DNA from: Candidatus Omnitrophota bacterium | GTDB lineage: Bacteria; Omnitrophota; Gorgyraeia; Tantalellales; Tantalellaceae | Reading direction: 5' to 3' | Assembly: GCA_014728045.1 (NCBI GenBank) | Contig: WJMH01000015.1 | Coordinates: 22,479-86,478, forward strand | DNA length: 64,000 nt | Translations under genes and position numbers: made by a program | Shown: piece after piece, positions 1 to 64,000 of the stretch | Layout of the letters: each line of letters starts with the position of its first letter | How positions within the stretch are numbered: the stretch's first letter is position 1 | The notes under the pieces: generated by a model | Seen by the model: only the letters and a program-made list of their open reading frames with translations | Database searches by the model: none | Told to the model about the DNA's origin: nothing

Positions 1-150
1 CTCGGCGTCCTGCTTGTAGCCGCTTAAGACCTCCTCGTACATGTTGGCCACCCGCTGGGGCGTTCCCTGCAGGCCTTCCCTGGCCGGATCCTCTCCCACG
101 GCTTCAAGTATGTCCCTCACGGCTTTTTTTATCTTTTCCTTGTCCATCTG
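1..150 (-). CDS. folE: GTP cyclohydrolase I (FolE), N-terminal part; gene continues beyond window start
   Basis: Reverse-complement translation of 1-150 gives [49 protein letters not shown], the conserved N-terminus of GTP cyclohydrolase I (LxxTPxRVAxMY motif). ATG at 150-148. Confidence 0.8.
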
Positions 151-188
151 TACCTCCGGTCCGTTACATTATAACACAACTTGACGCG

Positions 189-1580
189 TTATTTGCCTAT
201 ACAGAACTGTGAAAATATCCTGTCCAGTATGTCGCCCGGAACAGTCTCGCCGGTTATTCGGCCGAGCTGGCTCAGCGCCTCATTGAGGTCGCTGGCGAGC
301 AGTTCCGCGTTGAAGGTGTCCGCCAGGAGGCCGAGCGACCTTTCGACGCTCTTGAGGGCCTCCTTCAGCGCGTTACGGTGCCTGGCATTGGTGACCAGAA
401 CGCCTTCGGGGATCTGCGCATCCCCCTTGAAGAGTTTTTCTTCAAGCCTCTTCTCAAGCTTCTCAAGGCCTTCTTTTTTAAGAGCGGAGACTTCAACGGG
501 CTTTTGCCCCGCGCAAACGCCCTCAACTTCAGCGCTTTTAACGGCGAGCGGAAGATCGCATTTATTCAGAACCGGGACGTGCCTCTTATGCTTTATGGTC
601 TGGTATATACCGATGTCCTTCTCCGAAAGAGGACGGCTTGCGTCCATAACAAAGAGGACAACGTCACTTTCTTCGAGTTTCTCGCGCGAGCGCTTTATCC
701 CTTCTATCTCCACGCGGTCCTGCGTTTCTATTATGCCAGCGGTGTCGGAGATGCGCACCTTTATCCCCGATATATCCACCGCTTCCTCTATAACGTCCCT
801 TGTCGTGCCGGCAACGGAGGTCACGATGACCCGCTCGTGCCTTAAAAGAGCGTTCATGAGGCTGGACTTTCCGACATTGGGCTTTCCGCAGATCACGACG
901 CTCGCGCCTTCTCTGAGTATCATCCCTTTTTCGGATGTTCCTATAAGGCTCTTGAGTTTATCCCTGATACGTTCAACGCGTCCGGAGATCTCGCCGCCGG
1001 AAGGAAAATCAACATCCTCCTGCGAAAAATCTATCGTAAGCTCTATCTGGGCAAGCGTCTCTAAAAAGGCTTCCCTGAGACTTGTGACCTCCCCGGAAAA
1101 ATCACCCTCCAGCTGCCTGAGAGCGACGCGCCTTGCGGTATCGGTCTTCGACCTGATTATGTCCAGGACGGCCTCGGCCTGGGTAAGGTCGAGCCTGCCG
1201 TTGAGGAAAGCCCTTTTGGTGAATTCGCCAGGTTCGGCCAGACGCGCGCCTTCGGCCAGGCAGATATCAAGAACCCTGGATAAAGGCATCGCCCCTCCGT
1301 GGCAGCTGATCTCGACCATGTCCTCTTTGGTATAGGTCCTGGGCGATATCATTACCGTAAGAAGCACCTCATCAGCCACTTCTTCCGTCGCCGGGGAGAA
1401 GACGCGCCCGTAATGCACCCGGTGGCTCTCTGAAAAACTGGGACTCGCTCCCCTGGCGGGGCGGAAGACCTTCCGGGCTATCGCGATGGCATCCTTCCCG
1501 CTCACGCGCACTATACCTATACCGCCTTCACCGGGCGGGGTCGATATGGCCGCTATGGTGTCGTGTTCTATTTTCTGCAT
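189..1580 (-). CDS. mnmE: tRNA modification GTPase MnmE (TrmE)
   Basis: 463 aa. N-terminal TIAAISTPPGEGGIGIVRVSG, central G-domain (GKPNVGKSSLMNAL, DTAG), C-terminal CIGK motif typical of MnmE. Confidence 0.9.
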   Translation of the reverse strand: MQKIEHDTIAAISTPPGEGGIGIVRVSGKDAIAIARKVFRPARGASPSFSESHRVHYGRVFSPATEEVADEVLLTVMISPRTYTKEDMVEISCHGGAMPLSRVLDICLAEGARLAEPGEFTKRAFLNGRLDLTQAEAVLDIIRSKTDTARRVALRQLEGDFSGEVTSLREAFLETLAQIELTIDFSQEDVDFPSGGEISGRVERIRDKLKSLIGTSEKGMILREGASVVICGKPNVGKSSLMNALLRHERVIVTSVAGTTRDVIEEAVDISGIKVRISDTAGIIETQDRVEIEGIKRSREKLEESDVVLFVMDASRPLSEKDIGIYQTIKHKRHVPVLNKCDLPLAVKSAEVEGVCAGQKPVEVSALKKEGLEKLEKRLEEKLFKGDAQIPEGVLVTNARHRNALKEALKSVERSLGLLADTFNAELLASDLNEALSQLGRITGETVPGDILDRIFSQFCIGK

Positions 1581-2881
1581 GCAAGATCCCTTAATATGAT
1601 ATCCCTTACTTCCGCGATCACATAAAAAGAACCGGTTACGAGTATGAGGTCGCTTTCCTCGGCGAGTTTGAAAGCGCCGCCGAGAGCCTCGGGGACATCC
1701 CTTGTGATCATCGCGCTCCTTCGGCGGATGAACCCGCGGATGATCTCCGGATCCGCCGCCCTTTCGCTGGTGGCCCTGGTCAGGACGACCTCATCGGCAA
1801 GGGGCATGAGCTCATCGCACACGCTCTTGATCTCCTTGTCCCGGCAGATCCCCAAAACGAGCACGACCCTTCTTCCGGGGAATAGTCCCCTTACCGAAAC
1901 TGCCAGGGCGCGGGCGCTCGCGCCGTTCTGGGCGCCGTCTATCAAGACCATGGGCTTTTTGGAGAGGATCTCCATCCTGCCGGGAACATAAGCCCTGGCG
2001 ATGCCCCGTCTAAAAGCCTCCTTATCCCTGTTATCGCCTAAAAGTTCCTCGCAGATACCTGCCGCCGTCGCGCAGTTGGAGACCTGGAAAAAGCCCGGCA
2101 TGCGCGTTCTGCACAAGGTGTATTCGTCCCACTTGGTGAAAAGATCGAACCTGCTTCCTTCGGCGCCGGCCTCTCTCACCCGCCAGGTTATCTCCTCACC
2201 GGCCAGAGTCAGGGGAGAACCGACCTCCGCGCATCTTTTTTTTATGACAGAGAGGGCCTCCTCTTGCTGGGGAGATGATACGCACCGTGAGGCGCGCTTT
2301 ATTATCGCCGCCTTTTCGGCGGCGATCTCGCCGAGGGTCTTCCCCAGTACATGCGTATGGTCGTAGCTTACCGGGGTTATCCCGCAAACCGAGCTTTCAA
2401 GGACGTTCGTCGCGTCGAACCTCCCGCCGAGGCCGGTCTCGAAAACAGCGTAATCGACCCCGCTTCTGGCGAAATGCAGCATGGCCGCAAGCGTCATCAC
2501 CTCGAAATACGTAAAGTCCCCGGCGCCTTCGAGCCTCTCGCGTATAACGGATATCACATCCGCCAGTTCGCCATCTTCTATCTCTTTTGAGTTTATCCTT
2601 ATCCTCTCGTTCACCCTCAAAAGATGAGGCGAGGTGTAAAGCCCGGTACGGTACCCCGAACTGGAAAGGATCGATGAAGTGAACTGGCAGACAGACCCCT
2701 TGCCTTTGGTGCCGGCGACGTGGACGCTTTCGTAGGCCAGGTGCGGATCGTTGAGCTTCTTGAGAACCCCGGTGAGTTTTCCCGGATCGAGGCTCTCCGC
2801 GCCCACCCCCTCAAGCCCCCTCTTCTCGTAATTTACCAGGGAGGCCAGGAATCTTTCAGTGTCTGTCGGGAGTTTCTGCAT
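1568..2881 (-). CDS. folC: dihydrofolate synthase / folylpolyglutamate synthase
   Basis: 437 aa. Mur-ligase-type P-loop HVAGTKGKGS and FolC-like architecture. 13-nt overlap with mnmE start. Confidence 0.85.
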   Translation of the reverse strand: MQKLPTDTERFLASLVNYEKRGLEGVGAESLDPGKLTGVLKKLNDPHLAYESVHVAGTKGKGSVCQFTSSILSSSGYRTGLYTSPHLLRVNERIRINSKEIEDGELADVISVIRERLEGAGDFTYFEVMTLAAMLHFARSGVDYAVFETGLGGRFDATNVLESSVCGITPVSYDHTHVLGKTLGEIAAEKAAIIKRASRCVSSPQQEEALSVIKKRCAEVGSPLTLAGEEITWRVREAGAEGSRFDLFTKWDEYTLCRTRMPGFFQVSNCATAAGICEELLGDNRDKEAFRRGIARAYVPGRMEILSKKPMVLIDGAQNGASARALAVSVRGLFPGRRVVLVLGICRDKEIKSVCDELMPLADEVVLTRATSERAADPEIIRGFIRRRSAMITRDVPEALGGAFKLAEESDLILVTGSFYVIAEVRDIILRDLACRK

Positions 2882-2904
2882 GGGTAAACAATCTATCAGG
2901 TTGA

Positions 2905-4467
2905 TCAGTGGCGGAAATGGCGCTTCCCGGTAAAGACCATGGGAATGCCCAGCCTGTTACAGGCATCGATAACCTCTTTATCCCGGATCGAACCGCCAGG
3001 CTGGATTATCGCTGAAATGCCAGCTTTATGGGCTTCCTCCACAGAGTCGGCCATCGGGAAGAAGGCGTCGCTTGCAAGTACGGCCCCCTTCGCCCTTCCG
3101 GCTGCCTTGCGTATGGCGATCACGACCGAATCCACCCGCGACATCTGGCCGGCGCCTATACCGACGGTCTTGGTGCCCTGGGAGAGCACTATGGCGTTAC
3201 TTTTCACAAAACCCACCGCCTTCCAGGCGAAGAGCATCGATTCGATCTGTCCGGGGCCGGGCTTCTTTTCGGTGACCGCATCAAGGTCCTTTTTTGAGAT
3301 CTCCACGTTGTCCTTATCCTGCACCAGGAAACCTCCGGTGACCTTCTTGTAATCCTTACTCGCCCTGTCGCGGTAGGGCGCGAGCGCTTTTTTGAGGACT
3401 CTCAGGTTCTTTTTTGAACTGAATACTTCAAGCGCATCCTCCCCGTAGTCGGGGGCAACCACGCATTCAAAGAACCCGGCTTCCTTAATGATCATCTCCG
3501 CGAGCTCGCGGTCTATCTTCCCGTTAAAACCCATTATGCTGCCGAAGGCGCTCATCCTGTCGCAGTCAAGCGCCTGGATGAAGGCTTCCGGGAGCGTCCC
3601 GGAAGTTGCCAGGCCGCAGGGATTATTGTGCTTGACTATGCTGACGGCGGCGGAAGCGAAAGAGCTTACCATCTCAAGCGCCGAATCCAGGTCCATTATG
3701 TTGTTGAAGGAAAGCTCCTTGCCCTGGTACTGCCTGGCAGAGGCGAATCCCGCCCCGCCGTGTTTACCGCAGCTGTAATAGGATGCCTTCTGGTGAGGGT
3801 TCTCCCCGTACCTCAGGCTCATCGCCTTTGAAAGAGAAAGGTCGATCTTATCGGAAAGAGGTCCTTCGTCCTCTTCCTGGATCCCCCCGGAAAGATATTC
3901 GTATATGGCCCTGTCGTAGGAGCTGGTCCTCCTGTAGACCTCAACGGCAAGCTCTTTCAGGGTTTCCTCACCCAGACTGCCGCCGGTCCGCTCAAGTTCT
4001 TCTATCACCCGGGCGTACTGGCCGGGAGAACTTACCACGGCCACCGAGCGGTAGTTCTTGGCCGCGCTTCTGAGCATGGAAGGCCCGCCGATATCTATGT
4101 TCTCTATGGCCTCCTCCAGCGTTACGCCTTCTCGCGATACGGTCTTCTCGAAAGGATAAAGGTTCACCACGACCATGTCTATCATATCTATACCGGCCTG
4201 AGCGGCCTGTTCCATATGGCTTTTATTATCCCTTAAGCCGAGAAGGCCGCCGTGCACCTTGGGGTGCAGGGTCTTCACCCTGCCGTCCATCATCTCGGGG
4301 AACCCCGTGTATTCGGAGACTTCCTCGACATCAGCCCCCATACCGGCGATCTTTTTGTAGGTGCCCCCCGTTGACAAGATCTTGACCCCCAGGCGGGTGA
4401 GGGTCGCGACCATATCACTGAGTCCGGTCTTGTCCGATACGCTTATCAGTGCTCTTTGTACTTTCAC
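2905..4467 (-). CDS. purH: bifunctional AICAR transformylase / IMP cyclohydrolase PurH
   Basis: 520 aa. N-terminal MGS-like domain (ALISVSDKTGL) and AICARFT domain. Start codon is GTG at 4467-4465. Confidence 0.9.
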   Translation of the reverse strand: MKVQRALISVSDKTGLSDMVATLTRLGVKILSTGGTYKKIAGMGADVEEVSEYTGFPEMMDGRVKTLHPKVHGGLLGLRDNKSHMEQAAQAGIDMIDMVVVNLYPFEKTVSREGVTLEEAIENIDIGGPSMLRSAAKNYRSVAVVSSPGQYARVIEELERTGGSLGEETLKELAVEVYRRTSSYDRAIYEYLSGGIQEEDEGPLSDKIDLSLSKAMSLRYGENPHQKASYYSCGKHGGAGFASARQYQGKELSFNNIMDLDSALEMVSSFASAAVSIVKHNNPCGLATSGTLPEAFIQALDCDRMSAFGSIMGFNGKIDRELAEMIIKEAGFFECVVAPDYGEDALEVFSSKKNLRVLKKALAPYRDRASKDYKKVTGGFLVQDKDNVEISKKDLDAVTEKKPGPGQIESMLFAWKAVGFVKSNAIVLSQGTKTVGIGAGQMSRVDSVVIAIRKAAGRAKGAVLASDAFFPMADSVEEAHKAGISAIIQPGGSIRDKEVIDACNRLGIPMVFTGKRHFRH

Positions 4468-4488
4468 GCTGGCGGTGTTCCTTCCTTA

Positions 4489-5067
4489 TTATAGATTCAG
4501 GACGCTGTCCTTGAGCTTTGTTATCTCTATCTGGGTCTGGACCTTCTCTCTTTTCGCGTTAAGCTCGGTCTTCTTCTTGATGAGGGACGCCAGGCGGTCG
4601 TTCCATGTGCGTATCTCCTCCTGGGTGAGCGCGAGATCCTCTTTCTTGTCGATCAGTGAATTGATCTCGTTTATGTCCTTCTGTATGTCCCTCACCCGGT
4701 GGGTCAGTCTGCCGTACTCTCTTTTAAGTTCGGCAAGTTCCCTTTCCAGCTCTCTTTTCTCAGGCTGTATCTGCCTCTTTATCTTCTCCGCGCTGGTCCG
4801 GTACTCTTTGCGGGCCTGCTCTTTCTGCTCCTTAAGAGCGTTTATCTGGCTGTCGATGGTCTCGACCTTGCGCAGGTAGCTGGTCTTGTTCTGTTGAAGC
4901 TCCTGGCGCAGGCGGTTGCGGTTATCCAGGACCTTCTGGAAAGCGGGGTCATATGCAAGTATCTTTTTTTCCGCTTCGGCAGGTTTCGGGGCGCACCCGG
5001 CCAGGCTCAGGCACAATAGCAGCGCCGGTGCGATCAACCCTGTCGCGTAAAGCATCCGCCTCATCAT
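4489..5067 (-). CDS. coiled-coil lipoprotein, function unknown
   Basis: 192 aa. Signal peptide with perfect lipobox LAGC, followed by a K/E/Q-rich heptad-like helical region. Start ATG overlaps the upstream gene stop (ATGA). Confidence 0.5.
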   Translation of the reverse strand: MMRRMLYATGLIAPALLLCLSLAGCAPKPAEAEKKILAYDPAFQKVLDNRNRLRQELQQNKTSYLRKVETIDSQINALKEQKEQARKEYRTSAEKIKRQIQPEKRELERELAELKREYGRLTHRVRDIQKDINEINSLIDKKEDLALTQEEIRTWNDRLASLIKKKTELNAKREKVQTQIEITKLKDSVLNL

Positions 5068-5258
5068 TTGCCCTTCATCTTGAGAACGTCCTTCAGTTCG
5101 CTGAAACCTGAAAGCACGGCTATAATGCCCGCGAAAATAAGAACAAGAGGAAGCACGCCGCGCAGAACGAAAATAAGTTCATACCACCAGGAAATGAGCA
5201 GTATCAGTCCCACCACCATCACTATCGCGCCTATAAGAAGGCTCAGCAATTTACCCAT
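5064..5258 (-). CDS. small two-TM membrane protein, function unknown
   Basis: 64 aa with two hydrophobic helices. Stop overlaps the downstream lipoprotein start (ATGA), which suggests translational coupling. Confidence 0.4.
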   Translation of the reverse strand: MGKLLSLLIGAIVMVVGLILLISWWYELIFVLRGVLPLVLIFAGIIAVLSGFSELKDVLKMKGK

Positions 5259-5341
5259 TTTATTACCTCCATTTTATGGTTACTTGGATACGGGAAAATG
5301 AGTATAACACAGTTTTTTTTACGGTGTCAATACGGGTTGCT

Positions 5342-6715
5342 CTAACCCAGAAAAGTTGTCGCAACGCTCAGGTAAATAAAAACGCCTATAACGTCGTTGA
5401 GCGTCGTTATAAGGGGCCCGGAAGCTATCGCCGGGTCCACCCCTATTTTCTTGAACACAACCGGTATCAGGACCCCGACAAAGTTCGACCATACGACGAC
5501 AAGGAATATCGAAAGACCCACGATGATCCCGACGACGCTGTTGCCCTTCCAGTAATTGGCCAGGACTGAAAGGATCATCGCGCAGACCGCTCCCAGGATC
5601 AGGGCTATCTTGAGCTGGCGCCAGATCTCTTCCCACACCCTCGGGAAATCCATCCTGTCCAGGGCTATCTCCCTGACGACGACGGTAGAGGCCTGGACGC
5701 CGCTATTGCCTCCGGTGGCGGTTATGACGGGTATGAACGAGACCAGCGCTATCATCTCCGCCAGAGTGACCTCGAAGAACTGTATGACAAGCCCGGTCAC
5801 GATACTCCCGAGCATACAGGTAACAAGCCACGGCAGGCGGTTCTGCGTGGCCTGGACCGTGCTCTCGGTGCCCTGCTCCTCCTCTATGGTACCGGTCATG
5901 CGGCTTATGTCCTCGCCGTGCTCCTCGTCGACGACATCGAGGATGTCGTCGATGGTCACCCTCCCCACCAGTACGCCCTTACTGTCGACCACCGGAAGAG
6001 CCGTGAGGTCATACTTCTTCATGATCTGGGCGACCCTCTCCTGGTCCTCGTCGACAATGGCCGAGTGCACGTCCTCCTCCATGATGTCCTTTATCAGGGC
6101 TCCTTTTCTCGCGGTCAGCAGCTTCCTTATGGGGACGATACCCTTGAGTTTCATGTCCTTGTCGATGACATAGACGTAAAAAATATCCTCGTCGACCTCG
6201 AGGCTCCTTATGTACCTTATGGCGTCTTCTATGTCGTTCTCCTCGGAGACGTGCACGAACTCTGGGTTCATCACGCGCGCGGCGCTGTCCTTGGGGTAAC
6301 TGAGTATCTCCTCGACCTCCTCGACGTCCTTCTCTTCCATGAGCTCGAGGATGCTTTCGCGCTCGTCTTCGGGTATCTCCTCGACTATGTCGGCGGCTTC
6401 GTCCACAGGCATCGCGTCCAGTATCTGGGCGAGCTTGGCGTCGTCCACCTTCTGCAGTATTTGAAGGCGGGTCTGCGGGTCGGTGTCATCAAGTACTACC
6501 GCCGCTTCCTCGGATTCCAGAAGAGTGAATATCCGCAGCTTCTCCTCGACCTCGAATTCGGCGAGGACATCTGCTATGTCCTCGGGTTCCTGTCCCCGGA
6601 GGAACTCGGCGAGCTCCTGCCCGGAACCTTCCTCGAGTAAGCCGCGGAGAGTCGTTATCCTCTCTTCCCAGGTCTGCACCTCGGCGTGTTCTTTTTCTCT
6701 TGTGTTCTCTTCCAT
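5342..6715 (-). CDS. mgtE: magnesium transporter MgtE
   Basis: 457 aa. N-terminal acidic MgtE-N domain, tandem CBS domains, and a C-terminal 5-TM MgtE channel domain. Confidence 0.85.
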   Translation of the reverse strand: MEENTREKEHAEVQTWEERITTLRGLLEEGSGQELAEFLRGQEPEDIADVLAEFEVEEKLRIFTLLESEEAAVVLDDTDPQTRLQILQKVDDAKLAQILDAMPVDEAADIVEEIPEDERESILELMEEKDVEEVEEILSYPKDSAARVMNPEFVHVSEENDIEDAIRYIRSLEVDEDIFYVYVIDKDMKLKGIVPIRKLLTARKGALIKDIMEEDVHSAIVDEDQERVAQIMKKYDLTALPVVDSKGVLVGRVTIDDILDVVDEEHGEDISRMTGTIEEEQGTESTVQATQNRLPWLVTCMLGSIVTGLVIQFFEVTLAEMIALVSFIPVITATGGNSGVQASTVVVREIALDRMDFPRVWEEIWRQLKIALILGAVCAMILSVLANYWKGNSVVGIIVGLSIFLVVVWSNFVGVLIPVVFKKIGVDPAIASGPLITTLNDVIGVFIYLSVATTFLG

Positions 6716-6847
6716 GATCGAATATCCGCTGGATCTATCCGCGTGTTAAGGATTCTACTGATATTATTATACGGTCTATGAGCTTTATTTCCAAAATGTT
6801 TTTATTATTATAGAGATAATACGAAAATATGTTATAATCTCACCATT

Positions 6848-7738
6848 ATGACCAGATCGGGTTTTGTAGCCATATCGGGGCAGCCCAACGTGGGCAAGTC
6901 CACCATACTCAACGGGTTCCTGGGAGAAAAGGTAGCCATAACCAGCAGGAAACCCGAGACGACAAGGGACAATATAAGGGGCATCCTTTCCGAAGACGGG
7001 ATGCAGATCGTGTTCGTGGATACTCCCGGCATCCACAAACCCCACGACCTTCTGGGCAAGCTCATGCTCTCCAGGGCCCAGTCCACCCTGATGGAAGCGG
7101 ATATCATTCTTTTCATAACAGAGAAAAAGCTCGCCTTTAACAGTGAGGACCAGCTGATACTGAGCCGACTTCCAAAGCCCCAGGAAAACAGAAAGGTCAT
7201 CCTCGTCATAAACAAGGTGGACAAGGTGAAGGACAAGAAGCTCCTCCTGCCCGTCATCGACAAAGCCAGCAAGTTCTACCCGTTCGCCGAGATCGTTCCT
7301 GTCTGCGCCCTTAAACAGGCGGACCTGGACAGACTTCTGCAGGTAGTGAGGTCCTACGTGCCGGAAGGCCCGTTCCTTTACCCGGAGGAGCAGCTCACCG
7401 ACAGGGGCGAGGAATTCGCCGTCAGCGAGATCATACGCGAGAAGGTATTCTCCAACACCTACCATGAGGTGCCCCACTCGGTGGCGGTTGTGGTGGACGA
7501 AATGACCGAGGAGGACGGGCGGATGAACGTATACGCAACCATCTACGTCGAACGCGCCTCCCAGAGGTCCATCATAATCGGTAAGTCAGGCTCGATGATA
7601 AAAAAGATCGGGCGCGCCGCGCGCAGCGAAATAGAGAAACTGCTCTCGATGCGCGTGCACCTGGACCTGTGGGTCAAGGTCTACGAAAAATGGAAAAAGG
7701 ACCCGCGGGGCCTCAGGGACATGGGTTATACCGGCTAG
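6848..7738 (+). CDS. era: GTPase Era
   Basis: 296 aa. G1 motif GQPNVGKST, DTPG, NKVD, and a C-terminal KH domain. Divergent from mgtE across an AT-rich promoter region with a TTATAAT-like box near 6830. Confidence 0.9.
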   Translation: MTRSGFVAISGQPNVGKSTILNGFLGEKVAITSRKPETTRDNIRGILSEDGMQIVFVDTPGIHKPHDLLGKLMLSRAQSTLMEADIILFITEKKLAFNSEDQLILSRLPKPQENRKVILVINKVDKVKDKKLLLPVIDKASKFYPFAEIVPVCALKQADLDRLLQVVRSYVPEGPFLYPEEQLTDRGEEFAVSEIIREKVFSNTYHEVPHSVAVVVDEMTEEDGRMNVYATIYVERASQRSIIIGKSGSMIKKIGRAARSEIEKLLSMRVHLDLWVKVYEKWKKDPRGLRDMGYTG

Positions 7739-8358
7739 ACGGAAAGGCCGAACCTGGCCAGATCGGCGCGCAACTGCTCTGAAGAAGTGAAATGGAAAGC
7801 GTGTATGCCCATCACCCTCGCCGCCCGGATGAGGTCAAGCCTGTCATCCACATAGATCGTCTCAGGAGGTATGGAGCCCGCCTTGCGCATAGCCTCGGCG
7901 AATATCCTTCTGTCGGGCTTCTGGCATCCGGCCTCGTATGAGACAACGTGGCCGTCCAGCTCATCCAGGATCTTATAATTATCCCGTATATACCTGTAAT
8001 GCGCCTCGTTGGTATTGGAGATAAGTATGAGCTTTACATCCGGATAAGAACTCTTCAGGTTCCTTATAAGATCCTCCATGTCGCTCTTGGCGAGGAAGAT
8101 GCTGTTCCACACCCGGTAGAAGTCACCGAACTTCATGTCCAGCCTGAACCTGCGCCTTGCCCTGTAATAGAACTGGCTCGTGGAAAGTTTGCCTTCCATG
8201 TACCTGTTGGCATCCTGGGAAGCCTTGACGTAACTGACGAGCTCTCCCTCGGACACTTTCCCGTGGGGAGAATAGCTCCTCTCGAGCTTTACCTCGTCAA
8301 CGTCCACGATGACGTTACCCAGGTCGAAAAGTATGGCTTTTATGTTCTTTTTTCCCAT
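7735..8358 (-). CDS. HAD-superfamily hydrolase
   Basis: 207 aa. N-terminal motif I ILFDLGNV (DxD-type variant). Convergent with era, with a 4-nt overlap. Confidence 0.7.
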   Translation of the reverse strand: MGKKNIKAILFDLGNVIVDVDEVKLERSYSPHGKVSEGELVSYVKASQDANRYMEGKLSTSQFYYRARRRFRLDMKFGDFYRVWNSIFLAKSDMEDLIRNLKSSYPDVKLILISNTNEAHYRYIRDNYKILDELDGHVVSYEAGCQKPDRRIFAEAMRKAGSIPPETIYVDDRLDLIRAARVMGIHAFHFTSSEQLRADLARFGLSV

Positions 8359-8774
8359 CTTTCCCGGTATTTATCCAGCGCCTCTTTGAGTATGTCGCGG
8401 GAGCCTTCGTACTCTATGGTGCCGAGCGCCTCCTCCGCGCTCATCCACCTGGCCTCTTCGACTTCCTCTTCCTGCGGCCTGAGCGTTTCATCACCCTCGC
8501 TCTCCATGAGGAAAACCTGCACGGTCTTAAAGACCTTGACGCCCTTAAGAACATAATGGTACTGCTGTTTGCCGACCAGGCCAAGCAGCTTCAGCCGCTC
8601 AAGCCCCGTCTCCTCGGAGACCTCCCTTACGGCCGCTTCCTCGGCGGTTTCTCTGTCTTCCAGGTGGCCTTTGGGCCAGGTCCAGTGGCCGTAGCTGTCC
8701 CTGATAAGAAGTACCTGCACGGAACCGTCCCTTTCCCTGACGACCACGCCTCCCGCGGCAAAATGAAGTTCCAT
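8340..8774 (-). CDS. NUDIX hydrolase
   Basis: NUDIX box GHLEDRETAEEAAVREVSEETGL. I place the start at the internal ATG 8774 (MELHFAAGG...), which is preceded by GGAG. The six-frame ORF extends to 8954 only as an Arg/Thr-rich stretch overlapping the helicase gene. Confidence 0.75.
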   Translation of the reverse strand: MELHFAAGGVVVRERDGSVQVLLIRDSYGHWTWPKGHLEDRETAEEAAVREVSEETGLERLKLLGLVGKQQYHYVLKGVKVFKTVQVFLMESEGDETLRPQEEEVEEARWMSAEEALGTIEYEGSRDILKEALDKYRERWEKRT

Positions 8775-8787
8775 CCCTCTGCTCCTT

Positions 8788-10866
8788 TTAAAGGTCGATG
8801 ACCGTCTCCCCGCCGTAGCCCGAGTCGTGGTCCTCGTACTCAAAACTCTTCGGCCTCTCATGGTCCGTCCCGCCGTTAACGGAGGAAGAGTCAACCTCCC
8901 AGACCTCGTAATCTCCCGGTGAAAGCTCCTCGAGGAACCTGCTGCGCCTTGCAACGACGGTGCCCATCTGGTAATCGTACCTTGTCACCGGGTGTATCAT
9001 GTAAAGGTATTTCCTCGCCCTGGTCGCCGCCACATAAAACAAGCGCCTTTCCTCCTCCATCTCGCTTTCTTCGCCCATGGCCTTGGGATGCGGGAACTGT
9101 CCCTCGCAGAGACCTATTATCATGACAGCGTCCCACTCCAGACCCTTCGCCTGGTGTATGGTCGAAAGCACCAGGTGCTCGTCGTCCTCGCCGGTGGTGG
9201 TGACCGTCTCCCCCCTGAAACTCTCCCTCAGCGTTATGTCGTTGAGGAATTCGTTCGCAGAGGCGTAATCGTGCGAGAAATTGATAAGTTCGTGTATATC
9301 GTCCACCCTGTCCTTTGCGTTCTCGTAATTGGCGAGTATGTGGGTCTGGTATCCCGCATCGAGGATCGAGCTTATGATCTCACCCGGGGTCATCTCCCCT
9401 TCGTGGGCCGTTATATGCCGCATTATCCTGCTGAACCGGGAGTAACCGTTCTGGGCCCTCTTGGGGACCACCCCGGTTATGTCCTTTTTCACGAAATCGG
9501 AAAGCTCCATGCCGGTCTTGCGGAAGTTTTCGTAGATCCTCTCGGCGTAACCGGGGCCTATACCCGGGCACAGGGTGAGAACCCTCATCCAGGCGATCTC
9601 ATCGGTCGGGTTCACCGTGATCTTCATGTAGGCGAGAACGTCCTTTATATGCGCCTGCTCAAAGAACCTTATCCCTCCCCGGACTATGTAGGGTATCCCG
9701 CGCTTGACCAGCTCCATCTGAAGTTCCGCCGACTGGTAATGGGCCCTGAAAAGCACCGCCATGTCCTTCAGTTCCATCTCTTCCTCGCGCAACTCCAGAA
9801 CCCTCTGGGCTATGAAAGCGGCCTGTGAATAAAGGTCCTTTACCTCCACCAGGGCGGGTTTCTCCAGAGAAGGGTTGACCGCCCTGAGGGTCTTCTCGAA
9901 CTGGTTCCGGTTGTTAACGAGCGAGTCGTTGGCAAGGTCCAGTATCTCCGGGCTCGAGCGGTAGTTGGTCTCAAGCTTGTATATGTTGGCGTCCGGGAAC
10001 TTCTTCGGGAAGTTGAGTATATTGTCAACTCTCGCGCCCCTGAACGAATATATGCTCTGGGCGTCGTCGCCCACCACGAGAACGTTCTTGTGGTGGGCTG
10101 CCAGCATATCTATTATCTCCGCCTGCAGGTAGTTGGTGTCCTGGTACTCGTCGACCATGATGTACCGGAACTGTTCGGTGAACCTCTTCCTGGCGGAGGG
10201 GACGTTCTCAAGAAGCCATTTCCACTTGGAGAGAAGGTCGTCATAATCCATGTTGTTGGATTCCTTCTTCTTCTTTTCGTAAAGATCGCTTATAGCCCGT
10301 ATCTCCTTGGAGAATTTCTCGAAATACGGGTATTTCTCCTCCAGGACGTCGTCCAGGCTCATCTTGGTGTTCACCGAAAAACTTATTATCGACTGTATGA
10401 CCGAGGGTTTCGGGAAGCGCTCCTCCTTGGCCCTTGTGCCTATTTTCTTCATGCAGGCCTTGATAAGGTCCTTTGAGTCATGCTGGTCGAGTATCCCGAA
10501 ATCTCGCTTATACCCCAGGTGGGAGGCGTACATGCGAAGCGACCTGTTGCCCACGTGGTGGAACGTACCGCTCCAGAGCCCCTTCGGCCTGTATTTAAGA
10601 AGCATCTCCGTGCGGTCGCGCATCTCACGCGAGGCCTTGTTGGTGAACGTCATAAGCAGTATGTTCTGCGGAGGGACGCCCCTCTCCAACAGGTATGCCA
10701 GGCGGTATATTAGCGTGCGCGTCTTGCCGCTTCCCGCGCCGGCCAGAACGAGTGAAGGCCCCTCCGCCCGGGTAACCACCTCGTATTGCTGCTGGTTGAG
10801 GTTGCCCTTGAAATCTATATGGGTCTCCACCTTGCCGGTGGGTTCGTGAAGTACGTACTTTTTCAT
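8788..10866 (-). CDS. UvrD/PcrA/Rep-family ATP-dependent DNA helicase
   Basis: 692 aa. Walker A AGAGSGKTRTL and the helicase motifs of the UvrD family. Unusual ~90-aa acidic C-terminal tail. Confidence 0.85.
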   Translation of the reverse strand: MKKYVLHEPTGKVETHIDFKGNLNQQQYEVVTRAEGPSLVLAGAGSGKTRTLIYRLAYLLERGVPPQNILLMTFTNKASREMRDRTEMLLKYRPKGLWSGTFHHVGNRSLRMYASHLGYKRDFGILDQHDSKDLIKACMKKIGTRAKEERFPKPSVIQSIISFSVNTKMSLDDVLEEKYPYFEKFSKEIRAISDLYEKKKKESNNMDYDDLLSKWKWLLENVPSARKRFTEQFRYIMVDEYQDTNYLQAEIIDMLAAHHKNVLVVGDDAQSIYSFRGARVDNILNFPKKFPDANIYKLETNYRSSPEILDLANDSLVNNRNQFEKTLRAVNPSLEKPALVEVKDLYSQAAFIAQRVLELREEEMELKDMAVLFRAHYQSAELQMELVKRGIPYIVRGGIRFFEQAHIKDVLAYMKITVNPTDEIAWMRVLTLCPGIGPGYAERIYENFRKTGMELSDFVKKDITGVVPKRAQNGYSRFSRIMRHITAHEGEMTPGEIISSILDAGYQTHILANYENAKDRVDDIHELINFSHDYASANEFLNDITLRESFRGETVTTTGEDDEHLVLSTIHQAKGLEWDAVMIIGLCEGQFPHPKAMGEESEMEEERRLFYVAATRARKYLYMIHPVTRYDYQMGTVVARRSRFLEELSPGDYEVWEVDSSSVNGGTDHERPKSFEYEDHDSGYGGETVIDL

Positions 10867-10934
10867 GATTGGGGTATTATAACGTAAGCGTAAGCTAAAT
10901 GCAAATCGCCCCGGAAAGGCTTCAGCCGGGCTGC

Positions 10935-11387
10935 TCAGGGCTGATGGAACTGTTCGACCACGCTGGGACGGGTGAAAAAATATATCACCGAAAGCTCGAA
11001 AATCGTTATGGCCGCTGTCATGAAAACGGCATATGTGTAGACCGAACCGGCCATCTCCGGCGGGACCTTGGCCTGTTCGGTCATTATGTACTCCTTGAAA
11101 TTGGAAAGAACTGTCTTGTTCAAGAGGAAACCCGTTATCACGCTTATGGACGTCATCCCCACGATGAGCTTCCGGGCCCAGTTCTCAAGATGCAGTATGC
11201 GGTTGCCGCAGTAGGCGGCCGATATACCGTAAAGTATCGTGAAAACGTACATCGCGACCGTGACCGCCTGCGGGATCGTCTTGAAAAGCACGGAGAACTG
11301 TTTATACGCGCCCACCCCCAGAAGGTTGTATATCCCGAACGCTATCAGCAGAACGCCGTATATCCTGACCCCCTTGCTCCTCTCCAT
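10935..11387 (-). CDS. integral membrane protein, function unknown
   Basis: 150 aa with about 4 predicted TM helices. Start abuts the glgP stop. Confidence 0.45.
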   Translation of the reverse strand: MERSKGVRIYGVLLIAFGIYNLLGVGAYKQFSVLFKTIPQAVTVAMYVFTILYGISAAYCGNRILHLENWARKLIVGMTSISVITGFLLNKTVLSNFKEYIMTEQAKVPPEMAGSVYTYAVFMTAAITIFELSVIYFFTRPSVVEQFHQP

Positions 11388-13844
11388 CTATATCTCCACC
11401 TTCCAGATCTCGCGCGCGTATTCGGCGACGGTCCTGTCGCTCGAGAACCTTCCGCTGCAGGCGGTGTTCATTATAGACATTGAGCTCCACCTTTCGGTGT
11501 CCCGGTAGGCCCTGGACGCTTCCTGCTGCTTGAGGCAGTAATCCTCGAAATCCGCCAGAACCATGTATTCGTCATGCCAGATCAGAGAGTCATAGATGGG
11601 CTTGAATATGCCCGGCTCGAACTGTGAAAAATAGTCCTCCTTTACCAGGCGCAGCGCTTCCTCAAGAAGGGGGCTGTTCTTAAGGTATGACCTCGGTTTG
11701 TATTTGTCCTTCTTGAGAGCGGAGACCTCCTCGGCACTGAGGCCGAAGATGAAGATATTGTCCCGCCCCACCTGCTCGGCTATCTCTATGTTCGCCCCGT
11801 CCCAGGTGCCTATGGTGACAGCGCCGTTGAGCATGAACTTCATGTTCCCGGTGCCGGAGGCTTCCTTGCCGGCTGTGGAGATCTGTTCGGAAAGCTCGCT
11901 CGCCGGGAAGACCCTTTCGGCGACGGTGACCCCGTAGTTCTCAAGGAAGACGACCTTCAGCAGGTCCTTCACATCGGCGTCCCTGTTTATGACCGAAGCG
12001 ATATTGTTTATGAACTTGATCGTGAGCTTCGCCATCGCGTAGGAAGGCGCGGCCTTACCGGCGATGACCGCGGTTCTGGGAACCCTTTCCGCACCGGGGC
12101 TGTTCTTTATGTCTATATACTGACCGATAAGGTAAAGCGCGAAAAGAAGCTGTCTTTTGTATTCGTGGATCCTTTTGACCTGCACATCGAAAAGCGAACC
12201 CGGGTCTATGGTGATGCCGGTCGAACCTTTTACGTATTCGGCGAAGATCTCCTTGTTCCGCCTTTTGACCTCGCGCCACTTCTGGCGGAAAGCGCCGTCT
12301 CCGGCAAGGTCCTTAAGCTGCGTCAGCTTGCTGAGGTCGGTAACCCACCCTCCCCCGATGGAGCTGGTCACCAGGTCCGACTGGGCGGTATTCGCCTTCA
12401 GCAGCCACCTGCGCTGGGTGATGCCGTTCGTCTTGGAATTGAACTTCTCCGGGGAGTACTCGTAGAAATCGCGGAAAAGCGTCTTCTCCAGAAGCTCCGT
12501 GTGCAATCTTGATACCCCGTTTACCGAGTGGCTTCCCACTATCGCCAGGTGGCTCATCCTGATCTTCTTATCCGGCGCCTCTTCTATGATGGACATCCTC
12601 CTCAGCCTCTGGGTATCGTGGGGGAATCGCTTTGAGACATCGGCCAGGAACCTCATGTTTATCTCGTAGATCAGCTCCATGTGCCGCGGCAGGAGCTTCT
12701 GGAAAAGGGATACCGGCCAGTTCTCCAGAGCCTCGGGCATCATGGTATGGTTCGTGAAACCGAAGGTCGCGACCGTTATCTTCCACGCCAAGTCCCAGTC
12801 AAGTTCCTCCTCGTCTATGAGTATCCTCATCAGCTCAACTATCGCCACCGTGGGGTGCGTGTCATTTAGCTGTATGGCGACCTTATCCGGGAATTGCCGG
12901 AAGTCCGAATTATGCATCTTGAACCTGCGGATAATGTCCTGCATGGAGGCCGAGGTGAAGAAATACTCCTGCTTGAGGCGCAGCTCCTGGCCCTTGTAGA
13001 CGCTGTCGCTCGGGTAAAGGACGCGCGATATGTTCTCGGAGATTATCTTGTCCTCGCAGGCGCGGATATAGTCGCCCGTATTGAAATACTCGAAATCGAA
13101 TTCGTCCGTGCTCTTTGCAGACCACAGCCTGAGGTTATTCACCACGCTGTTACCGTAACCCGGTATCGGCGTGTCGTAGGCGATAGCCAGCACGTCCCGC
13201 GTGTTCACCCAGTCGACGCAGAATCTCCCTTTCCTGTCCACGCGCTTAACGGTCTTGCCGTAAAAATGAACCTTGAGGGTGAATTCGGGACGCTCGAACT
13301 CCCAGGGGTTTCCCAGCTTCAGCCACTCATCGGGGTACTCCACCTGGTAGCCGTTTATTATCCTCTGGTTGAAGATGCCGTAATCGTAGCGTATGCCGTA
13401 ACCGGTGGCGGGTATGGCGAGGGTCGCCATCGAGTCCAGAAAACACGCGGCGAGGCGCCCCAGGCCGCCGTTACCCAGACCGGGGTCTATCTCCTGCTCG
13501 TAGATATCCTCCAGGCTGTAGCCCAGCTCCTCAAGGGCCTTCCTGCACTCATCCTGTATCCCCAGGTTGAGTATATTACTTCCCAGAAGACGCCCGGTAA
13601 GGAACTCAAGGGAAAGGTAATAAACCCTTTTACAGTTCTCATCGTGGTACCTCTGCTGGGTCAGTATCCATTTCTCTATCAGCCTGTCGCGGATGGCTAT
13701 GGCCATGGACATGAAATTATCGTAATCGGTGGCGGTATAGAGGTCCTTCGCCAGAGAATATCTCCGGTTGTGCACGAAACTTTCCTTAAGGCTGTTAACC
13801 ACCGAAGACGGCCCCTGCGTCTTTTTTGTCTTTTTATCCTCCAT
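11388..13844 (-). CDS. glgP: glycogen / alpha-glucan phosphorylase
   Basis: 818 aa. GT35 phosphorylase with the PLP-lysine region EASGTGNMKFMLNGA. Confidence 0.9.
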   Translation of the reverse strand: MEDKKTKKTQGPSSVVNSLKESFVHNRRYSLAKDLYTATDYDNFMSMAIAIRDRLIEKWILTQQRYHDENCKRVYYLSLEFLTGRLLGSNILNLGIQDECRKALEELGYSLEDIYEQEIDPGLGNGGLGRLAACFLDSMATLAIPATGYGIRYDYGIFNQRIINGYQVEYPDEWLKLGNPWEFERPEFTLKVHFYGKTVKRVDRKGRFCVDWVNTRDVLAIAYDTPIPGYGNSVVNNLRLWSAKSTDEFDFEYFNTGDYIRACEDKIISENISRVLYPSDSVYKGQELRLKQEYFFTSASMQDIIRRFKMHNSDFRQFPDKVAIQLNDTHPTVAIVELMRILIDEEELDWDLAWKITVATFGFTNHTMMPEALENWPVSLFQKLLPRHMELIYEINMRFLADVSKRFPHDTQRLRRMSIIEEAPDKKIRMSHLAIVGSHSVNGVSRLHTELLEKTLFRDFYEYSPEKFNSKTNGITQRRWLLKANTAQSDLVTSSIGGGWVTDLSKLTQLKDLAGDGAFRQKWREVKRRNKEIFAEYVKGSTGITIDPGSLFDVQVKRIHEYKRQLLFALYLIGQYIDIKNSPGAERVPRTAVIAGKAAPSYAMAKLTIKFINNIASVINRDADVKDLLKVVFLENYGVTVAERVFPASELSEQISTAGKEASGTGNMKFMLNGAVTIGTWDGANIEIAEQVGRDNIFIFGLSAEEVSALKKDKYKPRSYLKNSPLLEEALRLVKEDYFSQFEPGIFKPIYDSLIWHDEYMVLADFEDYCLKQQEASRAYRDTERWSSMSIMNTACSGRFSSDRTVAEYAREIWKVEI

Positions 13845-13935
13845 ATGGTCCCTTCATATGATCTGTCCGGTAACCCGACCCTCCCGCCGGATAAAACTCC
13901 GGCGGGAGGGAATATGTCACCGGTAATTCACTCTT

Positions 13936-14859
13936 TTACACGCCCAGAAGGCCCAGAACGTCCTTGATCTTGGCGGTCGCCACGCAGACAACGGTGTCGG
14001 CCCCGCCGTAATACAGAAAGAGTTCATCCCCTATTGTGACCGCGCCGCAGGAAAAAGTAACGTTGGGAACCACCCCTTCCTTCTCGTACTTGGCCTCCGG
14101 TTCGAGGAAAGGCTTCTCGTAACGGCCTATCACCTTACCCGGGTCCTTAAGGTCAAGAAGCGCAAGTCCCAAGCGGTACTGCATCTTCCTGTCCACCCCG
14201 TGGTAGATGATTATCCAGCCTTTATCGGTCTTTATCGGGGGAGCGCCTCCTCCTATCTTGAAATATTCCCACTCGAACTGAGGGCTCATCAGGATCTTCT
14301 GGTTCTCCCAATTCTCCATGTCACTGGAATAGGCGATCCACATGTGCGGGGGTATCCTGTGAACGAAAACGTACTTGCCGTTCACCTTCTCCGGGAAAAG
14401 GAACGAGTTCTTGTTGTCCACCATGTAAAAGGGATACTGCCTTTCGCTCCAGTTCCATTTCTTGTTGAGGAAGTCATCCACCGAAATGGAGCTGATGCCG
14501 ATCTGGACCCTTTTAAGGGGAAAGACCATTCCCATGTTCATCCCGTAAGCGGAATAGTTCAGGTAGATCCTGTCATCTATCCTGGTAAGGCGCGGGTCCT
14601 CTATTCCCAGGCATTCCAGGTCACTCGCCGGGTCCGGCCCGAACACCGGGTAGTCCAGCCGCTCGTCGATATTGTAGCCGTCCTTGCTGGAAGCGTATCC
14701 TATCCTGGATACGCCCATCTTCGAACCCTGCGCCCGGTAAAGTATGTGGACCTTACCGCCTTCGCGGATCGCCGCGCAGTTGTAGACCATGATAGATTCC
14801 CAGGGGCTGTCCTCGCGCGGTGCCAGAATGGGATTATTACCGTACCTTTTCAAAACCAT
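13936..14859 (-). CDS. GH130-family glycoside phosphorylase (beta-mannoside phosphorylase-like)
   Basis: About 307 aa. GH130/DUF377 signatures (NPIL, GIEDPRLT). I prefer the start at ATG 14859 (MVLKRYG...), which is preceded by AAAGGAG with 5-nt spacing, over the ORF-track start at 14874. Confidence 0.75.
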   Translation of the reverse strand: MVLKRYGNNPILAPREDSPWESIMVYNCAAIREGGKVHILYRAQGSKMGVSRIGYASSKDGYNIDERLDYPVFGPDPASDLECLGIEDPRLTRIDDRIYLNYSAYGMNMGMVFPLKRVQIGISSISVDDFLNKKWNWSERQYPFYMVDNKNSFLFPEKVNGKYVFVHRIPPHMWIAYSSDMENWENQKILMSPQFEWEYFKIGGGAPPIKTDKGWIIIYHGVDRKMQYRLGLALLDLKDPGKVIGRYEKPFLEPEAKYEKEGVVPNVTFSCGAVTIGDELFLYYGGADTVVCVATAKIKDVLGLLGV

Positions 14860-14877
14860 CTCTACTCCTTTCATTGA

Positions 14878-15957
14878 CTAACTTACACGACCCAAAAGGA
14901 TCTCAAAAAGTTCCAGGAACTTCTCCGCCGTGGGTTCGGCGGACTTATCAGCCAAATATTCCTCGATGGCTTTCTGCTGGGCCTGGTACCTCGGCCCTTT
15001 TTCAAAGACCTCAACAAGGCATTCTTCCAGCTCGTAGAAATCACGGTACTTGAAGACCTCCCTGTTGAAGGGATAGACGAAATTGGATTCAAGCGCGATT
15101 ATCGGGCAGCCTGAGCCCATGCACTGGAAAACGGTGCTCCCCACCACTGCTATCGGCATCGAGGGCTTGTTGTATATCATGCAGTCGGCCGCGTAGAGAT
15201 ATTTGTACAAAAGATCCTGATCGGGCGACCTCTCCACGATCTTGAGGTCGAAGGCGACCTTGGGTTTGATGCGCTTGAAACCGGCCAGGGCTTTCTCCGC
15301 TTCGGTGACGAGGACCAGCATGACATCGTACTTCTTTGTCAGCCTGTCCAGGACCACCGACGTATTAAGAGCGTAATCGGAGGCCTGCCCGAAAAGAAGG
15401 ACTATCTTCTTGTCCGGCGGAAGGCCCAGCTCCTTGCGCGCCTTTTTCTGGTCGCCCCTTACCAGGGGGCATGAAGGATACGGTATTATGGACACCTTGC
15501 CTTCCGGATATGCGTCCTCCAGAAAACGGTAATACCTGTCGTCAAAACAGACCACATGGTCCCAGTCGAACTTGAAATATTCCGGTTTTGTCGAAAGCTT
15601 GCCGTCATGGACTATGTTGACGGTCTTGGCCTTTTTCTTTATCTGGGGGAATATCTGAAGGAGATTCGCCATGGGCAGCATGCCCAAGTCCTCGACCACG
15701 AAAACATCAAAATCCGCATCCAGTACGGGAGCCGTGTTCATCTCGGGGTTGGGCACACCGTAAACGGTAAAGCACCTTGTTACGTAATTCTCCTCTTCGG
15801 AGGCTTTCTTCGTAAGGGCCGTACCATGAAAACTGTGCCTGTAAAAGGAGAACACTTTGAGGTCTATCCCTTTTTCCACCCAGGCCCTGCCGATAAGCTC
15901 GGCGTGTATCGACGCACCCGAATCAGTGTTCCACGCACCCATCAAGGCGATCTTCAT
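14878..15957 (-). CDS. putative GT-B fold glycosyltransferase
   Basis: 359 aa from ATG 15957 (MKIALMGAWNTDSG...), preceded by AAAGGAGGGG. Two-Rossmann-like organisation. The upstream part of the six-frame ORF (to 16053) lacks an SD and looks spurious. Confidence 0.5.
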   Translation of the reverse strand: MKIALMGAWNTDSGASIHAELIGRAWVEKGIDLKVFSFYRHSFHGTALTKKASEEENYVTRCFTVYGVPNPEMNTAPVLDADFDVFVVEDLGMLPMANLLQIFPQIKKKAKTVNIVHDGKLSTKPEYFKFDWDHVVCFDDRYYRFLEDAYPEGKVSIIPYPSCPLVRGDQKKARKELGLPPDKKIVLLFGQASDYALNTSVVLDRLTKKYDVMLVLVTEAEKALAGFKRIKPKVAFDLKIVERSPDQDLLYKYLYAADCMIYNKPSMPIAVVGSTVFQCMGSGCPIIALESNFVYPFNREVFKYRDFYELEECLVEVFEKGPRYQAQQKAIEEYLADKSAEPTAEKFLELFEILLGRVS

Positions 15958-16141
15958 CCACCCCTCCTTTTTGACACCGCATGATACGGGATACCACGTG
16001 CAAAAAAATCTTGCTATCAGGTATATTATATGTATTATATAGTATGTTCGCAAGTGCTAGTAACGAACTATTTATGCCTCGTCCCCTCCACGGGGCTCTT
16101 ACCTCTTTCGGGAAAACTCCCGGGAGCGGCGGCAGCAGGCC

Positions 16142-17419
16142 ATGAAGAACAGAGTAAACCGAATATGCATGCTTACCCTTCACGGGTATGTTTCCAGGAA
16201 CCCCACCCTGGGCAAGACCGATACCGGCGGACAGGTAACCTATGTACTTGAACTTTCGAAGGCCCTTGCCAAACTGGGCGTCAAGGTCGATATATACACC
16301 CGCCGTTTCGGCAAATATCCAAAAACAGAAAAGGTCTCAAGGGGTGTGAGGATAATACGCATCCCCTGCGGCGGCAACAAGTTCATCCGCAAGGAGAACC
16401 TCTTCCCCTATCTCAACACATTCACCAGGAACATGGAGAAGTTCATCTCAAGAGAAGACCTTGAGTACGATTTGTACCATTCGCATTACTGGGACGCCGG
16501 CTATATAGCCATGAGGCTGACAGAAAAAATGGGCGGCCTTTTCGTACACACCTTTCATTCCCTGGGCGCCTGGAAAAGGGAACACATGGGAGGCGACCCC
16601 CTCGAGATGGAGAAAAAATACAAGTTCAAGCAGCGCATCGAGCACGAGAAGCAGATCTTCCGTAAGAGCCGCGCGCTGGTCATGACAAGCGCGGACATGA
16701 TACACAGTTCGAGGAAATATTACGGTTACAGCGGCAAAAAGCACATCGTTATCCCCGCAGGAGTCAACCTCAAGATGTTCCGCCCCCTCAAAAAGGGCGA
16801 GAAAGAACTTAAAATAGACGTGCCGCAGAACTACATATTCTGGGTGGGCAGGTTCGACACCAACAAGGGTCTCGATTACCTGCTCAGGGGGTTCTCCGAG
16901 GTAGTCACCAAGGCCAAGGACCTTTTCCTGGTGATAGGGGGCGGCTCGACCCATCCCAAGCCCATAGAGAAAGCTCTGAGGAAAGAGATAAACAGGATCA
17001 TAAGAAAATACGAATTGAGTAACAGGGTCTTCTTTACCCGGCACATAAGGGATAAATACATGCCCACTTACTACCGCAGGGCCAAGTTCTTCGTGCTCCC
17101 GTCGAAATTCGAGCCTTTCGGCATGACCGCGGCGGAAGCGATGGCCTGCGGGACGCCTCTTGTGGTAAGCCGCCGCGCCGGGATACGGCGCTACCTTAAG
17201 AACGGCGAGAACTGCCTGGTGGTGAACGCCGCGAACAAGAAGGATCTGGGATGGGCCTTCAGGGTGCTGGACAGGAACTCTTCCTTCCGCAAGAAGATCG
17301 CCCGGGGCGGCCTTAAGATCGCCCGTTCCAAGTTCAGCTGGTCCAATATCTCCGAAAAGAGCCTCAGGTTCTACAATAAGCTCATCAGGGAGAACGAAAA
17401 GAAACTTCAAAAGCCATGA
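16142..17419 (+). CDS. GT4 glycosyltransferase, sucrose-phosphate-synthase-like
   Basis: 425 aa. N-terminal LTLHGYVSRNPTLGKTDTGGQVTYVLELSKALA, characteristic of SPS-like GT4 enzymes. Confidence 0.7.
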   Translation: MKNRVNRICMLTLHGYVSRNPTLGKTDTGGQVTYVLELSKALAKLGVKVDIYTRRFGKYPKTEKVSRGVRIIRIPCGGNKFIRKENLFPYLNTFTRNMEKFISREDLEYDLYHSHYWDAGYIAMRLTEKMGGLFVHTFHSLGAWKREHMGGDPLEMEKKYKFKQRIEHEKQIFRKSRALVMTSADMIHSSRKYYGYSGKKHIVIPAGVNLKMFRPLKKGEKELKIDVPQNYIFWVGRFDTNKGLDYLLRGFSEVVTKAKDLFLVIGGGSTHPKPIEKALRKEINRIIRKYELSNRVFFTRHIRDKYMPTYYRRAKFFVLPSKFEPFGMTAAEAMACGTPLVVSRRAGIRRYLKNGENCLVVNAANKKDLGWAFRVLDRNSSFRKKIARGGLKIARSKFSWSNISEKSLRFYNKLIRENEKKLQKP

Positions 17420-17718
17420 AAACGCGAACTGTTATCCTTATACTGGCGCTTGCGGCCATACTTGCCGGGGCGTGTAACACGCACTCTGAATATATCCGGG
17501 CCGAAGGCATTGTCACCCGGATCGAGCTTGAAGGCGGCTTCTGGGGCATAAAGACCGATGACGGAAGAAAGTTCGACCCGCTCAACCTTCCCGATGAATT
17601 CAAGAAGGACGGCCTCAGGGTGAATGTAAGGCTCAAACCACGCGACGAGATGGCGGGATTCCACATGTGGGGCCAAGTGGTCGAGGTCCTCAGAATAGAA
17701 AAAGCCCGGGAAAGATGA
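17416..17718 (+). CDS. small secreted protein / lipoprotein, function unknown
   Basis: 100 aa. Signal peptide ending ILAGAC. ATGA overlap with the preceding GT4 gene. Confidence 0.45.
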   Translation: MKTRTVILILALAAILAGACNTHSEYIRAEGIVTRIELEGGFWGIKTDDGRKFDPLNLPDEFKKDGLRVNVRLKPRDEMAGFHMWGQVVEVLRIEKARER

Positions 17719-17731
17719 TTTCCCCGGGCTC
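17696..17731 (-). terminator. putative rho-independent terminator for the histone-like gene
   Basis: Hairpin AGCCCGGG..CCCCGGGCT; on the minus strand it is followed by TTTTTCTATTC. It overlaps the 3' end of the plus-strand lipoprotein CDS. Confidence 0.4.
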
Positions 17732-17752
17732 CTGTCCGTAATAATCTTTACC

Positions 17753-18019
17753 TTACTTCTTTTTAGGGGTCTTTTTAGCGGGCTTCTTCGCGGCGGTCTT
17801 CTTTTTCGGCCTTTTCTTCGGTTTGGCGGATTCCTTCTTGCCGGCTTTCTTTTTAGCCGCTTTTTTCAGGTTCTCCCTTATTTCGACGGTGGTCATGCTG
17901 TGGAGTTCGTCTTCAGTGTATCCGGCCGCGAGCAGCCTTTTTTTCTGAGCCAGCACCCTCTGCTTTTTCCTGGCACCGCTTTTCTTGGGTCTCTGGCGGT
18001 AATTCTTACGTGGTTTCAT
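17753..18019 (-). CDS. lysine-rich histone H1-like DNA-binding protein
   Basis: 88 aa. The C-terminal half is almost pure AKKKAGKK / PKKK repeats (bacterial Hc1/H1-like composition). A TATAAT box lies about 35 nt upstream and there is an AAGGAGAAAG RBS. Confidence 0.55.
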   Translation of the reverse strand: MKPRKNYRQRPKKSGARKKQRVLAQKKRLLAAGYTEDELHSMTTVEIRENLKKAAKKKAGKKESAKPKKRPKKKTAAKKPAKKTPKKK

Positions 18020-18055
18020 GGTCTTTCTCCTTCATTTACGAACACTTCTCTCTGA

Positions 18056-18065
18056 GCTGAGTATT
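18056..18065 (-). promoter_or_regulatory. candidate -10 box (TATAAT) for the histone-like gene
   Basis: The reverse complement reads GTATAATACT, about 37 nt upstream of ATG 18019. Confidence 0.35.
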
Positions 18066-18073
18066 ATACACGA

Positions 18074-19525
18074 TTACGCGGTCTTTTCAAGGCCTTTTAT
18101 TCCTATATCCAGTATGAATATGTCGTCAGTGGACTTGCCCGAACGGTAAAGCTCAACGTCCTTCAAAAGGGCCCTGTTGAACTCCTCGGCGGGAACGTAC
18201 TTGTTCTCGGCGATGAACGCCTCGAGCCTGCCGTCGCCGTACTGCTCCCCTCCTCCTCCGGCGGTCTCGGTGAGCCCGTCGGTAAACAGCAGCACCCTGT
18301 CGCCTCTCTCCAGTGCGAGATCCTTCTCGTGCAGGAGGTCTTCCTCGAAAGGCACTCCCAGTAGACTTGCCTGCGCCTTAAGTGCTACTATGTTCCCCTG
18401 CCTGGCGTGATAGACGTACTGCGGGGGGTGGCCGTAACTTGAATAGGTTAGGCGCATCCGGTCAAGGTCGACCATGCCGCAGAAAGCGCTCAGGTACATC
18501 TCCGTACCTTCGAAATCCTCCTCGATGAAACTGTTGAGGTCCCTGAGCAGCACCCCGGGACTCTTGCCTTCCTGGGCCAGGCGCTCGAACTCCGCGTGGA
18601 CCCTGTTGACCAGAAGGGCGGCCGACACGCCGTGACCGGTAACATCGCAGATAATGAAAATGAACCGGTCCTCGTCAAGGAACTTGTACTTGGCGTAGTC
18701 GCCTCCCATGTAATAGACCGGCAGATAGCTGACGGCTATATCGACCCTGGGGGAGGTCACCGAAGGCGGAACGAGCGTCTTGTGTATGCGGGTTGCCAGC
18801 TCCAGTTCCCTGCGCATCTGGTCGCTTTTCTCCTCGACCTCCTTGAAGAGCACGTAATTCTGAACGTCCCGTGCCATCTCGGCCCTGCGCACCACCACGC
18901 ACAGAAAGACCGCCATTATTATGAAAATGAACCCGTCGAGGTAAGGCATAAGCCCGAACTGTTCAAGGTCGGTCCCCGCCAGGCTCCTTATCCTCAGAAA
19001 AGAAGCCGAGTAGGCCACCAGGTGCATAAGACCTATTGCGATAACTTCCAGCGGTTTCCAGGGGATGGTCACAGATACGAAAAAGACCGTGAAGACGAAG
19101 GTGGCCGCGGCCACTACAGGGTCATCCCTGTAGACCACGCTCAGTTTGACCAGGACCGCCAGCATGAGCGCGGTAAAAATATAAGCGTTGAACCTGGCGG
19201 AGGTAAGGCTGGTAGCCTTCTGGTTGAAATAAAAAATGACCGCTGCGGCCAGAAGAAGCAGTACCCCGAGGAGGATATCCAGGATAATCACCTGCTCCGG
19301 ATACATCACCAGGCTTGCCGCGACCGTGAAAAAGTAAAGGAAAACCACCAGGGCGCAGAAAAGGTTGACCCTGGACCTGATAAGAGATGTCTGTTCATGG
19401 ATGAAGCCGGGAAGGTATTTGCCGGGTATGTCCCTGATAGACCTTAACCGTTCCATGTTCAGCAGTTTCTCCGCGACTGACCTTTCCCCCGAAAAGAAGC
19501 TTTTCATATAATATGAAAATAGCAT
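18074..19525 (-). CDS. membrane-anchored PP2C / SpoIIE-family serine phosphatase
   Basis: 483 aa. N-terminal multi-TM region, then a PP2C domain (ICDVTGHGVSAALL, FTDGLTE). Confidence 0.75.
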   Translation of the reverse strand: MLFSYYMKSFFSGERSVAEKLLNMERLRSIRDIPGKYLPGFIHEQTSLIRSRVNLFCALVVFLYFFTVAASLVMYPEQVIILDILLGVLLLLAAAVIFYFNQKATSLTSARFNAYIFTALMLAVLVKLSVVYRDDPVVAAATFVFTVFFVSVTIPWKPLEVIAIGLMHLVAYSASFLRIRSLAGTDLEQFGLMPYLDGFIFIIMAVFLCVVVRRAEMARDVQNYVLFKEVEEKSDQMRRELELATRIHKTLVPPSVTSPRVDIAVSYLPVYYMGGDYAKYKFLDEDRFIFIICDVTGHGVSAALLVNRVHAEFERLAQEGKSPGVLLRDLNSFIEEDFEGTEMYLSAFCGMVDLDRMRLTYSSYGHPPQYVYHARQGNIVALKAQASLLGVPFEEDLLHEKDLALERGDRVLLFTDGLTETAGGGGEQYGDGRLEAFIAENKYVPAEEFNRALLKDVELYRSGKSTDDIFILDIGIKGLEKTA

Positions 19526-19563
19526 ATAACAGGTGCCGCTTCAACAAATTTCGTCGGCTCAGG

Positions 19564-19593
19564 TTGACTCAGGCGGGCATAAGCAACTATACT
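19564..19593 (+). promoter_or_regulatory. sigma70-like promoter for the EamA transporter gene
   Basis: TTGACT, 18-nt spacer, TATACT, about 25 nt upstream of ATG 19618. Confidence 0.4.
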
Positions 19594-19617
19594 TAAGAAA
19601 AAGGTTTCAGGAAAATC

Positions 19618-20511
19618 ATGGATCTGAGTCATACCATAATAGGATGCACGGCCGCTCTTATCTCTGCCGCCGCGTGGGCTTTCGACCCGATACTCTTCAA
19701 GAAGCTCGGCGAAAAGGTCCTTCCCGCGGCCATGAACCTGGGCAGGGCGCTGGTGGGGATGGTATACCTGTTGCTTTTGGTCTCTTTCATCGGGATCGAG
19801 ACGATGCCGGCGAAGTCCCTGCTTTATCTGGGGGTAAGCGGCATCCTGGGTATCGCCCTGGGGGACACCTTCTTCCTGATGGGGCTGGTCAGGCTCGGTC
19901 CGAGGCTTGCCGTTCTTATGGAGACCCTCTGCCCGGTAATGACGGTCCTGCTTGCTGTAGTGTTCCTCGGCGAACGCCCTTCCCTGCCGGTATGGACCGG
20001 TATCGTATTGACGATAGGCGGAGTCCAGTGGGTCCTCTGGGAAAGGACCCCTCGTGAAAAGCTCAAACATAACTGGCTGGCGGGCATCAAGTTCGGCGCT
20101 CTCTCTGTAACATGCACCTCGGTGGGCATAATATTCGCGAAGATAGGACTGGTCGAAGCCTCGCCCGTAGAAGCTACGATGGTCAAACTCTTTTTCGGGA
20201 GCATTGGTCTTCTCATATGGGGCTTTGCGGGCCTGCGGATAAAGAAATGGATCGCACCCTTCCGGGAAAACCCCCGGCTCGCGTTCAACCTCTCATACGC
20301 GGTATTCGTGGCGATAGGCATAGGCCTTCTTTTCTCGGTGATCGCCCTTAAATACGCCAACGCGACGATAGCGGTACCCCTTAATTCCACCAGCCCCCTT
20401 TTCGTGCTGCCCTTGGTCGCTTTCTTCTTCAGGGAAAAGGTCTCACTACGCGCGGTGCTCGGCGCCGCGGTCGCGGTCGCGGGAATAATCTTGATTTTCC
20501 TTTATAGTTGA
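19618..20511 (+). CDS. EamA/DMT-family transporter
   Basis: 297 aa, 10 predicted TM helices in the two-EamA-repeat architecture. Confidence 0.75.
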   Translation: MDLSHTIIGCTAALISAAAWAFDPILFKKLGEKVLPAAMNLGRALVGMVYLLLLVSFIGIETMPAKSLLYLGVSGILGIALGDTFFLMGLVRLGPRLAVLMETLCPVMTVLLAVVFLGERPSLPVWTGIVLTIGGVQWVLWERTPREKLKHNWLAGIKFGALSVTCTSVGIIFAKIGLVEASPVEATMVKLFFGSIGLLIWGFAGLRIKKWIAPFRENPRLAFNLSYAVFVAIGIGLLFSVIALKYANATIAVPLNSTSPLFVLPLVAFFFREKVSLRAVLGAAVAVAGIILIFLYS

Positions 20512-20525
20512 GTATATTCTAAAGC

Positions 20526-21953
20526 ATGGCGCAAATACGAGAAGATATCATGAAAATGGCCCGGCAGCGCCGGGAGGACTTTAAGCGCTTCCAGCAAGAG
20601 GGGCTTATCCCCCTTGACGGGGACTTTTTCCCTTCTGTGCACTACCCTCCCATAACAATGTATCCTCCGATAAGCGAGAAGGATCTTTTCAGGACCTATA
20701 CAAACCCTCCCGACGGTCTGTTCGACCTTTACGCTCACCTGCCCTTCTGCATACAGCACTGCACGTTCTGCCACTACCCGGTGAAAGTGGGCGAACTCGA
20801 AGAAGAGAAGGACAGGTACCTCGACGCGCTGGAGAAGGAAATGGATATCTACATGCGCCTTCTGGGCCTCGAGAAAATAAAGGCCAGGTCCATACTCGTC
20901 GGCGGGGGGACACCGACCTACCTGAGCCCCGCCCAGCTTGAGAGGTTCCTGGAGTTCTTTACTTCCCGTCTGGACACCAGCTCACTCACCCAGTTCACTT
21001 ACGACGTGGACCCTCCCACTCTGCTCGGGGAGGAAGGAGCCCAGCGGCTCAAGCTGATGCGTGATTTCGGAGTGAGCAGGCTGACCATAGGTCTACAGTC
21101 GCTTGATGATGAGGTGCTGGATAAAATGAACCGCCCCCACACCGCGAAGGAAGCCGTCGAATCGGTCGAAGCCTCCCGCAGGGCCGGATTCACCAACAAC
21201 ATAGAATTCATCTTCGGCTACGAAGGCCAGAGCCTGGAGAACTGGACCGAGATGATGGAGCGGGCTGTCGGGCTGGATACTGAAGAAGTGCAGCTCTACC
21301 GGCTCAAGGTCGTTCCCTACGGTGATTTCGAGGGTCCGGTCAAGCGCAAATACATACAGAACACCGAAAGCTTCCCCAGCCCCGAGGAAGCTATAATGAT
21401 GAAGCAGATAGCCATTTCCATACTCAACGAGAACGGTTACAGCGAGAACCTCAGAAGGGTGTTCACGAAAAAAAGAGATGATTACTCCCATTACGCGGAC
21501 AACCAGTGCTGTAAACTGCGTGACGAAGTCGGCTTCGGCCTTACCGCCTTCAGCAGCCTCCGGGACAGGTTCGCGCTCAACACGCAGAACTTCAAGGAAT
21601 ATTACGACATGGTCTCGCGGGAGCGCCTTCCCGTTAACCGCGGCCTGGTAAGGACAAGGGACGACCAGCTCAGGTGGGCCCTGGTCCTGCCTCTTAAGAA
21701 CCGGGAGATCTACAAGAGCCTTTACGAAATGAGAACAGGCGCAAGTCTGGATGAGGTCTTCCGGAAGAAAATAGAGAAACTCAAAAGGTTCGGCCTGTTG
21801 TACGAAAACGAAAAGCTCCTCAGGTTGACCGAACTGGGGGCTTTTTTCGCGGACGAGGTCTGCGAACAGTTCCACCACCCCGACTATATACCCTTCCCCA
21901 GGGAGAACTACGCCCGGGGGCAGCTCTATCCCTATGATGACTGGCAGCCCTAA
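20526..21953 (+). CDS. HemN-like radical SAM protein (oxygen-independent coproporphyrinogen oxidase family)
   Basis: 475 aa. CxxxCxxC (CIQHCTFC) and GGGTPT motif. Confidence 0.75.
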   Translation: MAQIREDIMKMARQRREDFKRFQQEGLIPLDGDFFPSVHYPPITMYPPISEKDLFRTYTNPPDGLFDLYAHLPFCIQHCTFCHYPVKVGELEEEKDRYLDALEKEMDIYMRLLGLEKIKARSILVGGGTPTYLSPAQLERFLEFFTSRLDTSSLTQFTYDVDPPTLLGEEGAQRLKLMRDFGVSRLTIGLQSLDDEVLDKMNRPHTAKEAVESVEASRRAGFTNNIEFIFGYEGQSLENWTEMMERAVGLDTEEVQLYRLKVVPYGDFEGPVKRKYIQNTESFPSPEEAIMMKQIAISILNENGYSENLRRVFTKKRDDYSHYADNQCCKLRDEVGFGLTAFSSLRDRFALNTQNFKEYYDMVSRERLPVNRGLVRTRDDQLRWALVLPLKNREIYKSLYEMRTGASLDEVFRKKIEKLKRFGLLYENEKLLRLTELGAFFADEVCEQFHHPDYIPFPRENYARGQLYPYDDWQP

Positions 21954-21957
21954 AGGC

Positions 21958-22833
21958 TTATTTCCCGCCTCGGTCCGATACAGGTTTTTCGAACACCAGA
22001 AAGAACATCTCGTTGGCGAATACCTGCCGTTCACGGCGCGGGATCGACCTGAAAAACGCCGAACTGCTGAAATCCTCCACGTCCTCCCGGTGAGATGCGG
22101 TCATGAATATGTCAAAACTCTCTTTCAGGCGGAACCCCACTGACTCGTAATTATCCACAACGGTATCGACCTCTAGGGCCATGGACACAAAAGGCAGGTT
22201 TTTCCTGTTATATTTGCGCATGAACGAATGGACGAACGGCGTGTTGATGATATCGATGACGACCGCCCTTCCCCCCCGGCTTGAGGGATCTGTATATATT
22301 CTCAACGAGAACTCTGTCCCTCCGGTAGAATCTGTCGTGGTACCTCCTCTGCGCGTCCGGATCTCCCAGAAAGTAACCGCAAAGGCTGAGAAAGGCCATG
22401 TCCGCGGTGTGTGGCGGAAGGAGCTGCTCCTTGTAGCTTTTTTTCATGAGGGTAACATTATCATACGGGTTAAGCTCATCGTCCTTGAGGGCTGATTGCA
22501 TGTACTCATCCATGCTACGGCTTGTCTCGGGGTATACCTGGATGCCGTAAACATGGCCCTCCGGCCCCGCCGCTTTTGCCAGTTTGAAGGTCCAGTACCC
22601 CGGGCCGGGGTCAAGATCGAGGATCTTTTCACCCGGGAGATATCTAAAAGCCTGATCACTTTCTCCGGATAATGCAATAAGTCCCTCTCCGGGCGGATAA
22701 GCTCTTCCCAGCCGAAAACATACGATCCCCTCTCAGGGCGGTCATTCTGCTGGAGCGAATGGGAAAAAGAGCAGACGAAAATGCAATAAACCAGGCCGGC
22801 GAGGACCAATGTTCTCTTTATGTGTCGTGTCAT
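21958..22833 (-). pseudogene. frameshifted paralog of the downstream secreted SAM-dependent methyltransferase
   Basis: Three consecutive ORFs (22444-22833, 22208-22513, 21958-22305) in different frames each align to successive parts of the intact paralog 22856-24280 (for example ILDLDPGPGYWTFKLAKAAGPEGHVYGIQV versus VADVGAGAGYWTFPLAKAVGPTGKVYAIDI, and MFFLVFEKPV versus MFFFIFKKPV). The C-terminal domain is absent. Confidence 0.6.
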
Positions 22834-22855
22834 TCGGCTCTCCTTTAATCCTACG

Positions 22856-24280
22856 TCAATCTTCCCCGGGAATTATCCTGAAAGAAACAGGATTGGATAC
22901 CACTTTTTTGATAATGGGTTCGCCACCATTGAAATAGGTCTTCATTTCCCTGGTGAGGGTCACGGTATATTCCCCCGGTACCCGGTCAAGGCAGTACAGG
23001 GTGGAACCAGATGGCCCGATCTGCGCGGTGAACCCCGCGCCCCTGTAAACGATCTTTCCGGTAACAGGGTCCTTCCATTCACCCGAGCGTATCTTCCATT
23101 CGGGCTGTTCACCTTCGGGCCCTACCGGGAAGAACTTGTTTCCCCCGGAGGCATCACCCAGAGCGATCGATTCAACCGGCTCTCCATCTGCGTGATAGAC
23201 CCGTGGCACGACCGATACGTTCAAGAACCTTCCCCTTTCCTCACCATAAGTAAGTCTCCGGTACCTGTCCTCCAGGGTCAGCCTTATCCCCTCTTCCGGC
23301 AGGTTACGGTACTCAGCTTTTATCCTTATGGTCTCTCCCGCCCGGTAGGTCCCCCTGTCGGCAGAGATCGTTACTCGGGCTGGAACTGACGCCTTCACAG
23401 GTTTCTTGAAGATAAAGAAGAACATGTCGTTGACGTAGAACAATCTGGCCTTCGGTGACAACTTCCTGTATACCGGAAGACTTTGGAACTCGCGAACATC
23501 CTGTTTGTGTTCCTCATCAGAATATAGGTCGTACTCCTTCTCGAAGATAAAACCCATGCGCTCGAAGTTCTCTTTCACCAGGCTCTTGCTCTTTGCCGCT
23601 ACAAAAGCCCTGTATTGGCCCAGGCTCTTCGAATAAAACCTGTTCGACCGGATAAGAGGAGAATCGAACATATCTATGACGATAAGTTCGCCCCCGGGTT
23701 TAAGGGCTCTAAAAATGCTTTCAACAACCCTCCGGGATATCCGCATTTTGGTCACATTGTACGAATAGGTATCCATGTTACTGGAATAGGCGTCCTCTTC
23801 CGCGGCGCGCAGTATCCCCATCTGGCAGAGGAACGCCGCGTCCAGCGTCTCCGGAGGCATACCTATATCGTCCTCGAGCGTCCTCATTATCCTTATGTTG
23901 TCGTGGACGTTCATCGTGTCGTTCAGGACCTTTTTGCCGAAATATTCATAAAGCTCCGGGAAATAATCGGCGTCGATATCGATCGCATAGACCTTCCCTG
24001 TGGGCCCTACCGCTTTAGCCAGGGGAAAAGTCCAGTAACCGGCTCCAGCGCCTACATCAGCCACCCGGTCCCCTTTTTTCAAGCCCATCAGATCTACCGC
24101 CTCCTCGGGATGGTAAATAAGGTCCCTTTCGGGCAGCACCATGCTGACCCAAGGGAAATCACCTTCAATAAGATCGGTCTCAGACTGTGTCCACGCACGC
24201 CCGGCGCATAGCGAAAGCACCATGAGCCCGGCTACTATCCCGCGCGGGAAAGCCATAACAAGTTTCATTCCAGAGAACAT
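22856..24280 (-). CDS. secreted class I SAM-dependent methyltransferase with extra C-terminal beta-rich domain
   Basis: 474 aa. Signal peptide, motif I DVGAGAGYWT, and a C-terminal ~170-aa domain of unknown function. Start ATG 24280 is preceded by AAGGAG. Confidence 0.7.
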   Translation of the reverse strand: MFSGMKLVMAFPRGIVAGLMVLSLCAGRAWTQSETDLIEGDFPWVSMVLPERDLIYHPEEAVDLMGLKKGDRVADVGAGAGYWTFPLAKAVGPTGKVYAIDIDADYFPELYEYFGKKVLNDTMNVHDNIRIMRTLEDDIGMPPETLDAAFLCQMGILRAAEEDAYSSNMDTYSYNVTKMRISRRVVESIFRALKPGGELIVIDMFDSPLIRSNRFYSKSLGQYRAFVAAKSKSLVKENFERMGFIFEKEYDLYSDEEHKQDVREFQSLPVYRKLSPKARLFYVNDMFFFIFKKPVKASVPARVTISADRGTYRAGETIRIKAEYRNLPEEGIRLTLEDRYRRLTYGEERGRFLNVSVVPRVYHADGEPVESIALGDASGGNKFFPVGPEGEQPEWKIRSGEWKDPVTGKIVYRGAGFTAQIGPSGSTLYCLDRVPGEYTVTLTREMKTYFNGGEPIIKKVVSNPVSFRIIPGED

Positions 24281-24408
24281 ATCGATTCTCCTTGCTTAAA
24301 GTGAAAATTTATCCGAAAAACCCTGTTAAAAGTAATATACTACATTACTTTCCATATACAAAAAGAATTTCTGTTGCTGACCGGGACCAGTTATGATAAA
24401 TTAAATCG

Positions 24409-25462
24409 CATGTTCAGTAAACTCGCCAAAGACATAGATAAAGCGCTTTTGGACCTCTCCGGACAGCTCAAGGGCTCGGAAGGCTATCGCCTCCTCTATA
24501 AAGGCATTAAGGATTTCATGCTCAGGCCCGGCAAAAGGATACGCCCGGTTCTTTTCATGACAGCTTACAGGGGCTACACGAAAAAGAAACGCATCCCCGC
24601 CGGGAAACTCGCCAGAAGCGCTCTTTCGGTGGAACTATTGCATGATTTTTTGCTGGTGCATGACGATGTAATAGATAATTCTGCTGTAAGGCGCGGCAAG
24701 CCTTCCCTTCACCGCTTCTTCAATAAAGAACTTTCAAGAAGCGCCGGGGATAAGATCGGCTCCGACCTCAGTATAGTTGCCGGGGACATAATATTCGCCC
24801 TGGCCGTTGACGCTCTCATGACGGTGGATGAGACCCCACTCAGGAAGCAGAAGGCGCTTGAAAAGTTCACTGAAGCCGCCCGCCTTACAGGTATAGGCGA
24901 GTTCATCGACGTGGTGAACGACACCAGAAGCATCTGCTCCATGAAAAAAGAGGATATACTGAGGGCCTACGAGCTCAAGACGGCGCGGTATACTTTCGAG
25001 GCGCCCCTTCTCATCGGGGCCATACTCGCAGGCGCGCCGGAAAGTGAGCGGAAGAAGCTTTCAGGCCTTGGGGTTACGCTCGGGCAGGCGTTCCAGATAT
25101 ATGATGACCTCCTGGACACCTTCTCCACCAGCGAAAAGATCGGTAAACCCGTGCTCTCAGATCTTGCCGAATCCAAGAAGACCCTCATGGTCTGGAAAAC
25201 CTACAACACGCTGAAAGGAAAAGACAGGCGTCTCCTTAAAGAACTCCTTGAAAAGGACAAAAAGACGCGCTCGGACCTTCTTAAGTTCCGCAGACTCATC
25301 ACCTCCTCCGGAAGCGACAGGTACTGCGCGAACAAGGTGCTTTCTCTGCTGCTGGAGGCTGGCACCGTCTGCGCCGGCCTTAAGATGAGGTCCGGCCCGA
25401 AAAAAACCCTGAGGCAGTTCATCAGGTCTTTCTATTCCAAAACCGTCACTTTCTCAAAATAA
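24409..25462 (+). CDS. polyprenyl diphosphate synthase (IspA/GGPP synthase family)
   Basis: FARM LLVHDDVIDNS and SARM QIYDDLLD motifs. I chose the ATG start at 24409; the six-frame ORF begins at a TTG at 24374. Confidence 0.8.
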
Positions 25463-25475
25463 GCAGGACTGAACC

Positions 25476-26315
25476 ATGGAGATAAACATAGCAAAAAGTT
25501 CTGGTTTCTGTTTCGGGGTAAAGCGCGCCATCGACATGTGCATGGAGCTTGCTGGCGGGGACGAGGCGGTCTACATACTCGGCGACATAGTACATAACGA
25601 GCATGTGGTTGAAACCCTCGCCAAAAAAGGCATAAAGAAGCTGCGGAAAATAAAAAGGCCTCCCGAAGGCTCCGTGCTTGTCATCAGGGCGCACGGCGCT
25701 CCACGGCAGACCTTCCTTGAGGCCGGGAAAGCCGGTTTCAGGATCGTGGACGCTACCTGCCCCATGGTGAAGGATATCTACAAGATAGGCAGGAAGCTCG
25801 AGAAGACCCACAAGATAATCATCATAGGGGACGCGGGGCACGACGAGGTCAAGGGTATAGCCGGGCAGCTCGATAATGAACCTGTGATCATAGAGTCCCC
25901 GGAAGCCGTTCCGGCCAAAGCATTTTCCGGGGTCCGCAAAGCTGCCGTAATAACCCAGTCCACCCAGACGAAAGAGAACATACAGGCGATCATGGAAAAG
26001 CTCAAGAGTATCATCCCCCGGGTGCAGCTGCATGACACGACCTGCCGCACCACGGTGGTAAAACAGCAGCAGATAAAGAAACTGCCCCGGGAGAATGACG
26101 TAGTGCTCATCGTGGGATCCCGAACCAGCGCCAATACCAAGAGGCTCTACCAGATAGCCCGGAAAATAAAAAAACGTACTCACTGGATATCGTCATCAAA
26201 GGACCTCAAAAAAGAATGGTTCCGGGGCGCCCGGAAAGTGGGCATAATGGCGGGGGCATCCACGCCGGATGAAGTAACCCGCTCTATCGTGAAAAAACTC
26301 AGAAGCTGGACCTGA
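25476..26315 (+). CDS. ispH: 4-hydroxy-3-methylbut-2-enyl diphosphate reductase
   Basis: 279 aa. N-terminal GFCFGVKRAID and the conserved Cys ligands of IspH/LytB. Confidence 0.9.
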   Translation: MEINIAKSSGFCFGVKRAIDMCMELAGGDEAVYILGDIVHNEHVVETLAKKGIKKLRKIKRPPEGSVLVIRAHGAPRQTFLEAGKAGFRIVDATCPMVKDIYKIGRKLEKTHKIIIIGDAGHDEVKGIAGQLDNEPVIIESPEAVPAKAFSGVRKAAVITQSTQTKENIQAIMEKLKSIIPRVQLHDTTCRTTVVKQQQIKKLPRENDVVLIVGSRTSANTKRLYQIARKIKKRTHWISSSKDLKKEWFRGARKVGIMAGASTPDEVTRSIVKKLRSWT

Positions 26316-26319
26316 GAGA

Positions 26320-26877
26320 ATGTACCTACTTATCGACAATTACGATTCCTTTACCTACAACCTTTACCAGGCTTTCGCTGAACAGGGGGTGGACCTTCTG
26401 GTCAGAAGGAACGACCGAATAAGCCTTGGCGAGATCGAGAAGCTTGCCCCTGAGAAGATAATAATCTCGCCCGGGCCCAAAACTCCCGAAAGCGCGGGAA
26501 TATCCGTTGAGGTCATAAGAAGCTTCTCGTCCCTGAAACCGATACTGGGCGTATGCCTAGGGCTTCAGTGCATAGTTCAAGCCTGCGGCGGCAGGATAGA
26601 CCGGGTTAAAAAGATCGTACACGGGAAGACCTCGCTCATAGAACATGACCGAAAGGGTATATTCAAAGGGGTGCCCTCCCCTTTCCGGGGAGCTAGGTAC
26701 CACTCCCTTCACGCCGAGCGGATACCCGATTGCCTCAGGGTCACCGCCCGCACTCAGGATGATATCGTAATGGGAGTTGAACACCTGGAGCTGCCCCTGG
26801 TGGGGTTACAATTCCACCCCGAGTCCTTTCTCACGGAGGAAGGATCAGTAATAGTTAAGAACTTCATCGAGTTATAA
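26320..26877 (+). CDS. pabA: glutamine amidotransferase component II of aminodeoxychorismate / anthranilate synthase
   Basis: 185 aa class-I GATase (MYLLIDNYDSFTYNL...). pabA is preferred over trpG only by neighbourhood and partner size. Confidence 0.8.
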   Translation: MYLLIDNYDSFTYNLYQAFAEQGVDLLVRRNDRISLGEIEKLAPEKIIISPGPKTPESAGISVEVIRSFSSLKPILGVCLGLQCIVQACGGRIDRVKKIVHGKTSLIEHDRKGIFKGVPSPFRGARYHSLHAERIPDCLRVTARTQDDIVMGVEHLELPLVGLQFHPESFLTEEGSVIVKNFIEL

Positions 26878-26879
26878 TA

Positions 26880-28283
26880 ATGGAAAAATACTTGCCACCG
26901 ATAAATAGAAGCTGCCTTATCGAAAGGATACCCCTCTGGCGTCCGGTGGAAGAGGTCTTTTCGTATTTCGCGGAGCGCCCCTACACGTCTCTCCTTCACA
27001 GTTCTCTCCGGACGGACGCGGGAAGATACTCTTTTCTCGGTATCGACCCTTTTCTGGTCATGCGCAGTAAAGGACGTAAGATAACGGTTGAGACCGGCAG
27101 GAAGACCCGGATCGGCGAAGGCGATGTCTTTGAATGCCTTAAGAGAATCCTGAACACATACCGGGTGGATAACCCCACCTCTTTCCCGCTCATCTCCGGA
27201 GGGATGGGTTATTTCTCCTACGACCTCAAAGACCTGATCGAGGATCTGCCAAGAAGGGCTGTGGATGACCTGGCTCTGCCGGAAAGCTGTTTTTGCTTCT
27301 TTAGGACGATACTTATTCATGACAGGAAGGACCCTGGATGCATACATATCTCGATAACCTCCGACGGCGGTGAAACCCGCCAGTTGCTCGAGAATTACAA
27401 GGCCATCATGAATGGAACGCGGAAAGAAGGATCTACCCTGATAGATAGCTCAAAGGCTTTCCCCGGCCTGTGCGCCGATATCTCCCGGAAGGATTACCTG
27501 AAGAAAGTTGAAAAAGTGCTGGATTACATACGCGCTGGTGATATCTACCAGGCATGCCTTTCACAGCGCTTTACGGCACGGTGGCCTCTGGGGGGTTATT
27601 CCCTCTACCAGAGACTTAACAGGAAAAATCCCGCGCCCTTCAGCGCGTATCTTAACCTTCCCGAAGCGAAGGTCCTCTCCTCCTCCCCGGAAAGGTTCCT
27701 CCGCGTGGCGGACGGACAGGTGGAGACCAGGCCCATGAAAGGCACGCGAAGCCGCGGATCCTGTGAAGCGAGCGACAGGAAAATGAGGGAAGACCTCGTC
27801 AATAGCTCCAAGGACGCCGCGGAACTTGCGATGATAGTGGACCTTGAAAGGAACGACCTGGGAAAGGTCTGCGTGCCCGGATCGATCAGGGTGACAGAGC
27901 ACCGCAGGGTCGAGACCTATCCCACGGTATTCCAGACGATCTCGGTGGTAAGGGGTCTGCTGGCTAAAGATACAAGCCTTGGCCAGATCGTGAAAGCCTC
28001 TTTCCCGGGGGGCTCGATCAGCGGGTGCCCGAAGGTGCGCGCCATGGAAATAATAGACGAGCTCGAACCCACCGCGAGGAGCGTGTACACCGGGTCTATA
28101 GGTTACATGAGCTTTCACGGGACCATGGACCTCAATATGGCCATTAGAACGATGTTGCTTAAACAGGGGCGGGTTTATTTCCAGACAGGGGGCGGCATAG
28201 TAGCCGATTCAGATCCTGAGGAGGAATACGAAGAAACACTTCACAAAGCGCGCGCTATGATGGAGATATTCGGTAAACAGTAA
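26880..28283 (+). CDS. pabB: aminodeoxychorismate synthase component I (chorismate-binding enzyme; anthranilate synthase I family)
   Basis: 467 aa chorismate-binding domain (PERFL, MKGT, GGxxxGxP motifs). The size fits PabB better than TrpE. Confidence 0.75.
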   Translation: MEKYLPPINRSCLIERIPLWRPVEEVFSYFAERPYTSLLHSSLRTDAGRYSFLGIDPFLVMRSKGRKITVETGRKTRIGEGDVFECLKRILNTYRVDNPTSFPLISGGMGYFSYDLKDLIEDLPRRAVDDLALPESCFCFFRTILIHDRKDPGCIHISITSDGGETRQLLENYKAIMNGTRKEGSTLIDSSKAFPGLCADISRKDYLKKVEKVLDYIRAGDIYQACLSQRFTARWPLGGYSLYQRLNRKNPAPFSAYLNLPEAKVLSSSPERFLRVADGQVETRPMKGTRSRGSCEASDRKMREDLVNSSKDAAELAMIVDLERNDLGKVCVPGSIRVTEHRRVETYPTVFQTISVVRGLLAKDTSLGQIVKASFPGGSISGCPKVRAMEIIDELEPTARSVYTGSIGYMSFHGTMDLNMAIRTMLLKQGRVYFQTGGGIVADSDPEEEYEETLHKARAMMEIFGKQ

Positions 28284-28293
28284 GAAGAACTCA

Positions 28294-31200
28294 TCATGCT
28301 CTGGCCAGCATGGTCTTGATGCTGTCCATCAGATCCCTGAGCCTTTCCTTGTCCAGCTCCTCGGCATCCGGGACGAGCTTTATGACCACCATCCTGTCAC
28401 TTCCGAAAAGCATGCGGCACTCCTCCGCGGAAAGGTCCCTGGAGGAGACGACATTGGGTATCATCCGGTAATTGCGCTTGAGGGTCTCCGGATCCCACTG
28501 CAGGTACTTGCCGATCGCGAAGAGCATTATGTCCAGGAGAGGCAGGTATGCCGCCTCCGGGAATTCACTATCGTCTATCCCCGCTATCACTGACCTCCCC
28601 TGAAAGGAGCTGTAGTAGGCGGTGTTCTTATTGCTGGTAATGACAATGAGGTTGTCCGGGTCCACCGCTCCTTTGGAAGGATCGGTTATGTTCGAAACCC
28701 GGCGGGCCAGGTTGCGGCCCTCTCCCTTTATGATCTCCAGATTCTTGAAGAACCTTTCCAGGTCCTCGTTGTTATCCACTATCGTCGGCAGGAATTTAGC
28801 CAGATCCCTCAGGCAGTCGTTTATCTCGCCGCTTCCCAGGTCGAGATCAAGGGCCAGCACGACCCTTTCCTTTTTGCTGATAGCGGCTATGAGCGCGTTC
28901 ACGAAGGAGGGGATAAGCTTCTCGAGGTCCGGCACCGAACCCGTGCCGCTACTTATACCCTCTTCGATACCGAAAAGGTCCCTGCTGAGTGCCTCGTGTA
29001 AAGTGTCTATATACTCACCCGGCGCCAGCGCATCTTTTATGTGTTCGTAATCGGGAACATATCTTGGATATTTGTCAGAAGGATCTGGTATATGTTTCTT
29101 AAGTCCTTCTGCAAGGGACGGCGAGATGTCCGATAAAAAGACGATCTTGCCCGCGTGCTCAGGGAATTCCTTTTCGAGAGTCTCGGCGATGAAGCCGGAA
29201 GGAGCCACGATGAATTCGGAACCCTCGGCGGTCCCGGCCGTTATCTGCCTGGTGAGGAAATCTTCGACGAATCCGGGGGCCATCCCCTTCCGGATGCAGG
29301 CTGTGACCAGCTGCCTGTGGGGTTTACCCGAAGAAGGATCGGCCACGCGCAATCCGCAGGATAAGGCGTTTACATTGCTGAAGACGGGATTACGGGATAT
29401 GATATCCTTGGCTATGACCTCCATGAGGAAGCTTCTCTGAGCGTTAAGCACGCAGGTAAAAAGGATATCCGCCCCTTCCCCGTTAGCGAGCTTCTCTTTA
29501 AGCCGTGCCGCGTTCCTGGCGGACCTGATAGAAAGGTCCTCGAATTTTTTCACGGGTATGTCCTCGCTCTCGGATACTTCGAACTTTATGGGTATGTGCC
29601 TGGTCTTCCCGGGATCATCTTGCGGTGATCTGTCTTTACCGGCATCGGCCAGAGAGGCGGGCGCGTAATCGGGATTATCTACCGTGGGGGTATCCCCGTA
29701 TACATCCTGGTTGATGTTCTCGTGACGCAAACGTGCCATAGCGTAGGAAATAATGTTAAAAAGCACCGTCGTGACTACAAGCGCCCCCGCAGGCCACTGG
29801 ACGTGCGCGGAATGCGCAAGTCCGCCACCGAGCATGGAAACGATCATCAGGTTGAAGCCGGCAACGTAAACAGGCGCTTTGTAAGCGTACTTGAGCCGGC
29901 CCCATAAGGTCTTGCCCTTCGGCGCCCTGAAAAGGTTCGGGGTATGAAGCGCTACGAACAGAGCATACATTCCCGACATGCCGGCTATAAGGGTGAATAT
30001 GCCTATGACGCTGGCCGATACGAGCGAAGAAAGTACGGCAAATGGAAGAAGCGTGAAGATCCTCTCCTCCACCCTCGGCCCGACCTCAAGGGAATATTCC
30101 CACATGGCAAGGTCAGGATCGACTATCCTCTTAAGCAGCCTGACCGTCGCCGGGGCCGCGCTGTTAAAAGTGCCGGGTTTCTCATCCGAACTGATGGGTC
30201 CGGCGGCCACGGCATCGTTATTGACGTTCTCGTGGCGCAGAAGCGCCATCGCGTAGGATATAATGTTAAAAAGCACCGTCGTGAATATCAGTGCTCCCGT
30301 CGGCCACTGGGCGTGCGCGGAATGCGCAAGTCCTCCACCGAGCATGGAGACGATCATCAGGTTGAAACCGGTGACATATACAGGCGCCTTGAAGGCGTAC
30401 CTGATCCTCTCCCAAAGGCTGCTGCCTTTGTGGGCCCTGAAGATATTGGGCGTATGCATGGCCACGAAGAGCGAGTAAACAGCAGCCATGCCGATTATCA
30501 GGGTGCCTATTCCTATCACGCTGGCGGATACCAGCGAGGAAAGAACGGCAAAGGGAATTAGAGTGAAGATCTTCTCCTCGGTCCTCGGTCCGGCCCCTAT
30601 CGCGTACTGCCAGAAAGAGGAATCCGGGTCGACGATCCTCTTGATAAGATAAACGGCCGATGGTGCGTTACCGGCACCCTTCTCGCCCTCGGGGTTGAAG
30701 ATATCACCCTTGAGCGTCCTTCTCTGGGTGGCTTTAAAGATCAGTTCCTGGGTAAGCTTGTACCTGAGGCTGTTTATCTCCTTGAACCTCCTGCGATCGG
30801 TATTGGTAAGCTCCCCTACGCCGACCATCTCCCGGGGCAGGATCTCCTCTATGGGCTTTCGGGCCTTCATGTCCTGTTCTCTCAGCTTAAGAGAGGTCTT
30901 GTACTTTTCCAGAGCCGAATCAAAGTTCTTGACGTAATGTTCCGCTATTCCGTAGCTCAGGTAGTATTCCTTGACCCTGGGGTCACCCTCGGGCAGCATG
31001 TTCACGGCCTGCTGGAAAGCCTCCAGGGCTGCATCGTGAAAATGCCAGAAGAATTCGGCCCTGGCGAGCGTATAATGATCGGCGGCCACGTCGCTTCCGT
31101 TCATCTGTTTGCTCTTGACATCATCCCTGACTATCAGCAGCGTAAGGTACTGCCTGACTTTAAGGAAGCTGCCGGGAGCGATCTGGCAGAACTCCGCGAT

Positions 31201-33828
31201 AAGCTGGTTTATGGCGAGCATCTCTTTCCTGCTCTCCTCGCCGGTGGAGCGGGAAGCTATCCTCTGGGAAACCTCCTGAGCTATCTCCTGCAGGGCCCGG
31301 GCCAGTTCCTCGTAATCTTCCGAGACCCAATTCTTCAGCCTCTGTATCTCGAAATTGAGGCTGAAACCCCATTCAAGTTCGCGCAGGATGCTGAAAACTA
31401 TGGGACGAAGTTCTTCCTTGATCTTTGAGATGTCACCGGTGTAATTCCTTGAATCAAGCCTGAAGACCGCGTCCAGCACGTTACGGGTATCAAGGGGAGG
31501 TTCTGCGGCGAGGATCCTGTCTTTTTTCTTTTTGTCCTTTTCTCCGGAACTGCCGGTTTCCTTCCCGGCGTCCTTCTGGCGGACCCCGAACATGAGCTTG
31601 ATCATCCTCATTATGTACTGCAATAGATCGAACGATATATGCACGGCCCGGTAGGCGTATTTCATGGCCTTTATCGCTTCTTCCCGCTTTTTCGGATCGT
31701 CCATATCTTTTTCCTCGGGTTTTTTCTCTTTCTCTGGCTCATCAGGCTTTTTGACCTCTTCTGCCGCCCTCGCGCGGGAGCTCATCTTTTTCCTGTTAGC
31801 GATGAGCCTTACCATTACGACCACTGCCAGAGAAAGGCCGAACCACGGTATCGGCAGGAACATGGAAAGCCCTACAGATATTATGACAGTAAGTCCCGCG
31901 ACCAGCAAGAAATTCTTCCATCCCGTCCAGTTCTTTATAAGAAGCGCCGCGAAAAGCGTGACCGGAACGACGATAGCTATACCCACGGTGATGATATTTA
32001 CCGGCATCACCATGTAAAGTATACCTGAAAGAAGAAGAGCGCTCGTGAAAGTGATCAGGACGCTCTTCCAGTTTATCGCTCTGACCCTGTCCCAGAAGGA
32101 AAGTCTTATCCTCAAGGAGGCCTCTTTCTTTTCGGGGCTATCTTCTTCGGGGGCCTTTTCTTTCTCAGGCGCCTTAGCGCTTTCCGAGGACGGTTTCTCT
32201 TCAGCGGGGCTTTCTTCGGTGCCGAGTATGGCACGCAGCTTGCTGATAACGGCCCTTATGCCTTCATCCTCCTTCAAAAGGTCAGAGGCGGAGTTCTTTT
32301 TCATGAAGCTTTCATGCTTTGCGAGAAGCTGCTGTATAACCTCCCTCAGCTTCTCCATCTCATCCGGCGTGAGCTTATCGTCCATGCCTTTCTGTCCGAG
32401 TATCTTCGTGCCCTTTTCCCAGGCGACTTCCATCTCCCAGATCCAGCTGAGCCTTGCGAAAATATACCGGTACTCTTCCGCGAGCGCTCGGAGCGTCTTC
32501 ATAGCCATCTTGCGGCTACCCGGGAAAAGACGCGACTGCTTGAGCATGTACTGGCGCTTGATCCATTCGAAATACTGCTTATATAAGGTAAAGAAATGCG
32601 AGGCATCCTGAGGTCCCGTCTTCTTGAGGAAATCCTGCTGCTTGAACTTCTCGAGCTGTTCGCCGATCTCGGTGCTGCTTCTGGCCTGGTCCGGGAACGG
32701 GTCACACCTGTCCCAGAGGACGTTTTTGAGCACGATGGAGAGTTCCCCGTCCCGGTGTCCCGCGATGCGGTCGCCTTCGATCGCCTCGTAATTCTCCGGG
32801 AAAAGCTTCACCTGTATGGCACGCGCCCTTTCATGCCCGAAATAAGGACATATCATTTCGTGAAAAATATATTCCTGCAGCAGGGGTTCGTCCATCTCTA
32901 TGAGGTCCAGTACCTGCGTGCAGAGTCCTATTGTATCGGGATAATCATCTTTCAGTTTCGAGAAAAGCGTATCGATCGGTCCGGTGTGGGCAGTAAACCC
33001 CGTCAGTTCGACGCCGGACCCTGAAGTGGTATTGAACCCGAGAAGCCAGTTATGGGGCCTGGTCGGCTCCTGCCTGTCGGTCAGGACCACCGCGCTGAAC
33101 TCAAGGAACTTTGAAGATGCGGAAAGTTCCACGACCTGCTGCAGTTTCTTTCTGGTCCACGCGTCTATCTGAGCTTTCTGTATCCTTTTGTCGAGCTTCT
33201 TCTCAATCCCTTTGACCCGTTTGATCAGGCGGTGCCTCAGATCCGCCGGCGGATTGACGTTCTCGACCAGAGCTTCATGTATCCGGTGGGCTTCATTCTT
33301 GTTCTCGACCCTGGTGACGAACCCGCGTTCGTCAGGAGGCTCGAGTACCAGCTGCCGCATCAGGTATTCGCCTACTTTCTCCTGGCTCTGGACTTGGCAA
33401 GAAGAACCCGGGTCACTGGACCCGGGTATTTTAGGGTTGAAATATCTTATCCTGTAAGGACCGATCCCGATCGATACCTCACCGGAGGCCTCTGAACCGG
33501 TAACGAGCGGCCACCGCTGAAGGAATCCCGCCGGGATGTTCTTGGTGTTTTTTACCTGATCAAGCGCCAGCTGCGCGCAATCCTTTATACTGAACAGGTT
33601 CCGGTTGGCCGGATCGGCCTCGAATGCAATAAGCGCGTCGATGACATACCTGGTCATCACCATGAAATAACTTTCACCCTGCTTGGAAGGATCAAAGAAT
33701 GTCTGCGGCTGAAGATCGCTTTTCCGAGTTATATCCGGATTGGCCCACACCACCCCCTGCCATACCAGGAGGATGCAAAGAACGAACGCTATTGATCTTA
33801 CAGATTTATTTTTTGATAATTCCCTCAT
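28294..33828 (-). CDS. giant polytopic membrane protein A (about 1844-1861 aa), function unknown
   Basis: Uninterrupted 5.6-kb ORF. I place the start at the first ATG, 33828 (MRELSKNKSVRSIAFVLCILLVWQG.., a signal peptide); the track begins at TTG 33879. Domain order is: N-terminal periplasmic-type domain, multi-TM region including an internally duplicated 170-aa TM module, a CX5R(S)..DP low-molecular-weight PTP-like module, and a ~190-aa C-terminal domain shared with gene A' (44681-48589). Ends with a double stop TGATGA. Confidence 0.85.
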   Translation of the reverse strand: MRELSKNKSVRSIAFVLCILLVWQGVVWANPDITRKSDLQPQTFFDPSKQGESYFMVMTRYVIDALIAFEADPANRNLFSIKDCAQLALDQVKNTKNIPAGFLQRWPLVTGSEASGEVSIGIGPYRIRYFNPKIPGSSDPGSSCQVQSQEKVGEYLMRQLVLEPPDERGFVTRVENKNEAHRIHEALVENVNPPADLRHRLIKRVKGIEKKLDKRIQKAQIDAWTRKKLQQVVELSASSKFLEFSAVVLTDRQEPTRPHNWLLGFNTTSGSGVELTGFTAHTGPIDTLFSKLKDDYPDTIGLCTQVLDLIEMDEPLLQEYIFHEMICPYFGHERARAIQVKLFPENYEAIEGDRIAGHRDGELSIVLKNVLWDRCDPFPDQARSSTEIGEQLEKFKQQDFLKKTGPQDASHFFTLYKQYFEWIKRQYMLKQSRLFPGSRKMAMKTLRALAEEYRYIFARLSWIWEMEVAWEKGTKILGQKGMDDKLTPDEMEKLREVIQQLLAKHESFMKKNSASDLLKEDEGIRAVISKLRAILGTEESPAEEKPSSESAKAPEKEKAPEEDSPEKKEASLRIRLSFWDRVRAINWKSVLITFTSALLLSGILYMVMPVNIITVGIAIVVPVTLFAALLIKNWTGWKNFLLVAGLTVIISVGLSMFLPIPWFGLSLAVVVMVRLIANRKKMSSRARAAEEVKKPDEPEKEKKPEEKDMDDPKKREEAIKAMKYAYRAVHISFDLLQYIMRMIKLMFGVRQKDAGKETGSSGEKDKKKKDRILAAEPPLDTRNVLDAVFRLDSRNYTGDISKIKEELRPIVFSILRELEWGFSLNFEIQRLKNWVSEDYEELARALQEIAQEVSQRIASRSTGEESRKEMLAINQLIAEFCQIAPGSFLKVRQYLTLLIVRDDVKSKQMNGSDVAADHYTLARAEFFWHFHDAALEAFQQAVNMLPEGDPRVKEYYLSYGIAEHYVKNFDSALEKYKTSLKLREQDMKARKPIEEILPREMVGVGELTNTDRRRFKEINSLRYKLTQELIFKATQRRTLKGDIFNPEGEKGAGNAPSAVYLIKRIVDPDSSFWQYAIGAGPRTEEKIFTLIPFAVLSSLVSASVIGIGTLIIGMAAVYSLFVAMHTPNIFRAHKGSSLWERIRYAFKAPVYVTGFNLMIVSMLGGGLAHSAHAQWPTGALIFTTVLFNIISYAMALLRHENVNNDAVAAGPISSDEKPGTFNSAAPATVRLLKRIVDPDLAMWEYSLEVGPRVEERIFTLLPFAVLSSLVSASVIGIFTLIAGMSGMYALFVALHTPNLFRAPKGKTLWGRLKYAYKAPVYVAGFNLMIVSMLGGGLAHSAHVQWPAGALVVTTVLFNIISYAMARLRHENINQDVYGDTPTVDNPDYAPASLADAGKDRSPQDDPGKTRHIPIKFEVSESEDIPVKKFEDLSIRSARNAARLKEKLANGEGADILFTCVLNAQRSFLMEVIAKDIISRNPVFSNVNALSCGLRVADPSSGKPHRQLVTACIRKGMAPGFVEDFLTRQITAGTAEGSEFIVAPSGFIAETLEKEFPEHAGKIVFLSDISPSLAEGLKKHIPDPSDKYPRYVPDYEHIKDALAPGEYIDTLHEALSRDLFGIEEGISSGTGSVPDLEKLIPSFVNALIAAISKKERVVLALDLDLGSGEINDCLRDLAKFLPTIVDNNEDLERFFKNLEIIKGEGRNLARRVSNITDPSKGAVDPDNLIVITSNKNTAYYSSFQGRSVIAGIDDSEFPEAAYLPLLDIMLFAIGKYLQWDPETLKRNYRMIPNVVSSRDLSAEECRMLFGSDRMVVIKLVPDAEELDKERLRDLMDSIKTMLARA
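29690..30665 (-). repeat. intragenic tandem duplication (2 x ~510 bp) inside giant gene A
   Basis: Two DNA copies offset by 510 bp (for example GTTCTCGTGACGCAAACGTGCCATAGCGTAGG at 29716 versus GTTCTCGTGGCGCAGAAGCGCCATCGCGTAGG at 30226). They encode two ~150-aa TM modules (RIVDPD..FAVLSSLVSASVIGI..GFNLMIVSMLGGGLAHSAH..FNIISYAM) about 75-80% identical. Confidence 0.8.
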
Positions 33829-33879
33829 ATCGACAATACCTACACCTACCCCCCCGTAGCCTTTTGTAAGCTTTAACAA

Positions 33880-34070
33880 AGTAGTCGTATTATGCTTTTT
33901 GATTTCTTAACTTTATGTTGACATGAAAGATAATAACATTTATAGCTGAATTATTCAATACAAATAACTGGCTTTTTTAATTTTAACGAGGATATGAAGG
34001 CGTGTTTTGCTCGATGAGCGGAAAATACCCCTGGTAAGAAAGGTGAGATAAAATAGGAATTATTATTATA
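33880..34070 (-). promoter_or_regulatory. AT-rich upstream island of giant gene A (putative promoter region)
   Basis: A 190-bp stretch far more AT-rich than the window average (TTGACATGAAAGATAATAACATTTATAGCTGAATTATTCAATAC...). It lies between the B stop and the A start, which implies an independent promoter. Confidence 0.4.
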
Positions 34071-37000
34071 TTAGAGCGATACCGCGACCGCTTCCTGCAT
34101 CATCTGCCAGTCGCGTATCTGCTCGTAATCTACAGCGCGTATCTTCAGAAAGAGCTTGTCCAGTAAAGTATTGATATCCTCTACCCCGGCAAGCTGATCG
34201 GCAGCCTCTTTTCCGGAGATACGTGTAAGAAGGTCCTTGATATAATCAATACCCATACGCCTGGCATCCGGGTTGGTAGCGTTAAGACAGAATGCTATCT
34301 GCCTGGCGAGAACGAACCGCACCGCTATGTCCGGGGGCCTCATTCTCCCCGTCTCCGGGTCCAGACCGTCGGTATAGGCATCTTTTACGAAGGTTACGTT
34401 CTCGTTGGCTCTGTATTCCTTGAAGAGATCGTTTTCGTTCACCACCTCTGCCATCTCGAGGCCTTCCATCTGGGGTGTGTATGAAACTATCCTGCCGCCT
34501 TCGGGCAGTGTCCGGGTCGCCCTCTCAAGTGCCTTAAGGTATTCCTTGGCCGTCGCGTCAGTGTCACCGGGTATTATCTTATAGGTTATTATCTGCTGGT
34601 TATCGGGTTTTTCACCGAACTTTGCCTTGAGTTCGGAGTTCATTTCACGCACGCCGCTCTCAACGCTCTGGTACGTCTGGTGGTCTTCCAGGTTGTACAC
34701 CACCCCAACGACCATCCGCACCGGGTCGCTCCTTCTTTCGATCTCTTCTCCCGCGCCTATCGCTAACACCTGGCGCGTTGCGGCATTGTCCCCTTGAGGG
34801 GCTTCACCGGTCTCGCCGGACGCTACCATCTCGGCGGCTTCGCCCGGCATCATGCCTATTTCGGTGAGACTTGCAAGCTGGAATTTACGCGCTTCCATGT
34901 TTATGAAGTTGCGGAACTTGTCCTTCAGGGTGTTCCTTCCGAAGATCTTGCCCTGAAGAGAATTTGCCCTGTCGGTCTTACCGTAGATCTCCTCGTGACC
35001 GTAATCCATCTCATACATCTCATGAAAGATGAATTCTGCCAGCTCCATCTCATCAAGCGTCTCGACAAGTTCGGCTGAAAGGCCGATGTTCCCTGCGATG
35101 GCCGGATCAAGCCCGGGGTCGTCGCCCGTATTGAATCCCAACAGATAATTCTCTTCGCCTTCCACCTTGGCGTTGAAGAGGTATATGTTATTGATAACCG
35201 CGGATCTGTGCAAAGCCCTTTCCTCGTCCCCCATCTCAAGGTCGCCCACCATGTTCTCTACCAGAGCCATCAATCCCGGGTCATTATCCGGAAGGCCCCC
35301 TGACCGCATCTTCTCATAGAGCTTATTGAAAGCGAGGTTGATCTTGGTCCGCATGGCCTGGGTCATGTCCATCTTCTCACCCACCAGGTCCTTCAGTTCC
35401 TTTTCGGTACGGACCTGGTCCATTCTATCGGCAAGCTCGCCATGACCCACCATCACTTTGGGGATCTTCACCTGCGAGGCGGGGGCCACCTTATCGCGTA
35501 TGGCTTCTGTCTGCTGTTTGAGATCCGCTATAGCTCTGGTCACGGGGTCTATGTCACCTACGCGGTAGGGCTGGTACGGTTTGCCGGCGTCTCGCAAAGC
35601 CTCAAGATGGGCTTTCTCCAGGCGGACCTGAACCGCCCTGAACAGCTCCGGATTCGTCATTTCAAGCTCCTGGAGTCTTTCGGATTTGGCGCTGTCGGGA
35701 CCCATAGCGACATTAAGGTAGTTTTCCAGCATCTTTATCATTTCGGTATTCTCAATCCCCTGATCCACCATAGGCTGATCCATTATCTCCTGCTGGTGAC
35801 GGTACTGGGTGAGGTCGACTATCCTCTCGCGTGTCGCACCCAGCACCTTAAGCCCCTTATCGACAGCCTCCCTGTTCATTCCTCTCAGTTCAGCTGCGGG
35901 GTCCTGTATCCCGGCGTCTCGCATGGAAAGCTGAAGGGTCTTCTTCCCGGCGTCGGTTTTCACGAAATTATCGTACTCCTCCACCGCTAGTCTGTCCGTC
36001 ATACCTTCCAGACGCCTTTTCCAGCCGTTGGGCAGACCGAACTGGCCCTTTTCAAGCTGGGAATCCATCTGCTGTTCGGTAAGTTGTACCGCCCTCAGAA
36101 CGAGCGGCAGGTTCGAATTGAAAAAGTCCAGCCCTTCTCCTCTGTATATGTCAAATCCGTATCCCCCGTCCTCCACGCTCTTTTCCAGATCACCAAGTGC
36201 GGCGATCACCTGATCCGGGCTCAGCCTGAGAGAATATCTGTTCAAGCCTATAAGGCTCTTGTTCAGAAAAGAAAATACCTGGGGCGTACTGCTGGCGACG
36301 TTCACAGCGAGACGCCTTATGAGAGTAACTCCTATACTGCCTTTCAACGAATCAAACCCATAGTTTTCGCCCTTCATCTCATCCAGCATCTTCCGGCTCT
36401 GGGCTTCGTCCAGCCCCATTCCCTTGAGCCTGTTAAGTTCTGCCAGCATGGCGTTATGGACCTCGTTCACTGTCTCGGCCATCTCGGGCGCGTCTTCCTC
36501 CTGGGCCTGGCGTATTATCTCAAGAGCTTCTTCCAGGGTGGAGGCATTACCGAACGCCTCTTTCAGTAAAGCGTCCTGCCCGGAAGTAAGGGTAAGGTAA
36601 TTGGTCTGGAGACCGTATTTATCGATGATCTCCTTGCGGGCATCAACCGTACTCGGGTTGCTCTTGAATAGATACACCGGAGCCTTATCACCGTAGATAT
36701 CGACCCCCCAGCTCACTAGCTTGTTCACAAAACTTTTCAGAGTGGCATAACCGCCTTCTTCGGCATACCCGCTGAAAGGCTTGACCTCCCGTCCGGTCAG
36801 GGACTGAATCGCTTCTTCTGTGGAAGTGGAAATATCATAAGCTCTCTTCCTGGCCATCCTCATATCCAGTTCATTGCTACTCAAGGCTAGCATGTTAAGC
36901 CCCCTGCCGAGAAATATATCATAACCCAACCTGTCCGCAAGGTTTATGCGTTCTTTCAGTTCGTTTATATCAAGGACTGAAAGTTCCCCGCCCAGATCCG

Positions 37001-40000
37001 TGGACGGGTCTATCTGAAGAGCCCTCAGGATGGTCTCTGCCTCTTCGGCACTCTGCACATATTCTCTCCTCGTTCTTTCGAACTGGCTGACCCTTTCCTG
37101 GAGGTCCATGTATTCCTTTTCAAGTTCGGCCGCGTCCTCCCTGACCTGGAGCATGTCAATGATGCCCCTGGCCCTCTGGACCATGTTGTCAAGAACCGTA
37201 TCCGCTGCCATCTGCGTCACCGTGGCCAGCTCGCCCCTGTTGAGAGCTCCTCCTTCCTCTATTGCGGTACGCATTATCCTGTCCGCCCTTGCGATTGAAT
37301 CACGGGCTATGGCCGCGTTCACCTGGTATTGGTTCTTTGCCGACTCGATCTGTTGCTTTATATCGCGTCCCAGCTGATCTTCTCTGTTAAGAAAATTCAT
37401 AACTTCTTTTTTCATGCGACTGGTGGCAGCACTGTCCTTATTGGTCGCATCCGTTATCCTTGAAAGCATCTCCTCGAGCCCCTCCTCTCCGAAATAGCCC
37501 TGGTAGGCTTTATGCAGGGAGAGGAGGTCTTTGGTCCTTCCGTACTCGTCAAGATCAGCCTGCACGCTGTCGAAGGCCTTCCTCAAGACCGCCATATCTA
37601 TCATATGAAGAAGCCTGGGGTCACCGCTGTCAATGGCCTCATCCCGACCCGCAGCCATGTCCATCATTAGCCCCATGACCCTCTGGAATCCCTCTCTGTC
37701 GGCGGCGCGTCGCTGGTCCGCCTCAGCCTGGGACTTTTCATAAGCTACCCTTAACCCCCCCGGCAGTGCCGCCAGCTCTTTCTCAGAGGGCCTCTCAACG
37801 GGCAAAGTGTACCTCCTGAACGAGCCCCAGTCCTTCGCGGCCAGCCCCTTTTCGATAAGCGCCTCAGAGAACTGTTCGGAGAACCTTATCCGGTTGACGT
37901 CCTGCTCCAGCTTGGCGATCTCATGCTCGTATCTTTGCACCTTGTCCGGCCCCAGGAAATCGGAACTATCGAACTGTATAAGATATGTAAGCCCCTTGGC
38001 CCTTGCCTGGCTGAAGGTCTCCCCGAACCGGTCATGGAGCGGAAGCTTGTTGTATACATGTTCCTTCCCCAGAGACCTGTCCATCCAGTAATATACTCCC
38101 AGCATTTTGAGCAGCGCGTCCCTCAGCGCGGGAACGGCCTCCTCCGCTTCGGCGAGCATGCGCGAGTACTTGTCCACCCACGCTTGTTCCTTTTCAGCGG
38201 TCCGTATCCTTGCGCGGGTCCTCTCTACCCGGTTACGCAGGTTCCTGGCCCGCTGTTCCATGACCTCGTAGAGCATTCTCTCAAAAACCTTCGTTGCCTT
38301 GGCCAGAACGATGGGCTTGCGCCAGGGATGCAGGCTCAGGCTCCCGAACTGATCCCGCCAGGGCCCGGGCTTATCGGCAGAGCCCTGCATGCTCCAGGCG
38401 AGCCTGTTGACGTTGGAGATGGCGTCTCCGTAATTATCGATTATCTCCTGCACATCGGCGCTCCTGGAATCCATATCTTTAACGCTCTCTGCCGCGGCGG
38501 CAAGAAGGGCTATCCTGCCCGATGTATTCTTGTACTTATTGCCAACGAGCATCTCCAGCTGTTTTTCGAGATATTCAAGCTCCCTGTCGTTCATCTCATC
38601 CAGGGACCTTACGCGCATAAGGTCCTTCCGGCTGGTCGCCGGGCTTTCAGCGGCCAGCCTGCTTAGAACACCTCTGGCCGTCTGCATTTCCTGGGGCGTG
38701 GCCGGAAGAAGCATATCCACGGCCATTTCGTAAGGATATGACTCGGCGGGAATTATTTCAGGCTCCAATATACCCTCGGCGGGTTCGGTCTCGGCCAGCT
38801 CGATCTGGTTCACTTCATCGAGGGAGATAACGTTCATGAACCTGTCGGCGACCTCGGCCGGACCACCCAGATTCTCTGAAAGCGCTTCCATCTCGTGGTC
38901 GCTAAGTCCGAAATAGAGTTTTACCACCTCAACCAGGTCCTGTGCGTTATCATATGTACCCATCAGGTTGAAAGCTTCCCTGCGCGCGCGTACCATTGCC
39001 CCGACAAGGTTCTTGGCGTTCTTTGCCTGCTCGGTATTGACTTGGACCGCGCGGGTTATTTTCATGACAAGGCCTTTTTTACCTATCTGGTCGCCCGGCT
39101 TGACCGAATCATCTTTACTCCCGTAGGGCTCTGCGGTTATCTTCTTAAGATGCTTGTCAGCGAGGTTCTCGCCAAAAAGAGCCTTGAACTCTTCATCGGA
39201 ATAGCCCCTTTCCTGGACGACGGACATGGTGACGTCCGTTACGCGCCCGTCCTGGACATCCAGGTCGAACTCGACCTGGCCCAGACGGAAAGCTCCCGCG
39301 TTATACGCCGCGAGGCTCATGCCCGCGGTCATTATGTTAAGATCGTTCATCACCGTGTACTTGTAGGTCTGGGCTTCCGCCGGCGTAAGGCGGTCCTCAC
39401 CTGGCTGCCGGGCGGCCCGTTCTATATTATCAATCATCTGCTCCCTGATGCCTTCCAGGAGCCTCGCGTAAAGCCCTTTATTGAGTTTCCCGTCTATCGT
39501 ACACAGCTGGGCCAGTTCGTGGAGTTTGCCCAGAAGACCGTTATTGGCAGGAACACGCGTGAACGCGTCCATGAACTTTTCCGCGGCGGCCGTGTTATCG
39601 GCTACTTCCGTCATGGTCATTACCGCCGCTTCCGGGGTAGAGAAATCCACACCGGTATAATCATGAAAAGCGATGTTATCGGCGATCCTTCTCTTCCCGT
39701 CCGCCCCGAAAAGACCTGTGAACAGGCTGTCGGCATCCTCGGTATTCAGATATTTGGTCGCCGCCGCTCCGTGACCGGCTTTAAGGTCCTCTACATCACC
39801 GAATATACCCAGCCCGGCGTTGGCGTTCCTGATATTGCCGGCCATCGCGTCATGCATCATAAGGGCCACCCTCGCCTCAAGCAAGAGTTCCGGCGTAATG
39901 AAACGGCTTTCGTATTCCTCCTGGCTTATCCTGCCGGCCTTGCGCGCCTCGGCCAGTTCAGCGTTATAGCTTCTGGCCATGGCATCCACCTTGTCGGAGT

Positions 40001-43000
40001 TCATGATCGCGTGTATCGCGCCGTTGGAGCCCCTTAACCTGTTACCTCCGGAACCGTAAGCGAGACTTACCGTGACGGGGTTGCCGTCGGCGTCGGTCAC
40101 GACACGCCCGTCTTCATCGGTCACGGCGACTTCCTGGACGCCCCCTTTCTGCAAAACGTACATATTGAGAGAGTAACTGAGTAGATCCACGAACTTCCTA
40201 ACGTCACTTTCCCGGAGGGGCTTGTCCATGCGGCCCATGAGGTAGAGGTCTATCATCCTTTCGAGGGATTCCCTGATCATGTACCCCTCGTCACGGGCGG
40301 TCCGGTCGTATCTTAACAGCCCCCTTGTATCATATATATTGAGTATCCCGTCTATAGAAGTGGCGAGCGCGTTCTTAAGACCCTCCAGGTTCTTCCTTCT
40401 TTCGCCGGCACGGTCGAAGAGCTCAGAGTCCCTTCTGACCCGCCGCGCTATAGCATCGCCGTAGCCTATCGGCATCATCTGCAGCTTCTTCTGGAGGTCC
40501 TCTATCTCGCTTTCTTCGGTCATTTCAACGTTGATCAGAGTATTGAGCGTCTTGAAATCAAGTTCATCTTTTTTGATATCGACACGCGAAAGCGCAGGAT
40601 CCGTTATCCGGGACCTGTTGACCCTGAAAGCGACCTGCTTCTTTTTTTCATCCATCAGGTCCTTGAGTATGGGAACTATAGACTTGCGGTAGGCGGTCTC
40701 CAAAGCCTCCATGAGCTCGCTGAGATCAGCGGCTCCCTTTTCCATCAGTTCCTCTATCCGGTCTATCGCCTCGTCCCTCCTCTTTTTATCCTTCTCGTCC
40801 CTGAACCTGGTCTTTTTAACCTCGTCCAGGGCTTCCTGGAGGATGGACTCAAGTTCCTCTCCCGAAGGCATCCTCTCCACCGTTACTATGCCTTCGGATA
40901 TCAGACTCTCCAGAGCCGAGAACTGTTCCCGGCCTATGGGGCCCACCACCGAGAACTTGGCGGAATGTGTCTCCCGGCGTCTTTGTTCCTGACGGTCTTC
41001 CACGACTGCGTCTATGGCCTCGAAAAAAGCCTTCTCAAGATCAGGCCTTCCCTTGAAGGCCTCATCCAGGGCGTCTTCTGTCATGACAAGAACCCTCATC
41101 GGGGTATCGGCGACGACATCAGCGTTCCTGCGCGTCCTGTGTACCAGAGCTATCTCGCCTACCATCTGCCCGGCGCCGTTATCCGTCTGGAAGACGGTGT
41201 TCTTGGTCCTGCTCCCTATGAGCGGATAATCCACCCTGTACCCCCCAGAAAGCACGAAATACGCGGAATTATCATCCGGAGTTCCCGCCTTGATAAAGGT
41301 CTCCCCGGGCTGTATATATGTAACGCCCAGGTTTTCGCTCATTCTTCTGACGAGTTCATCACGGTCTTCCCGGGAAAGCGAATTGAAAAAGACATTGAGA
41401 TCAGAACCTTCTACCTGAAAAGCATTCTCTATGACTTCAAGGGATTCACCGTAATCGACGACCCCCATCCTGTTCCTGCCGCTTGCCAGAAGCTGTTCCT
41501 GCTCGCGGGAGAGGCCCCGGTCACGCACCAGCCGCTGAAGGGCATCCGCTATGTCCTGCGCCGCGTCGATCTTGCCGTCCTGGAAACTGCTCCTCAGCCT
41601 CTCAAGCGAAGTGGATAATTTGCTTATCTTGACCGGGCTGAGCCCGGGCCGGTTCTGCCTGCCCTCGGCCATGGCGGGAAGGATATCTTCCTTTACACGG
41701 GCGATCTCAGAGGCTATCTCAGCGTCGTTCAAAAGCCCCTTGACCATGTCGCCTATCTCCATGCGCGTGTTAAGGAAGAAATCATCCAGCTCCTTCTGTA
41801 TTTCGGCCTTTCTCTCCTTCTGGAACTGTGAACTGAGTGAATTCACCGTTCTCTGGAGTCCGTTCAGGAAGTTTACCAGGCCCACAAGTTCGTCAGCGGC
41901 TTTCTGTTTGTCATCCTCTTGTCTAAGTCTGCGCGCCAAGGTATATACCAGGTTACTGGCGGTGGATGAAGCAAATGAATCGATCTTGTCGGAGTATCCT
42001 GTCATCGCGTAATCATCCAAGGTGCGGCAGAGACTTTTTGCGGAGGTGATCAGGCCCTCGCTCTCCAGCTGGCGCCTTATAGCGGGCAGCATCTTTGAAG
42101 TAAGCTTAAGACCTCCTTCCAGAGGCGCGGTATAGTCCCTGTCCACTTCGAGCCTTTCTTCGGCTTCCATCTGCCAGACGGCGGCGGTCACCAGTTCACC
42201 CGCCTCATCCGGTTTCTTAAGCGGAGTCTCATCCGCGAGAAGTTTATCCCGCCTGTCATTAGCGCGATAGGCCTGTTCAACCTGCTCTGCGAGTATATGG
42301 TCGCCGTAGATGCCGCCGACTATTTCATGGAGGATAACGCTTCGCCCGTCCCTGCCGATCCTGCCGTCCGCGTTCTGGTACTTTGCGTTTATGCGTATAC
42401 CGTAACCGCCCGGAGTACCTTCGAAATTCACCCCTTCAACTGTACGTACAAGGGGAAGTCCCGTGAGAACACTGTTGCCGGTAAGTCCTTTTACTATCTC
42501 TTCGACATCAGGGGAGATGCCCATCGCTTCGAGAAAGGGAAGCAGGTCGTTATTTATTATATCGTCAAGTTCCCCTTCGGGGATGTCCTTGAAGCTTTCG
42601 GGAGCCTGCAGGCTAATAGCTTCCATCTGCTGGTCTGTCTCGCGTTCATGTACCCGGTGGAGGAGTTCCCGGAGGGGCATGGTAATGGGCCTTCCCTTCT
42701 TCATCCTGAGGACAAGATCCTCTCCCTTTCTTTCGATACCTACGATCTCGTTGCCCTCGGCGATAGCCTTCTGGTTCTGGGTGACCACGATCACGGCCGC
42801 CTTGAAAGCGTCTATGCTCCTTCGATCCCATACGTCCTCTCCCAGCGGAGAGAGAAAACTCGCCACCTGTATGAGTGAAGCCTCGCTCAGGATCCGGTAC
42901 ATCTTCTCGTAGGTGCCGGAGATCTTCCCCGAAAGAAGGTCGAAATACGGGCATTCGTACCCCTTTTCGTTCTTGAAGTCCGGAATTATCGAAACATAGG

Positions 43001-44489
43001 ATATATCCTCCTGCTTATACAGGTCACAGAGGTTCTCCGTGTGGAAACCTCCCGTTACGACTATTGCGGCCTGTTTCCCGCGGTCGGTGAAATTTATGTT
43101 CTCCAGGAAAGCTTCGTCCCTGCCGAAAGAGTATTCGTAGAAACGCTCAAGATCGGCGCGGTATCTGTCAAGTTGCCGGGACTCTTCGGGCGAGCGGACG
43201 GAGATATTATAAACGGGGGCCTTCTCATCTATAAAGGAAGAAAAATTATTTACCCTGAAAGCGTCCCTGTTCTGCTTGTAATACTTGTAATCCTCTTTGG
43301 TCAGGCTCAACGCGAAAAGGTTCTTCATCAGGGTAAGATTCCTGGAAAGCCCGTTAAGGCGCCTCTGTTCATTGTTCTGGTAAAGATTGGATTTAAGATC
43401 CGCTTCTATGCGGTCCATCTCCTCCATCACTGCGAACCTGTCCGCAGCGTGGTAAAGGGTAATATAAACTATATATTTCTGGAGGTCGGGATATTCATCC
43501 AGCGATATATCGGCGAGTTTGGCCTTTTTTACCAAAAAATCATAGAACTCGAACTGTGATATCTTTTTAACCTTGAAGTCTATGGTCTTCATCACCAGCT
43601 CATCAAGCGCCTTCCTGGAAAGCATTCTCTCGAGCTGGTCAACAAGAAGATCCCTCTGCGTGTTAGCCGCCTGGAAGTCAATGCCCCCCTCCTGGTTCAG
43701 GGACTGGTAAAGCAGGTAGATATTGGGATAATCCTTGGGATCTATCATCTGCTCTTTGGCTTTCTGCATGAGAAAGCTTAAGTAGTCCTTGAACTGAAGC
43801 TCCCCCTGTTTGTAGGCTTCGTATCGGGTATCCACTTCAAGAAGCTGGGGGGTATAAATGCTCTTTTTAAGAAGGTCCATAACCCGGCTTATGCCCCCCA
43901 AGAGCTCTTTCGCCTGTTCCTTGTAATCCTCCGACTCCCAATAGACCGAGATATTGTTCATGTAAAGGACCGGGTCTTCTATTCCCCAGAGCCTGACATC
44001 GAAGGGATGGTTGACCGCATAGTATTCAGGACCACTTACAAGTCCCTGTTTTACAAAGTGGTCCGCGACCTTCTCGCGTATCACCCTGTCGGCAATACCG
44101 GTAAAAATAGATAGATCGTATTCCCCGACACCGCCTTCAAGATTGATATCGGTAATACCGTATTCTTTTACAAGATAGGAGATTATCTCGGATATCTTTT
44201 TCTGAGCGCCGTAGTTACAATGCGCATCCTGTATGTGGATTATGAGTTTATCGGAATCGGCATTATGGGTGAATTTCATGGTCCCCAGATGCTGAGGAAC
44301 GGTAAAGGTCTCAACGTTAAGTGGGGCGAACTGCTGCTCAGGCGCGCTCAATACGGAGAATACCGGTTCGGGCACCTCCGCAACAGCACCAGCATCTTTA
44401 ACGGAAAAGCTAGTCATGAAGACTACTATCACGATCAGTGAAGTGATCTTTTTCGCGACCGTATGTGCTTTTTTAATGCCCCATAACAT
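34071..44489 (-). CDS. giant secreted/anchored acidic helical protein B (3472 aa) with embedded cNMP-binding-like segment, function unknown
   Basis: Uninterrupted 10.4-kb ORF. ATG 44489 is preceded by AGAGAGGA with 5-nt spacing. N-terminal signal/anchor (KKITSLIVIVVFMTSFSV). Segment aa ~1025-1160 matches the CAP-family cNMP-binding pattern (..GETFIKAGTPDDNSAYFVLSGGYRV..GQMVGEIALVHRTRRNADVVADTPMRVLVM). C-terminal region has an NYLLGFNT..IFHEM..GHE module shared with gene A. Confidence 0.85.
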   Translation of the reverse strand: MLWGIKKAHTVAKKITSLIVIVVFMTSFSVKDAGAVAEVPEPVFSVLSAPEQQFAPLNVETFTVPQHLGTMKFTHNADSDKLIIHIQDAHCNYGAQKKISEIISYLVKEYGITDINLEGGVGEYDLSIFTGIADRVIREKVADHFVKQGLVSGPEYYAVNHPFDVRLWGIEDPVLYMNNISVYWESEDYKEQAKELLGGISRVMDLLKKSIYTPQLLEVDTRYEAYKQGELQFKDYLSFLMQKAKEQMIDPKDYPNIYLLYQSLNQEGGIDFQAANTQRDLLVDQLERMLSRKALDELVMKTIDFKVKKISQFEFYDFLVKKAKLADISLDEYPDLQKYIVYITLYHAADRFAVMEEMDRIEADLKSNLYQNNEQRRLNGLSRNLTLMKNLFALSLTKEDYKYYKQNRDAFRVNNFSSFIDEKAPVYNISVRSPEESRQLDRYRADLERFYEYSFGRDEAFLENINFTDRGKQAAIVVTGGFHTENLCDLYKQEDISYVSIIPDFKNEKGYECPYFDLLSGKISGTYEKMYRILSEASLIQVASFLSPLGEDVWDRRSIDAFKAAVIVVTQNQKAIAEGNEIVGIERKGEDLVLRMKKGRPITMPLRELLHRVHERETDQQMEAISLQAPESFKDIPEGELDDIINNDLLPFLEAMGISPDVEEIVKGLTGNSVLTGLPLVRTVEGVNFEGTPGGYGIRINAKYQNADGRIGRDGRSVILHEIVGGIYGDHILAEQVEQAYRANDRRDKLLADETPLKKPDEAGELVTAAVWQMEAEERLEVDRDYTAPLEGGLKLTSKMLPAIRRQLESEGLITSAKSLCRTLDDYAMTGYSDKIDSFASSTASNLVYTLARRLRQEDDKQKAADELVGLVNFLNGLQRTVNSLSSQFQKERKAEIQKELDDFFLNTRMEIGDMVKGLLNDAEIASEIARVKEDILPAMAEGRQNRPGLSPVKISKLSTSLERLRSSFQDGKIDAAQDIADALQRLVRDRGLSREQEQLLASGRNRMGVVDYGESLEVIENAFQVEGSDLNVFFNSLSREDRDELVRRMSENLGVTYIQPGETFIKAGTPDDNSAYFVLSGGYRVDYPLIGSRTKNTVFQTDNGAGQMVGEIALVHRTRRNADVVADTPMRVLVMTEDALDEAFKGRPDLEKAFFEAIDAVVEDRQEQRRRETHSAKFSVVGPIGREQFSALESLISEGIVTVERMPSGEELESILQEALDEVKKTRFRDEKDKKRRDEAIDRIEELMEKGAADLSELMEALETAYRKSIVPILKDLMDEKKKQVAFRVNRSRITDPALSRVDIKKDELDFKTLNTLINVEMTEESEIEDLQKKLQMMPIGYGDAIARRVRRDSELFDRAGERRKNLEGLKNALATSIDGILNIYDTRGLLRYDRTARDEGYMIRESLERMIDLYLMGRMDKPLRESDVRKFVDLLSYSLNMYVLQKGGVQEVAVTDEDGRVVTDADGNPVTVSLAYGSGGNRLRGSNGAIHAIMNSDKVDAMARSYNAELAEARKAGRISQEEYESRFITPELLLEARVALMMHDAMAGNIRNANAGLGIFGDVEDLKAGHGAAATKYLNTEDADSLFTGLFGADGKRRIADNIAFHDYTGVDFSTPEAAVMTMTEVADNTAAAEKFMDAFTRVPANNGLLGKLHELAQLCTIDGKLNKGLYARLLEGIREQMIDNIERAARQPGEDRLTPAEAQTYKYTVMNDLNIMTAGMSLAAYNAGAFRLGQVEFDLDVQDGRVTDVTMSVVQERGYSDEEFKALFGENLADKHLKKITAEPYGSKDDSVKPGDQIGKKGLVMKITRAVQVNTEQAKNAKNLVGAMVRARREAFNLMGTYDNAQDLVEVVKLYFGLSDHEMEALSENLGGPAEVADRFMNVISLDEVNQIELAETEPAEGILEPEIIPAESYPYEMAVDMLLPATPQEMQTARGVLSRLAAESPATSRKDLMRVRSLDEMNDRELEYLEKQLEMLVGNKYKNTSGRIALLAAAAESVKDMDSRSADVQEIIDNYGDAISNVNRLAWSMQGSADKPGPWRDQFGSLSLHPWRKPIVLAKATKVFERMLYEVMEQRARNLRNRVERTRARIRTAEKEQAWVDKYSRMLAEAEEAVPALRDALLKMLGVYYWMDRSLGKEHVYNKLPLHDRFGETFSQARAKGLTYLIQFDSSDFLGPDKVQRYEHEIAKLEQDVNRIRFSEQFSEALIEKGLAAKDWGSFRRYTLPVERPSEKELAALPGGLRVAYEKSQAEADQRRAADREGFQRVMGLMMDMAAGRDEAIDSGDPRLLHMIDMAVLRKAFDSVQADLDEYGRTKDLLSLHKAYQGYFGEEGLEEMLSRITDATNKDSAATSRMKKEVMNFLNREDQLGRDIKQQIESAKNQYQVNAAIARDSIARADRIMRTAIEEGGALNRGELATVTQMAADTVLDNMVQRARGIIDMLQVREDAAELEKEYMDLQERVSQFERTRREYVQSAEEAETILRALQIDPSTDLGGELSVLDINELKERINLADRLGYDIFLGRGLNMLALSSNELDMRMARKRAYDISTSTEEAIQSLTGREVKPFSGYAEEGGYATLKSFVNKLVSWGVDIYGDKAPVYLFKSNPSTVDARKEIIDKYGLQTNYLTLTSGQDALLKEAFGNASTLEEALEIIRQAQEEDAPEMAETVNEVHNAMLAELNRLKGMGLDEAQSRKMLDEMKGENYGFDSLKGSIGVTLIRRLAVNVASSTPQVFSFLNKSLIGLNRYSLRLSPDQVIAALGDLEKSVEDGGYGFDIYRGEGLDFFNSNLPLVLRAVQLTEQQMDSQLEKGQFGLPNGWKRRLEGMTDRLAVEEYDNFVKTDAGKKTLQLSMRDAGIQDPAAELRGMNREAVDKGLKVLGATRERIVDLTQYRHQQEIMDQPMVDQGIENTEMIKMLENYLNVAMGPDSAKSERLQELEMTNPELFRAVQVRLEKAHLEALRDAGKPYQPYRVGDIDPVTRAIADLKQQTEAIRDKVAPASQVKIPKVMVGHGELADRMDQVRTEKELKDLVGEKMDMTQAMRTKINLAFNKLYEKMRSGGLPDNDPGLMALVENMVGDLEMGDEERALHRSAVINNIYLFNAKVEGEENYLLGFNTGDDPGLDPAIAGNIGLSAELVETLDEMELAEFIFHEMYEMDYGHEEIYGKTDRANSLQGKIFGRNTLKDKFRNFINMEARKFQLASLTEIGMMPGEAAEMVASGETGEAPQGDNAATRQVLAIGAGEEIERRSDPVRMVVGVVYNLEDHQTYQSVESGVREMNSELKAKFGEKPDNQQIITYKIIPGDTDATAKEYLKALERATRTLPEGGRIVSYTPQMEGLEMAEVVNENDLFKEYRANENVTFVKDAYTDGLDPETGRMRPPDIAVRFVLARQIAFCLNATNPDARRMGIDYIKDLLTRISGKEAADQLAGVEDINTLLDKLFLKIRAVDYEQIRDWQMMQEAVAVSL
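41010..41417 (-). other. cNMP-binding (CAP effector)-like domain inside giant protein B
   Basis: See gene B. The pattern G-E-[IL]-A-L..R[RT]A-[DT]-V-[VI]-A with the preceding beta-roll glycines is characteristic of cyclic-nucleotide-binding folds. Coordinates are approximate, derived by residue counting. Confidence 0.45.
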
Positions 44490-44680
44490 GATATCCTCTC
44501 TTAGTCTGCATCTTTTTAAAAGTTTTTATTTAGTTGCCAAAAAAAGAGTATTTCCCTATAATTTATATATAGAAAAAATACAATTTTTTAATATTATAAA
44601 TACTTCCTCTATATATAGTTTACACCTCTAAAAATCCATTTTCAAACCAATTGAGCTTACTTTTTTAAACTTTAACTGCA
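44490..44680 (-). promoter_or_regulatory. AT-rich upstream island of giant gene B (putative promoter region)
   Basis: 191 bp between the A' stop and the B start, strongly AT-rich (TATAATTTATATATAGAAAAAATACAATTTTTTAATATTATAAATAC...), with several TATAAT-like boxes. Confidence 0.4.
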
Positions 44681-47600
44681 TCAGGCCCTTGCCAGCATAA
44701 GCTTGATATTCTCCATTATATCCCTGAGTCTTTCTATCCCAAGGCTGGTAGCATCCGGGATAAGACGCAGCACCATGGCTGACCTTGTCTCCCCGAAAAG
44801 CAGATCGCGTTCGATCATGCTAAGCTCATCATAAGAAATAACATTGGGGATCGTCCTGTAGCATTCCATCAATGTTTGCCTGTCCCATCCCAGATGTCTG
44901 CCAATGGCAAAAAGCATGGTTTCAAGTACCGGCAGGTAAGCACCTTCCGGAAGGTCCGAAGAATCTATACCGGCAAGAGTAGCCCTGCCCTCGAACCTGT
45001 CGTAATACTCCAGGTTATTCTTGCTTGTTAGAACTATCAGGTTCTCCGGATCCACCGAGCCTTTTTCCGGATCGGTGAGGCTCTCCACCCTCCTGGCAAG
45101 TATCCCGCCTTCGCCTTTTATTATCTCAAGGTCCCTGAAGAACCTCTCGAGATCCTTATTGTTCTTCTCAAGATCGGGAAGAACTTCCAGTATATCCCGC
45201 ATGATGGAATTCACCCGGCCTTCGCCTATATCAAGATCCAGCGCGATCAGCACCTTTTTCTCTTTTCCGGAAAAAGCGAAAAGCGAATTCACTATCTCGT
45301 TTATAACCCTTGATGCGTTCCGGATGATGGAGGCGGCAAGGGATCTGCTTGAAGCCTTCTGTTTCTCCTCGGCCCTGCGGATCTTGCCATACTCAACGGG
45401 ATAGGCGTATCTGGCAAGTTCCAAAGCCCTCCGGGATGTCTCCGGGCCGGAAAAACACATTGAAAGAACCGACTGCTTTACGGACTTAAAATCCCCTCTA
45501 TATGCCTGGTCCAGTATCCGCTGCACCTCTTCGGGGAAAATATGCGACCTGATCCTGTCGATATGCGCGTCAACCAGATCCCGGAAACGTTCGTGAATAT
45601 TACCGTTTACCAGCCGGACCACGTCATTTGCCTCCGGATCGTCCCTGAGACCGGTATCGATGGTCTCGAGGGCGGTACTGACAAGATCGGTATTCAGCAC
45701 GTAACGGCCGAGGAATTCATCAAGCTGCACGTTTTCAAGCCTGTCCATATTGACCTTGCCCACAACCAGGTCTTCCCTGTAAAAAGCACCGATCTGCTCT
45801 TTCATGTCCAGGTATATCTTTTCCAGCTCTTTGTCGGTTATCCCGTATCCATTCGTGCTGGCGCTGGACGCCGTCACCAGATAGAACGCCATGGCAAGTT
45901 TTCTCTTCATCAACGCGTTGGAACCGATCAGGAAGAACTTTGTCTGGGTGCCCCCGGTCGCGGGGTCGTCCCCGCCAAGGCGTTTTCCCGTCCATGGGTC
46001 TATGGCGTAACCCTTTCTTCCGGCGGCTATCCAGGGCTTGCCGGGGACTTCTCCCGACGAGGTCCTGCTTACCGGGCGGGCGCCTGCGAAATACATAAGA
46101 GAAAAAAGAAACAAACCTTCGCGCATATGGTCACCGGATACGGTTATCCCGAAATCCCTTGCATCTATTATGCGCATGTTCTCGAGCTGGCCGGCGAACA
46201 GGAGCATGACCGGATACGGGGCGGGCGGGAGCCTTATGATCCTTTCACCGTTATTCTTCAGCACGGACCTATCCAGCTCATGTGGCGTCCTGGTCCGGGA
46301 TATGTAATTGACAAGCTTGGCCCTGAGGCTGTGCTCGGCGTCCACAGCCGACAGAAGCTCCCTGCCGGACCTGTGATAATCAAGCCCCATTGCCGGATAA
46401 TCCTTCGAGATCTTTTCAAGAACCATTAGCCCGGGTATGACCTCTTCTTTCAATCTCGCGATAAATCTCTCTGAGATCTCTTCTTTTGAGGCGACTTCCT
46501 CCAGTAGCAACAGCTTCACGTATGCCTGCGCGCCTATTGAAAGAGCCGAAAGGTCCAGCAGGTCATATGTCTCATCCACAATCCGCATCAGATTTTGACC
46601 GTTCTCACAAAGACGCTGGTAAAGTGGCACATCCGGAGTGTTCGAAGAAAGCTCGGCTATGAGATCCCTCTCAGCTTTCCTGCAGAACTCAAGGGCCTCT
46701 TTTTCGTCCATATCCAGGCCGAACTGGCCGAAGTAACGCAATGTACCTTCGAGGTTCTCCCCGGCACAGGCTCGCGCAACGGATTCGGCGTGCCTTCTGC
46801 CTCTGAGACCGAATTTCCTGAAATTGACCGCGGTGGACCTGCCGTTGTGACGCGCGCAGGATAATGCTAAATTCAAAATGACCTCCTGGTGGTGTTCCTC
46901 ATCAAATCCGAAATTCCGGAAATTCACGGCCACGCTCTCCGGGCTCTCGCGTGAGGCTATCTGCGCTATACCCGAGACCTCTCTGAGCTCCTTACGGGAT
47001 GCGGTGGGGTCAAGACCGAACTGGTCGAAATACAGCGCTACGCCGTGTCCGTTCTGCATCGCCGAGAGCGTGGCGATCTTCACGGCGTGAGATCTCTCAA
47101 CCAGGCCGAATCTTTTGTAATGCCGGGAAGTGCTCTCCCCGTCGCAGGAAGCGCAATGCTGTGCCAGGTCCAGGATGAGGTGCTCATGGTGTTCCGCATC
47201 AAATCCGAAATTCCGGAAATTCATGGCTGCATGACCGGCGGCGACATTTATGCATAAGAGCGCGATCTCATGGACTGTCTCCGGGTATCTGTACGGATCA
47301 AGGTTGAACTGGGAGAACGACTCAACAGTCTTCCTGGGAGACTGCCCCGCGCTCTTTAAGGCTAATCTGGCCCTGAGAGAAGCATATTCGTGCTGATCGA
47401 TATCGATACCGAATGTGCTTTTGGTAACTTCCTTGATACGGGGGTACTCTCTCGCGATAAGTCCGCCCTCTGGCACCAACCCCATAACGAAACCTACCAG
47501 GTCATCATCCCTGCCCCTCTTGAAGAAAGATGCGTACATTCCGTCCATGCCGGATCTGCGCAGAAAAGCCACCATAAGATTTACGAATAAGTGCCATCCC

Positions 47601-48589
47601 ATACTGAGCAGGAGCGCCCATGCAGGCTGCGAGGCCAGAACCGAAGCGAGCGCTATCCCGCCTGCGGCGGTCGCGAAAGGCGCTGCGAACACGCTAAAAG
47701 CTCTTTTAAGATCCAGTCTGGTTCTCTCTTGCGCAGACAAGTTATAAATGTGACCAGCGGTAAAGACGCTCCCGGCGAGGATCAGCCCACTATAAAAAAG
47801 GCCGATCATGAGCGGTGGTGCGACGCAGCCGAACTTCCTCAGAAAGATAAGAACACCAAGTGGTAACCCCACCTTCAAAAGCTCTTCAGCGACCGGCGCA
47901 TGGAAAAAAGCGGAGTACCTCACCTTGAGCCTTGAAGCGACGAAGTCAAGAGAACTCGTATGAGGAGAGGTCCGGCCTTCTTCCTCCTGGGGCGGACTTC
48001 CAGGGACGTCCGGACCCGTACTTTCGCCGGGCTTCGGCGCGACCGACTCCCGTATAAGGCGTTCATCGCGCCCGTCATCCCCGTTCAGGATGATCTGCCG
48101 CGCAAGATACTCTCCTATCCTTTTCTGTTCTATCACCCTGCGTCCGGGGTTACTGCCTAGGGCATCTCTCAGCTTGGGATTGTAATAACGGATGATACAC
48201 AGCCCGAGGTCGATAACAAACTCTCCTTCTTCGGCTTCGTCTTTTATAACCGGCAAAGCCTCAAGAATGCGCACCGAAGTTTCGAGTTGATTTATCGCCT
48301 CTTGCGCGCGGTCTTTCATCCTGAAAATATTCCGGTTAAGAGGATCTCTCTCGCAAGCGGCAAGAGTGCCGGTAAGGTAGGCCATCACTGCAGAAACTTG
48401 GCCGGCGGGATCACTGATCAGCGTTCTTGGCTGCAACTGGTCACGGTTTGTTATCAGACCAGGATCGGCCCAGACCATACCCTGCCAGAGCAGCAGGACG
48501 CTCAGAAGTATCGATACGCATCTTATCGGATATATGTATTTCCGCGTTTTTATCATAGTATCATTATGATCATTTAATACAACATTCAT
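44681..48589 (-). CDS. giant membrane protein A' (1302 aa), paralog of A, function unknown
   Basis: Uninterrupted 3.9-kb ORF. The N-terminal ~180 aa and the C-terminal ~190 aa align with gene A (for example ...LVLTSKNNLEYYDRFEGRATLAGIDSSDLPEGAYLPVLETMLFAIG...MLARA versus ...LIVITSNKNTAYYSSFQGRSVIAGIDDSEFPEAAYLPLLDIMLFAIG...MLARA). Signal peptide and TM region present. An alternative start at ATG 48556 (MIKTRK..) gives a more canonical signal peptide. Confidence 0.85.
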   Translation of the reverse strand: MNVVLNDHNDTMIKTRKYIYPIRCVSILLSVLLLWQGMVWADPGLITNRDQLQPRTLISDPAGQVSAVMAYLTGTLAACERDPLNRNIFRMKDRAQEAINQLETSVRILEALPVIKDEAEEGEFVIDLGLCIIRYYNPKLRDALGSNPGRRVIEQKRIGEYLARQIILNGDDGRDERLIRESVAPKPGESTGPDVPGSPPQEEEGRTSPHTSSLDFVASRLKVRYSAFFHAPVAEELLKVGLPLGVLIFLRKFGCVAPPLMIGLFYSGLILAGSVFTAGHIYNLSAQERTRLDLKRAFSVFAAPFATAAGGIALASVLASQPAWALLLSMGWHLFVNLMVAFLRRSGMDGMYASFFKRGRDDDLVGFVMGLVPEGGLIAREYPRIKEVTKSTFGIDIDQHEYASLRARLALKSAGQSPRKTVESFSQFNLDPYRYPETVHEIALLCINVAAGHAAMNFRNFGFDAEHHEHLILDLAQHCASCDGESTSRHYKRFGLVERSHAVKIATLSAMQNGHGVALYFDQFGLDPTASRKELREVSGIAQIASRESPESVAVNFRNFGFDEEHHQEVILNLALSCARHNGRSTAVNFRKFGLRGRRHAESVARACAGENLEGTLRYFGQFGLDMDEKEALEFCRKAERDLIAELSSNTPDVPLYQRLCENGQNLMRIVDETYDLLDLSALSIGAQAYVKLLLLEEVASKEEISERFIARLKEEVIPGLMVLEKISKDYPAMGLDYHRSGRELLSAVDAEHSLRAKLVNYISRTRTPHELDRSVLKNNGERIIRLPPAPYPVMLLFAGQLENMRIIDARDFGITVSGDHMREGLFLFSLMYFAGARPVSRTSSGEVPGKPWIAAGRKGYAIDPWTGKRLGGDDPATGGTQTKFFLIGSNALMKRKLAMAFYLVTASSASTNGYGITDKELEKIYLDMKEQIGAFYREDLVVGKVNMDRLENVQLDEFLGRYVLNTDLVSTALETIDTGLRDDPEANDVVRLVNGNIHERFRDLVDAHIDRIRSHIFPEEVQRILDQAYRGDFKSVKQSVLSMCFSGPETSRRALELARYAYPVEYGKIRRAEEKQKASSRSLAASIIRNASRVINEIVNSLFAFSGKEKKVLIALDLDIGEGRVNSIMRDILEVLPDLEKNNKDLERFFRDLEIIKGEGGILARRVESLTDPEKGSVDPENLIVLTSKNNLEYYDRFEGRATLAGIDSSDLPEGAYLPVLETMLFAIGRHLGWDRQTLMECYRTIPNVISYDELSMIERDLLFGETRSAMVLRLIPDATSLGIERLRDIMENIKLMLARA
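46700..47290 (-). repeat. intragenic ~297-bp tandem repeats inside giant gene A'
   Basis: ATCAAATCCGAAATTCCGGAAATTCA(C/T)GGC recurs at 46901 and 47198. The encoded ~99-aa units each contain YFxQFGLD and NFRNFGFDxEHHxxxILxLAxxCA. Confidence 0.7.
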
Positions 48590-48722
48590 TACGCACAGGA
48601 AAATGACAAAGAATGCTTGTTATTACTTTTTTTTATCTTAACAGAGATAGTACTTTAGTACTATAACATTATAAAAGGTATAAATCAATGCTAAAGGTGC
48701 TTACTTTTTATTGTTTAACTCA
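48590..48722 (-). promoter_or_regulatory. AT-rich upstream island of giant gene A' (putative promoter region)
   Basis: 133-bp AT-rich spacer (..TTATCTTAACAGAGATAGTACTTTAGTACTATAACATTATAAAAGGTATAAATC..) between the radical-SAM gene stop and the A' start. Confidence 0.35.
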
Positions 48723-50051
48723 TCAGGCGGGTATATCGTGGGTATTCTTACCGGACAACAGCTTTGTATTAAGCTGCCTGGTGTATTCTTTGATCTTTTT
48801 GACCTGGCCCCATTCGGAGGCACAGAATGTGGGAAATATACTGTTATTCTGGTATAAAGGGTCCTTCTCATCAGCTGTAAAGCAGGGCGTCTTCGTTGAA
48901 CCCGGTACGGGTGAATATTCACTCAATGATACTTTCGCTCCCAGCGAATGCACGAGGTCCACGCTCCGCTTAACGTCACTGATGCTGGTTCCCGGCATGC
49001 CCAGCATCAGGTATACCGTGTACCTGCCTTTTCGGTAACCTGCCTTCCGGAGAGAGCCTATCGCTTTTCTCAGCTCCTCTACCGTGACTTTGTTATGCCA
49101 GGAGCGGGCCTTGTCGGGATCGGCGATCTCAAGGCTCAAGGTTGGATTAACGAACCCCGCCTTTTTCATGAGATCCGCTTTCCTCTGCGACATGAACCTT
49201 GCGTGCAGTCCGTTGGGGGTATAGAACCTCGCATCAAGCCCCGAACTTGTTATCCTTTCCAGGTATTGGACCAGGTAATCTCCCGCGAACAGGAGTGCGT
49301 CGTCATAAAATGCGAAGTTCCTTATGCCTCTTTCATAAAGAGCGCTGAACTCGCTGATGGCCGCCTGTTCCTCTTTTAACATGAAAGAGGGACCTAAGCG
49401 CTTCTGGGCGCAATAGGCGCAATCAAAGGGGCACCCGAGGGACAGCCTGAGAACCGCATACGCACTCCTCGGGTACCAGTCATAATCAATGGTCTTATCA
49501 AGAAGGTTCTGGAAGGAAAGATCATACCCTCCGCCCAAAAGCTCAGAAAGCTTATCCAGTTCACTGTTTGATATAACAATGTCCGCGCCGCTATTTAAAC
49601 GGGCGTGTTCGTATTCCAGCGTAGCATAAGTGCCTCCGAGCGCTATGGCAACTCCGGGGTATTCCATGCGCAGGAGTCTCACGGCCTCGAAAACCCCCGG
49701 ATACCAGTACGTCATGCCCGAGGAAAGAAGGATTAGGTCTATATCCTCTTCCGGCAGCGCCCCCAGGAAAGCTTCCACGGAAAGGCCGTACCTTTTGTAC
49801 TTTCTGGGTATCTTCTCCAGTATACCGGGCTTTTCTATTTCTTCCTCGCGGAACTTGCCCGTGCCATCCATATGATCCCTGGGTCTTTCATCAAGCCCCG
49901 GGTGATGCCTGTCGGTAGTATCCACCATGAAAAGACGCAGCCCTTTCTCTTTCAGGACCGCGGATATCTTCAAGAGCCCCCAGGGTTTAAGCCACAGGTC
50001 ATAAGCCGCAAAATCATATATCCAGGGGTTTACAAGCAGGATATTCCTCAT
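48723..50051 (-). CDS. B12-binding-domain radical SAM protein
   Basis: 442 aa. N-terminal B12-binding-like Rossmann region, then CxxxCxxC (CPFDCAYC). Confidence 0.7.
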   Translation of the reverse strand: MRNILLVNPWIYDFAAYDLWLKPWGLLKISAVLKEKGLRLFMVDTTDRHHPGLDERPRDHMDGTGKFREEEIEKPGILEKIPRKYKRYGLSVEAFLGALPEEDIDLILLSSGMTYWYPGVFEAVRLLRMEYPGVAIALGGTYATLEYEHARLNSGADIVISNSELDKLSELLGGGYDLSFQNLLDKTIDYDWYPRSAYAVLRLSLGCPFDCAYCAQKRLGPSFMLKEEQAAISEFSALYERGIRNFAFYDDALLFAGDYLVQYLERITSSGLDARFYTPNGLHARFMSQRKADLMKKAGFVNPTLSLEIADPDKARSWHNKVTVEELRKAIGSLRKAGYRKGRYTVYLMLGMPGTSISDVKRSVDLVHSLGAKVSLSEYSPVPGSTKTPCFTADEKDPLYQNNSIFPTFCASEWGQVKKIKEYTRQLNTKLLSGKNTHDIPA

Positions 50052-50596
50052 AAACGGCTCGTAGAGTAAGATTTTTTAATATGTTCGGAAATGCGCCTGA
50101 GGAAGTAGCCCAGAAAGATCCCCACGAACGCGCCGGCAATGACATCTGAGGGATAATGCACGCCAAGATACACCCTGGAGAACGCGGAAGCCGAAGCCAG
50201 TAGGTAAAAAAGCGCGGAAGAGCGCCTGAAGTTAGCCCCCAGTATATATGCGGCCATAAAGGCCATGGAAGCGTGAGCGGAAGGAAAGCTGAACCCACTG
50301 GTCGTGAAAAGCGTGTTAACCTCGGCCAGGGACATGAAAGGCCTGGGGCGGCCTATTATCATCTTAAGCAGGTAGACGGTCTGGTAGGTCAGGGTAACTC
50401 CCGCCATGAGGATCACACCGGTCATCTTTACATCCCTGCGCTTTACGAAAAGCATCAGTAATGCCACAACGAATATGATCCTGCCGCCTCCTATTTCTGT
50501 GATATACGGCATTACCATGTCAAGAAAAAGCGTCTTGCAGTCCCTGTTGATGAAGTAAAATACCGCCGTATCGATACTCTTTAAAAATTCCGTCAT
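50048..50596 (-). CDS. PAP2-family phosphatase (membrane)
   Basis: 182 aa. PAP2 motifs KxxxxxxRP (IGRPRP), PSAH (SFPSAH), SRxxxxxHxxxD (SRVYLGVHYPSD). Confidence 0.75.
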   Translation of the reverse strand: MTEFLKSIDTAVFYFINRDCKTLFLDMVMPYITEIGGGRIIFVVALLMLFVKRRDVKMTGVILMAGVTLTYQTVYLLKMIIGRPRPFMSLAEVNTLFTTSGFSFPSAHASMAFMAAYILGANFRRSSALFYLLASASAFSRVYLGVHYPSDVIAGAFVGIFLGYFLRRISEHIKKSYSTSRL

Positions 50597-51072
50597 GCGC
50601 CTTCCCCCATTCTCTTTCTGATGGCTTTTTCAAGCTCTTCCACCGAATCCAGGCGGCAGACACCCTCGATATCCCATGTCCCGAAACCGTAGACCGGTAT
50701 CTTAGCGTTAAGAGCGAAAGCTATCTCTGAAAGCGTGCCGTACCTTCCCGGAAGGGCCACCACCATATCGGGCGTGCCGGCGACCAGCGTGTTACGCGAG
50801 TAGCCCATGCCGGTGGCGATAACGATATCAACACACTTATTCGCCTCGGACTTATCCTCCCCGGGGATTATCCCCAAGGTAAGTCCGCCTTTTCCTTTCG
50901 CACCGCGGCAGGCAGCTTCCATGATGCCGCCGAGGCCCCCGCAGACAAGCACGGCGTCTTCTTCGGCTATTGTCTCTCCTATCTGCCGTGCCAGTTCTGC
51001 GATATCCCCGTCGCATTCATGCCCGCCGATGACCGAAACCATGAACCTTCTCATTATCTTCCTTTCTTTCAT
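50593..51072 (-). CDS. TIGR00725/LOG-family Rossmann-fold protein
   Basis: 159 aa; VSVIGG...VLVCGGLGGIMEAACRGA..GIIPG, typical of the LOG / TIGR00725 family. Confidence 0.65.
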   Translation of the reverse strand: MKERKIMRRFMVSVIGGHECDGDIAELARQIGETIAEEDAVLVCGGLGGIMEAACRGAKGKGGLTLGIIPGEDKSEANKCVDIVIATGMGYSRNTLVAGTPDMVVALPGRYGTLSEIAFALNAKIPVYGFGTWDIEGVCRLDSVEELEKAIRKRMGEGA

Positions 51073-51893
51073 ATACCATGTTTTTTCAAAAAAGAATCGA
51101 TCCCATCCCTGAAATCCGGATCATCGTACAATGGGTCGTTATGCCCTCCCTCTACGGTCAGAAGTTCCTTCGGCGGAAGTGCTTTACTGAAAAGTCTTTC
51201 ACCGTGGGAATAAGGCACGATCTCATCGGTTTTGCTGTACACGAAGAGCTTGGGGCATTTAACCAGGCCGATCTTGGAGGATGCGTCGAACTTCTGCGTT
51301 ATGAATTTCCCCAGGGGCAGAAAAGGATATATCTCCCGGGCCATATCCGGCGTTGAAGTAAAAGCGCTGTTGGCAATAAGGATATCGGCATCCACCCCGA
51401 CCGCCAGGTCGATGGCAACGTTCCCGCCGATGGATTTTCCGTATAGAACGATACGGTGCGCGCCGAGGTCTTTCTCTTTCGCAAGATAGCTGTATGCCCC
51501 CTCGGCGTCCAGGTACAGGCCCTCCTCGCTCGGGCTTCCCGAGCTTTTCCCGTACCCGCGATAATCGAATATGAAAACGTCAAGCCCCATCCGGTGGAAC
51601 ATCTGCATGATCCCCAACCTGTGGCTTATGTTGCCCGCGTTCCCGTGGCATATGAGGACCGCCGCCCTTGCGCTTCCCCGGGCGGGAATGAACCACCCGT
51701 TCAGGCTGACACCGTCAGCCGCGGTAAAATCCACCTCTTGGTAACTAAGACCGACGGACGCTGGAGTGGCATCCATCTGGCGTGTGGGAAAGTAGATATT
51801 GCTTCTTTCGAACCACTTTAAATAGAGGTAAAATAAAGCGGCCAGTATTATGGCAATGGCTATGTAATAGATGAATCTGCCTGCAGGAGACAT
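51069..51893 (-). CDS. alpha/beta-fold hydrolase, membrane-anchored
   Basis: 274 aa from ATG 51893 (MSPAGRFIYY.., preceded by GGAGGG). N-terminal TM helix and a nucleophile elbow GKSIGG. The ORF-track extension to 51998 lacks an SD. Confidence 0.7.
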   Translation of the reverse strand: MSPAGRFIYYIAIAIILAALFYLYLKWFERSNIYFPTRQMDATPASVGLSYQEVDFTAADGVSLNGWFIPARGSARAAVLICHGNAGNISHRLGIMQMFHRMGLDVFIFDYRGYGKSSGSPSEEGLYLDAEGAYSYLAKEKDLGAHRIVLYGKSIGGNVAIDLAVGVDADILIANSAFTSTPDMAREIYPFLPLGKFITQKFDASSKIGLVKCPKLFVYSKTDEIVPYSHGERLFSKALPPKELLTVEGGHNDPLYDDPDFRDGIDSFLKKHGI

Positions 51894-51982
51894 TAAAACC
51901 TCTTTCCCTCCGTTACCGGCCAACCCGCCGGAAATAAACACTCGCTTTGCGATAACGCGTATTTTTATTATATAATAAAGGC

Positions 51983-52819
51983 ATGATGAGACAAACATTC
52001 TTTTCGGTCATAATACCCACTTTCAACAGGCATGATCTGCTCAAAAAAGCCGTTGATTCGGTCCTGGATCAGACGTTCGGGGATTTGGAGCTGGTCATCG
52101 TCGATGACGGTTCAAGTGACGGTACCGAGCACCTCATACGCGGATACACCGACAGGCGCATAATTTATCTTCGGCAGGATAATGAAGGCGTTTCCCGCGC
52201 CCGCAACAGGGGCCTGGAACTGGCTGCCGGGCGTTATATCGCTTTTCTGGATTCGGACGACCGTTGGGTAAGCGAGAAGCTCAACAGAGCAGTCGACTAC
52301 ATTAACCGCTTCCCGGAAATAAAGATATTCCATACCGAAGAGATATGGTACCGCAAGGGAAAGCTTCTTAACCAGAAGAAAAAACACAAAAAACCCACCG
52401 GCAGTGTCTATCTCAAAGCCCTGCCTCTTTGCTGCATAAGCATTTCTACGGCGGTCATCGAAAGGGAGGTCTTCCGAAGGGTCGGGAATTTCGACGAGAA
52501 CCTGGAAGCTTGTGAAGACTACGATTTCTGGCTGAGGGCCACCAGTATCTATCCCGTCAAACTCATACCAGAATATCTTACCGTCAAGGACGGGGGCAGA
52601 CCGGACCAGCTTTCCTCGAGCGTATGGGGTCTGGACAGGTACAGGATAAGGGCCCTTGAAAAAATGCTGGATGCGGACGTGTTGTCTGATGCTTACCACG
52701 AGGCGACACTTGATGAACTTCGCGACAAGTGCAGGGTTTTTTCCGCAGGAGCGCTAAAGCGCGGCAATAAAGAAGCCGCCGGATATTACGCACGCCTTAC
52801 TGAAAAATATGAAACCTGA
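51983..52819 (+). CDS. GT2-family glycosyltransferase
   Basis: 278 aa. VIIPTFN and DDGSSDGT motifs, DSDD (DxD). Confidence 0.8.
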   Translation: MMRQTFFSVIIPTFNRHDLLKKAVDSVLDQTFGDLELVIVDDGSSDGTEHLIRGYTDRRIIYLRQDNEGVSRARNRGLELAAGRYIAFLDSDDRWVSEKLNRAVDYINRFPEIKIFHTEEIWYRKGKLLNQKKKHKKPTGSVYLKALPLCCISISTAVIEREVFRRVGNFDENLEACEDYDFWLRATSIYPVKLIPEYLTVKDGGRPDQLSSSVWGLDRYRIRALEKMLDADVLSDAYHEATLDELRDKCRVFSAGALKRGNKEAAGYYARLTEKYET

Positions 52820-52833
52820 TAAAATAAGCTCGC

Positions 52834-52869
52834 AAAAAAAACAGGGGCGGACATGACCGTCCGCCCCTG
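52834..52869 (-). terminator. rho-independent terminator (fba; also serves the convergent GT2 gene)
   Basis: Perfect 11-bp stem CAGGGGCGGAC / GTCCGCCCCTG with a 6-nt loop. It is flanked by an A8 run on the plus strand, which is U8 on the minus-strand transcript. Confidence 0.7.
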
Positions 52870-52892
52870 TGTGATCTTGCCCTCCGGGCTAC

Positions 52893-53864
52893 TTACGCCT
52901 TGCCCGCGCTTCCCAGGACGTTCTCATTCTTGTGCTTGTACATCTTGATGAGTTCGTCCCTGGCCGGACCGAGGTATTTCCTCGGATCGAACTCTTCCGG
53001 CTTGGTGGCTAGGACTTCGCGAACCTTGGCGGTCATGGCCAGCCTGCCGTCGGAATCAATGTTTATCTTACATACCGCCGACTGTGTAGCTTTTCTGAGC
53101 TGGTCTTCCGGAACACCGCAGGCGTTCTCCAGTTTACCGCCGTAACGGTTTATTATATCCACGTATTCGGGTATAACCGAACTGGCCCCGTGGAGCACTA
53201 TCGGGAACCCGGGTATCCTCTTCTCCACCTCTTCAAGTATATCGAACCTGAGCGGTGGAACCTCTTCGCCTGGTTTTAGCTTGAATTTGTAAGCTCCGTG
53301 GGATGTGCCGATGGATATGGCCAGGCTGTCCACCCCGGTCTTTGCAACGAACTCCTCGACCTCCTCGGGTTTCGTGTAATGGCTCACCTCATGCTGTACT
53401 TCATCCTCTATCCCCGCCAGCACCCCGAGCTCCCCCTCTACCGAAACGCCGTGCTTATGGGCATAATCAACGACCTTCTTCGTCAACGTTATATTATCCT
53501 CGAATGAATGGGACGAGCCGTCTATCATGACCGAAGAAAAACCGGTCTCTATGCAGGATACGCATAATTCAAAGGAATCCCCGTGGTCCAGGTGCAGAGC
53601 GACAGGGATATTCGCCCCCGCTTCTTTAACAAGGTCCATCGCACCGTTCGCCAGGTGCCTCAGAAGCGTCTGGTTGGCGTACTTCCGGGCGCCGGAAGAT
53701 ACCTGTAGGATAACGGGCGAGGCGGTCTCTATACATGCAGTCATTATGGCCTGAAGCTGCTCCAGGTTATTGAAATTATAACCCGGAACGGCGTATTTGC
53801 CGTCAATTGCCTTTACATACATCTCTTTAGTGGGAGTTAGACCAAGATCCTTGTAGCTATGCAT
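52893..53864 (-). CDS. fba: class II fructose-bisphosphate aldolase
   Basis: 323 aa. The N-terminus and the HLDHG metal-binding motif are typical of class II FBA. Confidence 0.9.
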   Translation of the reverse strand: MHSYKDLGLTPTKEMYVKAIDGKYAVPGYNFNNLEQLQAIMTACIETASPVILQVSSGARKYANQTLLRHLANGAMDLVKEAGANIPVALHLDHGDSFELCVSCIETGFSSVMIDGSSHSFEDNITLTKKVVDYAHKHGVSVEGELGVLAGIEDEVQHEVSHYTKPEEVEEFVAKTGVDSLAISIGTSHGAYKFKLKPGEEVPPLRFDILEEVEKRIPGFPIVLHGASSVIPEYVDIINRYGGKLENACGVPEDQLRKATQSAVCKINIDSDGRLAMTAKVREVLATKPEEFDPRKYLGPARDELIKMYKHKNENVLGSAGKA

Positions 53865-54016
53865 TTTTCATCACCTTTCCTTACCGTGTTAATTATGGTT
53901 GAACAAGAACAGATTTTAGAGGTTTATTTTATCAAGATTCTGCCTTATTACAAGAGAAAAATCAGGGTCAGGGCATCTTCAGAGGCCCTTGATGAGAGGA
54001 TAATACCGCTTCAAGC

Positions 54017-54760
54017 TTAATGGACCTCTGCGGTCATCCTCCCCTTGAACGGGTTAGTCCGCATCGCCAGTGAAAATAGATACGGGTACGACTTCGAGAG
54101 GTGTCTCATATAATCTATCCATTCATATAAAAGCTGCCCGTACGCCCGTTCAACGTCCCCCGCCAGGTGTTCAAGATCGGTTTCCGGGACTTCGGCGAGA
54201 TCATCCCTGTGCTGGAGTTCCTCCGCCAGATGGAAGACCGCCCAGAGAAGATCGGTGAACGAGTCATGTTCAAGAAGGTTCGGATTGGCCAGAAGGTTCA
54301 TTAAAAGGTTCCTTTTACCGGATAAAAGGTCCCGAACCTCCACCAGTTCGCCGGCGTTAACCGAAAGGCTGAACCCGTGCTGGGAAACAAGTTTTTTCGC
54401 TGAGTCAAAATCCCCGTGTGTCCATTCCGAATCCGGTCTCAGCGCCTTCTTCAGAGCCTCCGAATCCCGGTCAAACCCGGAAAAGATCCTCAAAAGGTCT
54501 GTCCCCACGTCACTGAAGAAGGTGCCGATGAGCATGTTCATCTTGTTGAGCAGGTGCCTCTTCTCGCGTTTCTCCAGGAGATGGTGTATTATCAGCGTAA
54601 CGAGCAGGACCTCCACCGGGACGAACGCGATATCCCCTAACAGGTATATGAAGATATGGTGGGCATCATGGAATATCCTGAAGTGGGTGTAATACAAGGC
54701 CGCTGAAAGCGCGATAAGAGCCAGCGCCATGCCGACCCGCCAGTTGAATATCCTTTTCAT
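54017..54760 (-). CDS. membrane protein with cytoplasmic helical domain, function unknown
   Basis: 247 aa. Two N-terminal TM helices with His-rich HHIFIYLL / IIHHLL, then a soluble domain with no recognisable motifs. Confidence 0.45.
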   Translation of the reverse strand: MKRIFNWRVGMALALIALSAALYYTHFRIFHDAHHIFIYLLGDIAFVPVEVLLVTLIIHHLLEKREKRHLLNKMNMLIGTFFSDVGTDLLRIFSGFDRDSEALKKALRPDSEWTHGDFDSAKKLVSQHGFSLSVNAGELVEVRDLLSGKRNLLMNLLANPNLLEHDSFTDLLWAVFHLAEELQHRDDLAEVPETDLEHLAGDVERAYGQLLYEWIDYMRHLSKSYPYLFSLAMRTNPFKGRMTAEVH

Positions 54761-54812
54761 CTGAATGCCTCCGTATATATCGTTCTGTGGGCGTCCTTCA
54801 GTTACGGACGGT

Positions 54813-55154
54813 TCAATCGCCCCTGATCATAACAAGCATCATCTTGAGCCTGCTCGCTGCTTTTACTGAATGTGGCCTGTTGGCGGGCATGATTATGATC
54901 TGGCCTTTTTTAAGATCATGTTTTTCTGAAGATATGACCACTTCTCCGGTTCCTTCTATGACTCCTACCAGCGCGTCGAACGGAGCGGTATGTTCGCTCA
55001 GCCCCTCACCCGCTTCAAAAGCGAACACGCTGACCGTCCCTTCGGGCTTGTCTATAAGCGTACGGCTGACCACAGCTCCGGGCTGGTAGTCAATGACCTC
55101 CGCCAGATCGAGCGCTCTGGAGCTGAGAGGTTCTTTGTTATTATCTGATATCAT
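54813..55154 (-). CDS. cupin-domain protein
   Basis: 113 aa small-barrel cupin pattern (G..xxH..xxE..G..P...H). Confidence 0.6.
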   Translation of the reverse strand: MISDNNKEPLSSRALDLAEVIDYQPGAVVSRTLIDKPEGTVSVFAFEAGEGLSEHTAPFDALVGVIEGTGEVVISSEKHDLKKGQIIIMPANRPHSVKAASRLKMMLVMIRGD

Positions 55155-55169
55155 TATTCCACCTCCTGG

Positions 55170-55595
55170 TCATACCTCGCCGGTAAAGTCCGGGCCTTTT
55201 TTAAGAAGCGACCTGATCGTGATACTTTTCATCTCACGGGTAATGATCCTTTCCAGCTCATCCAGCTTCTTTTTGAGGAAACAAGTCTCTATGAACTGGC
55301 ATGTCTTGCCCTTGAAAAGGTGCTCGCTTATACTGAAGGGTCCCTGGAAGACCCTCATGACCGAGTAAACGCTGATCTTTTCAGGCGCAAGCGCCAGGGT
55401 AAACCCCCCGCCGCGCCCTTTTGAAGAATCAAGCAAACCCTCTTTATTGAGCTTCTGGAGTATCTTCCTCAGAAACGGCCTCTGCATGTCCAGCTTCCCC
55501 GTGAGGTCCCTTACCGAAAGCGTCTTCTCCCTCGCCCCGGCGATACAGCAGAGCGCGCGGATAGCATAATCTGTGTCTCTTGTTATCAGTTTCAT
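55170..55595 (-). CDS. Rrf2-family transcriptional regulator
   Basis: 141 aa. N-terminal wHTH (TDYAIRALCCIAG..) and GRGGGFTLA typical of Rrf2/IscR/NsrR. Only one Cys in the C-terminal half, so probably not a Fe-S-binding member. Confidence 0.8.
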   Translation of the reverse strand: MKLITRDTDYAIRALCCIAGAREKTLSVRDLTGKLDMQRPFLRKILQKLNKEGLLDSSKGRGGGFTLALAPEKISVYSVMRVFQGPFSISEHLFKGKTCQFIETCFLKKKLDELERIITREMKSITIRSLLKKGPDFTGEV

Positions 55596-55620
55596 GATAT
55601 TTTGTGGCCATAACGCCTTA

Positions 55621-56049
55621 TCAGCGCTTCTTGCCGCCGACCTTGTCGATTTCCCTGGAGACCACCTTCATGGTGCCGTCATCTTCTATCTCAACGTACA
55701 CGCTGACCTTAAGCTGTTCATTGTTGTCAAGGTCCCGGAATATAGCGCTTGAATAGTAGTACTCTTTCTCCTCACCCTCGACCGTCACAAGGGTCTTGCT
55801 GACGCCCTTATTAAATTTAAGCACGTAAAGCCTTCTCTGGCGTTCTATCCTGGGATCGTATACTGTGAAAAAACCATTTTCCCGCTGTTCTGAGACAACA
55901 CGGTCCCTTATGAAATCCTGGACCTTTTGGGGCACGGGCTCTGTCTCCTGCCGAGGGTAATATAATCTGTAATCCACCGCCAGAGCACCGCGCAGAAGCA
56001 TGAGTGTCATAAATGCGACCACAGCAAAGAAAAAGGTCCTCTTGAGCAT
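55621..56049 (-). CDS. secreted protein, function unknown
   Basis: 142 aa from ATG 56049 (MLKRTFFFAVVAF.., preceded by AGGAGG). Signal peptide. Confidence 0.45.
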   Translation of the reverse strand: MLKRTFFFAVVAFMTLMLLRGALAVDYRLYYPRQETEPVPQKVQDFIRDRVVSEQRENGFFTVYDPRIERQRRLYVLKFNKGVSKTLVTVEGEEKEYYYSSAIFRDLDNNEQLKVSVYVEIEDDGTMKVVSREIDKVGGKKR

Positions 56050-56059
56050 GTTCAGCCTC

Positions 56060-56692
56060 CTACTTGAATATTTCCCCGGTCTCCTCTGACCAGAACAATA
56101 GATCAAGTTCTTCCATTGGTATATCTATTTTTTGGGAGAACTTCCTCATCTTCTCCTCGATCCGGAGGTATCTGGCCCTTGATAGATTGGATGGGGCTTC
56201 TTCAACAACCCCGTACCTGATGAGGTTCCTGATTATGTGCACGTCCAGTATCGCAAGCCCCCTGCCGAATCCTATGTTCCTCAGGAAATGGCTCGCTTCC
56301 TTATATCCGAGACCCTTCACGTTCATCACGAGCCAGTCACGGGTCTTGAGTATATCGCCCGGGTCTATTTTATCCTTGATCCTGATAGAACCGTCGGTGG
56401 TGAAGAGCTTTCTAGCTCCGACTATGTACCTGGCCTTGTTATTCGGAAAGCGCACCGCCTCAAGGCCTTTTCTTATCTGTCGGACGGTGCCGGTAAAAAG
56501 GGTACCGCTCCTCTCAAGGCGCGAGACCGCCTTATCGCAGTATACCGCCCGTGACTGCGGGGTGCATATACAGAAACACAGCTCACTGAAGATCTTCTTT
56601 TCAGTTCCGTTCCATGTTTTCTTGAATTGCCTGAGCCGCCTTTTTATAAGGTCCTTTTTTCGCGCGTGGCCGGCGATGAGTTCTTTCATCAT
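56060..56692 (-). CDS. N-glycosylase/DNA lyase, Ogg2-type 8-oxoguanine DNA glycosylase
   Basis: 210 aa. HhH-GPD region VKGLGYKEASHFLRNIGF...DVH, with a length and pattern like archaeal-type Ogg. Confidence 0.65.
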   Translation of the reverse strand: MMKELIAGHARKKDLIKRRLRQFKKTWNGTEKKIFSELCFCICTPQSRAVYCDKAVSRLERSGTLFTGTVRQIRKGLEAVRFPNNKARYIVGARKLFTTDGSIRIKDKIDPGDILKTRDWLVMNVKGLGYKEASHFLRNIGFGRGLAILDVHIIRNLIRYGVVEEAPSNLSRARYLRIEEKMRKFSQKIDIPMEELDLLFWSEETGEIFK

Positions 56693-56877
56693 GAGACCAG
56701 TTCTATGAGTTTTTTGGCGATCTGGATGTGGCGTTTCTCGTCATCCCTTATTTCGGAAAGGGTCTGTTTAATCTTTTCATCGTCCACCTGTTCTATGTAA
56801 TGGTCATAAAAACTCTTGGCCCTTTCTTCATAGCCCAGGATCTCCTCGAATTCCTTGCGCAGGTGATCAGTATTCAT
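56689..56877 (-). CDS. small helical protein with ferritin-like E..H signature (distal half)
   Basis: 62 aa from ATG 56877 (MNTDHLRKEFEEILGYEERAKSFYDHYIEQVDDEKIKQTLSEIRDDEKRHIQIAKKLIELVS). Overlaps the preceding small ORF by 11 nt in another frame. Could be the C-terminal half of a frameshifted ~140-aa ferritin-like gene. Confidence 0.3.
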   Translation of the reverse strand: MNTDHLRKEFEEILGYEERAKSFYDHYIEQVDDEKIKQTLSEIRDDEKRHIQIAKKLIELVS

Positions 56878-57109
56878 CACGCGAATCCTTTTCAATTTTG
56901 AGTAACAGCTCCTCGACCATTTCCCTGTGGCGGGAAGAGTCACGATGAAGTTGAGAGATAAGGCTATCTATCTTTCTGCGTTTCTCATCTTCGATGCCTT
57001 CGGTCTCACCGACGAGCACCTTGGTGAAATTAGTGAAGACCGTCACCATCCCTTCCTCTACGTAAATAAGCTCATGTAAGCCCGCAAGAAGCCTCTGTTT
57101 TGATATCAT
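56867..57109 (-). CDS. small helical protein with ferritin-like E..H signature (proximal half)
   Basis: 80 aa (..LHRDSSRHREMVEELL..). See the partner ORF 56689-56877. Confidence 0.3.
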   Translation of the reverse strand: MISKQRLLAGLHELIYVEEGMVTVFTNFTKVLVGETEGIEDEKRRKIDSLISQLHRDSSRHREMVEELLLKIEKDSRDEY

Positions 57110-57156
57110 ATCATACCGCTTTCCTTTGGTCGGGAAGAAGGGAAAGAACGCTGCAT

Positions 57157-57390
57157 TTAAAGATCAAGTGCCTCGTCTATTTTTTCCTTATCGAACCCGA
57201 CAATGATCTGTCCTTCTATATCCACAACGGGCACTCCCATCTGTTTGGATTTATCGACCATTTTCTGGACCTTGTCCTGATCCTGGGAAACATCGATATT
57301 ATCGAAATCCACGCCGTTATCCTTAAGATGTTCCTTGAGTTTTTTGCAGTACGGACATGTCGAAGTGGTGTAAATGGTCACATTTTTCAT
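57157..57390 (-). CDS. glutaredoxin-like protein (CPYC)
   Basis: 77 aa from ATG 57390 (MKNVTIYTTSTCPYCKKLKEHL..), which makes an ATGA overlap with the stop of the upstream ferritin-like gene. Thioredoxin fold with a CPYC active site. Confidence 0.75.
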   Translation of the reverse strand: MKNVTIYTTSTCPYCKKLKEHLKDNGVDFDNIDVSQDQDKVQKMVDKSKQMGVPVVDIEGQIIVGFDKEKIDEALDL

Positions 57391-57869
57391 TCGCTGCATC
57401 CCTTCTTCAATCCGAGCAGCCTCCGCAAATGTTCCTTCTCCTGCTCTATCAGTTCATCCACGAGATGCTTGTCATCATCAGGCACCAGCTCGCGCATCTC
57501 CTGGTAGAGAAGGATGGAATCCTTCTCGAAACCTATGCCCATTTCTATACCCTGGCGGCAGTCCTCAACTTTTTTCGCCATTTCGGATCCAGAACCCTTT
57601 TGGGTAAAAACATACTGCCCGGCCAGTGAGTTCATGTAGGAGAAATATTCATCCGGATAAGCCCCCTTGGGCTGGCGGTCACAGGAGGTGTCATGTATCT
57701 TCCTGAAAACCTCTATGTGTTCTTCTTCCTGATGCGCCAGGTCCCTCATAACCTGCTTTACCTCGTCCGTATCGGCCTTCTCCAGCAAGTTAAGATAGAA
57801 CTCCCTGCCGTTCTTCTCGATCTCTATGCCCATTTCGGCTATCTCGCAGCCTGTGAACTGCTTTGCCAT
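57387..57869 (-). CDS. rubrerythrin-like ferritin-like diiron protein (no rubredoxin domain)
   Basis: 160 aa. Paired E..ExxH motifs (EEEHIE, EKEHLR). RBS GAGGAGG. Confidence 0.6.
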   Translation of the reverse strand: MAKQFTGCEIAEMGIEIEKNGREFYLNLLEKADTDEVKQVMRDLAHQEEEHIEVFRKIHDTSCDRQPKGAYPDEYFSYMNSLAGQYVFTQKGSGSEMAKKVEDCRQGIEMGIGFEKDSILLYQEMRELVPDDDKHLVDELIEQEKEHLRRLLGLKKGCSE

Positions 57870-57894
57870 GGCTAAACCTCCTCAAGGTTGGTGT

Positions 57895-58473
57895 TCAATA
57901 ATTCTCGGCCAGCACCTCGTAATAAGCCTGCGGGTGGCGGCACGCCGGGCAGACCTGTGGCGGTTCTTCCCCTTCGTGCACGTAGCCGCAGTTACGGCAG
58001 TGCCACTTAACGGTTGAAGACCTCTTGAATACCGTGCCTTTTTCCAGGCTTTCGAGGAGTTTCCTGTATCTGGCCTCGTGCTCTTTCTCCACCTTGCCTA
58101 TTTCGTCGAACTGCTCGGCTATTTCTTCGAACCCTTCAGACCTGGCCACTCCCGCGAAATCCTTGTACAGGCTGGTCCACTCCAGCTGTTCGCCGTCCGC
58201 TGCAGCCTCGAGGTTCTCGGCCGTATTGCCGATGACACCCGCGGGGTAAGCAGCAGTTATCTCCAGATCCCCTCCTTCAAGATATTTGAAGAACCTTTTG
58301 GCGTGCTCTTTCTCGTTCTCGGCGGTTTCCAGGAATATCGCGGCTATCTGCTCATAACCGGCCTTTTTCGCCACACTGGCGAAATACGTGTATCTATTCC
58401 TTGCCTGCGACTCGCCAGCGAAGGCGGCAAGAAGGTTTTTCTCGGTCTGTGTGCCTTTCACGCTCTTTTCCAT
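57895..58473 (-). CDS. rbr: rubrerythrin
   Basis: 192 aa. N-terminal diiron four-helix domain (ExxH x2) plus a C-terminal rubredoxin-like CxxC...CxxC (WHCRNCGY...CPACRHP). Confidence 0.85.
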   Translation of the reverse strand: MEKSVKGTQTEKNLLAAFAGESQARNRYTYFASVAKKAGYEQIAAIFLETAENEKEHAKRFFKYLEGGDLEITAAYPAGVIGNTAENLEAAADGEQLEWTSLYKDFAGVARSEGFEEIAEQFDEIGKVEKEHEARYRKLLESLEKGTVFKRSSTVKWHCRNCGYVHEGEEPPQVCPACRHPQAYYEVLAENY

Positions 58474-58494
58474 GTTTTCTCCTTTCGTCCTCTT

Positions 58495-58914
58495 CTAAGC
58501 CTTCCACAACATATGCACGTTGCAGAACTCCCTTACTTCAACTATATCACCCTTTGAAACGCAGCAGAAATGTGCCTGTGGGTTGTCGCCGGGCTTAAGC
58601 TCATATCTCATGACCTTGTCTTGCGTCAAGACCTCGATGAACTTGATATAATGGTCCTCTTCCATGGGGTGCGGCTCGCTGCCGATTTTGACCTCTATAC
58701 AGACAGACCCTTCCCCGCAGGAGGCGCAGGATACGTCCTCCTTACCGGTCTCACTGACCACGGGAACGTGTTTTTCCTGCCCTTTATCCTCTGTCTTGGC
58801 CTCAAGCTTGACCATAGGCTTCTCGCAGCAGACAAGTGACGGTGCCCCCTCTTTGGCTATCTCGACGACATGCCCGCATACCTCACAATAATATAAGTCC
58901 CGTAACCCTGTCAT
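58495..58914 (-). CDS. dfx: desulfoferrodoxin (2Fe superoxide reductase)
   Basis: 139 aa. N-terminal desulforedoxin-like CEVCGHVVE..LVCCEKPM, then a KHVPV..H..H..C..H SOR centre II. RBS AAAGGAGG. Confidence 0.85.
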   Translation of the reverse strand: MTGLRDLYYCEVCGHVVEIAKEGAPSLVCCEKPMVKLEAKTEDKGQEKHVPVVSETGKEDVSCASCGEGSVCIEVKIGSEPHPMEEDHYIKFIEVLTQDKVMRYELKPGDNPQAHFCCVSKGDIVEVREFCNVHMLWKA

Positions 58915-58991
58915 AGCGACCTCCTTTGCCCTGCGGGGACCTGCGGCCCGGCAGGCTAAATGCGTCTATTCTTCTTAATTGATTGGGGTAA

Positions 58992-59129
58992 TTAGACCGG
59001 TTCGAACTGGTCTTTTCCGACACCGCATTCGGGACATACCCAGTCATCGGGAAGATCGTCAAAAGCAACATTATCGTTCTCCGCCGGATCATAGATATAT
59101 CCGCAAACAGTACATCTGTATTTCTGCAT
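58992..59129 (-). CDS. rd: rubredoxin (45 aa; below the ORF-track length threshold)
   Basis: Hand translation of the minus strand: [45 protein letters not shown] with the two CxxCG knuckles. ATG 59129 is preceded by AGGAG with 7-nt spacing (an alternative start is MAMQ.. at 59135). Confidence 0.8.
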
Positions 59130-59217
59130 GGCCATGCTCCTTTCTGATAATTGGATCAACTCGCTATCAGTTCACTCTATTTTATGTCAGTTGGGATTAT
59201 CTTTCTACTGTTATTTA

Positions 59218-59240
59218 ACAAATAATATTGATAATTCCCG
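59218..59240 (-). promoter_or_regulatory. Fur/PerR-like AT-rich box upstream of the rubredoxin-dfx-rbr operon
   Basis: AACAAATAATATTGATAATTCCC resembles GATAATGATAATCATTATC-type Fur/PerR operators. It lies about 90-110 nt upstream of the rubredoxin ATG. Confidence 0.3.
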
Positions 59241-59266
59241 TTCTTGAGACACTCCTAATTCGAACC

Positions 59267-59301
59267 AGCCCCGCACCGGCAACATACCCCGATGCGGGGC
59301 T
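59267..59301. other. stable GC-rich hairpin in the 410-bp intergenic region
   Basis: AGCCCCGCA (17-nt loop) TGCGGGGCT, a 9-bp perfect stem. It is followed on the plus strand by TATTCTCTT, and on the minus strand lies between a small Cys-rich ORF and the Fur-like box. Confidence 0.4.
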
Positions 59302-59333
59302 ATTCTCTTATCGCGTCCAAAGGCAGTTTAACG

Positions 59334-59411
59334 TCATGCCCGGGACCTGGTACAGCATCCCTCTTTGCAATGCGTCACCGGACGCAACATAAATTTCAAG
59401 GTTACATTCAT
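59334..59411 (-). CDS. putative 25-aa Cys-rich small ORF (possible leader peptide)
   Basis: AAAAAAGGAGGAGCTT-ATG; peptide MNVTLKFMLRPVTHCKEGCCTRSRA*. Strong SD with ideal spacing, followed 33 nt later by the hairpin. No homology assessable. Confidence 0.25.
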   Translation of the reverse strand: MNVTLKFMLRPVTHCKEGCCTRSRA

Positions 59412-59553
59412 AAGCTCCTCCTTTTTTAAGCCATTATTCACTCCACACTTTAATGATACCATGATAGTATCATTTGTCAAGGGTGATAATGTACCTTTTT
59501 TATACCCGGATACCTAACTTCCGCGAAAAGGAATAACCGCGGGAAAAAACTTT

Positions 59554-60099
59554 TTACAAAAGGTCTTTTATACGAGATTCGAAAAATTCCCTGTCTCTAT
59601 ACCCTACGACCTTTTCGACGATCCTGCCTTGTCGATCGATTATGAAAGTGGTCGGTATCCCCCTTATCCCGCCGTATGCGCTGACCGTGGCCTGATCGCC
59701 CATAACAAGGGGATAACTTACGTCGGCTTCACGGGCGAACTCCCTGACAGGTGCCGCCCCTGCCCTGTCCAGGCTCACGCCCACTATCACAAGGCCCTCT
59801 GACTTGTAGCGCCTGTAAAGTGCCTCGAAATGAGGGACTTCCATCCTGCAGGGCGGGCACCATGTCGCCCAGAAATCCAGTATGACCACCTTCCCCTCTG
59901 TGTTCGACAGGCTGAAGTCATTGCCACTTATATCTTTAAGTGTAAAGTCCGGGGCCGTCTGACCGTCACTGACCGCGGATGAACTCTGACAGGAGAGAAC
60001 GCCCCCGGCCAGCAGTATAAGCATTACCAAAGGCAGGATCACAAATCTATTTTTCACCGCTTCCTCCTCCATTTTATTTAGCAAAACCGTAAAATTCAT
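59554..60099 (-). CDS. TlpA/ResA-family thiol-disulfide oxidoreductase lipoprotein
   Basis: 181 aa. Thioredoxin fold WATWCPPC and lipobox VLSC. Start uncertain: ATG 60099 overlaps ccdA by 26 nt; the alternative is ATG 60072. Confidence 0.75.
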   Translation of the reverse strand: MNFTVLLNKMEEEAVKNRFVILPLVMLILLAGGVLSCQSSSAVSDGQTAPDFTLKDISGNDFSLSNTEGKVVILDFWATWCPPCRMEVPHFEALYRRYKSEGLVIVGVSLDRAGAAPVREFAREADVSYPLVMGDQATVSAYGGIRGIPTTFIIDRQGRIVEKVVGYRDREFFESRIKDLL

Positions 60100-60802
60100 C
60101 GGGTATGTACCTGGTAAGAACGCCGAGACTGTCGAAAAATATCAGGATCCCCACTATTATCAGAAAGAGACCCGCTATAACTTCTCCGGTGCGTATGAAC
60201 CTTTTATAACGCTCAAAGAACTTCATGAAAACCCCCACGGCGAAGCCCGTAAGAATGAAAGGTATCCCCAAACCCATGGAATAAACCAGTAAAAGCAGAA
60301 CGCCTCTTACCACTGTCTCCTGGGTTGCGGCAATAGCGAGTATGCCGGCGAGTATCGGACCCACGCACGGGGTCCAACCGAACCCGAAAGCCATTCCGAT
60401 AAAAAAAGCCGATGCCGGGGACGGGGCCGCGGGACTGATATCGAATTTTTTCTGGTAATTCAGCCAGCTGAGATTGAATAGACCCACCAGATGAAGACCA
60501 AGCAGAACGATAACCACCCCGGCTATCTTGGTGATCAGGCCCTGGTATTCCGAAAGCAACCTTCCGATAAAGGTCGCTGAAGCACCAAGGGCCGTAAAAA
60601 CCACTGAAAAACCGAGAACGAAGAATATCGATACTATACCGGCTTTTACAAGAACCTTTTTTTCGGGAGCTCCCCTCTTCAATTCCTCCAGGGAGGTTCC
60701 GGAAAGGAACGAGATATAACCGGGGACCAGCGGAAGCACGCAGGGAGAAAGGAATGAAAGCACCCCTGCCAGAAAAGCTATCCCGAATGAAACATTCTCC
60801 AT
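60074..60802 (-). CDS. ccdA: cytochrome c-type biogenesis protein CcdA (DsbD-family thiol-disulfide transporter)
   Basis: 242 aa, 6-8 TM. Conserved Cys in TM1 (LSPCVLPLVPGYISF) and a second TM Cys (GWTPCVGP). Confidence 0.8.
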   Translation of the reverse strand: MENVSFGIAFLAGVLSFLSPCVLPLVPGYISFLSGTSLEELKRGAPEKKVLVKAGIVSIFFVLGFSVVFTALGASATFIGRLLSEYQGLITKIAGVVIVLLGLHLVGLFNLSWLNYQKKFDISPAAPSPASAFFIGMAFGFGWTPCVGPILAGILAIAATQETVVRGVLLLLVYSMGLGIPFILTGFAVGVFMKFFERYKRFIRTGEVIAGLFLIIVGILIFFDSLGVLTRYIPDEFYGFAK

Positions 60803-60924
60803 ATCAAGGCCTCTACCTTCTGTTACGGCTCGCTGTCATACACTATGATACCATGCCGAAAGTGATATGCAAAAAAAATCGCCCGGAACCTCCCGGTCCC
60901 GGGCGATCCTCTCGCAAAAGGTTA

Positions 60925-62343
<1,419 letters not shown>

Positions 62344-62392
62344 CTAAAAGACCGGGAAATGTATGTTTTGGGATGCCTTTTCAGGCATAAAC

Positions 62393-62440
62393 AGCATAAA
62401 AAAAAGGCGTTCTTCCTCTAAGGAAAGAACGCCTTTGTTC
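62393..62440 (-). terminator. rho-independent terminator downstream of the response-regulator gene
   Basis: GGCGTTCTTCCT..AGGAAAGAACGCC hairpin, about 11 bp with one bulge. It is flanked by an A9 run upstream and TTTGTTCCTTT downstream on the plus strand, so U-runs follow on both transcripts. Confidence 0.65.
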
Positions 62441-62523
62441 CTTTAGTCAGTTATTATCTACGAATAGGACCTGTGAGTCAAGTAAAAAGCGTACTTTTTG
62501 GGTGATCTTGAAGCGATCGACCC

Positions 62524-62904
62524 CTATTCCGGCTTTTTACGGCGCATTGCCTCTATCTTCGGGAAAAGAAAGTCCTTCAAAAACTCTATACGGAAGGGTT
62601 TGGGTATAAAACCGTCCGCGCCGAGGGATTTGGCTTTTTTAATGTTCTCCTCGGAGTCATATCCGCTGAATATCAGAACGGGGATCTCCGGGTGCTCCTT
62701 CTTGATCCTCTCAAGGAGAGGGAAACTGGTATCTTCTCTCAGATTGATATCCAAGAGGACCAGGTCATATGCTTCGGGGTCGTACATATCCATTGCCGTG
62801 GGCAGGTCATAAGCTACATCGACCTCAAAACCCTTTTTTTCGAAGAACCTGGCGATAACATCAGCCACCATTTTTTCATCTTCGACCAGAAAAATCTTCT
62901 TCAT
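62524..62904 (-). CDS. single-domain CheY-like response regulator receiver
   Basis: 126 aa from ATG 62904 (MKKIFLVEDE.., preceded by AAGGAGG). Receiver Asp pocket (EDE, D in LLDINL, K in PKPF). No output domain. Confidence 0.75.
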   Translation of the reverse strand: MKKIFLVEDEKMVADVIARFFEKKGFEVDVAYDLPTAMDMYDPEAYDLVLLDINLREDTSFPLLERIKKEHPEIPVLIFSGYDSEENIKKAKSLGADGFIPKPFRIEFLKDFLFPKIEAMRRKKPE

Positions 62905-62979
62905 GCCCAAGACCTCCTTGATCCCGCCATTTTTAAGTGAAGCGCTCCTATGAATCAATTACCCAACCGGACGCCTTAA

Positions 62980-63402
62980 CTATTTGATGCTCTCTTCGGA
63001 AAGATACCTGAGAAGCTCTTTAGTGGTCCGGGGCCCCACAATGCCGTCCACCTTGAGGCCGTGATCCTCCTGGAACTGTTTTATAGCTTTAAGCGACAGC
63101 CTTCCTATTTTGCCGTCAATAGCTCCGTAATAATAACCCGCGTTCTTAAGGGCTGTCTGTATTTCCTTCTTTGACAGGGTGACCTTGGTCTTGCCTGCCT
63201 TAGCCGGAGACTTGCGTTTGGGCTCGATATTGGTACGGTACTCGGGCTCCTCATCGGTGGCCAGCCTGTCCTCAAGAGCTTCCTGCTTCTCTTCGACGGA
63301 AGTAACGCGCTCATCCAGTTTGTCTATCTTTTTCGACTGAAAGACCGCACAACCTGAAAGCGGAAAGGTCAGTAGAAGGAGTAAAGCTATCGCTTTTTTC
63401 AT
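62980..63402 (-). CDS. peptidoglycan-binding-domain lipoprotein
   Basis: 140 aa from ATG 63402 (preceded by GGGAGG). Lipobox LSGC, a coiled central region, and a C-terminal PG_binding_1-like domain (GYYYGAIDGKIG..AIKQFQEDHGLKVDGIVGPRT). Confidence 0.65.
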   Translation of the reverse strand: MKKAIALLLLLTFPLSGCAVFQSKKIDKLDERVTSVEEKQEALEDRLATDEEPEYRTNIEPKRKSPAKAGKTKVTLSKKEIQTALKNAGYYYGAIDGKIGRLSLKAIKQFQEDHGLKVDGIVGPRTTKELLRYLSEESIK

Positions 63403-63510
63403 CTTGCCTCCCGGGATTATCGCTTTGCACAAAAAAAACGGACCGTTCTCAACTATATTACTTCATCAAGACCAATAAATCAAATCATTAATACCAAAAA
63501 CGGGCGGGGT

Positions 63511-64000
63511 TTAGCGCCGGCTCTTGGCGGCGGCCTTAACGAAATCCCTGAAAAGGGGGTGAGATCTGTCAGGTTTGGACTGGAACTCGGGATGGAACTG
63601 GCAGGCCACGTACCAGGGGTGGTCCTTGATCTCGATGATCTCGACCAGGCGCTGGTCGGGATGGATGCCCGAACATACAAGACCCTTCTTATTCATCCGC
63701 TTCTTGTATTCGTTGTTGAACTCGTACCTGTGCCTGTGCCTTTCGGAGACGGAAGATCTTTTATAGGCCTTGAAGGCGCTGGTGCCTTTGACCAGGCTGC
63801 ACTTATACGCGCCCAGGCGCATGGTCCCGCCTTTTGCCTTCACTTTTTTCTGCTCCTCGAGCAGACTGATGACAGGATACTTGGTCTTGCTGTTGAATTC
63901 GGTGGAATTGGCGCCTTTCATGCCGCATACGTTCCGGGCGAACTCTATGACCGCCGTCTGCATTCCCAGGCAGATGCCGAAAAAAGGAACGCCGTTCTCC
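63511..64000 (-). CDS. pyrG: CTP synthase, C-terminal glutamine amidotransferase domain; gene continues past window end
   Basis: [31 protein letters not shown] matches the PyrG GATase domain. Upstream translation continues (..FFGICLGMQ) to the window edge. Confidence 0.85.

Follow-up and report, generated by a model that had tools for sequence, protein, structure and literature searches.

The window, by which we mean the whole stretch of 64,000 nucleotides that was analysed, comes from a Candidatus Omnitrophota MAG and carries a run of twelve minus-strand genes preceded by a structured leader. The gene order and coordinates proposed in an earlier note were borne out, with all of the 12 ORFs found in place. 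The features, listed in the direction of reading, are the following.

59452-59480, minus strand: promoter P1 (TTGACA-16-TATCAT with TG), 11 of 12 matches in the promoter scan
59452-59474, minus strand: 23-bp palindrome AATGATAC-N7-GTATCATT, within P1, upstream of the rubredoxin gene
59334-59411, minus strand: unannotated micro-ORF MNVTLKFMLRPVTHCKEGCCTRSRA, 25 aa, SD AAGGAGG
59321-59341, minus strand: small conserved hairpin at the micro-ORF 3' end, stem GGGCA/TGCC(Y), 11-nt loop NGACGNTAAAC
59262-59305, minus strand: strong GC-rich leader hairpin between the micro-ORF and the rubredoxin gene, -30.7 kcal/mol, z = -6.4
59179-59207, minus strand: promoter-like P2 (TAGAAA-17-TAAAAT) in front of the rubredoxin gene, weak evidence from the promoter scan
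58992-59129, minus strand: rubredoxin (Rd), 45 aa, PF00301 57.8 bits against a cut-off of 23, GenBank MBD3426672.1
58495-58914, minus strand: desulfoferrodoxin (Dfx; 2Fe superoxide reductase), 139 aa, PF06397 and PF01880
57895-58473, minus strand: rubrerythrin (Rbr), 192 aa, NF045767 303.9 bits against 200, PF02915 and PF21349
57387-57869, minus strand: rubrerythrin-like (Rbr-like) di-iron four-helix protein that lacks a rubredoxin domain, 160 aa, PF02915 46.7 bits
57157-57390, minus strand: YruB-type glutaredoxin-like protein (Grx; CPYC), 77 aa, TIGR02196 101 bits against 88.6, PF00462 67 bits
56867-57109, minus strand: mini1, helical hairpin, 80 aa, invariant E18, E19, D57, S58 and H61
56689-56877, minus strand: mini2, di-iron-type helical hairpin (E17...E47xxH50), 62 aa, sub-threshold ferritin-like matches only
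56060-56692, minus strand: Ogg2-type 8-oxoguanine DNA glycosylase/AP lyase, 210 aa, PF22175 192.8 bits, NF002305 211.7 bits against 183
55621-56049, minus strand: signal-peptide protein, accessory, 142 aa, present only in L001, L004 and L011
55170-55595, minus strand: Rrf2-family regulator, 141 aa, PF02082 101.7 bits
54813-55154, minus strand: small Cupin_2 protein, 113 aa, PF07883 41.9 bits
54017-54760, minus strand: two-TM membrane protein of an MJ1433-like family (from homologue families), accessory, 247 aa

Gene assignments were based on Pfam and NCBIfam profiles, whose matches exceed curated cut-offs for 9 of the 12 genes, and the identities given earlier proved correct. Exact look-up found nine of the cluster proteins, all in GenBank and with accessions within MBD3426661-MBD3426672. 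The rubredoxin, with its motifs C6xxC9 and C32xxC35 and an SD (AGGAG) 7 nt 5' of the ATG at 59129, holds up in the PF00301 profile search; its NF045768 score of 75.3 bits lies below 90 because the protein is short, and the copies in relatives are 73-93% identical. The earlier expectation that annotation would miss this gene did not hold, since GenBank/PGAP calls it 'rubredoxin'.

Across 58 sequences, the desulfoferrodoxin shows no variation in centre I (C10, C13, C29, C30) or in centre II (H49, H82, H88, C131, H134, with E47 and K48). The protein also has a Cys-rich insert (C63, C66, C72), which varies across the phylum and forms a loop with pLDDT of about 60 in the AF2 model, and an extra C117 beside C118. 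Methanoferrodoxin (SORGOdb class IV), in which a superoxide reductase carries an extra Fe-S cluster, provides a precedent for an additional Cys-ligated centre (PMC3116461), whereas here the extra cysteines belong to a variable loop insert of a Dx-SOR (strands 51-57/72-77) and to Cys117, and metal binding by them is unsupported. In the rubrerythrin-like protein, E18, H51, E144 and H147 are invariant, while E48 and E115 are nearly so. The glutaredoxin-like gene overlaps the preceding gene through ATGA, confirming the coupling described before.

The Ogg2 protein matches the Ogg2 family (Methanocaldococcus jannaschii Ogg 3fhf/3knt; Thermotoga 3n0u) over its full length, with the HhH motif, the catalytic Lys and the Asp conserved (GLGYK131EASHFLRN and ILD150VH; 5e-32 against MjOgg 3fhf), and its nearest relatives outside Omnitrophota are archaeal. 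It differs from these in its setting, inside a ROS-detoxification cluster, and in its translational coupling to mini2, which it overlaps through ATGA.

The two short ORFs between the glutaredoxin-like and Ogg2 genes had been described as mini ferritin-like ORFs; both are present, but as a gene pair whose overlap is strictly conserved and not as decay products. The start of mini2 lies inside the last 11 nt of mini1 (ATGAATACTGA), and the junction ATGAxTAYTGA, together with a start offset of 232 nt, recurs in 24 of 25 loci. Mini1 belongs to no Pfam or NCBIfam family and has 186 homologues; among the 120 matches listed, 118 are exactly 80 aa long, nearly all of the named ones are called 'hypothetical protein' and every one with a named taxon is from Omnitrophota. 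Mini2 has 180 homologues, nearly all of 62 aa, and its sub-threshold matches are to EncB/EncFtn, DF peptides and rubrerythrin. The two form a co-occurring 80+62-aa pair that, judged from the named taxa among the matches listed, is restricted to Omnitrophota. A reading in which they are the halves of a frameshifted rubrerythrin-like gene, dead or recoded, could draw on their overlap in different frames and on the colinear match of the concatenated proteins to Pfam Rubrerythrin (23.2 bits, cut-off 22.8), but we regard it as highly improbable: the 11-nt overlap, which includes an ATG of its own preceded by SD-like purines, is maintained in those 24 of 25 loci although the proteins there are only 44-78% identical, almost all homologues keep exactly their two separate lengths, fused-length forms are absent among the matches listed (120 per search), the overlap has no slippery site, and the similarity to the neighbouring Rbr-like family is only at the level of the hairpin (hhalign). 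Instead, the invariant overlap of two different genes suggests that the products may act as an obligate heterodimer. The known two-helix di-iron proteins (EncFtn/EncB and the designed 'Due Ferri' DF1/DF2 hairpin dimers) offer a parallel, with all scores below family cut-offs. Unlike EncFtn/EncB, the pair has neither an encapsulin nor a targeting peptide, and unlike EncFtn and DF it consists of two different overlapping genes, with D-S-x-x-H instead of ExxH in mini1.

The unit starts upstream of 59129, and the interval 59262-59480 contains a regulated promoter, the micro-ORF of 25 codons and a pair of hairpins. The 23-bp palindrome in P1 is the only copy in the window, and its consensus over 50 sites is CTTGACAAATGATACTAnTATGGTATCATTA. 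At other loci it lies upstream of Rd or of the micro-ORF, or between 22-41 and about 250 nt upstream of the Rrf2 gene; it directly precedes that gene in L035, L036, L044, L045, L051, L053, L055, L059, L060 and L070, and also precedes the Rrf2-first clusters of L017, L020 and L029. A conserved sigma-70-type promoter with this palindrome is found wherever the cluster or the Rrf2 gene starts. Because the palindrome stands elsewhere in front of the Rrf2 gene, it is likely to be the Rrf2 operator, a pairing based on co-location. It occurs in 50 of the 69 type-A micro-ORF loci, against 1 of the 55 type-B loci.

The micro-ORF, located after P1 and bearing the motif MLRPVxHCKEGC, recurs at 15 Ogg-anchored loci, in at least 120 metagenome stretches and on more than 130 contigs; in the codons not fixed by the search pattern, the third position is the most variable. 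Its product is absent among 15 billion proteins, and its region has no match in Rfam. The small hairpin, whose loop includes the micro-ORF stop codon, has 92% of its cells paired (33-42% in slid controls), and four of its five pairs have changed on both sides; 0 of 500 shuffles attain the observed value. An equivalent of the strong leader hairpin (-23 to -37 kcal/mol) lies 3' of the micro-ORF in 14 of the 15 loci, in some with a U-run; the hairpin of the present window lacks a U-tract.

From about 28 kb onwards, nearly all genes of the window lie on the minus strand, and the run extends beyond the twelve genes, upstream to TlpA/ResA-like, CcdA and Gdh and downstream to Fba, so that same-strand orientation alone carries little weight; it is the packing and the conservation of the cluster that go beyond chance. 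The gaps within the run are 77, 21, 25, 47, 25, 15 and 52 nt, plus 10 nt after Ogg, three junctions overlap, none of the gaps inside the run folds more stably than shuffled sequence, and the sole strong terminator follows fba (52841-52870). From this arrangement, one transcript for the whole run is plausible. It is possible, though the less favoured option, that there are instead several independent units (the micro-ORF, Rd to Ogg, Rrf2-cupin and the membrane protein) brought together by lineage history. P1 is separated from Rd by P2, whose region (CAGTAGAAAG...CATA(A/G)AAT) is shared with L001 and L011 only, and by a very stable hairpin, so that P1 may mainly drive the micro-ORF. In many genomes, moreover, the Rrf2 gene is located elsewhere and has a promoter-operator copy to itself, and relatives differ in the tail of the run (secreted protein, cupin, membrane protein). 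Against separate units stand the gaps of at most 52 nt in all cases except one, the overlaps, the lack of internal structure, the placement of P1 directly before Rd in L038, and the single operator of the window, which would leave Rrf2 here without a site of its own.

For the regulator, alignment to ScNsrR (5n07) and to orthologues gives the ligand-position set D9, H92, C99 and C105, in which His92 aligns with the first cluster cysteine of NsrR. That column holds C in 46, H in 24 and K in 1 of 71 sequences, His being invariant in the regulator's own sub-clade and Cys in the sister clade, and the columns of D9, C99 and C105 are near-invariant. The earlier remark that the three cluster cysteines are lacking is literally true, but the implied non-cluster regulator does not follow: as the Asp and the other two NsrR cysteines are kept and the first column is His or Cys, a metal or cluster sensor is the best reading of the sequence. 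The ScNsrR cluster is bound by three Cys and by Asp8 of the other monomer (PMC5411485), and the Fe-S Rrf2 sensors (Streptomyces coelicolor NsrR, RsrR, IscR, RirA) share with this protein the profile of the winged-helix Rrf2 fold, an Asp close to the N-terminus and the C-x5-C pair in aligned columns (PMC5411485). The ScNsrR operator fragment has the same 23 bp and 7-bp central region as the 8-7-8 palindrome of the cluster (PMC9338935). The protein differs from these sensors in the His of its sub-clade, in its scores, which lie far below every equivalog cut-off (closest NCBIfam relatives RirA, SufR, NsrR and IscR), and in its candidate targets, which are ROS defence genes.

We consider that this is a compact oxygen/ROS-defence cluster conserved in Candidatus Omnitrophota and most likely controlled by the Rrf2-family repressor that it encodes, with a probability of about 75%. 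In reduced cells, an Rrf2 dimer whose Asp9', His92, Cys99 and Cys105 hold a metal or Fe-S centre would sit on the palindrome, covering the P1 spacer and -10 box and blocking RNA polymerase. Oxygen or ROS would oxidise or remove the centre and release Rrf2, and transcription would proceed through the micro-ORF and leader hairpins and from Rd to the membrane protein; the Rrf2 gene, lying in its own transcript, would be negatively autoregulated. As for the enzymes, whose chemistry is taken from established knowledge of the families, reduced rubredoxin would pass electrons to desulfoferrodoxin (superoxide to H2O2) and to rubrerythrin (H2O2 to water), the Rbr-like protein and mini1/mini2 could be further di-iron four-helix proteins (peroxidase, ferroxidase or iron buffer), the YruB-type protein would repair thiols and Ogg2 would remove 8-oxoguanine from DNA. 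The cluster should enable an oxygen-sensitive bacterium to break down superoxide and peroxide and to repair DNA that has been oxidised.

A regulator that senses iron or Fe-S status in the manner of RirA or IscR, with the cluster chiefly an iron-protein and iron-buffering regulon, seems unlikely to us. The top sub-threshold NCBIfam matches (RirA, 70 bits; SUF regulator, 66 bits), the predominance of iron proteins among the products, the ferritin inside the cluster in relatives and the half-site AATGATA, which we take to resemble Fur-box half-sites, would suit it; however, the cluster contains genes neither for iron uptake nor for Fe-S assembly, Ogg2, Grx, Dfx and Rbr serve in defence against damage, and NsrR fits the ligand positions and operator geometry at least as well. 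The two readings also overlap, because RirA-type clusters reportedly respond to O2 too (PMC5863699). Less probable still is a nitrosative-stress regulon of the NsrR type: two solved structures were matched at E <= 1e-5, one of them ScNsrR, with Asp, Cys replaced by His, Cys and Cys aligned, and in relatives a flavodiiron protein, of a kind described as able to reduce NO (PMC6033852), adjoins rubredoxin. That protein is absent from the window, Hmp, Hcp and Nor genes were not found, and superoxide reductase, rubrerythrin and Ogg indicate oxygen species.

The oxidative-stress reading is in line with the conservation of the cluster. Among 44 bacterial loci with at least 3.5 kb upstream of Ogg, counting genes on the same strand within 8 kb, 39 had Rd, 38 Rbr, 37 Grx, 35 Rbr-like and 29 Dfx; of the 44 loci, 32 also had Rrf2 and 19 the mini pair. 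The core Rd-(Dfx)-Rbr-Rbr-like-Grx-...-Ogg2 is retained in 35-39 of the 44, which makes the association of ROS detoxification with 8-oxoG repair a lineage trait. The theme of Rd-Dfx-Rbr detoxification, Ogg2 repair and Rrf2 put forward earlier is backed by this synteny and by the promoter-operator linked to the Rrf2 gene. Relatives keep genes for ferritin, a flavodiiron (O2-reducing) protein and a TrxR-like protein inside the cluster; these are absent here and have been lost from the present genome, and neither the cluster nor the rest of the 64 kb window has a rubredoxin reductase.

Comparable operons of anaerobes include rbo-rub-roo and rbr of Desulfovibrio and the PerR regulons of clostridia and Desulfovibrio. 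The Clostridioides difficile operon rbr-perR-rbo-CD630_08280 is an oxidative-stress operon with its own repressor gene inside, the same combination of rubrerythrin, desulfoferrodoxin and rubredoxin module and the same overall route from superoxide and H2O2 to water (10.1101/2024.09.17.613384; PMC11980386). In contrast to PerR-type operons, the regulator here is of the Rrf2 and not the PerR/Fur family, and Ogg2, the YruB glutaredoxin-like protein, the extra Rbr-like protein, mini1/mini2 and the leader micro-ORF are additional. The cluster type is already well known; new are the likely repressor with its DNA site, the tiny unannotated gene ahead of the cluster and the two-gene "split" iron protein.

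Among the tail genes, the signal-peptide protein matches no family in Pfam or NCBIfam, and the cupin is often paired with Rrf2 (L001, L017, L029). The membrane protein has no family in the Pfam copy used; its 1297 representative homologues, of about 247 aa, share invariant H177, E181, D195, H198 and D202, and one of them (P0383) has MJ1433_N and MJ1433_C on record. Its gene adjoins the cluster in L006, L033, L043 and L062, and the family is found in unrelated contexts too.

The run of twelve minus-strand genes is best read as a co-regulated cluster for defence against reactive oxygen species under the control of its own Rrf2 protein, a reading to which we assign a probability of about 0.75. 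All twelve open reading frames described in the earlier note are present in the window and follow the order given there. Profile searches with curated cut-offs gave matches above the cut-off for nine of the twelve genes, and no family match for mini1, the signal-peptide protein or the membrane protein. The genes, in their order of transcription, are as follows.

Genes of the cluster
58992-59129, minus: rubredoxin (Rd), with the cysteine pairs C6xxC9 and C32xxC35
58495-58914, minus: desulfoferrodoxin (Dfx), 139 aa, PF06397 and PF01880
minus: rubrerythrin (Rbr), NF045767 303.9 bits against a cut-off of 200; PF02915 and PF21349, a di-iron four-helix domain with a C-terminal rubredoxin-like domain
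minus: rubrerythrin-like (Rbr-like) di-iron protein without the rubredoxin domain, PF02915 46.7 bits
minus: YruB-type glutaredoxin-like protein (Grx), TIGR02196 101 bits against 88.6
minus: mini1, 80 aa
minus: mini2, 62 aa
minus: Ogg2-type N-glycosylase/DNA lyase (Ogg), PF22175 192.8 bits; NF002305 211.7 bits against 183
minus: secreted protein with a signal peptide
55170-55595, minus: Rrf2 regulator, PF02082 101.7 bits against 30; TIGR00738 97.5 bits against 73.3 (winged helix-turn-helix)
minus: small cupin, profile match above the curated cut-off
54017-54760, minus: membrane protein

The earlier note had called for a profile search on the rubredoxin, and that search confirms it, with 57.8 bits for PF00301 against a cut-off of 23; the score for the NCBIfam equivalog NF045768 is 75.3 bits, under its cut-off of 90, for a protein of 45 aa and a model of 54 positions. 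The further claim that annotation would miss this gene did not survive, since GenBank already holds the protein and names it rubredoxin (MBD3426672): the gene is real yet not missed. Nine proteins of the cluster were found in GenBank by exact look-up, with accessions within MBD3426661-MBD3426672, from a Candidatus Omnitrophica/Omnitrophota MAG. The starts of Rd (59129), Grx (57390) and mini2 (56877) agree with Shine-Dalgarno spacing; the Grx start shares an ATGA with the Rbr-like stop, and the Ogg start overlaps the mini2 stop in the same manner.

In the second half of the window the minus strand carries nearly every gene, so a shared strand is uninformative by itself, and the argument for a functional unit comes from conservation. 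A scan anchored on Ogg, with one genome per species, yielded 80 related loci, the closest of which all belong to Omnitrophota, some of them being filed as “uncultured Planctomycetia”. In the 44 bacterial loci with enough sequence upstream of Ogg, the genes found upstream on the same strand were Rd (39/44), Rbr (38/44), Grx (37/44), Rbr-like (35/44), Dfx (29/44) and the mini pair (19/44). An Rrf2 orthologue occurs in 32 of these 44 loci; it directly follows Ogg or else opens the set ahead of Rd, and in some loci the cupin accompanies it. This conserved neighbourhood supports the theme proposed from the sequence at the outset, that detoxification, oxidative DNA repair and an Rrf2 regulator belong together, and it makes the coupling of the three a trait of the phylum.

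Relatives usually carry additional genes at two positions. Between Rd and Dfx, 27 loci have a flavodiiron protein and 16 a ferritin; between Grx and mini1, 35 have a TrxR-like flavoprotein. None of the three was found in the cluster or anywhere in the 64-kb window, and the corresponding positions retain 77 nt (58915-58991) and 47 nt (57110-57156), as compared with 5071-6848 and 8657-9580 of locus L001. The cluster studied here is a reduced version of that of its relatives, and the absence of these genes from the window leaves the Grx-like protein and Rd without an obvious reductase nearby.

The regulator has only two C-terminal cysteines, C99 and C105, and the column of the first cysteine is occupied by H92; this His does not vary within the sub-clade, and the sister clade has Cys there. 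Alignment with NsrR of Streptomyces coelicolor (ScNsrR, PDB 5n07) pairs D9 with D8, H92 with C93, C99 with C99 and C105 with C105. The [4Fe-4S] cluster of ScNsrR is held by three cysteines and by Asp8 of the partner monomer (PMC5411485). Among 71 Rrf2 orthologues, 46 have Cys, 24 His and 1 Lys in column 92; the Asp of the D9 column is kept in 70, and both remaining cysteines are kept in all 71. The suggestion that this Rrf2 lacks the three-Cys ligands was literally correct, but the implication that it binds no cluster does not follow, as an Asp/His/Cys/Cys set is preserved. A column that alternates between Cys and His is what would be expected of a metal ligand, and we read the protein as a candidate cluster or metal sensor. 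Scores against the named equivalogs NsrR, IscR, RirA, SufR, CymR and HypR ranged from 30 to 70 bits against cut-offs of 110 to 275, so the protein falls under none of them, and profile searches found no Fur/PerR family member among the 12 cluster genes and four flanking genes.

Several elements, listed below, occupy the 424 nt upstream of Rd; the last entry is the nearest clear terminator on the other side, downstream of the whole run.

Predicted regulatory elements around the cluster
59480-59453, minus: P1, the top promoter-like site of the region in a promoter scan, TTGACA-16-TATCAT with TG
59411-59334, minus: micro-ORF of 25 codons behind P1, MNVTLKFMLRPVTHCKEGCCTRSRA, not annotated
59321-59341: hairpin at the micro-ORF stop codon
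59262-59305: stronger GC hairpin, -30.7 kcal/mol, z = -6.4
59207-59179, minus: P2, a weak second promoter-like site before Rd
52841-52870, minus: intrinsic terminator after fba, the class II fructose-bisphosphate aldolase gene; 13-bp stem with 9 GC pairs, T7 run

P1 contains the palindrome AATGATAC-N7-GTATCATT (59452-59474), and the combination of promoter and palindrome is kept nearly base for base in related loci, where it takes three kinds of location. It lies before the cluster (immediately before Rd in L038); 22-41 or about 250 nt before the Rrf2 gene where this gene stands apart or first (L017, L020, L029, L035, L036, L044, L045, L051, L053, L055, L059, L060 and L070); or before a CcdA-TlpA gene pair (L006 and L056). 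Fifty sites gave the consensus CTTGACAAATGATACTAnTATGGTATCATTA. In more than 50 loci the palindrome, of 23 bp in an 8-7-8 arrangement, accompanies the Rrf2 gene and the cluster, and from this co-location we infer the pairing of the Rrf2 protein with the palindrome, its predicted operator. The ScNsrR operator fragment likewise has 23 bp and a 7-bp centre (PMC9338935). The palindrome covers the -10 box of P1 as well as its spacer, so a bound dimer should repress transcription.

In the window, the genes for CcdA (DsbD_TM) and a TlpA/ResA-like thiol-disulfide oxidoreductase, which overlap by 26 nt, lie directly upstream of the cluster (59554-60802, minus), and no copy of the operator was found before them in the window. 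Given the site before the pair in L006 and L056, CcdA-TlpA may be part of the regulon of some genomes. A glutamate dehydrogenase gene (60925-62304, minus) comes shortly before CcdA-TlpA and the cluster; its position is the same in L001, L004 and L008, and in L003, L039 and L040 the gene also precedes the cluster.

Rd through the membrane protein could form one operon, as suggested by the tight spacing (gaps of 77, 21, 25, 47, 25, 15 and 52 nt, and three overlapping junctions), by the lack of any intergenic gap that folds more stably than shuffled sequence, by the single operator copy in the 64-kb window, and by the terminator after fba, the sole strong intrinsic one. More than one transcription unit would instead account for P2 and the leader hairpin, for the variable tail of the run, and for the 152 nt that precede fba and carry promoter-like sites. 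Judged from these sequence features, a single transcript from Rd to the membrane protein is slightly the more probable arrangement.

The micro-ORF between P1 and Rd has a perfect Shine-Dalgarno sequence, AAGGAGG, 5-8 nt before its ATG. It was found in 15 Ogg-anchored loci and, with a codon-degenerate pattern, in at least 120 metagenome stretches, where two types can be distinguished. Type A, to which that of the window is similar, reads M-D/N/K-I/V-T-I/V-K/R-Y/F-MLRPVAHCKEGC-S/C.. and has 25-27 aa; among the matches listed, the operator lies upstream in 50 of 69, and Rrf2 follows as the next gene in 42 cases, at a distance of 19-140 nt, and Rd in 3. Type B reads MWTxRFRIRPVSHCKEGC.., has about 20 aa and a strong Shine-Dalgarno sequence, and its hairpin begins at the stop codon; the operator is present in 1 of 55 among the matches listed. 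The neighbours of type B vary and include a thioesterase with HIT, an HlyD-like protein, an SDR and tRNA genes; examples, in oriented coordinates, are L090 at ~10130, L095 at ~3142, L110 at ~7130 and L169 at ~8044. Together the two types would make up a widespread, hitherto unannotated family of peptides of 18-27 residues with His and Cys and the core RPV-x-HCKEGC, and each peptide would end within or at an RNA hairpin that is conserved.

In every N-terminal codon left unconstrained by the search pattern, variation is highest at the third position, and 66 of 71 sequences keep the ATG; this codon-periodic variation and the kept start indicate that the micro-ORF is translated and under purifying selection. 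From codon 12 on, conservation turns to the nucleotide level. The hairpin at the stop codon consists of a 5-bp stem, GGGCA/TGCCY, and a conserved 11-nt loop, NGACGNTAAAC, which includes the stop codon; its positions are 92% paired, four of the five pairs show compensatory changes, and none of 500 shuffles reaches the observed value. The leader does not fit a classical attenuator: the GC hairpin that follows has no U-tract in the window (some relatives have one), and in many loci the 19-50 nt between the micro-ORF and the Rrf2 start are too short for a terminator.

As a micro-peptide gene of Omnitrophota that sits behind the operator-promoter and usually right before Rrf2, it could encode a partner or sensor of the Rrf2 switch. 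Our proposal that the peptide is a new small redox- or metal-responsive partner of this switch, or else its translational sensor in cis, is tentative, with the odds slightly against it. A different role, in which the cysteines of the peptide substitute for the missing cysteine of Rrf2, was rejected, since the micro-ORFs directly before Rrf2 mostly accompany the three-Cys variant (28 with Cys and 2 with His). Exact look-up of ten of the peptides among 15 billion proteins found none, Rfam has no match in the leader of the window or in the type B loci, and “HCKEGC” has no occurrence in the searchable literature.

Mini1 and mini2 overlap by 11 nt (ATGAATACTGA), and this junction, with a start offset of 232 nt, is identical in 24 of 25 loci at protein identities of 44-78%. 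Database searches returned 186 homologues of mini1 and 180 of mini2; among the matches listed, almost all have exactly 80 and 62 aa, all that carry a taxon name are Omnitrophota, and those with a protein name are mostly “hypothetical protein”, JGI calling some mini2 matches “rubrerythrin”. No fused form was found, as none was long enough among the best 120 of 186 (mini1) and the best 120 of 180 (mini2). The kept junction, the fixed lengths and the lack of a fused form argue that these are two genuine, translationally coupled genes and not one broken gene.

Mini2 has an invariant E17...E47xxH50 of the di-iron hairpin type; mini1 has E18/E19...D57-S58-x-x-H61, with Ser in place of the Glu of the canonical ExxH. 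The homology between the two is weak (hhalign P = 1.3e-3). The Pfam rubrerythrin profile gives mini2 19.3 bits against a cut-off of 22.8 and the concatenated mini1+mini2 23.2 against 22.8, and mini1 has no profile match; the EncB profile gives mini2 32 bits against 90. Similarity of mini2 to EncFtn/EncB, to Mn-catalase-like proteins and to the designed DF peptides is in every case below the threshold. The pair as a split copy of its Rbr-like neighbour is not supported: when the concatenated pair was compared by hhalign with the Rbr-like family, mini2 alone found a counterpart, in helices A-B (81% probability), and no colinear match appeared. An AF2 model of an artificial mini1-mini2 fusion, made from an alignment that covered the mini1 half only, is a confident four-helix bundle (pLDDT 85.8, pTM 0.74), whose structural neighbours are generic bundles, among them an encapsulin cargo protein that binds iron and a 4-Glu/2-His bundle made by design. 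The two proteins could be a natural heterodimer, a di-iron four-helix bundle assembled from two translationally coupled hairpin genes; we advance this heterodimeric “due ferri” separately from the micro-peptide proposal and just as tentatively.

In Dfx, the N-terminal desulforedoxin motif CxxC...CC and the E-K-H motif are present, and the residues of centre I and of centre II, with its His4Cys ligands (C10, C13, C29, C30, E47, K48, H49, H82, H88, C131 and H134), show no variation among 58 sequences. The equivalog TIGR00320 scores 134.3 bits, under its cut-off of 146.9, the model being broken by a 13-aa insert. This insert (within residues 58-72) carries C63, C66 and C72, and a further cysteine is C117. 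The loop is hypervariable across Omnitrophota, where it is absent or takes the forms CC, CxC..C and CxCxxCx5C, the longest forms accompanying “HFCC”, and it is a low-confidence loop in the AF2 model. A third metal site or disulfides formed by the Cys-rich loop and Cys117 are possible; methanoferrodoxin, a superoxide reductase with an extra cluster, is a precedent (PMC3116461).

K131 and D150 of Ogg align with the active-site Lys and Asp of MjOgg (HhH-GPD), where PDB 3knt has Gln at the Lys, and with its family profile these conserved catalytic residues predict an 8-oxoguanine glycosylase/lyase. Beyond Omnitrophota, its nearest relatives are archaeal, with 46-59% identity (L041-L079; Aenigmatarchaeota, Thermoplasmata, Hydrothermarchaeota and Bathyarchaeia), which suggests that the gene was transferred between domains. 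Several Thermoplasmata loci have a rubrerythrin about 3 kb upstream of Ogg.

The membrane and secreted proteins are accessory, and sequence searches gave neither a family nor a solved relative for them. The former belongs to about 1300 (1297) representative clusters of proteins of ~247 aa with two transmembrane helices, in which H177, E181, D195, H198 and D202 are invariant and may form a metal site; the only lead on this family is one homologue with a precomputed MJ1433_N/MJ1433_C label, in an unrelated gene context. The gene of the secreted protein is present in only three relatives.

Omnitrophota are uncultured, mostly anaerobic and often ultra-small bacteria whose physiology is deduced from genomes alone. 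The nearest counterparts of the cluster are PerR-controlled rubrerythrin/desulfoferrodoxin operons, known from Desulfovibrio as well as from clostridia. One of them is the C. difficile operon rbr-perR-rbo-CD630_08280, which is under PerR (10.1101/2024.09.17.613384). The present cluster resembles these operons as an anaerobe's gene set with its own repressor, here a predicted one, for the conversion of O2.- and H2O2 to water, but its regulator is an Rrf2 protein with a His-for-Cys ligand change and not a member of the Fur family, and it has the predicted 23-bp operator, an embedded Ogg2, a leader micro-ORF and a split hairpin pair. In the literature we found no description of such a cluster in Omnitrophota, of an Rrf2-controlled Rd/Rbr operon or of Ogg linked to rubrerythrin.

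The cluster offers a testable model for the survival of Omnitrophota in oxygen, with a defined gene set, a candidate sensor with an unusual Asp/His/Cys/Cys set and an exactly delimited 23-bp candidate operator with which regulons can be predicted for any genome of the phylum, and it shows a genetic tie between the excision of 8-oxoguanine and the detoxification of reactive oxygen species in this phylum. If confirmed, the micro-peptide family, which escapes gene callers, and the mini pair, a half-ferritin pair that bears on the origin of di-iron four-helix bundles from helical hairpins, would be of more interest than the cluster itself, and both may reach beyond the phylum. Elsewhere in the window, three very long consecutive open reading frames lie on the minus strand, at 28294-33879, 34071-44489 and 44681-48589 (~1861, 3472 and 1302 aa).

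Follow-up and report, generated by a model that had tools for sequence, protein, structure and literature searches.

In Rrf2 systems (NsrR, IscR, RsrR, and CymR), the regulator gene lies inside the regulated cluster, a palindromic operator of ~19‒25 bp sits over core promoter elements, the operon is autoregulated, and three Cys ligands for an Fe-S cluster lie in the C-terminal half of the protein. NsrR-type regulons responding to NO and O2 include hcp, a flavodiiron protein, Fe-S proteins, and targets for peroxide and superoxide detoxification. The genes rd, dfx, and rbr are classical members of the PerR regulon in other anaerobes (PMC545781, PMC8546684), and the PerR/Fur-controlled rbr-dfx-rd operons of Desulfovibrio and clostridia belong to the anaerobe oxygen response. 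Leader attenuators and arrest uORFs (trpL, hisL, ermCL, BmrB, TnaC, and SpeFL) place a short, well-translated ORF in the 5' leader, followed by hairpins. Dual-function sRNAs and microproteins (SgrS/SgrT, SR1/SR1P, RNAIII/delta-haemolysin, and peTrpL) are small units with their own promoter and terminator, in which a peptide of at most 30 aa is combined with constraint at the RNA level; the leader peptide peTrpL is able to act in trans (PMC7298713).

The locus described here resembles each of these systems in part. Its Rrf2 gene lies within the cluster, a 23-bp AT-rich palindrome overlaps the promoter, the operon of this family appears autoregulated, the C-x-C-x5-C ligand pattern occurs in most family members, and the gene content resembles that of NsrR-type regulons. 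Unlike the described Rrf2 systems, the regulon centres on rd-dfx-rbr, which is usually PerR-controlled elsewhere, the operon opens with a conserved micro-ORF, and the Rrf2 protein, whose binding here is predicted, has His at the position of the first Cys ligand. The detoxification genes are those of the PerR/Fur operons. The micro-ORF shares with leader attenuators its position as a well-translated ORF ahead of hairpins, an intrinsic terminator in many relatives, and a conserved peptide segment near the stop codon. With the dual-function systems it shares the small size of the unit and the peptide, the promoter and terminator of its own, and the RNA-level constraint.

The analysed stretch of 64,000 nucleotides (hereafter the window) comes from a Candidatus Omnitrophota genome and carries the cluster rd, dfx, rbr, rbr-like, grx, ..., ogg, ..., Rrf2, all on the minus strand. 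Read on that strand, a gap of 424 bp (59130-59553) separates the stop of tlpA (59554) from the start of the rubredoxin gene (58992..59143 with its SD; AAAGGAG at 59143-59137, ATG at 59129; Pfam Rubredoxin E = 1.1e-15). No other ORF-free stretch of the window is as long, the remaining gaps being at most 274 nt; the original prediction had called it the longest outside the giant-gene promoters. The sequence elements listed in that prediction all lie on the minus strand where it placed them. The gap is a genuine control region, and a redox response, which had been proposed together with metal control, is very probable. The close relatives L081-L083 have the same rd...ogg cluster. A scan of genome contigs with TlpA gave 80 loci (at most 58% identity), among which ccdA-tlpA is common; since none of the 80 has rd downstream of tlpA, they are uninformative on the gap itself. 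An exact-protein look-up with TlpA found no match.

Promoter P1, its operator, and the Rrf2 regulator

P1 consists of a −35 hexamer TTGACA (59475..59480, minus strand) and an extended −10 element TGgTATCAT (59453..59461, minus strand), which lie 16 nt apart and agree with sigma-70 at 11/12 positions, a TG preceding the −10; the spacing predicts a transcription start near 59446. The palindrome AATGATAC-N7-GTATCATT (23 bp, 59452..59474) fills the P1 spacer and overlaps the −10. The original prediction reported a 7-bp inverted repeat, which is present but larger, namely 11-1-11 with one mismatch or 8-7-8 exact, and the 8-7-8 form has the size and position of an Rrf2-type operator. To our knowledge, this operator is not the published NsrR or IscR consensus. 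The palindrome occurs once in the window at 0 mismatches. In 48 unique metagenomic instances, the 35-bp promoter-operator unit is near-invariant and its −35 hexamer unchanged, whereas flanks and synonymous sites diverge. Exact copies of the operator core TGATAC-N7-GTATCA occur in 42 loci, one per locus and always upstream of the micro-ORF; the 162 other loci compared (unrelated or subfamily-2) have none.

The Rrf2-family gene (55170..55595, minus strand; Pfam Rrf2 PF02082, E = 4.7e-29) is located near the 3' end of the stress cluster and is followed by a cupin-like ORF (54813-55154). Its product is 41‒56% identical to the Rrf2 proteins compared, seven of which are encoded directly after the micro-ORF in their own loci, and among solved structures it is closest to a BadM/Rrf2 regulator and to NsrR. 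In 34 of 54 subfamily-1 loci, the gene that follows the micro-ORF is Rrf2. The ligand pattern of directly linked Rrf2 proteins is C-x7-C-x5-C, and that of the proteins of the window, L081, and L090 is His-x7-C-x5-C. Genes that follow the micro-ORF and Rrf2 in relatives include those for Hcp, Fer4 proteins, Dfx, Rbr, AhpC, Grx, and flavodiiron proteins. Operator and Rrf2 gene co-occur (both in 27 loci, neither in 10, operator only in 5, Rrf2 only in 2; Fisher p = 6e-5). The conserved operator of the gap is the palindrome that tracks the Rrf2 regulator, not the AT-rich box discussed below. We infer that the Rrf2 protein of the cluster binds the 23-bp palindrome as a repressor. Since L082 and L083 have the operator and no Rrf2 gene within the 7 kb shown, the binder could also be a different protein or one whose gene lies elsewhere.

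The original prediction placed a Fur/PerR-like box in the gap. On a Fur/PerR reading, a Fur-family repressor would control rd-dfx-rbr from this box, in the manner of PerR in Desulfovibrio and clostridia. The AT-rich stretch in question (59217..59236, minus strand) exists, and rd, dfx, and rbr fit the PerR regulon known elsewhere (PMC545781, PMC8546684); hexamers resembling ATTATCA/GATAAT occur in three copies in the gap. However, neither the PerR (TTATAATNATTATAA) nor the Fur (TGATAATNATTATCA) 7-1-7 consensus matches at 59217-59236 within 3 mismatches, and because the stretch misses both, the label is not confirmed. Nor is the box retained as a motif in L081-L083, L086, L090, or L163; what is conserved is the Rrf2-linked palindrome. 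A tblastn search of the window and 124 related loci with B. subtilis PerR and E. coli Fur (approximate query sequences) found no significant Fur-family gene, the best hit having E = 0.008 over 32 residues. Control by a Fur-family repressor is already largely refuted and highly improbable. The operator is tied to another regulator family, and an Rrf2 protein probably takes the role that PerR plays elsewhere.

The micro-ORF family and its 3' RNA block

A Shine-Dalgarno sequence AAGGAGG (59417..59423, minus strand) is positioned 5 nt ahead of the ATG of a 25-aa micro-ORF, MNVTLKFMLRPVTHCKEGCCTRSRA (59334..59411, minus strand), with a conserved peptide core at codons 7‒19 (59393-59355). The Cys-rich ORF of the original prediction is exact as written and is conserved in relatives. 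A back-translated core pattern gathered at least 120 metagenomic loci, and 119 of 120 unique family members have an SD-like site and an in-frame start. Codons 2‒9, which lie outside the search pattern, vary with period 3 (pN/pS 0.26), and Leu, Arg, and Ser codons swap between codon families across relatives. Judged by this coding signature, the micro-ORF is translated.

Members of the family have 18‒32 aa and the core [YF][MR][LI]RPVxHCKEGC, and are found in Omnitrophota and Geobacter/Trichlorobacter, including Trichlorobacter ammonificans (MWTQRFRIRPVSHCKEGC..., OW150024.1, ~2,981,194-2,981,268). The tail past the core ranges from 0 to more than 10 codons, and the same peptide lies ahead of unrelated genes in two phyla. 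Several members have Arg in place of the core His, which weakens the idea of a strict His-Cys-Cys metal site. The peptide hits no family in Pfam-A or NCBIfam at E up to 10 and has no meaningful match in the PDB. Literature searches by motif string or topic gave nothing relevant; the sole occurrence of 'CKEGC', in animal metallothioneins, is coincidental and is not evidence. Among 5.8 billion proteins, the motif is confined to 31 entries, all of them unnamed, and every database homologue (sets of 31 and 64) is an unnamed tiny ORF. When 1.84 billion representatives were searched exhaustively with a profile, the motif was never seen fused to a larger domain. Neither the window nor the other loci contain a further copy of the ORF, even a divergent one, and tblastn against plasmids gave no match. 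By sequence comparison, the micro-ORF is a member of a widespread, previously unannotated family that spans phyla.

The 3' end of the micro-ORF is constrained as RNA. The block GUCCYGGGCAHGACGNUAAACUGCC (59321..59346, minus strand) contains a 5-bp hairpin (59341-59337 with 59325-59321) whose 11-nt loop holds the stop codon. The block shows no period-3 pattern (pN/pS 1.0) and is conserved wherever the stop codon lands. Pairing in the hairpin is kept in 88% of cases with GC-to-AU compensatory changes and G-U pairs, and its covariation score was reached by 0 of 500 shuffles; thermodynamically, the hairpin is weak (−4.9 kcal/mol). Around the micro-ORF, no consensus RNA fold larger than this hairpin emerged. 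The Rfam 15 covariance models gave no match at gathering score in the whole window, and only sub-threshold noise over the gap (58900-59700, E up to 10) and the T. ammonificans locus. Unlike in the dual-function systems, to which the unit has no sequence relationship, no base-pairing target was found within the window, where the loop complement GTTTAACGTC has no other occurrence.

A proposed mechanism and its alternatives

A GC-rich stem-loop, AGCCCCGCAUCGG...CCGGUGCGGGGCU (59267..59301, minus strand), lies downstream of the micro-ORF. Its folding energy on the gene strand, −31.9 kcal/mol, is well beyond that of shuffled sequences (z = −5.2, 0 of 200 as good), and the stem is conserved on this strand in close relatives, in agreement with the stable hairpin originally noted; the plus strand reaches only −23.1 kcal/mol. 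Analogous stems with differing inner bases are seen by eye in L081, L082, L083, and L086, a set too small to test formally for covariation. In L081 and L086, the stem also has a U-tract. In the window, the stem is followed by GGUUCGAAUU; since this is not a U-tract, termination at the stem-loop is only presumed. Our preferred reading is that the stem-loop serves the micro-ORF unit as a leaky terminator or insulator, with a second promoter downstream of it. The candidate for this promoter, P2 (TAGAAA-17-TAAAAT, 59179..59207, minus strand), is a weak 9/12 match proximal to the rd operon, and the AT-rich block just upstream of it may act like an UP element. L086 has a similar AT-rich run ahead of a TAGAAA hexamer. 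The equivalent position before rd holds TAGAAA-17-TACAAT in L086 and TTGACA-18-TATAAT in L081.

Taken together, the gap would be the control head of an oxidative and nitrosative stress gene cluster. An Rrf2 repressor on the P1 palindrome would block RNA polymerase and be released once oxygen or NO damages its iron-sulfur cluster. The P1 transcript would open with the strongly translated 25-codon gene, the last third of which doubles as the short, conserved RNA hairpin whose loop contains the stop codon. The stable stem-loop without a U-tract would most likely end or dampen part of P1 transcription, and the weaker, proximal P2 with its AT-rich upstream block may provide basal drive of rd-dfx-rbr. 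The peptide is most likely a trans-acting, small Cys-x3-Cys microprotein related to redox or metals, and in Omnitrophota its gene seems to have become the first cistron of the Rrf2 operon. The sequences directly show the anatomy, its conservation, the coding signature, the covariation of the RNA, the co-occurrence of operator and Rrf2, and the make-up of the regulon; Rrf2 binding, the inducing signal, partial termination, P2 activity, and the role of the peptide are inferred. We estimate the probability of this whole explanation, comprising Rrf2-repressed P1, a trans-acting peptide, a leaky stem-loop, and basal P2, at about 0.55. A possible dual function, in which the transcript acts through its peptide as well as directly as RNA, falls under this explanation.

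The micro-ORF could instead be a cis-acting leader, in which a ribosome on the nascent peptide, set against the stop-codon hairpin and the stem-loop or terminator, determines the expression of Rrf2, rd-dfx-rbr, or HlyD. A strong SD before a tiny translated ORF, one or two hairpins, a stop codon in or beside the conserved hairpin, and a classic intrinsic terminator in subfamily 2 would suit such a leader. A co-directional gene follows the micro-ORF in 48 of 49 subfamily-1 loci, and in T. ammonificans the HlyD gene starts 22 nt past the terminator with no visible promoter; because of these arrangements, a cis-acting leader also fits. In addition, 8 of 41 Rrf2 genes have no SD of their own and start 15‒55 nt past the micro-ORF, and strong C-proximal conservation, as in this peptide, is typical of arrest peptides (TnaC, SecM, and SpeFL). 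The attenuation proposed in the original prediction fares poorly when the fold is examined. With a ribosome placed on the ORF, the stem or terminator stays in the minimum-free-energy structure in the window and in about three dozen informative subfamily-2 loci, so that no antiterminator or competing pairing appears, and the constrained folding left the stem of the window intact. Unlike described attenuators, the peptide has no run of regulatory codons, and the distance from core to stop codon varies with the tail of 0 to more than 10 codons. The intrinsic terminator, a stem with a U-tract, is present in L081, L086, and subfamily 2 and absent in the window. A co-directional gene does not always follow: the next gene is convergent in 13 of 43 subfamily-2 loci, and in the six of these confirmed by Pfam, right after the terminator of the unit, there is nothing to regulate in cis. 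The conservation of the peptide across phyla and gene contexts, ahead of unrelated genes, also speaks against a leader. The micro-ORF is probably not a classical attenuation leader, and cis action in the wider sense is possible but doubtful. Since Geobacter-type loci contain free-standing copies with their own promoter and terminator, we favour the trans-acting microprotein over the leader peptide.

It is very unlikely that what has been conserved is a non-coding RNA (a riboswitch or sRNA, on whichever strand) and that the ORF is incidental. In favour of such an RNA, nucleotide-level conservation and a covarying hairpin mark the 3' third, the fold of the leader is better than that of shuffled sequence (z = −3.4), and subfamily-2 units look like sRNAs (promoter, ~170 nt, terminator). 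However, the 5' two-thirds vary with period 3 at a pN/pS of 0.26 and switch codon families, an SD and a start codon are kept in 119 of 120 loci, and the searches for an Rfam family above noise or a larger consensus structure found neither. For the plus-strand sRNA suggested originally, the scan flagged a terminator-like site, but the minus strand is the one on which promoter, SD, and ORF are read and on which the two hairpins have their G-U pairs; it also folds more strongly, and the T-rich tail of the plus strand is not conserved in relatives.

A more specific role can be proposed tentatively: the RPVxHCKEGC peptide may be a Cys-x3-Cys co-sensor or modulator of Fe-S Rrf2 regulators for redox, NO, or metal, or a nascent-peptide sensor read via the stop-codon hairpin, although we regard this proposal as unlikely at present. 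For the O2 and NO defence genes of Omnitrophota, which are uncultured and about whose gene regulation next to nothing is known, the analysis supplies a concrete promoter and operator together with a candidate repressor. The strongly conserved gene of 18‒32 codons, present in at least two phyla, was missed by standard annotation, and its function is directly testable because the family is present in cultured Trichlorobacter. Selection on both peptide and RNA makes it a good case for dual-function small genes. If true, the co-sensor or nascent-peptide reading would mean that the stress signalling of anaerobes has a further, new component, carried by an element that works both as coding sequence and as RNA.

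Layout of the gap and its conservation

The 424-bp gap lies on the minus strand between the tlpA-like thioredoxin gene (60099-59554), which follows ccdA (60802-60074), and the rubredoxin gene (rd, 59129-58992). As the original prediction stated, it is a long non-coding region; no longer ORF-free stretch occurs anywhere in the window. Directly after rd, the minus strand carries desulfoferrodoxin (dfx, 58914-58495; an NCBI Omnitrophica protein matches it at 100% identity), rubrerythrin (rbr, 58473-57895), a rubrerythrin-like protein, glutaredoxin (grx), two small ORFs, Ogg, a 161-aa protein, and an Rrf2 regulator (55595-55170). The "giant genes" alluded to in the original prediction are three very large minus-strand ORFs in succession (28294-48589; 1862, 3473, and 1303 aa).

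The distal promoter P1, an 11/12 match to the sigma-70 consensus, comprises a -35 hexamer TTGACA (59480-59475), a 16-nt spacer 3' of it, and an extended -10 element TGgTATCAT (59461-59453). Within P1 lies the palindrome AATGATAC-N7-GTATCATT (59474-59452), which occurs once in 64 kb at zero mismatches. A Shine-Dalgarno site, AAGGAGG (59423-59417), is located 5 nt upstream of a 25-codon ORF, MNVTLKFMLRPVTHCKEGCCTRSRA (59411-59334), hereafter the micro-ORF. It is followed by a weak 5-bp hairpin with the stop codon in its loop (59341-59321), a 13-bp GC-rich stem-loop (59301-59267), an AT-rich block (59236-59217), a weak promoter match TAGAAA-17-TAAAAT (candidate proximal promoter P2, 59207-59179), and, as the 3'-most element, the rubredoxin Shine-Dalgarno site. 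The whole leader folds more stably than shuffled sequence (z = -3.4), and conservation among relatives is a stronger argument for the non-randomness of these elements than the window statistics.

Loci retrieved with TlpA were uninformative on the gap, since ccdA-tlpA is syntenic and rd is downstream in none of them. The Dfx homologues nearest to that of the window, at 70-74% identity, gave four relatives: L081 (Ca. Tantalella remota), L082, L083, and L084. In all four, the window's rd ... dfx-rbr-rbr-like-grx ... ogg cluster recurs with a 170-370-nt gap upstream of rd, and these gaps contain a Shine-Dalgarno site, a small ORF whose core reads MLRPV[TSA]HCKEGC, and a GC-rich stem-loop starting (A/G)GCCCC, in which the inner stem bases vary while pairing is retained. 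In L082 and L083, the palindrome-bearing promoter lies immediately upstream; in L081, it is 1.6 kb away, upstream of three extra genes. The position of the small-ORF pair (56689-57109 in the window; overlapping, 80 and 84 aa, without a Pfam match) is also conserved in L081-L084, as an 80-aa and a 58-67-aa ORF between grx/TrxR and ogg. Dfx (58495-58914) and its closest relatives are 139-141 aa long, against 125-126 aa in most homologues, and the extra segment, KEDVSCASCGEGSVC, brings three additional cysteines between the two domains.

The micro-ORF family and its 3' helix

The peptide core was back-translated as CGNCCNGTNNNNCAYTGYAARGARGGNTGY, and scanning of metagenome contigs gave at least 120 matching stretches. 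Among the matches listed, 119 of 120 unique loci have an SD-like site and an in-frame start codon, and the ORFs are 18-32 aa long with modes of 20 and 27. Subfamily 1, including the window, has the consensus M[DN][IV]T[IV][KR][YF]MLRPV[AST]HCKEGC[SC]xxS[WR]A(RR), and subfamily 2 has MWTxRFRIRPVSHCKEGCxx. Since the search pattern fixes the core amino acids, coding was tested on codons outside it. In an ungapped alignment of 56 sequences, entropy over codons 2-9 clearly follows a period of three, and pN/pS is 0.26. Codon families switch for Leu (CTN/TTR) and Arg (CGN/AGR), and one Ser is AGT. In the four pattern-independent, Dfx-derived sequences, core differences are almost confined to third codon positions. 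The small Cys-containing ORF of the original prediction is real and conserved.

The period-3 pattern disappears at codons 20-27, where third positions do not vary and pN/pS rises to 1.0. The block GUCCYGGGCAHGACGNUAAACUGCCC is retained regardless of whether the stop lies before it (TAG), inside it (TGA), after it (TAA), or nowhere. The block forms a 5-bp helix with 88% pairing, against 32-38% or so in slid controls; two pairs show GC-to-AU double changes, the G-U pairs are valid on the gene strand only, and none of 500 shuffles reached its covariation score. In the window, the helix has little thermodynamic stability (-4.9 kcal/mol), and no larger consensus fold was found around the micro-ORF. 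At equivalent positions in related loci L108 (~2110-2170), L193, and L178, the small-hairpin loop tolerates a ~50-nt MITE-like insertion with terminal inverted repeats CCCCGTTAGAG...CTCTAACGGGG and duplicated TAAAC on its flanks.

The micro-ORF element matches no described protein or RNA family. Neither Pfam nor NCBIfam has a match to the peptide, the PDB gave no meaningful one, and the motif was not found in the literature searched. Among 5.8 billion proteins, only 31 carry the motif, all unnamed. When 1.84 billion representatives were searched exhaustively with a profile, the 64 matches were all tiny ORFs or spurious extensions, none fused to a larger domain; this search widened the motif to [YWF][MF][LI]R[PATDE][VI][AST][HR]C[KSD][ED]GC. 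Divergent subfamily-1 micro-ORFs without the operator lie upstream of other genes in two sets of loci: L091, L100, and L181 (1735); and L102, L129, and L204. Secreted YHS/TRASH-domain (metal-binding) proteins follow a MARNxIRW... type, and PNP_UDP_1 phosphorylase-family genes follow a MKRY... type.

Readings of the stem-loop and the action of the peptide

The GC stem-loop is stable, as originally proposed, and more so than expected by chance (-31.9 kcal/mol, z = -5.2; none of 200 shuffles equally stable), and stronger on the minus strand. The suggestion of attenuation-type control was not supported: folding with a ribosome footprint set on the stop codon or Cys19 revealed no competing pairing in the window and left the stem-loop unbroken, and the subfamily-2 terminators likewise stayed intact in about three dozen informative loci. 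In combining a micro-ORF with an embedded hairpin, the element is similar to leader peptides and to dual-function small RNAs, but the tests that define an attenuator set it apart from attenuators. A plus-strand small RNA is contradicted by the promoter, Shine-Dalgarno site, ORF, and G-U pairs, all of which belong to the minus strand; the plus-strand fold is weaker (-23.1 kcal/mol), and its T-rich tail is not kept in relatives. In rd-linked relatives, a GC-rich stem likewise lies 3' of the micro-ORF. A U-tract follows it in L081 and in the related locus L086, making it an intrinsic terminator there, and is absent in the window, L082, and L083. Since each subfamily-2 unit also has, at its end, a hairpin and after it a strong terminator, the window stem-loop is probably a degenerate, leaky terminator of the micro-ORF unit, judging from these sequences.

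A promoter-like site is located just 5' of rd in the window (9/12), L086 (TAGAAA-17-TACAAT), and L081 (TTGACA-18-TATAAT). The AT-rich block, originally read as a Fur/PerR-like box, failed both the PerR and Fur consensus tests and adjoins the P2 -35 on its upstream side, the position of an UP element. No Fur-family gene was found in the window or related loci.

Subfamily 2 bears on whether the peptide acts in cis or in trans. While a co-directional gene follows the unit in 48 of 49 subfamily-1 loci, the neighbour is convergent in 13 of 43 subfamily-2 loci, six of them Pfam-confirmed (rhodanese, OEP, PLP decarboxylase, SRAP, DUF3187, and AhpC/TSA), and these units have their own promoters and terminators. 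Rrf2, rd, dfx, and rbr are all absent within 6 kb of subfamily 2. The adjoining HlyD is 74-91% identical to named genomes, which assigns subfamily 2 to Geobacter/Trichlorobacter-type Desulfuromonadales. An uncalled copy, MWTQRFRIRPVSHCKEGCRIRPVG (L205 2841-2915; OW150024.1, ~2,981,194-2,981,268), is present in cultured Trichlorobacter ammonificans; its promoter reads TTGACT-17-TATTAT, and its strong terminator is followed, 22 nt further on, by an HlyD-family gene. The free-standing copies favour a trans-acting product, and the closeness of the HlyD start to the terminator in T. ammonificans keeps alive a model in which the micro-ORF acts in cis on the downstream gene. A further block of the HlyD-linked units, 3' of the terminator and ~90-140 nt past the ORF, resembles a third hairpin or a promoter and shares the conserved core ATCTGCTATGAT (L092, L134, L145, L146, L150, L182, L201, and others); it may represent either a promoter, TTGtcg-17-TGcTATGAT, or an RNA element.

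The operator and its proposed Rrf2 regulator

The promoter-operator unit tttttttCTTGACAAATGATACtAnTATGGTATCATTa is nearly invariant (n = 48 unique instances). Its TGATAC-N7-GTATCA core is exact in 42 loci, one copy each and always 5' of a subfamily-1 ORF, and absent from the other 162 loci examined. Rrf2 is the next gene in 34 of 54 subfamily-1 loci, usually 15-100 nt away. Among loci with adequate flanks, 27 have both operator and Rrf2, 10 neither, five the operator only, and two Rrf2 only (Fisher p = 6e-5); the operator-only loci are rd-linked, with Rrf2 more distant or beyond the fragment. The unit is present twice in L178, and L156 has a degenerate operator 3' of the micro-ORF, immediately 5' of Rrf2.

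Genes downstream of micro-ORF-Rrf2 encode hybrid-cluster protein, ferredoxins, Dfx, rubrerythrin, AhpC/redoxin, glutaredoxin, flavodiiron proteins, and NAD-binding oxidoreductases, together an O2/NO detoxification regulon. In the clade of the window, the micro-ORF and Rrf2 stand on either side of such genes. The window's Rrf2 (55170-55595) shares the HTH region of micro-ORF-linked Rrf2 proteins, and the solved structures nearest to it are those of a BadM/Rrf2 regulator and NsrR. At residues ~90-105, the rd-cluster type (window, L081, L090) has His for the first Cys ligand, SEH...C-x5-C versus NEC...C-x5-C in directly micro-ORF-linked proteins, which suggests a different cluster ligation.

We consider that holo-Rrf2 at the palindrome would occlude P1, and that oxidation or nitrosylation of the Rrf2 cluster would derepress it. 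P1 transcripts would yield the microprotein and, by partial read-through of the stem-loop, extend into rd-dfx-rbr and on to Rrf2, which would close a negative feedback loop, and basal expression may come from P2. The peptide is probably a trans-acting Cys-x3-Cys microprotein linked to redox or metal stress. While such a regulon is usually governed by PerR elsewhere, here the operator-regulator part is probably a new member of the Rrf2 kind, and the micro-ORF, together with the hairpin embedded in it, constitutes a new family in the known class of small genes.
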